Source of the DNA: Desulfuromonadales bacterium
GTDB lineage: Bacteria > Desulfobacterota > Desulfuromonadia > Desulfuromonadales > JBFHXN01
Direction: 5' to 3'
Assembly (NCBI GenBank): GCA_041598955.1
Contig: JBFHXN010000003.1
Coordinates: forward strand, 1-24,000
Length of the DNA stretch: 24,000 nt
Positions 1-24,000 of the stretch are shown one piece after another. A program made the position numbers and the translations under genes. The notes under the pieces were generated by a model that saw nothing but the letters and a program-made list of their open reading frames with translations, had not been told where the DNA came from and did not search any database. Positions within the stretch are counted from its first letter, which is position 1; every line of letters begins with the position of its first letter.

Positions 1-1097
1 AGGCGGTGCGGGTGGAGCCCGGGGCGACCCTGACCGTGCGCCCCGGCGCGGTGGTGACCTTCGCCACGGGGGGGCTGGAGGTGGCCGGGCGGCTCGTCGC
101 CGAGCAGGCCCTCTTCACGGGGAAGGACTGGCAGGGGATCGTTCTCAAGGGGTGCGACGAGGGAACCCTCCTGCGGGAGGTGCGGATCGAGGGGGCCCGC
201 ACGGGACTTCTCGTGACGGGCGGCGCCCCGCGCCTTCTGGGCCTCACCCTCGCGGGGAACGGGACCGGGATGGAGCTTCGGCAGAAGACCGCCGCCGAGG
301 TGGCCGACTCCCTCTTCAGCGGCAACGGGCGGGTGGGGCTCTTCGTCAAGGACGACGCCCTCCCCCGGATCGACGGCAACCGCTTCGAGCACAACGGAAA
401 GTTCGGCGCCTACATCCACCGCTCCACCCCGGCGAGTTTCCGGGGAAACCGCTTCCGGGGCAACCCCACGGGGCTGGCGGTCAGCAACTTCGGGAGCGAC
501 CCCCGCATCGAGGGGAACCTCTTCGAGGAGAACGAACTCGGCATCCTGGTCGACCGGGCCGCCCGCCCCGTCATCTCCGGTAATCGCCTGGAGGGGAACG
601 GCACGGGGTTGAGGCTCTACCGGCGCAGCGACGCCCAGGTGGAGGGAAACCGCTTCGGGGGGACGGGGGTCGCCGTCTCGGTGGCCTACTCCTCCTACCC
701 GCGGATCGCGGGGAATGATTTCGCCGGCCCGGGGCAGGCCCTTTTCCTGGAGTTCCAGTCGGCGCGCTGGGAGGCGGACCGGGGGGCGGCCGCCCGGGAG
801 GAGGAGGTGGCCTCCCGGGGAGCCTTCGGCGGCGCTCCCCGCACCCAGGTGACGGAGGAGGAGCGTCGGGCCAACGGTCTCGACGGCACCGTCGATGCCC
901 GGGGGAACTGGTGGGGGGAGGCGGGGACGGCTGAACTGCATCGCATCGGCCCGGGAGGAAACCCCTCCTTCATCCATGACGGCCGGGATGCTCCGACCTT
1001 CATCGAGGGGGGGAAGAGCTACCCTCTCGACACCGTGCGCTTCGCCCCCTGGAGCGAGACGCCCCTGACGGCGGGGAAGGCCCGGCCCGCACCCTAG
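1..1097 (+). CDS. Right-handed parallel beta-helix (PbH1/NosD-like) repeat protein, 5' end cut by the window edge (paralog A1)
   Basis: The frame is open from the window start. It shows about 22-aa repeats of the form NRF.GN..G (NRFEHNGKFGAYI, NRFRGNPTGLAV, NLFEENELGILV, NRLEGNGTGLRL, NRFGGTGVAVSV, NDFAGPGQALFL) and a C-terminal NWWGE ... RFAPW module. It aligns along its length with the 2328..3701 product and lacks only about 45 N-terminal residues, including the signal peptide. Confidence 0.8.
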   Translation, partial: AVRVEPGATLTVRPGAVVTFATGGLEVAGRLVAEQALFTGKDWQGIVLKGCDEGTLLREVRIEGARTGLLVTGGAPRLLGLTLAGNGTGMELRQKTAAEVADSLFSGNGRVGLFVKDDALPRIDGNRFEHNGKFGAYIHRSTPASFRGNRFRGNPTGLAVSNFGSDPRIEGNLFEENELGILVDRAARPVISGNRLEGNGTGLRLYRRSDAQVEGNRFGGTGVAVSVAYSSYPRIAGNDFAGPGQALFLEFQSARWEADRGAAAREEEVASRGAFGGAPRTQVTEEERRANGLDGTVDARGNWWGEAGTAELHRIGPGGNPSFIHDGRDAPTFIEGGKSYPLDTVRFAPWSETPLTAGKARPAP

Positions 1098-1105
1098 GAC
1101 GCAAG

Positions 1106-1134
1106 GGGACTGGCTCCCGCAGGGTGCCTGTCCC
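1106..1134. repeat. 29-nt palindromic hairpin element with symmetric T-T mismatches, copy 1
   Basis: gggacTggcTcccgcagggTgccTgtccc lies 9 nt after the A1 stop. An identical 29-mer lies at 15258..15286. Confidence 0.7.
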
Positions 1135-1183
1135 TGTCGGTCGAGAACGGATCTACCCCGTCTCGACGAGCCCGAAGTTCACC

Positions 1184-1220
1184 CCCTCTCCCTGGACGGG
1201 AGAGGGCCGGGGTGAGGGTG
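1184..1220. repeat. REP-like hairpin element, copy 1 (ccctctccc-N5-gggagaggg + ccggggtgagggtg)
   Basis: A 9-bp perfect stem (1184-1192 with 1198-1206) is followed by ccggggtgagggtg. A near-identical copy lies at 9407..9443. It translates to the spurious peptide SPWTGEGRGEGE in track ORF 1124. Confidence 0.75.
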
Positions 1221-1318
1221 AAAATCCGATCCTTCCGCTCCCGGCTCCCCGCCGGTCTTGCGTGCCCTTTGAACCATGCCCCCTGTTTTCAGGGGCTCAC
1301 GTCACGGGACATCCGACC

Positions 1319-2347
1319 ATGAAGCGACTGGCACTGATTCTGATCCTCCTCACCGCCGCCGCGCCGGCCCTCGCCTCCTCGGGGATCAAGGGCAGGGTCG
1401 CCTGGCGGGGGGAGTTGGTCCCCGAGGTGAGGGTGCGGGCCTACCGTGCCGTGGCCGACATCGCCCGGGGTGCCGCCGTGGCCGTCTCCGCGCCGGCGGC
1501 CACCGACGGCACCTACCGCCTCGAACTCCCCCCGGGAGAGTATTACCTCACCGCACGGGACTTCGAGGGGGCCCCGGTCCCGGGGGGGCATTTCTGCTAC
1601 TATAGTGGCGGTCCCGTGCGGGTCAGCGAGGGGAGCTATACCAACGTCGGCTTCAACCTGATCCGCATCCCGACCGAGGCGCCCCCCGAGGCGGGCTCCT
1701 TCACCGGGTTGCGCGGGGAGATCACCTTCCAGGGTGAGCCCCTCGAGAAAAGCTATCTCTATGTCTACCGGGACGGGGAGAAGGGGTTCAAGGGCCCCGG
1801 CTACCTGATCCATCCCGTGGAGCGGGGCACCTTCCGCCTGCGCCTCCCCCCGGGAGACTACTACCTGCTGGCCCGCAAGCGGGCTGTCGGGGGGATGTAC
1901 GGTCCCATCGAGATCGGAGACCATTTCAACTACTACTTCGGCAACCCCGTGCGGGTGGAGGCGGGGAAGGTCCGGGAGGTGAAGATCGAGACCATTACCC
2001 GCCTCTCCATGCTCGAGGAGGAGACGGCGCTCCCCTTTCACGGGGTGCGGGGAACCATTCTCGGCCCGGGGGACAAACCGGTTGCTGGGGTGCGGGTCTT
2101 CGCCTACCGCGACGCCGGGATGACCGGAACCCCGGCCTACTTCTCCCCCCCGACAGCCGCCGACGGCCGCTTCGAACTGGCGGTGCCGCTGGGGGAGGGT
2201 TTCTTCCTGCTGGCCCGGCAGAGCTTCGGCGGCCCGGCCGAGCCGGGGGAATTCTATGGCCGTTACGCCGGCCGGCCCGACCCCAGGGTGACGGTGGCGG
2301 AGAAAGAGAGCCTCGAGGTGACCATTCATGTGCAACCGCAGCCCTAG
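1319..2347 (+). CDS. Secreted protein with three tandem carboxypeptidase-regulatory-like (beta-sandwich) domains (paralog B1)
   Basis: The ATG at 1319 gives the signal peptide MKRLALILILLTAAAPALA-SS. Three ~100-aa repeats each begin G(I/L/V)(K/R)G.(V/I) and contain DG.(Y/F)RL.LPPG.YYL.AR ... NPVRV. The track ORF start at 1124 would translate two intergenic repeat elements, so it was not used. Confidence 0.75.
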   Translation: MKRLALILILLTAAAPALASSGIKGRVAWRGELVPEVRVRAYRAVADIARGAAVAVSAPAATDGTYRLELPPGEYYLTARDFEGAPVPGGHFCYYSGGPVRVSEGSYTNVGFNLIRIPTEAPPEAGSFTGLRGEITFQGEPLEKSYLYVYRDGEKGFKGPGYLIHPVERGTFRLRLPPGDYYLLARKRAVGGMYGPIEIGDHFNYYFGNPVRVEAGKVREVKIETITRLSMLEEETALPFHGVRGTILGPGDKPVAGVRVFAYRDAGMTGTPAYFSPPTAADGRFELAVPLGEGFFLLARQSFGGPAEPGEFYGRYAGRPDPRVTVAEKESLEVTIHVQPQP

Positions 2348-3701
2348 ACGCCTGGCTTTTGTGACACTCGTCCTGCTGGCCCTGGCCGCGGCCTGGTCCG
2401 GCCCCTCCGCGGCGGCCGAGCAGCGCGTCGAGGGGACCGCCCGCTGGAGCGGGGAGGTCCGCCTCAAGGGGACGGTGCTCGTCGCCCCGGGCGCCGTCCT
2501 GACCGTGGCGCCGGGGACGGTGATCCGTCCCGCGACCCCCGCCGACCGCATCGTGGTGCAGGGAGTGCTCAAGGTCGAGGGGACGGCCCAGGCCCCGGTC
2601 CGTTTCGTCGCCCCGAAAGGATGGCAGGGGATCGAGTTCGTCGAGTCCCCCGACGGCAGCGTCCTGCGCCATGCCGAGTTCCAGGGAGCCCAGGCAGCGG
2701 TGAGCTGCCTCGCCTCCTCCCCGGCCATCCTCTTCTGCTCCTTCCGTGACTGCGAGGCGGGGGTGAAGCTGCTGCGGGAGTCGGGATCCCGCATCGAGGA
2801 CTGCCTCTTCTCCGGCAACCAGATCGGCATCGACAACGAGATGAAGTCCTTCCCCGTCATCCGCCGCAACCGCTTCCTGGGGCAGGGCAAGTCGGGGATC
2901 GTCGCCTCCAACAACAGCCGGGGCGCCATCGAGGAGAACCTCTTCGAGAAGAACAAGCAGGCCGTGGGGCTGCACACCAAGTATCCCGACCGGGTGGCCA
3001 AAAACCGCTTCATCGACAACGAGACGGCCCTCTTCTGCTACCAGAGCCAGAACACTCCCCTGGTGACCGGCAACCTCTTCGAGAAGAACCAGGCCGCCCT
3101 GGTCAACTTTTCCTTCGCCTACCCGGCGGTGGAGGAGAACCGCTTCATCGGCAACCAGACGGCGGTCCGCAACGACCAGTTCGGATCGGCCCGCATCGTC
3201 CGCAACCTCTTCCGGGAGAACGGCACCGCCCTCTTCAACAACCGCAAGTCCAACCCCCAGGTGGAGAAGAACCTCTTCGAGAAGAACGGCCTGGCCCTCT
3301 TCGTCGACTACTCCTCCTACCCCAAGGTGCGGGACAACAACTTCATCGGAAACAAGAAGGGGGTGGAACTCGGCATCTACCAGAGCGCCGACTGGGAGAA
3401 GCGCTCCGGCTCCCGGCGCCTCGTCCAGGAGGAGGCCCAGGCCCGGGGGAGCCGCAATCCCCTCATCGCCCAGGCTCCCAACGCTTTCGAGGATTTCGTC
3501 GACGTGCGGCAGAACTGGTGGGGGGAGGATACCAGACTGCTCGCCGCCGCCGGCCCCGAGGGGAACGTCGCCATCTTCTTCGACCGCAGGGACAAGCCGA
3601 AGGTCACCTACGAGGGGTACGGGCAGGGGAGCTTCGTCCTTGACTGGGTCCGTTTCCACCCCTGGCTGGAGGCACCGGTGGCCGACGTGGGGCCGAAGTG
3701 A
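2328..3701 (+). CDS. Secreted right-handed parallel beta-helix (PbH1/NosD-like) repeat protein (paralog A2)
   Basis: The signal peptide is MCNRSPRRLAFVTLVLLALAAAWSGPSAAA. At least 10 repeats follow of the type N(L/R)F..N..A(L/V) (NLFEKNKQAVGL, NRFIDNETALFC, NLFEKNQAALVN, NRFIGNQTAVRN, NLFRENGTALFN, NLFEKNGLALFV, NNFIGNKKGVEL). The C-terminal module is NWWGE ... VRFHPW. The start overlaps the B1 stop by 20 nt. Confidence 0.85.
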   Translation: MCNRSPRRLAFVTLVLLALAAAWSGPSAAAEQRVEGTARWSGEVRLKGTVLVAPGAVLTVAPGTVIRPATPADRIVVQGVLKVEGTAQAPVRFVAPKGWQGIEFVESPDGSVLRHAEFQGAQAAVSCLASSPAILFCSFRDCEAGVKLLRESGSRIEDCLFSGNQIGIDNEMKSFPVIRRNRFLGQGKSGIVASNNSRGAIEENLFEKNKQAVGLHTKYPDRVAKNRFIDNETALFCYQSQNTPLVTGNLFEKNQAALVNFSFAYPAVEENRFIGNQTAVRNDQFGSARIVRNLFRENGTALFNNRKSNPQVEKNLFEKNGLALFVDYSSYPKVRDNNFIGNKKGVELGIYQSADWEKRSGSRRLVQEEAQARGSRNPLIAQAPNAFEDFVDVRQNWWGEDTRLLAAAGPEGNVAIFFDRRDKPKVTYEGYGQGSFVLDWVRFHPWLEAPVADVGPK

Positions 3702-4738
3702 TGAGGGTCCGGATCCTTCTTCTGGCCGCTCTGCTCTTGCCGGGCGCCCTGCAGGCAGCCCTGGTGGAGGGGAGGGTGGTCTCGGCCGAGAGCCCCCTGG
3801 CCGGGGTCCGGGTGGAAGCCCACTCCACCCTCGATTATTCGGGGCCCCCGGTGGCGGTTTCGGGGCCCAGTGCAGCGGACGGGAGCTACCGGATGGATCT
3901 GCCCGAGGGGCTCTACGCCTTTTTCGCCCGGGACGCCGACCGGGGCCTTTTCGCCTTCTGCGGCCAGAACCCCGTGGCCGTCGGCGGGGAGAGCGTCTGG
4001 GTCGGGCTGCAGGCGATTCCCTTCCGGGCCCCCGAGCGGCGCCCCTACGACAACGAGTATGCCGGGGCCGTCGAGGGGGTGGTGCTCTTCGAGGGGGCCC
4101 CCCTGGAGGGGGCTTATCTCTCCCTTTATCTCGATGTGGCGGAGGACCTCAAAGGGCAGGGGTACCGCCTCTCCCCCCCCACGGGGCCCGACGGACGCTT
4201 CGCCTTTGACGATCTGCCCGAAAGCGGATATTTTCTCGTCGCCCGCAAGCGTCAGGGGGGGGGACGGGTCGGCCCCGTCCGGGAGGGGGATCACCTGGCC
4301 GTCTTCGGCGGCAATCCCCTGGCCGTGCGGGCCGGGGAGTCGATCCGGGTCGTCCTGGAGGCCGTTGCCAAGGTTCGCCCGGCCTCCGGCGCGGAAACCC
4401 TCGGGCGGGTCACGGGCAACGGTTTCCGGGGGATGGTGACCGACGCCGCAGGGAAGCCCGTGGCCGGGATGCACGTCTTCGCCTACACCGACCGGGTCAT
4501 CGGTCACCAGCGCCCCGCGGCCCTTTCGGCCCCCACGGGGCCCGACGGTCGCTTCGAGGTCCACCTGCCCGAACCGGGCACCTATTTCGTCGGCGCCCGC
4601 AGGGACTACGGGGATTCCCCGGCCCCCGGCGAGCCCTTCGGCCTGTACGATGCGACGGCGGACCACGGCCTTGCGATCCCTCCGGGGACGATTCTGGAGG
4701 GGATCCGGATCGTGGTCGAGCCGATCAACCTGCAATAG
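3701..4738 (+). CDS. Secreted protein with three tandem carboxypeptidase-regulatory-like domains (paralog B2)
   Basis: The signal peptide is MRVRILLLAALLLPGALQA. The three-domain plan matches B1 (DGSYRMDLPEGLYAFFAR, DGRFAFDDLPESGYFLVARKRQGGGRVGPVREGDH, DGRFEVHLPEPGTYFVGAR). The ATG at 3701 overlaps the A2 TGA (gTGATGa). A GTG at 3698 is an alternative start. Confidence 0.75.
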   Translation: MRVRILLLAALLLPGALQAALVEGRVVSAESPLAGVRVEAHSTLDYSGPPVAVSGPSAADGSYRMDLPEGLYAFFARDADRGLFAFCGQNPVAVGGESVWVGLQAIPFRAPERRPYDNEYAGAVEGVVLFEGAPLEGAYLSLYLDVAEDLKGQGYRLSPPTGPDGRFAFDDLPESGYFLVARKRQGGGRVGPVREGDHLAVFGGNPLAVRAGESIRVVLEAVAKVRPASGAETLGRVTGNGFRGMVTDAAGKPVAGMHVFAYTDRVIGHQRPAALSAPTGPDGRFEVHLPEPGTYFVGARRDYGDSPAPGEPFGLYDATADHGLAIPPGTILEGIRIVVEPINLQ

Positions 4739-4740
4739 GG

Positions 4741-4860
4741 GACTGTTGAAAAACGCCGGTCTGCCGCGCTCCCCTCGTCCCTCGGCCTCGACGTAGCTTT
4801 CGCTATGCCTAACGCCTCGGAACTTCGGGCGCCTCGCATCCAGGCATTATTGAACAGCCC
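4741..4860. repeat. ~120-nt MITE-like palindromic intergenic element, copy 1
   Basis: The element starts 2 nt after the B2 stop. Its imperfect terminal inverted repeats are gactgttgaaaaac ... ttattgaacagccc, around a conserved core cgacgtagctttcgctatgcct. It aligns at roughly 70% identity by eye with 9184..9305. Confidence 0.7.
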
Positions 4861-4902
4861 AAGATTCCATGCTTTTGAGTGCAAACTGCAAAGGGAGGGA
4901 CC

Positions 4903-5208
4903 ATGAGCAGCAAACCGGAGCAACCCGAGGTCAAGCTGGAGATCCAGGTCGACGAGGAGACCGCACAGGGGGTTTACGCCAACCTGGCGGTGGTCAACCA
5001 CAGCGACGCCGAATTCACCCTCGACTTCATCTTCGTGCAACCCCAGGTTCCCCGGGGCAAGGTGCGGACCCGGGTGATCACCTCCCCCCGGCATGTCAAG
5101 CGCCTGTTGCAGGCCCTGCAGGAGAATCTGCGCAAGTACGAGGAGAAGTTCGGCGTCATCGAGACCGGCGGGGCACAGGGCCCCGCGCCGGCGGGGGATT
5201 ATCACTGA
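4903..5208 (+). CDS. DUF3467 family small protein
   Basis: MSSKPEQPEVKLEIQVDEETAQGVYANLAVVNHSDAEFTLDFIF...RVITSPRHVKRLLQALQENLRKYEEKFG matches my memory of the DUF3467 pattern (GxYSNLAxxxHSxxEFxxDF ... P.HAKRLL.AL..N..KYE). The RBS GGGAGGG at 4893-4899 sits 3 nt upstream of the ATG at 4903. The GTG at 4879 used by the track is less likely. Confidence 0.7.
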   Translation: MSSKPEQPEVKLEIQVDEETAQGVYANLAVVNHSDAEFTLDFIFVQPQVPRGKVRTRVITSPRHVKRLLQALQENLRKYEEKFGVIETGGAQGPAPAGDYH

Positions 5209-5228
5209 GGGAAAGGGACGGGGCATCG

Positions 5229-6101
5229 ATGGGCAGACGCCTTTCACTCCTGGCCGCCCTCCTGGTTTTGGGAGGCTGCGCGGCGGCCCGGCCCGCTGCG
5301 ATCCTTGAGGATGCTGTGATCGCCGGCGAGGCCGTCTGGTCCGGGGAGGTGCGCATCCGGGGAATCGTCACCGTGAAGAAGGGGGGACGGCTCACCATCC
5401 TTCCGGGTACCCGGGTGGTCTTCGAGAAGCTCGACCGGGACGGCGACGGCATCGGCGACGGGGAGCTGCTCGTGGAGGGGGCCCTGGTGGCCAAGGGTCG
5501 CCCGGGCGAGCCGATCCTCTTCACCAGCGGGGCCGACAGGCCGGCCCGGGCCGACTGGAAGTTCATCTATCTCGACTTCGCCCGGGAGGGGGTCCTCGAG
5601 CAGGTGGTCGCCGAGTATGCCTACAGCGGTATCCAGGTCCACTTCTGCGCCGCCTCCATCACCGACTCGGTCTTCCGCCACAATGTCGACGGGGTCCGCT
5701 TCTCCACCGCCCGGGTCGAGGTGGCCGGCAACCGCATCCACGACAACACCCACGGCATCCGCTACGAGGAGCGCCGGGGGAGCGGGCGGGTCCATCACAA
5801 CGACATCGTCGGCAACGACGTGGGGATCTTCGTGGTGACCCGCGCCGAGGATCGCACGAGCATCGAGGAGAACAACGTGACGGGCAACCTGCGGTACAAT
5901 GTGAAAATGGGGCTTGACCAGGCCGGGGACGTTACCTTCCCCCGCACCTGGTGGGGCACCGTCGATCCGGCGGAGATCGCCGGCACCTTTTTCGACAAGA
6001 CGTTCGACCCCGCCCTCGGGCGGGTCCGGGCCCCGGAGCCCCTGGCGGCGCCGGTGGCCATCGATACCTGGAGACACGCGCAAGGAGGCTCAGGCATATG
6101 A
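5229..6101 (+). CDS. Beta-helix (PbH1/NosD-like) repeat lipoprotein (paralog A3, short)
   Basis: MGRRLSLLAALLVLGGC carries an LGGC lipobox. The N-terminal segment VWSGEVRIRGIVTVKKGGRLTILPGTRVVF parallels A1 and A2. It also has an acidic loop DRDGDGIGDGE, repeats (NRIHDNTHGIRY, NDIVGNDVGIFV, NNVTGNLRYNV) and a C-terminal TWWG motif. The upstream part of track ORF 4869 is Arg/Gly/Pro-rich off-frame sequence overlapping the DUF3467 gene. Confidence 0.7.
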   Translation: MGRRLSLLAALLVLGGCAAARPAAILEDAVIAGEAVWSGEVRIRGIVTVKKGGRLTILPGTRVVFEKLDRDGDGIGDGELLVEGALVAKGRPGEPILFTSGADRPARADWKFIYLDFAREGVLEQVVAEYAYSGIQVHFCAASITDSVFRHNVDGVRFSTARVEVAGNRIHDNTHGIRYEERRGSGRVHHNDIVGNDVGIFVVTRAEDRTSIEENNVTGNLRYNVKMGLDQAGDVTFPRTWWGTVDPAEIAGTFFDKTFDPALGRVRAPEPLAAPVAIDTWRHAQGGSGI

Positions 6102-6703
6102 AAGGATTCTTCCGGAAATCGGCCCTCGTGGCCATGCTCGCCCTCTTCCCCCTGGCGGTTGTGCAGCCGGCCGTGGCCTGCGTCGGCAAGACCCTGGTCA
6201 TCGGCTCCAAGGGGACGGTCCAGCAGGACATCATGGCCCAGCTCCTCGCCCTGCTCATCAGCGAGCGGACCGGGACCACCTCCAAGGTGGTGAAGTTCGA
6301 TTCGACCGCCGCCGCCCACGAGGCGCTTCTGCGGGCCGACCTCGACCTCTACGTGGAGTACACCGGGGTCGGGCAGACGGAGATCCTCAAGGGGGAGGCC
6401 TTTTCCGACCGGGAACGGCTCTACGGCGAGGTCAAGGCACGCTACAACCAGGATCTCAACCTCATCTGGCTGCAGCCCCTCGGCTTCGAGGAGCCCTCCG
6501 TCGTCCCCCCCGGGGTCCCCGCCCAGGCGGCTCCGGTGGTTCGCAAGGACACCCTGAAGAAGTTCCCGGCCCTGGCCCGGCTCATCGACAAGCTGGGGGG
6601 CGCCATCGACGGCGAGACCATGAAGCGCCTGGAGAAGGAGGCGGCGGGGGAGAATTTGAGAGAGGTGGCGAGACGCTTCCTCAAGGATCGAAAGCTGATT
6701 TAG
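6098..6703 (+). CDS. Exported OpuAC/ProX-like (glycine-betaine-type) substrate-binding-domain protein, unusually short
   Basis: The RBS AAGGAGG lies at 6082-6088, and the ATG at 6098 overlaps the A3 stop (ATGA). The signal peptide is MKGFFRKSALVAMLALFPLAVVQPAVAC. KTLVIGSKGTVQQDIMAQLLALLISERTG ... ADLDLYVEYTGVG and the C-terminal AIDGETMKRLEKEAAGENLREVARRFLKDRKLI resemble the two ends of OpuAC-family binding proteins. The product is only 201 aa. Confidence 0.5.
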   Translation: MKGFFRKSALVAMLALFPLAVVQPAVACVGKTLVIGSKGTVQQDIMAQLLALLISERTGTTSKVVKFDSTAAAHEALLRADLDLYVEYTGVGQTEILKGEAFSDRERLYGEVKARYNQDLNLIWLQPLGFEEPSVVPPGVPAQAAPVVRKDTLKKFPALARLIDKLGGAIDGETMKRLEKEAAGENLREVARRFLKDRKLI

Positions 6704-6714
6704 GAGAGAGCCCC

Positions 6715-13714: not shown

Positions 13715-14011
13715 ATGGGACTTGCAGCGGAACTGATACTGGCGGTGGCCGACCTGATCCACATGGCCTTCAACATCTACATTCTGATCCTGGTCGTCCG
13801 GGTGCTCCTCACCTGGGTCAATCCAGATCCCTACAACCCCATCGTCCGCTTTCTGCACAGCGCCACCGATCCCCTCCTCGACCGGGTGCGGCGGCTCATC
13901 CCCCTGCAGTTCGGCGGTATCGATTTCTCGCCTATCGTCCTGCTGGTGGCCTTCAACTTCGTGCAGCGGATCGTCCATGTGATGCTCTACCGTCTCGCGG
14001 CCACCCTTTAA
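13715..14011 (+). CDS. yggT: YggT family membrane protein
   Basis: FNIYILILVVRVLLTWVNPDPYNPIVRFLHSATDPLLDRVRRLIP..GGIDFSPIV is the typical YggT pattern. The RBS GAGGAA lies 4 nt upstream of the ATG. Confidence 0.85.
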   Translation: MGLAAELILAVADLIHMAFNIYILILVVRVLLTWVNPDPYNPIVRFLHSATDPLLDRVRRLIPLQFGGIDFSPIVLLVAFNFVQRIVHVMLYRLAATL

Positions 14012-14032
14012 AACAAACGGACCTTTAGCCAA

Positions 14033-14216
14033 AATGAAGGTTGGCCACCAAGACACAAAGTCACCAAGGAGTGGCCAAGGAACCCACTGAATCACAGGGA
14101 AAACTCAACGATTCGCGGAGTTGGGTTGACCAGAGAGAACTTCTTGGCGCCTTGGTGACTTGGTGGCAAAAGATCCTGTTTTTAGGGTTATAAGTCCGGA
14201 TTGAAAAGGCCTTTAA
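14033..14216. repeat. Long imperfect-palindrome intergenic element with (C)CAAG/CAAAG arm motifs, copy 1
   Basis: The left arm gccaccaag(acacaaa)gtcaccaagg (14044-14069) pairs with ccttggtgacttggtggc (14151-14168). Inner pairing is aacccac with gttgggtt. The element ends with the palindrome aaaggccttt (14205-14214). Boundaries are approximate. Confidence 0.6.
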
Positions 14217-14229
14217 GGAAACCCTGCCC

Positions 14230-14781
14230 ATGCGCATCTCTCCCATCGACATCCAGCAGCACAAGTTCAAGTCGCGCCTCCTGGGCTATGACACGGCCAG
14301 CGTCGATCGCTTCCTCGAGATGCTCGCCGAGGAGATCGAGCGCCAGCACCAGCGCAACCAGGATCTCGGCGAGGAGCTGGCCCGGGCCCGGTCGGTTCTC
14401 GACGAGCTGCGCCAGCGGGAGAAGGCCCTTCAGGCCACCCTGGTCACCGCCCATCAGGCCGCCGAGGATCTCAAGAGCAACGCCCGCAAGGAAGCCGAGC
14501 TCATCATCGTCGACGCCAAGCTCCAGGCCGAGCGCATCGTCCGGGAGGCCGACGAGCGGCGCATCCAGCTGATCGGCGAGATCCACGAGATCAAGCGGCA
14601 GAAGATCGCCTTCGAGTCGAGTCTGCGGAACATGATCGAGAGCCACACCAAGCTCCTCGACCTGGAGGTCCTGGAGCTGCCGGTGGCCACGGGCCGGCTC
14701 GAGGAACCCCTTCCCTTCGACCGTCCCGTCCGCCGCCAGCTCGGCAAGGATGTCCAGGGGCAGGAGCCCAATCCCCGTTGA
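14230..14781 (+). CDS. divIVA: DivIVA domain protein
   Basis: The N-terminus MRISPIDIQQHKFKSRLLGYDTASVDRFLEMLAEEIE is the canonical DivIVA motif, followed by a long coiled-coil. The RBS AAGGAA lies 9 nt upstream. Confidence 0.85.
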   Translation: MRISPIDIQQHKFKSRLLGYDTASVDRFLEMLAEEIERQHQRNQDLGEELARARSVLDELRQREKALQATLVTAHQAAEDLKSNARKEAELIIVDAKLQAERIVREADERRIQLIGEIHEIKRQKIAFESSLRNMIESHTKLLDLEVLELPVATGRLEEPLPFDRPVRRQLGKDVQGQEPNPR

Positions 14782-15101
14782 GTACCCCCTGGCTTCACCC
14801 GTCCGGGGAGGACGCGGTGCTCAGGGTCTGGGTCCAGCCCCGGGCCAGCCGCAACGAGATCGCCGGCGTGCAGGGGGAGGAGCTCAAGGTGCGCCTCACA
14901 TCCCCGCCGGTGGAAGGGGCCGCCAACAAGCTCTGCCGCGAGTATTTCGCCTCCCTGCTCCGGGTCGCCAAGGGGCAGGTGGAGCTGCTCGCCGGCGAGA
15001 AGTCCCGCCACAAGCGCCTGCTGGTTCGAGGCGTAACGGCCCCCGAGGCCGTGCGTCTCCTTGCTCCCCATCTCCCCCCCGAAAAAGCTTCGGCTCCATA
15101 A
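14778..15101 (+). CDS. yggU: DUF167 (YggU) family protein
   Basis: LRVWVQPRASRNEIAGVQGEELKVRLTSPPVEGAANKLCREYFASLLRVAKGQVELLAGEKSRHKRLLV matches the YggU/DUF167 pattern (V.P.A....I.G.....L.V...APP.dG.AN......la..l.v....v....G..sr.K). The TTG start overlaps the divIVA stop (TTGA), so the start is uncertain. Confidence 0.75.
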   Translation: MSTPWLHPSGEDAVLRVWVQPRASRNEIAGVQGEELKVRLTSPPVEGAANKLCREYFASLLRVAKGQVELLAGEKSRHKRLLVRGVTAPEAVRLLAPHLPPEKASAP

Positions 15102-15107
15102 TCCAAA

Positions 15108-15236
15108 CAGAGTGTCGTCTCAACGCAAAGTCGCAAAGATATAGATCAAGGCGCAAAGGAACTCCTGAAGGGTTTCGGTCTCTTCTTTGCGTCTTTCTTG
15201 GCTTGCTTGGCGCCTTCTCGTTAAAGGCCTTTGCCT
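15108..15236. repeat. Long imperfect-palindrome intergenic element with CAAAG arm motifs, copy 2
   Basis: The left arm is caacgcaaagtcgcaaagatatagatcaaggcgcaaaggaa. The right arm is tcttctttgcgtctttcttggcttgcttggcgccttc. It ends with the same aaaggccttt palindrome (15223-15232) as copy 1. Boundaries are approximate. Confidence 0.6.
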
Positions 15237-15251
15237 TGTATAGGAAAAAGG

Positions 15252-15292
15252 AGGACCGGGACTGGCTCCCGCAGGGTGCCTGTCCCGGTCCT
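15252..15292. repeat. 29-nt palindromic hairpin element, copy 2 (stem extended to 11 bp at the base)
   Basis: aggaccgggac-tggctcccgcagggtgcct-gtcccggtcct. The central 29 nt are identical to 1106..1134. It lies about 75 nt upstream of the response regulator start. Confidence 0.7.
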
Positions 15293-15367
15293 TCTGCGGA
15301 AAAAGAGGTTTGCCAGGAGGGGAAGGGTTGGATTAGGATGTCCCAAATTCCCGGGAGGTACAAAGAG

Positions 15368-15925
15368 ATGGCCGATGCGATCCTGATCGTCGACGACGAG
15401 GCGAACGTCCTCAGCGCCCTGCGCCGCGAACTGTTTGACGAGGACTACGAGGTGGTCACCGCCCTGAGCGGCGAGGAGGCCCTGGGCCTGCTCGACAGCC
15501 GTCCCTTCAAGGTGGTCATGTCCGACGAGCGGATGCCGGGTCTCTCCGGCGCCGAGTTCCTGAGCATGGTGGCCCTGCGGGCCCCTCAGACCGTTCGCAT
15601 CATGCTCACCGGCCAGGCCACCCTGGAGGCCGCCGTCAAGGCCGTCAACAGCGGGGAGATCTACCGCTTCTTCCTCAAGCCCTGGCAGTCCTCCGAGCTC
15701 AAGCTCGCCCTGCGCTCCGCCATCGAGAAATTCGACATGGAGGCCGAGAACCGGCGCCTCCTCGCCCTGGCCCGCACCCAGAAGCTCAAACTCGATCACT
15801 ACGAAAAACACTGCCAGGGGGTCGCCCCGCCATCGAAGGCCCTCGAGGACGAAGGGCGCATCGCCGTCGAGGAGCTCTCCGACGCGGAGCTCAAGGAACT
15901 GAAAAAGGAGCTGGGGATACTCTGA
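15368..15925 (+). CDS. Stand-alone response regulator receiver with a C-terminal coiled-coil tail (no recognisable output domain)
   Basis: ILIVDDEANVLSALRREL ... FKVVMSDERMPGLSG ... IMLTGQA ... FLKPW is a CheY-like REC of the SDxRMPG subtype. The RBS GGGAGG lies 8-10 nt upstream of the ATG at 15368. An in-frame ATG at 15338 is an alternative start. Confidence 0.8.
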   Translation: MADAILIVDDEANVLSALRRELFDEDYEVVTALSGEEALGLLDSRPFKVVMSDERMPGLSGAEFLSMVALRAPQTVRIMLTGQATLEAAVKAVNSGEIYRFFLKPWQSSELKLALRSAIEKFDMEAENRRLLALARTQKLKLDHYEKHCQGVAPPSKALEDEGRIAVEELSDAELKELKKELGIL

Positions 15926-15952
15926 AGAAGACTGGACGATAGGAAAAAGGAA

Positions 15953-15985
15953 GGGGTCGTGCGCTGGCACGACCCCTTTGGTATT
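15953..15985. terminator. Bidirectional rho-independent terminator
   Basis: ggggtcgtgc (15953-15962), loop gctg, gcacgacccc (15967-15976) form a perfect 10-bp GC-rich stem. It is followed by TTTGGTATTTATT on the + strand and by TTCCTTTTTCC on the - strand. It lies between the response regulator (+) and tRNA-Arg (-). Confidence 0.75.
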
Positions 15986-15988
15986 TAT

Positions 15989-16065
<77 letters not shown>

Positions 16066-16121
16066 ACGGGTTGTCTTATATACCCCATCCGGGGTCGGAT
16101 TGCAACGGCAAAGTTCCCGCC

Positions 16122-16150
16122 TTGCCCCATCCGCCGGGCGGGGTTAGAAT
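16122..16150 (+). promoter_or_regulatory. Candidate sigma70 promoter for the MBL-fold gene
   Basis: TTGCCC (16122-16127), a 17-nt spacer, then TAGAAT (16145-16150), about 40 nt upstream of the ATG at 16190. Confidence 0.4.
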
Positions 16151-16189
16151 GGCCCTGTTCCGCCTTTCTCTCCCCAAGGACATGGCCCC

Positions 16190-17038
16190 ATGCGCAGGCT
16201 TCTGACCCTTCTGCTCCTTCTGCTCGCAGCCCCCGTGGCGGCCCAGACCACCCATTATGAGATCGAGCGGGTGGCCGACGGGGTCTATGCGGCTCTGGCC
16301 AAGCCCGGATCCCGGGCCTCCTCCAACGGCTTCATCGTCGAGACCCGGGACTGGGTGATGGCCGGCGGAGCCCACATGACGCGGGAGGGAATCGCCGAGC
16401 TGCTCGCCACCGCAGCCCTTGTGACGGGGCGGCCCGTGCGCTATTTCGTCCTCCCCCATCACCACCGGGGCTTCACCTACACCGACTTCGACTTTCCCCC
16501 GGGGGTCGAGGTACTGATGTCGGGGGAGACCTGGCAGGCCCTGCAGAGCGAGGTGCGGGCCGTTGTCTACCCGGCCCTTTTCTTCAGCGAGGGGCTCACC
16601 CTCAAGGCCACCGATAGGACGGTGATCCTCACCAACCTGCGAAGGGGTCATGCCGGGGGGGACGTGGTGGTCTTTGTTCCCGAGGGAGGGGTGCTCTTCG
16701 CCAGCGATCTGGTCTACGTGCAGCATGTGGGCTACCTCGGGGACGGGCACATGGAGGACTGGGTCCTCGCCCTGGAGTTTCTCGACGCCATGCGCCCCGC
16801 CAAGGTCATCCCCGGTTCGGGTCCCGTGAGCAGCGGCAAGGCCATCGGGGAATTCAAGCTTTTCATGAAGGATTTTCTCTCCGAGGTCCTGCGCCACATC
16901 GAGAGGGGGGATTCCCTGGAGAAGACCCGCAGGACCTTCTCCCTTCCCCGCTATCGCCACTTCGCCGGCTATGACCAGTTCATCCCCGTCAACGTCGAGC
17001 GGGCCTACCGGGACCTCAAGGAAACCCTGAAGAAGTAG
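16190..17038 (+). CDS. Secreted MBL-fold (metallo-beta-lactamase superfamily) protein with a degenerate metal motif
   Basis: The signal peptide is MRRLLTLLLLLLAAPVAAQ. The layout is MBL-like: ERVADGVYA ... SNGFIVETRD ... YFVLPHHHRGFTY ... GHAGGDVVVFVPEGGVLFASDLV ... VIPGSGP. The HxHxDH position reads HHHRGF. Confidence 0.6.
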   Translation: MRRLLTLLLLLLAAPVAAQTTHYEIERVADGVYAALAKPGSRASSNGFIVETRDWVMAGGAHMTREGIAELLATAALVTGRPVRYFVLPHHHRGFTYTDFDFPPGVEVLMSGETWQALQSEVRAVVYPALFFSEGLTLKATDRTVILTNLRRGHAGGDVVVFVPEGGVLFASDLVYVQHVGYLGDGHMEDWVLALEFLDAMRPAKVIPGSGPVSSGKAIGEFKLFMKDFLSEVLRHIERGDSLEKTRRTFSLPRYRHFAGYDQFIPVNVERAYRDLKETLKK

Positions 17039-17075
17039 TTCTCCACTCCCATCCCATTTCATCCCTTCCTTTCCG

Positions 17076-18131
17076 TCAATCCCCCTTCTCCGTTCCCTGC
17101 GGCAGGAGCAGGTCGTGGTTCGCCACGGCCGCCAGCCAGATCCCCAGGAGCAGCCCGTTCTCGACCAGCAGCAGACCCAGGTGGGGCGGCGCCGCGGGGA
17201 GGATGAGGAGCGCCCTTTCGGCGAAGAGCCCGGTGAGTACGGCCAGGGCAACCAGGAGCAGGGCGGCGGGGGTTTGTTTGGCCCTCCGGGAGAGCAGGGC
17301 GAGGAAGGGGACGAGAAAGAGCCCCACCAGGAAGAGCGCGCAGAGGAGGAGTCGCCCCGGGGTGGCGAGGCGGTCGAGGATGTAGCCGACCTCCTCGGGG
17401 AGGTTGCCGTACCAGAGCAGCAGGTACTGGGCGAAGAAGAGGCCGGCCCAGAGGATGCTGAAGCCGAAGGTCAGCAGGGCGAGGTCCCGCATGTGGGTTT
17501 CGCCCAGGGGGGGGAGGTCGACCTTGGACCGGCGCAGCAGGAAGAAGAGCAGGCCGGCCAGGGCGAGGCCGCCGTAGAGGGCCTCGACGAAGAAGTAGGC
17601 GCCCAGCAGGGTGCTCACCCAGGGCCAGGCGAGGGACATGACCCAGTCGAAGGCGACCAGGGTCTGGGAGGCGACGAAGGCGAAGAGGTAGAGAACGGCG
17701 GCTGCGGACCGGCGGGGATCACCGGCGAGGGAGAGGCGGGCGAAGCGCCCTGCGGCCAGGGCCACGGCGAAAAGGAGCAGGGCGTTTCGGCCGAGGAAGA
17801 AGGGGGCGTTGAGCCAGGCCCCCGGGTGGCCCGACCAGGGGTAGATCTCGAGGCGCAGCCCCAGGAGCAGGAAGAGAAGGGGGAAGAGAAAGAGCAGGGG
17901 CGTAGCGGCGAGGAGTTCCCGGCGCAGGGAGGCAATCCAGCGGGCTCCGACCAGGTCGGTGACGGCCGCCACGGCCACGGCCCCCTGCAGAAGGGCGCTC
18001 CAGAAAACCAGGGTGATCAGCAGGGTTCCCGGCGCCGGGGGGAATCCCCCGAATTCAAGAAAGGCGAAGAGGCCGACCAGGAGCAATCCGAGGAGCGTGT
18101 AGTGGCTTTTGGAAAGGCGCAGGGTGGTCAT
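17076..18131 (-). CDS. ActF-like NrfD-family integral membrane subunit of an Alternative Complex III-like complex
   Basis: The 351-aa polytopic membrane protein has an ATG that overlaps the ActD stop (ATGA). FWSALLQGAVAVAAVTDLVGARWIASLRRELLAA parallels FWVGIAHSGTLISAVLFLFRARFRTSFNRAAEAM of the upstream ActC. LNAPFFLGRN is also ActF-like. Confidence 0.6.
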   Translation of the reverse strand: MTTLRLSKSHYTLLGLLLVGLFAFLEFGGFPPAPGTLLITLVFWSALLQGAVAVAAVTDLVGARWIASLRRELLAATPLLFLFPLLFLLLGLRLEIYPWSGHPGAWLNAPFFLGRNALLLFAVALAAGRFARLSLAGDPRRSAAAVLYLFAFVASQTLVAFDWVMSLAWPWVSTLLGAYFFVEALYGGLALAGLLFFLLRRSKVDLPPLGETHMRDLALLTFGFSILWAGLFFAQYLLLWYGNLPEEVGYILDRLATPGRLLLCALFLVGLFLVPFLALLSRRAKQTPAALLLVALAVLTGLFAERALLILPAAPPHLGLLLVENGLLLGIWLAAVANHDLLLPQGTEKGD

Positions 18132-18568
18132 GGGCGCCTCCTGCCGGGATGGACCTCGATGACGAAGCGGCCTCCCGCCCCGTCGGCCTCGGCCACCCCG
18201 GCTCGGCGGGGCAGGCGGGCCAGGAAGAGGAATCCGGCGAAGGCCCCCAGGGAGCCGAAGAGGATGGTCATCAGGTAGGCGATGATCAGGAAGGGGGGAA
18301 GGGAGACGATGGGCTTGCCGCCGGTGACGAGGGGCCAGTCGAGGGCGGTGTAGATGGTGAAGGCGAGGCCGCCGCCGAAGCCTCCCAGGGCTCCTGCCAG
18401 GGCGAAGAGGCGGGTGCGGCTCGGGGGAAGGCCGAGGAGCTCCTCCACCTCGGGCACCTCGAAGGGAAGGTGGAGGAGCAGCTCCCCGGGAGAGACCCCT
18501 TCGCCGAGCAGGGCCCGCAGCTTGGCCAGGAACTCCTCCCGGTCCTCGATGAGAAAGCGCTCGGGCAT
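18128..18568 (-). CDS. ActD (DUF3341) membrane subunit of Alternative Complex III
   Basis: The 146-aa product has an N-terminal soluble part (FLAKLRALLGEG..., LHLPFEVPEVEELLG) and then two hydrophobic helices (LFALAGALGGFGGGLAFTIY, LPPFLIIAYLMTILFGSLGAFAGFLF). The ATGA overlap with ActC and its position after ActC fit ActD. Confidence 0.65.
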   Translation of the reverse strand: MPERFLIEDREEFLAKLRALLGEGVSPGELLLHLPFEVPEVEELLGLPPSRTRLFALAGALGGFGGGLAFTIYTALDWPLVTGGKPIVSLPPFLIIAYLMTILFGSLGAFAGFLFLARLPRRAGVAEADGAGGRFVIEVHPGRRRP

Positions 18569-19863
18569 CAGAGGTGCTCCTTGAGTTCAGTCATGGAGAG
18601 GACGGGGAGGGTCTTTGCGAAGAGGAGAAAGGCCAGAAAGAAGAGACCGAAGGAGCCGGCGGTGATGCCGACCTCGACGTAGGAGGGGGCGTAGGCCCCC
18701 CAGACGTAGGGGTCGTAGTCGCGGGCGAGGGAGGCGACGATGATCACGAAGCGCTCCACCCACATGCCGACGTTGACCAGCAGCGCCAGGACGAAGAGAA
18801 AGGGGAGGCTGCGCCTGGCTTTTTTCAGGAAAAGGAGCAGGGGGAGCAGGGAGTTGCAGAGGATCATGATGATGAAGAGGACCCGGTAGTCCCCCAGGGC
18901 CCGGTAGAGGAACTGGTCGATCTCGAAGAGGTTGCCGCTGTAGGCGGCCATCCCCCCCTCCACCAGGTAGGTGAAGCTGACGATGAGGGAGGTGAAGAGC
19001 AGGATCTTGGCGATGGCTTCGAAATGATCGACGGTGATGTACCGCTCGAGCCCGAGAAACCGGCGCATGGGGAGGATGAGGGTGATGACCATGGCGGTGC
19101 CGGAGAAAATGGCCCCGGCCACGAAGTAGGGGGCGAAGATGGTCGTGTGCCACCCCGGCACGATGCTCACGGCGAAGTCCCAGGAGACGATGGAGTGGAC
19201 CGAGGCGACCAGGGGGGTGGCGAAGGCGGCCAGAAAGAGGTAGAGCTTGCGGTAGTGGCGCCACTCCTCCACCGTTCCCCGCCATCCCAGGGAGAGCAGG
19301 GCGAAGAGCTTCCCCTTGATCCCCCCGAGCCTGCGGCGGGCGATGGCCAGGTCGGGGAGCATCCCGACGTAGAAGAAGACGAGGCTGACCAGCATGTAGG
19401 TGGTGACGGCGAAGACGTCCCAGATGAGCGGCGAGCGGAAGTTGACCCAGAGCATCCGCTGGTTGGGGTAGGGGAAGAGGTAGTAGAAGACCCAGACCCG
19501 GCCGAGGTGGATGAGGGGGAAGAGCCCCGCCACCGAGAGGGCGAAAATGGTCATGGCCTCCGCGGCCCGGTTGAAGCTGGTGCGGAAGCGGGCGCGGAAG
19601 AGAAAGAGGACGGCCGAGATGAGGGTGCCCGAGTGGGCGATGCCGACCCAGAAGACGAAGTTGGTGATGTAGACCCCCCAGTTGACCGGGTGCATCAGAC
19701 CGGCCACCCCCAGGCCCCGGTGGATCTGGTAGCCCCAGAGGGAGAGGCCCACGGCACCGAGGAGGGCGCACAGGGCGAGGGCCCCAAGGTAGGGGAGGCC
19801 GGGGCGCCCCATGGCGGCGAGGACATCCTTTTCCACCTCTTCTCTTCGGGCGAGGGGGTCCAT
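18568..19863 (-). CDS. ActC, NrfD/PsrC-like quinol-interacting membrane subunit of Alternative Complex III
   Basis: MDPLARREEVEKDV... is followed by NWGVYITNFVFWVGIAHSGTLISAVLFLFRARFR and multiple helices typical of the NrfD family. The ATG lies 2 nt after the ActB stop. Confidence 0.8.
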   Translation of the reverse strand: MDPLARREEVEKDVLAAMGRPGLPYLGALALCALLGAVGLSLWGYQIHRGLGVAGLMHPVNWGVYITNFVFWVGIAHSGTLISAVLFLFRARFRTSFNRAAEAMTIFALSVAGLFPLIHLGRVWVFYYLFPYPNQRMLWVNFRSPLIWDVFAVTTYMLVSLVFFYVGMLPDLAIARRRLGGIKGKLFALLSLGWRGTVEEWRHYRKLYLFLAAFATPLVASVHSIVSWDFAVSIVPGWHTTIFAPYFVAGAIFSGTAMVITLILPMRRFLGLERYITVDHFEAIAKILLFTSLIVSFTYLVEGGMAAYSGNLFEIDQFLYRALGDYRVLFIIMILCNSLLPLLLFLKKARRSLPFLFVLALLVNVGMWVERFVIIVASLARDYDPYVWGAYAPSYVEVGITAGSFGLFFLAFLLFAKTLPVLSMTELKEHL

Positions 19864-19865
19864 GG

Positions 19866-22703
19866 TCAGGCCTCCGGTTCGGGGCGCCCGGCGCGGTCGG
19901 GACGCAGGTAATAGACGGAAGGCTCGGTTCCGAGGTGCTCGAAAACCCGGTAGGCCCGGTCGGCGGCTGTCAACCGGGCGATTCGGGAGGATTCGTCCTT
20001 CAGGTTGCCGAAGACCATGGCGCCGGAGGGGCAGGTCTGGGCGCAGGCGGTGACCACCTCGCCGTCTAGAATGGGGCGCCCCTCGTCCCTGGCCCGGTCG
20101 TGACCGGCGCGGATGCGCTGGATGCAGAAGGTGCACTTCTCCATCATGCCCCGGGTCCGCACCGTGAGGTCGGGGTTGAGCATCCGGTCGAGGGGGGCCT
20201 TGCGGGGGTGATCCCACCAGTTGAAGCGGCGCACCTTGTAGGGGCAGTTGTTGGAGCAGTAGCGGGTGCCGACGCAGCGGTTGTAGACCTGGACGTTGAG
20301 CCCCTCGGGGTTGTGGTAGGCCGCGTAGACGGGGCAGACCGGCTCGCAGGGGGCGTAGTGGCAGTGCTGGCAGAGCATGGGGAGGAACTCGGGGCGCCCC
20401 TCGGCGTCGTAGAAGGGCTCGACACGCAGCCAGGACATCTCCCGCCCCTGGAGGTGGTCCTTCTCCCCCGCCACGGGGATGTTGTTCTCCGCGTGGCAGG
20501 CGGCGACGCAAGCGCCACAGCCGGTGCAGCGGCCGAGGTCGATGGCCATGGCCCAGCGGACGTCGGGGTGGGGATGCTCGGGGTAGAGGCTGCGGCGGCC
20601 ATGGCCGGGGGGATGGTCGCGGTGCACGGGGTCGGGGATGAGCCCTCGCCCCTGCTGGGAGGTCGACCCGGCGAGGATGGCCAGGGGATGGCTCCTGCGG
20701 GAGGTCTCCAGGCGTGTGACGGGGAGCCAGGAGAGGGGTTCCCCGGTCTGCGGGTCGGCTTGGAACAGGGAGGGGTCGGCCAGGTCACGCTGGATCGCCA
20801 GGACCCCCTCGGGAAGCCCCGGCTGTACAACGGCGGGCAGCTCCCCCGCGAAGGCTCCTGCGGCGAGGATGAGCCCGTCGCGATTGACGACGCCGAGCCG
20901 GGCGGCCTCCCGGGGAGAGACGGAGAGCCATTGTCCGTAGCTGACGGTGGTGAGGGGGTCGGGGATTTCGGAGAGAAGGGGGAGGGCCAGGCCGCGGCCG
21001 TCGAAGCGGCGGATGGAGGGGGGGATGACCAGGACCGGCCCATCGGCCCCGGCCCCCGGCGTCACGGTCCGAAGAAAGCCGGCGGCCTCCGCAACCCGGA
21101 GCGTTGGGGAGGATTCCCGTGAGGTGCTCTCGGAAAATCCCCGGGAGATCAACTCCTTTGCTCCGGCTTCACCCAAGCCCCGGCGCCACCTCTGCTCCAG
21201 AAAGTGCCGGAAGTTCCCTCCCGGCCCACCGCCGGCCTGTCGCCAGAGGGCGAGGAGGATGTCCCCCTCGCCGAGGCTCTCCCCCTCGGGGGGGGAGGCC
21301 GGCTGGACAAGGGAGAAAAGACCCCGGCGCACCTCGGCGTCCCCCCAGGTTTCCAGGGGGTGGGCGAGGGGGAGGACGAGGTCGCAGGACCGGGCCGTTC
21401 CGTCGAGTCTCTCCGCCAGTGCCACCCGCAGCTGGGCCCTCCCCAGGGCCCCGGAGAGACCGAAGTCGGCCGGGGCATGAAAAAGGGGATCGACCCGGGA
21501 GAAGAGGAGGAGGCCGGCCCCGTCGCCGGCGAGGGTTTGGGAGAGGTCGCGGAGGGTTTTCAGGGAGCCGACCCCCTCGTAGTTGGCGCCGCGGGAGAAA
21601 TCGACGGTGCCCCCCACCATGCCGGCTGTCCACTGGAGAAGGCCGGCCAGGACGGCTGTCTCGAGCCCCCGGGGCTGCCCCGTGGCCACGCCCCCCGCCA
21701 CCAGCAGGGGGCGGCGGGCGGCGGCCAGGGAGGCGGCGAGCCCTTCGATCTCCTGCAGGGGAAGTCCAGTCCCGGCGGCGGCCTCCGGAGCGGTAACGGC
21801 GGGCAGGTGCTGCCGCACCGCCGGGGGAAGGCGGTCGCGGAAGGGGGCCGCCGGAGCGAGACGCCCCAAAAGGAAGGCCAGGAGCAGTGTCTCGGAGCCG
21901 GCCCGCAGGGTCATCCTGCGATGGGCGTTCACCCCCGTCAGGGAGCAGTGGGGCTCCAGGTGGACCCAGGTGAAACCGGGTGACTCGGCGGCCCGGGCGA
22001 GCTGCCGGGTCTGCTCCACGGGGCTGACGAAGGTCTCCAGGAGATCGGCTCCCAGGGTCAGCAGGAAATCGGCCTTTTCCAGGTGATAGCGGGGGATGTC
22101 GGGGCGGCCGAAGAGCAGGCTGTTGGCCATGCGCAGGGCGGGGTGGCCGTAAAGCTCGAAGTCGGGGAGCCTCTCCATGCCGAGGGCGCTGCAGGTCTGG
22201 TCGAGAAGATTAGAGAGGCTCCCCGTCGTGCGTCCGGCGAGCAGGAGGTTGCGTTGCCCTTCGCGCCGGGCCGTGGAGAGGGCCCCGGCGACGAGGGCGA
22301 GGGCTTCCTCCCAGTCGACGGGGGCAAAGGAGCAGTTCTCCCCACGGCGAAGGGGGGTGCGCAGCCGCTCCGGGTGGTAGAGCCGCCAGAGGGCGGCCTG
22401 CCCCCGCATGCAGAGGGCTCCGTCGTTGACGGGGTGTCCCGGCAGCCCCTCGAGCTTGACCGCCCGTCCTTCCCGCAGCCGCACCTGGATCCCGCAGCCG
22501 GCAGGGCACTCGCCGCAGGTGGAGGGAATCCAGCGCGCCTCGCCGGGGGTGACCCCGTCCTCGGGAGGAACCAGGTAGGAGATCAGGTCCTGCTGCCCCT
22601 TCTCCGAGCCGCAGGAGGTGAGAAGGGTGGCGCCTGAGAGCAATCCGAGGCGATGGAGGAATTGGCGTCGGTCCATGGTCCGGTCGGTCCTTTGGTCGTT
22701 CAT
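19866..22703 (-). CDS. ActB, Tat-signal molybdopterin-oxidoreductase-like + 4Fe-4S ferredoxin fusion subunit of Alternative Complex III
   Basis: The twin-arginine leader is (MNDQRTDRT)MDRRQFLHRLGLLSGATLLTSC, with a possible LTSC lipobox. The N-terminal MopB-type cluster is CGECPAGCGIQV. The C-terminal ferredoxin module contains CTGCGACVAACHAENN, CQHCHYAPCEPVCP, CVGTRYCSNNCPYKVRRFNW, CTFCIQR and CAQTCPSGAMVFG. Start candidates are 22703, 22676 and 22721. The track ORF start at 23168 overlaps ActA and was rejected. Confidence 0.8.
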   Translation of the reverse strand: MNDQRTDRTMDRRQFLHRLGLLSGATLLTSCGSEKGQQDLISYLVPPEDGVTPGEARWIPSTCGECPAGCGIQVRLREGRAVKLEGLPGHPVNDGALCMRGQAALWRLYHPERLRTPLRRGENCSFAPVDWEEALALVAGALSTARREGQRNLLLAGRTTGSLSNLLDQTCSALGMERLPDFELYGHPALRMANSLLFGRPDIPRYHLEKADFLLTLGADLLETFVSPVEQTRQLARAAESPGFTWVHLEPHCSLTGVNAHRRMTLRAGSETLLLAFLLGRLAPAAPFRDRLPPAVRQHLPAVTAPEAAAGTGLPLQEIEGLAASLAAARRPLLVAGGVATGQPRGLETAVLAGLLQWTAGMVGGTVDFSRGANYEGVGSLKTLRDLSQTLAGDGAGLLLFSRVDPLFHAPADFGLSGALGRAQLRVALAERLDGTARSCDLVLPLAHPLETWGDAEVRRGLFSLVQPASPPEGESLGEGDILLALWRQAGGGPGGNFRHFLEQRWRRGLGEAGAKELISRGFSESTSRESSPTLRVAEAAGFLRTVTPGAGADGPVLVIPPSIRRFDGRGLALPLLSEIPDPLTTVSYGQWLSVSPREAARLGVVNRDGLILAAGAFAGELPAVVQPGLPEGVLAIQRDLADPSLFQADPQTGEPLSWLPVTRLETSRRSHPLAILAGSTSQQGRGLIPDPVHRDHPPGHGRRSLYPEHPHPDVRWAMAIDLGRCTGCGACVAACHAENNIPVAGEKDHLQGREMSWLRVEPFYDAEGRPEFLPMLCQHCHYAPCEPVCPVYAAYHNPEGLNVQVYNRCVGTRYCSNNCPYKVRRFNWWDHPRKAPLDRMLNPDLTVRTRGMMEKCTFCIQRIRAGHDRARDEGRPILDGEVVTACAQTCPSGAMVFGNLKDESSRIARLTAADRAYRVFEHLGTEPSVYYLRPDRAGRPEPEA

Positions 22704-22729
22704 CGTTCCCCTGGTGTTCATTGGTGGGG

Positions 22730-23242
22730 TTACTGGTGGCAGGTCGCGCAGTCGGTCGGGGCCCCCCGGCCCCGGTGGCAGGTCACGCACCATCCCAACT
22801 CCAGGGGGCGCACCCGGCGCACGACCGTCATCCCCTCCACCGCACCATGGCAGGCGGCGCAGTCGAGCCCCCCACGCAGGTGGCGCTTGTGAGAGAAGTA
22901 GACGAAGGAGGGAAGCCCGTGGACCCTCGCCCACCGCAGGGGCTCCCCCCGTTCCACGAAGGCGGCCAGTTTGCGGATCTCGGGCCGATCGACGGCAACG
23001 CTCCGGTGGCAGGAGAGGCAGAGGTCGAGGGTTGGAACCCCCGCCTGACGGGAGCTCTCGGCGTGGCTGTGGCAGTAGGTGCAGGGGAGGGCGAGCCGGC
23101 CCGCATGCACGGTGTGAGGGAAGGCGATCGGCTGGGCAGGCGGTTTCTGGAAGGTTTCCCAGGTCCACCAGAGTCCTCCCGTGGCCAGGAGGAAGAGGCC
23201 GAAGTAGCCGACCACCAGAAGATTCAGAAAGAGGCGGAGCAT
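22730..23242 (-). CDS. ActA, membrane-anchored pentahaem c-type cytochrome of Alternative Complex III
   Basis: The N-terminal anchor is MLRLFLNLLVVGYFGLFLLATGG. There are five CxxCH motifs: CTYCH, CLSCH, CAACH, CVTCH and CATCH. The RBS GGGAGA lies 5-6 nt upstream of the ATG at 23242. A GTG at 23284 is an alternative start. Confidence 0.8.
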   Translation of the reverse strand: MLRLFLNLLVVGYFGLFLLATGGLWWTWETFQKPPAQPIAFPHTVHAGRLALPCTYCHSHAESSRQAGVPTLDLCLSCHRSVAVDRPEIRKLAAFVERGEPLRWARVHGLPSFVYFSHKRHLRGGLDCAACHGAVEGMTVVRRVRPLELGWCVTCHRGRGAPTDCATCHQ

Positions 23243-23309
23243 GAAGGTCTCCCGGGGAATGGTCCTTGAGGGGGTCCTGTCCACTCTGTCTGCGTGGCGA
23301 TGGTTTCCA

Positions 23310-24000
23310 CTATTGGTCCCCCGCCAAGAGATAGTGGACCACGGCGGCGATCTCGGCGTCGGTCAGACCCAGGGCCGGCATGGCCGGGTAGTCCTCCCGG
23401 ACCTTTCGGGGCTTTCGGATGAAGGATTCGAGGGCCTCGGCCCGTTCCCGGTAGGCCGGGAGGATCTCGTCGAGGGGAGGGCCCACCAGGCGCGTATCGA
23501 AGTGGTGGCAGCCGGCGCAGGAACGGTTGAAGACAGCCTCGCCGGAGGGGGCCATGTCCGCCTCCCTCTCCCCGGGCCCGGCGAGGACCGGGGATGCCGG
23601 TTCGGGAGGCGTCGACGCGGCCACCACCTGTTGGGGAGGAATTCCCTCGGGGATGACGTTTTCAATGGCCGTCTGCCCCCCGAGTACCCAGAGGGCGAAG
23701 AGGCCGATGACGGCCGCGAAGAGGGCCCCTCCCCGGGCACTCCCCCGGCCGAGGAAGAAGCCGAGAAGAAGCAGGCAGGCGAAGAGCGCAAGAAGCAGGG
23801 CCAGGGCCGCCAGGGCGAAGATGGCAGGGGAGCGGGAGGTCACCGGCAGGGTCAGCAGGTCGAAGAGCAGGGCGGGAGGAAAGAGGGGAAGGGCGACGGC
23901 GGCCAGCAGGGCTCCGGCGCGGCAGGTGAGCCGATTGTGCTCGGGGTCCTGGCTCCCCAGGCGCCCGGCGCGCTCTCCGAAGAGAAGGAGGGCCGCGCCG
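23310..24000 (-). CDS. Membrane-anchored monohaem class I c-type cytochrome; the reading frame stays open to the window edge, so it is probably 5'-partial
   Basis: The C-terminal domain FNRSCAGCHH ... PAMPALGLTDAEIAAVVHYL has one CxxCH plus a Met ligand. Hydrophobic helices lie upstream. The first canonical start is a GTG at 23843. However, 23844-24000 has no stop in this frame, about 87% GC3, and encodes another helix-like stretch (ALLAAVALPLFPPALLFDLLTL). Confidence 0.6.
   Translation of the reverse strand, partial: GAALLLFGERAGRLGSQDPEHNRLTCRAGALLAAVALPLFPPALLFDLLTLPVTSRSPAIFALAALALLLALFACLLLLGFFLGRGSARGGALFAAVIGLFALWVLGGQTAIENVIPEGIPPQQVVAASTPPEPASPVLAGPGEREADMAPSGEAVFNRSCAGCHHFDTRLVGPPLDEILPAYRERAEALESFIRKPRKVREDYPAMPALGLTDAEIAAVVHYLLAGDQ

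Follow-up and report, generated by a model that had tools for sequence, protein, structure and literature searches.

Part of a gene cluster that is conserved in sulfur- and metal-reducing Desulfuromonadales lies at the start of the window, by which we mean the whole stretch analyzed here (24,000 nucleotides, positions 1 to 24,000 of contig JBFHXN010000003.1 from a Desulfuromonadales bacterium). In this cluster, genes for exported beta-helix proteins (A) alternate with genes for exported triple beta-sandwich proteins (B) (Table 1). We tentatively read the products as a non-catalytic, hetero-oligomeric periplasmic scaffold of A and B with a redox-linked docking or handling role, which we regard as plausible, if short of probable. 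A preliminary description had seen a tandem duplication of a two-gene module, followed by A3. The open reading frames confirm its gene order and coordinates, but the genes belong to a B-A-B-A-B operon of five genes; the description also passed over both the DUF3467 gene and the DUF362/polyferredoxin module.

Table 1. Features of the A/B gene cluster in the window
Feature	Coordinates	Strand	Description
A1	3–1097 (ORF start 3/6)	+	Exported right-handed beta-helix protein; Pfam NosD 93, Beta_helix 82 bits
A1–B1 spacer	1098–1318	.	221 nt, atypical; contains two short repeats with further copies elsewhere in the window
B1	1319–2347	+	Exported; three transthyretin-like (CarboxypepD_reg) beta-sandwich domains; 42.8 bits versus cut-off 32.3
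A2	2328–3701	+	Exported beta-helix protein; Pfam Beta_helix 110, NosD 90 bits
B2	3701–4738 (start 3698/3701)	+	Exported triple beta-sandwich protein; CarboxypepD_reg 56.7, DUF4198 48 bits
DUF3467	4903–5208	+	Small protein without signal peptide, between B2 and A3; Pfam DUF3467 96 bits
A3	5229–6101	+	Short beta-helix lipoprotein, lipobox LVLGGC; Pfam NosD 35, Beta_helix 34 bits
OpuAC-like	6101–6703	+	Substrate-binding-fold protein, 200 aa, probable lipoprotein; Pfam OpuAC 76 bits
DUF362	6700–7638	+	DUF362 protein; start codon 6700 or 6715 (uncertain); Pfam DUF362 167 bits
Polyferredoxin	7635–9176	+	NapH-NapG fusion; NCBIfam NapH and NapG matches

Organization and conservation of the operon

Two junctions in the window overlap, as described earlier. 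The A2 ATG at 2328 lies 20 nt inside B1, which ends with TAG at 2345–2347, and the A2 TGA (3699–3701) and B2 ATG (3701–3703) have one A in common. Upstream of A1, where the preliminary description had asked what the next gene was, orthologous loci show a further B-type gene (Bp) and a membrane spermidine-synthase-like (SpeE-like) gene. The order Bp-A1-B1-A2-B2 was found in all 35 related loci with enough flank, a synteny that in part reflects shared ancestry, since the sampled loci all belong to one order, apart from a few in deltaproteobacterial MAGs whose order is unstated. Adjacency of A and B, proposed earlier as a check, is kept in at least 45 species. Overlaps occur at the Bp>A1 junction in 34/35 loci, at A1>B1 in 32/38, at B1>A2 in 37/43 and at A2>B2 in 41/46; in most species, all four core junctions overlap. 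The A1–B1 gap of the window is atypical in this respect. The spacer carries one repeat at 1106–1138 that recurs at 15258–15290 (97%) and another at 1184–1220 that recurs at 9407–9443 (97%).

In Desulfuromonadales, the core is preceded by the SpeE-like membrane protein and followed by A3, the short OpuAC-like lipoprotein, a Tat-exported DUF362 protein and the NapH-NapG polyferredoxin. A3 comes after B2 in 35 of 40 loci and is absent from the other five, the DUF3467 gene is present in 20/25, and the OpuAC-like gene follows A3 in 21/25 (at locus L051 it also follows a B-A3 fusion). The full cluster has four A and four B genes, with A in four paralogous types. The B0-A0 pair is still adjacent where it has been relocated to the opposite strand, and at L053 the same families remain clustered despite rearrangement. 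At three distant loci (28–45% identity), the five-gene core stands alone amid housekeeping genes. Contrary to what had been supposed, the pair is not strictly obligate: A1 is absent from one lineage (L055) and looks truncated in Geoalkalibacter.

Each paralogue is closer to its positional orthologues (53–64% identity) than to its paralogue in the window. A1 is 64% identical to its positional orthologue in Desulfuromonas carbonis, and orthologues of A2 and B2 show 50–64% and 55–67% identity, respectively. By contrast, A1 and A2 are 32% identical (E = 3e-52), and B1 and B2 are 36% identical over 328 residues (E = 1e-46). The A/B duplication is ancient, and the unit exceeds a tandem duplication in both size and age.

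Folds, export and possible association of the A and B proteins

The alignment of A1 with A2 includes the QSA.WE ... NWWGE ... F.PW tail, in keeping with the common architecture noted before. A3 resembles A2 in its N-terminal half only (29% identity, E = 8e-10) and ends in a short NWWG-type tail. Pfam searches, suggested earlier, placed all five proteins: A1, A2 and A3 exceeded the gathering thresholds of NosD and Beta_helix (A2, for instance, with 110 bits versus 25.9), and both B1 and B2 passed the threshold for CarboxypepD_reg (PF13620). In the DNA of A1, A2 and A3, the 22-residue repeats of the proteins correspond to repeats at spacings of 66, 132 and 135 nt. In the AlphaFold (AF2) model of A2 (pLDDT 90.5), they form regular three-strand coils, closed by a C-terminal cap (QSADWE...NWWG...PW). 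The three-domain plan proposed for B1 and B2 also holds. The AF2 model of B2 (pLDDT 82) has three beta-sandwiches, B alignments show an internal motif three times per protein, and every B domain bears a family-specific AR.R..G..GP...GD....Y.GNP insertion.

Signal peptides had been reported for all five proteins. That of A1 is invisible in the window, where the end of the 24,260-nt contig has removed ∼30 N-terminal residues, but A1 orthologues have one; the signal peptide of B1 is MKRLALILILLTAAAPALASSG. Lipoboxes are mostly limited to Bp and A3, with at least 22 of 27 A3 orthologues carrying one.

Natural A-B and B-A fusions were found in nine protein clusters. In one fusion, a short linker takes the place of the B signal peptide, and P0470, listed with the A/B fusions, occurs on 3 contigs. 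Such Rosetta-stone evidence supports physical association of A with B, and the two may well form a complex, possibly a stoichiometric one. The mirror-tree signal was weak and unscored for significance.

Beta-helix folds together with Ig-like ones characterize adhesins, pilins and S-layer components, FG-GAP/ASPIC genes are often neighbours of the cluster, and a role in adhesion has been argued for 'NosD-like' proteins of sediment communities that lack the Cu motif (PMC13452462). A and B might thus be independent adhesins or surface-layer components, co-transcribed, forming no defined complex and unrelated to the neighbouring redox genes. We consider this highly improbable. Four overlapping junctions and recurrent fusions favour co-assembly, and 50–67% identity between genera is high for surface-exposed adhesins. 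Moreover, no outer-membrane secretion genes (T1SS, T2SS, T5SS or T9SS-type) were found in the cluster, and the sequences show neither LPXTG nor any other surface-sorting signal. The best solved Foldseek matches of B2 were Gram-positive pilins and SlaB, with TM-scores of ∼0.2. A sortase-assembled pilin was rejected: B1 ends in ...HVQPQP and B2 in ...EPINLQ, neither with LPXTG, and the likeness is in fold only.

Neighbouring redox genes

A DUF362 gene follows in 23/25 loci and a polyferredoxin gene in 22/25, and their junction overlaps in 24/26. The N-terminus of the window's DUF362 protein (RREFVRRSL...AALGG) has a twin-arginine (Tat-type) motif. The polyferredoxin consists of a NapH-like membrane part and a NapG-like Tat-exported 4Fe-4S part, each matched by its own model. 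It is a single gene in relatives (510–517 aa), whereas the window copy is broken by an in-frame TAG at 8496–8498. An internal DLxRR motif with a hydrophobic stretch is present in all 25 aligned polyferredoxins, the window copy included. The predicted product has the features of a dual Sec/Tat NapH-NapG protein, with the twin-arginine motif ahead of the last transmembrane segment and a 4x[4Fe-4S] domain; the family (MLMS-1 PFD) was described previously (PMC5449189).

In three genomes, cytochromes with 10–24 haems come straight after A3 and replace the DUF362/polyferredoxin genes, although these genomes often carry genes for multihaem cytochromes and the three adjacencies could be due to chance. 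The A/B assembly may be linked to redox chemistry, as these neighbours suggest. The redox genes are missing from the distant five-gene loci, so the link may be lineage-specific or merely neighbourly.

Evidence for and against metal handling and catalysis

Among solved structures, NosD (7osf, 7o0y) was the best Foldseek neighbour of A2 by E-value, yet with TM-scores of only ∼0.3. It was also the top match in a PDB profile search, at a non-significant E of 0.1. Canonical NosD has a conserved His-Met-Met motif that binds copper transiently (PMC13452462). No His or Met other than Met1 was invariant or near-invariant across 11 A-type sequences; among A2 orthologues, a single Met (M172) is invariant, and no His is. 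With TIGR04247 (NosD_copper_fam, cut-off 300 bits), A1, A2 and A3 scored 49.5, 58.0 and 21.9 bits. Gene calls and Pfam revealed no ABC transporter, NosL or NosZ within ∼10 kb on each side of L002, L004, L050, L051, L053 and L055, and nosF, nosY, nosL and nosZ were not found in five annotated neighbourhoods. A nos system was rejected on these grounds. The preliminary description, which had assigned the genes to no characterized system, agrees: none matches, and no upstream nos cluster was found.

A looser kinship is conceivable, with A proteins acting as NosD-like periplasmic chaperones that deliver a metal or a sulfur species to some client metalloprotein; the Tat-exported DUF362 protein and cytochromes are candidate clients. 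The NapGH-like polyferredoxin would supply the electrons; clade II nos clusters encode NosGH, and a NapH/NapG-type module is likewise nearby here. Passage of the Pfam NosD threshold fits this idea, as do three invariant His and acidic residues in domain 3 of B2 orthologues and the B2 match to DUF4198, presumably a family once misannotated as nickel-uptake NikM. However, the residues invariant across the B family (Gly, Pro, Tyr, Arg, Asp and Asn) are not metal ligands, and the missing His-Met-Met motif and nos genes, the low TIGR04247 scores and the low TM-scores to NosD also count against it. We judge such chaperones quite unlikely.

After NosD, Foldseek gave tailspike endoglycosidases, PL6 lyases and the epimerases AlgG and AlgE. 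This raises the possibility that A proteins belong to the CASH-type carbohydrate-active enzymes and act, as lyase, hydrolase or C5-epimerase, on exopolysaccharide or envelope glycan, with B as carbohydrate-binding or spacer modules and the cluster as a matrix- or biofilm-remodelling system. There is a weak Pfam Pect-lyase_RHGA_epim match (17.8 bits, threshold 27), and one relative adjoins sulfatases and FGE-type genes. The turn of each coil holds polar residues invariant among orthologues, and the strongly conserved polar turns of A2 (NEMKS, RNDQFGS and NNRKSNP, by orthologue comparison) could equally be an active site. Yet the catalytic families all scored below threshold, and D419, in the C-terminal cap, is the lone acidic or basic residue invariant across A paralogues. 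AlgG has a catalytic DPHD-type motif on its helix; neither DPHD nor [DN]P[HN][DE] was found in 11 A sequences, and the conserved cluster in annotated loci held no glycosyltransferase, polysaccharide-export or Wzx/Wzy genes. An enzymatic role of this kind is therefore doubtful. Neither A nor B matched enzyme, defence or phage families, and the earlier remark that no catalytic motif is recognizable stands, with no enzyme signature detected. Both families probably lack catalysis.

Proposed function

In the reading we favour, Bp-A1-B1-A2-B2 followed by A3 is a single translationally coupled operon, and its exported products probably form a periplasmic hetero-oligomer in which beta-helix subunits alternate with triple beta-sandwich subunits. 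The lipoproteins at the ends, Bp and A3, would tether the assembly to a membrane, with A1, B1, A2 and B2 as soluble subunits. The subunits have the appearance of binding or scaffold proteins rather than enzymes. The putative assembly is co-encoded, in Desulfuromonadales, with a polytopic membrane protein bearing a spermidine-synthase-like domain, a short OpuAC-like lipoprotein, and a quinol-dehydrogenase-type Sec/Tat polyferredoxin with its Tat-exported DUF362 partner. This company makes a periplasmic platform, for docking or handling in a redox process of the cell envelope, the most likely role.

A bolder and rather unlikely version is a machine of the cell envelope, undescribed so far, in marine and subsurface Desulfuromonadales, in which a lipid-tethered Bp-A1-B1-A2-B2-A3 chain of alternating subunits would be arranged about the spermidine-synthase-like membrane protein. 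From the quinone pool, electrons would travel by way of the Sec/Tat polyferredoxin to DUF362, here cast as a Tat-exported enzyme. The task of the machine in anaerobic respiration would be to capture or process an extracytoplasmic substrate that is insoluble or polymeric; candidates are elemental sulfur or polysulfide, metal oxides and an envelope polymer.

Desulfuromonadales serve as models of respiration with sulfur, iron, manganese and electrodes, and this is a large, tightly conserved envelope gene set within them, for which we found no published description or assigned function in the literature. The alternating operon, natural fusions and company of a quinol-type polyferredoxin, Tat-exported DUF362 or multihaem cytochromes make it a target for genetics and structural work in the cultured Desulfuromonas carbonis, Geoalkalibacter halelectricus and Geothermobacter. 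A 'NosD' label assigned automatically in these genomes is no sign of nitrous oxide metabolism. Should the redox link prove real, it would give DUF362, and this NapH-NapG polyferredoxin family, a first role.

Comparison with known systems

Like NosD, itself periplasmic, the A proteins are right-handed beta-helices; unlike NosD, they each bear a signal peptide or lipid anchor of their own and come in four paralogous types, and they alternate with triple-sandwich partners that are absent from nos systems. They share overall fold and periplasmic or extracellular location with AlgG/AlgE, PL6 lyases and tailspikes, but at 10–15% identity, with no DPHD, enzyme family match or polysaccharide synthesis/export genes. 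The polyferredoxin resembles NapGH and MLMS-1 PFD in its NapH-like membrane part, internal twin-arginine transmembrane segment and NapG-like four-cluster domain. It differs from NapGH in being TAG-interrupted in this window and in its partner, a Tat-DUF362 protein with no nitrate reductase. The modelled beads-on-a-string beta-sandwiches of B2 recall tandem CnaB/transthyretin-like proteins such as Gram-positive pilins and Sulfolobus SlaB, yet B proteins lack a coiled-coil anchor and show neither sortase nor isopeptide motifs. Finally, the 'NosD-like' proteins of sediment microbes and viruses with a proposed role in adhesion (PMC13452462) are single, varied genes, often in dockerin or tail contexts, whereas the A genes sit in a fixed operon of several genes, alongside their B partners, the SpeE-like membrane protein and the redox module.

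The A and B genes

The start of the window had been described preliminarily as a tandem module of exported beta-helix (A) and exported triple beta-sandwich (B) proteins. This observation is real: ORFs, Pfam domains and BLASTP paralogy all agree (Table). In Pfam profile searches, A1, A2 and A3 matched NosD and Beta_helix far over the gathering scores, while B1 and B2 matched CarboxypepD_reg and B2 also matched DUF4198. A1 and A2 are 32% identical (E 3e-52), distinctive C-terminal tail included, and B1 and B2 are 36% identical (E 1e-46) across all three domains. Similarity of A3 to A2 (29%, E 8e-10) is limited to the N-terminal cap and first coils. DNA repeat spacings of 66, 132 and 135 nt mirror the 22-residue periodicity of the beta-helix proteins. 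The start/stop overlaps proposed at B1/A2 and A2/B2 were confirmed (20 nt and TGATG, respectively), and a DUF3467 gene lies between B2 and A3. The signal peptide of A1 is not within the window, as the contig runs on for only 260 bases.

Features of the window
Feature	Position	Strand	Basis or context
A1	6-1097	+	ORF listing; frame open to window start
B1	Met 1319, end 2347	+	ORF listing
A2	2328-3701	+	ORF listing
B2	GTG 3698 or ATG 3701, end 4738	+	ORF listing
A3	Met 5229, end 6101	+	ORF listing
DUF362 protein with twin-arginine leader	6700-7638	+	Pfam and ORF listing
NapH-NapG fusion polyferredoxin	7635-9176	+	NCBIfam NapH/NapG matches
GGDEF response regulator	9470-10390	-	Next gene past polyferredoxin
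tRNA gene, single	15992-16065	-	Rfam RF00005, 70.7 bits
Alternative-complex-III-like gene set	17076-23843	-	Outside the A/B cluster
NrfD-like membrane subunit	18568-20511	-	Alternative-complex-III-like set
Molybdopterin-like/FeS subunit	19866-23168	-	Alternative-complex-III-like set
Five-haem cytochrome	22730-23284	-	Alternative-complex-III-like set
Mono-haem cytochrome c	23310-23843	-	Alternative-complex-III-like set

The A1-B1 gap of 221 nt is atypical of related operons. Two short intergenic repeats, each at 97% identity, were seen in the window: 1106-1138 versus 15258-15290, and 1184-1220 versus 9407-9443, the latter containing a CCCTCTCCC...GGGAGAGGG hairpin. One copy of each pair is in the A1-B1 spacer, and another copy lies where relatives carry a DUF3047 gene. 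The two repeats resemble REP- or MITE-like elements. An RNA-element scan of the window returned nothing besides the one tRNA, away from the A/B genes, and promoter and terminator scans gave weak consensus matches only, inside genes.

A conserved five-gene unit

Close relatives of A2 and B2 (50-67% identity) number in the hundreds and include proteins of Desulfuromonas, Geoalkalibacter, Geothermobacter, Geopsychrobacter and Trichloromonas; when the Geothermobacter B1 orthologue was looked up by exact match, nothing was returned. Scanning a single genome for each species yielded 45 loci, onto which all 15 cluster genes of Desulfuromonas carbonis were placed by tblastn. The order kept is [FG-GAP/ASPIC]-[B0-A0]-X815-Bp-A1-B1-A2-B2-[DUF3467]-A3-[OpuAC-like]-DUF362-polyferredoxin-[DUF3047], where Bp is a B-type gene, B0-A0 a further B/A pair (A0 being a beta-helix plus PQQ-like propeller) and X815 a SpeE-like membrane protein. 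Counting only loci with enough flanking sequence, Bp-A1-B1-A2-B2 was complete in 35/35, which upholds the A-B adjacency. X815 lay upstream of Bp in 32/33 and A3 downstream of B2 in 35/40; DUF362 and the polyferredoxin were present in 23/25 and 22/25, respectively.

Genes overlap at Bp>A1 in 34/35 loci, at A1>B1 in 32/38, at B1>A2 in 37/43 (median -26 nt) and at A2>B2 in 41/46 (median -4 nt), and never at the junction of B2 with the next gene. This pattern indicates a single coupled B-A-B-A-B unit instead of two separate A-B pairs, so the duplicated two-gene module of the preliminary description is not borne out. The window proteins each resemble their positional orthologues (A1 64%, B1 64%, A2 53%, B2 58%) more closely than their own paralogues, and the duplication is therefore older than these lineages. 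A recent tandem duplication was rejected, with paralogues 32-36% identical versus 53-64% for positional orthologues.

In three distant deltaproteobacterial loci of low GC content (28-45% identity), the five core genes are found by themselves amid housekeeping genes; the five-gene core is therefore autonomous. Lipoprotein status belongs mostly to Bp and A3, not to A1, B1, A2 or B2, and in the distant five-gene loci both terminal B proteins have lipoboxes. Cluster composition is not rigid: A1 is missing from one locus (L055) and looks truncated in Geoalkalibacter halelectricus. These data show a conserved, translationally coupled five-gene operon within a 12-15-gene cluster, larger than was at first seen. 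Among sources bearing a taxon label, the 12-15-gene cluster is restricted to Desulfuromonadales.

Probable association of A and B proteins

A B-family profile run against 1.84 billion cluster representatives gave 281 clusters at E <= 1e-30. Among the best 150 of these 281, nine are fused to a NosD/Beta_helix domain, in either order: A then B in P0392, P0395 and P0412, and B then a short A3-type helix in P0372, P0438, P0463, P0470, P0487 and P0489. The A tail of P0392 (...FSPWEKEPP...) joins the mature B N-terminus, with a short linker replacing the B signal peptide. P0470, a B-linker-A3 protein, was seen on three contigs, and neither P0392 nor P0438 is a singleton cluster; these three fusions are therefore not single assembly errors. 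By a Rosetta-stone argument, these natural fusions support a predicted contact between A and B. Consistent with such an association, B0 and A0 are still adjacent in a locus (L008) where the pair sits on the other strand, and in another (L053) the same families are reshuffled yet clustered. In an exploratory mirror-tree analysis over 27 genomes, the top residual correlations were all weak (A1-A2 0.59, X815-Bp 0.49, Bp-A3 0.44, A1-B1 0.36, B1-A2 0.34) and are only a hint as to which subunits touch. That A and B are independent adhesins seems to us very improbable.

Predicted structures

AlphaFold models of A2 and B2, built on orthologue alignments, are both confident. In the A2 model (pLDDT 90.5), regular three-strand coils make up a beta-helix, and the partly helical cap that comes after it holds the QSADWE and NWWG motifs; the B2 model (pLDDT 82) has three beta-sandwiches. 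We found no significant sequence relative having a solved structure. By Foldseek, the best solved neighbour by E-value is NosD (TM-scores ∼0.3), with tailspikes, PL6 lyases and AlgG close behind. The latter three would fit a glycan-active enzyme set, yet the A proteins lack the AlgG-type DPHD motif and match no enzyme family, and we consider this explanation unlikely.

The likeness of B2 to the tandem CnaB/transthyretin domains found in pilins and in SlaB is confined to the fold. Among B paralogues, the invariant residues (Gly, Pro, Tyr, Arg, Asp and Asn) lie within a repeated AR.R..G..GP...GD....Y.GNP insertion, which looks structural. In the third domain of B2, H259, H270, H323, D265, D306, E312 and D322 are invariant in B2 orthologues only; this His/acidic cluster, missing from B1 and Bp, could be a metal site.

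Neighbouring genes and a possible redox link

In three genomes (Trichloromonas L012, L023, Geoalkalibacter L050), the genes immediately after A3 encode cytochromes with 10-24 haems. L050 clearly lacks the DUF362/polyferredoxin module; the L012 and L023 contigs end soon past the cytochromes. Two differing electron-transfer modules at one position suggest that the A/B cluster is tied to extracytoplasmic electron transfer. We only infer this link, because the distant five-gene loci lack both modules and cytochrome genes are abundant in the order. DUF362 shares a Pfam clan with LarA racemases (PMC11770544), and its junction with the polyferredoxin overlaps in 24/26 loci. The polyferredoxin belongs to the dual Sec/Tat type demonstrated experimentally for the MLMS-1 protein (PMC5449189); an internal DLxRR motif is present in 25/25 aligned sequences, the window's counted.

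Right ahead of the internal twin-arginine segment, the polyferredoxin gene of the window has an in-frame TAG (8496-8498). The gene is unbroken in 24 orthologues, which mostly have Glu in this column, and GAG is one base away. The stop may be genuine, marking a split gene or pseudogene, or may come from an assembly error; it is most simply a substitution or sequencing error. Selenocysteine or pyrrolysine was set aside, the codon being TAG and the orthologues mostly Glu. DUF3047, 3' of the polyferredoxin in 19/25 related loci, is absent from window 9177-9470.

In X815 (815 aa; 4288-6735 of related locus L002), a domain weakly but consistently similar to spermidine synthase, GPGGG motif included, lies between about seven transmembrane segments on its N-terminal side and six to seven on its C-terminal side. 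The N-terminus of X815 is positively charged, with about seven helices ahead of the domain, which may be periplasmic, unusual for a SAM/dcSAM-type fold. One B-family protein (P0443; L054 6179-8062) has a signal-like N-terminal segment and a C-terminal class I SAM methyltransferase domain, and a stand-alone gene with matches to those methyltransferase Pfam families (L051 7244-7909) lies near a B-A3 fusion. Together with X815, these hint at alkyl-transfer chemistry tied to the system. In the same Desulfuromonadaceae MAG (L051 1-9000), the B-A3 fusion and an OpuAC-like gene adjoin two sulfatases, three FGE-sulfatase-domain genes and a multihaem cytochrome.

The best-supported reading, held tentatively and at slightly less than even confidence, is that the exported A and B proteins would form a lipid-tethered periplasmic hetero-oligomer. 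Such an assembly would be a binding platform or scaffold and might work for a quinol-linked redox module. The function of the cluster is open to testing in cultured species.

Comparison with Nos and other known systems

Literature searches found the cluster nowhere described: no paper joins DUF362 with NosD, brings DUF3467, DUF362, DUF3047 and DUF4198 together, links Desulfuromonas and similar terms to beta-helix, or combines SpeE-like with ASPIC. Anti-phage defence or prophage origin was rejected: PADLOC gave no match, and the sole PHROG match, to a function-unknown family, was for DUF3467, with none for A or B.

A complete nos cluster just beyond the window was likewise rejected. The contig extends no more than 260 nt farther, and orthologous loci have, upstream of A1, the B-type gene Bp and the SpeE-like membrane gene, without nosZ/F/Y/L. 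Canonical NosD was defined by family score, a His-Met-Met copper motif, and NosY anchoring with nosFYLZ neighbours. No A protein scores above 58 bits, where the family cut-off is 300, the copper motif is absent from them, and neither NosY anchoring nor nosFYLZ was seen at the related loci examined. Thus, although NosD tops the Foldseek neighbours, a NosD-like metal/sulfur chaperone set appears rather improbable. The A/B cluster is not part of the Nos system, and we rate it as belonging with exported NosD-type beta-helix accessory proteins.
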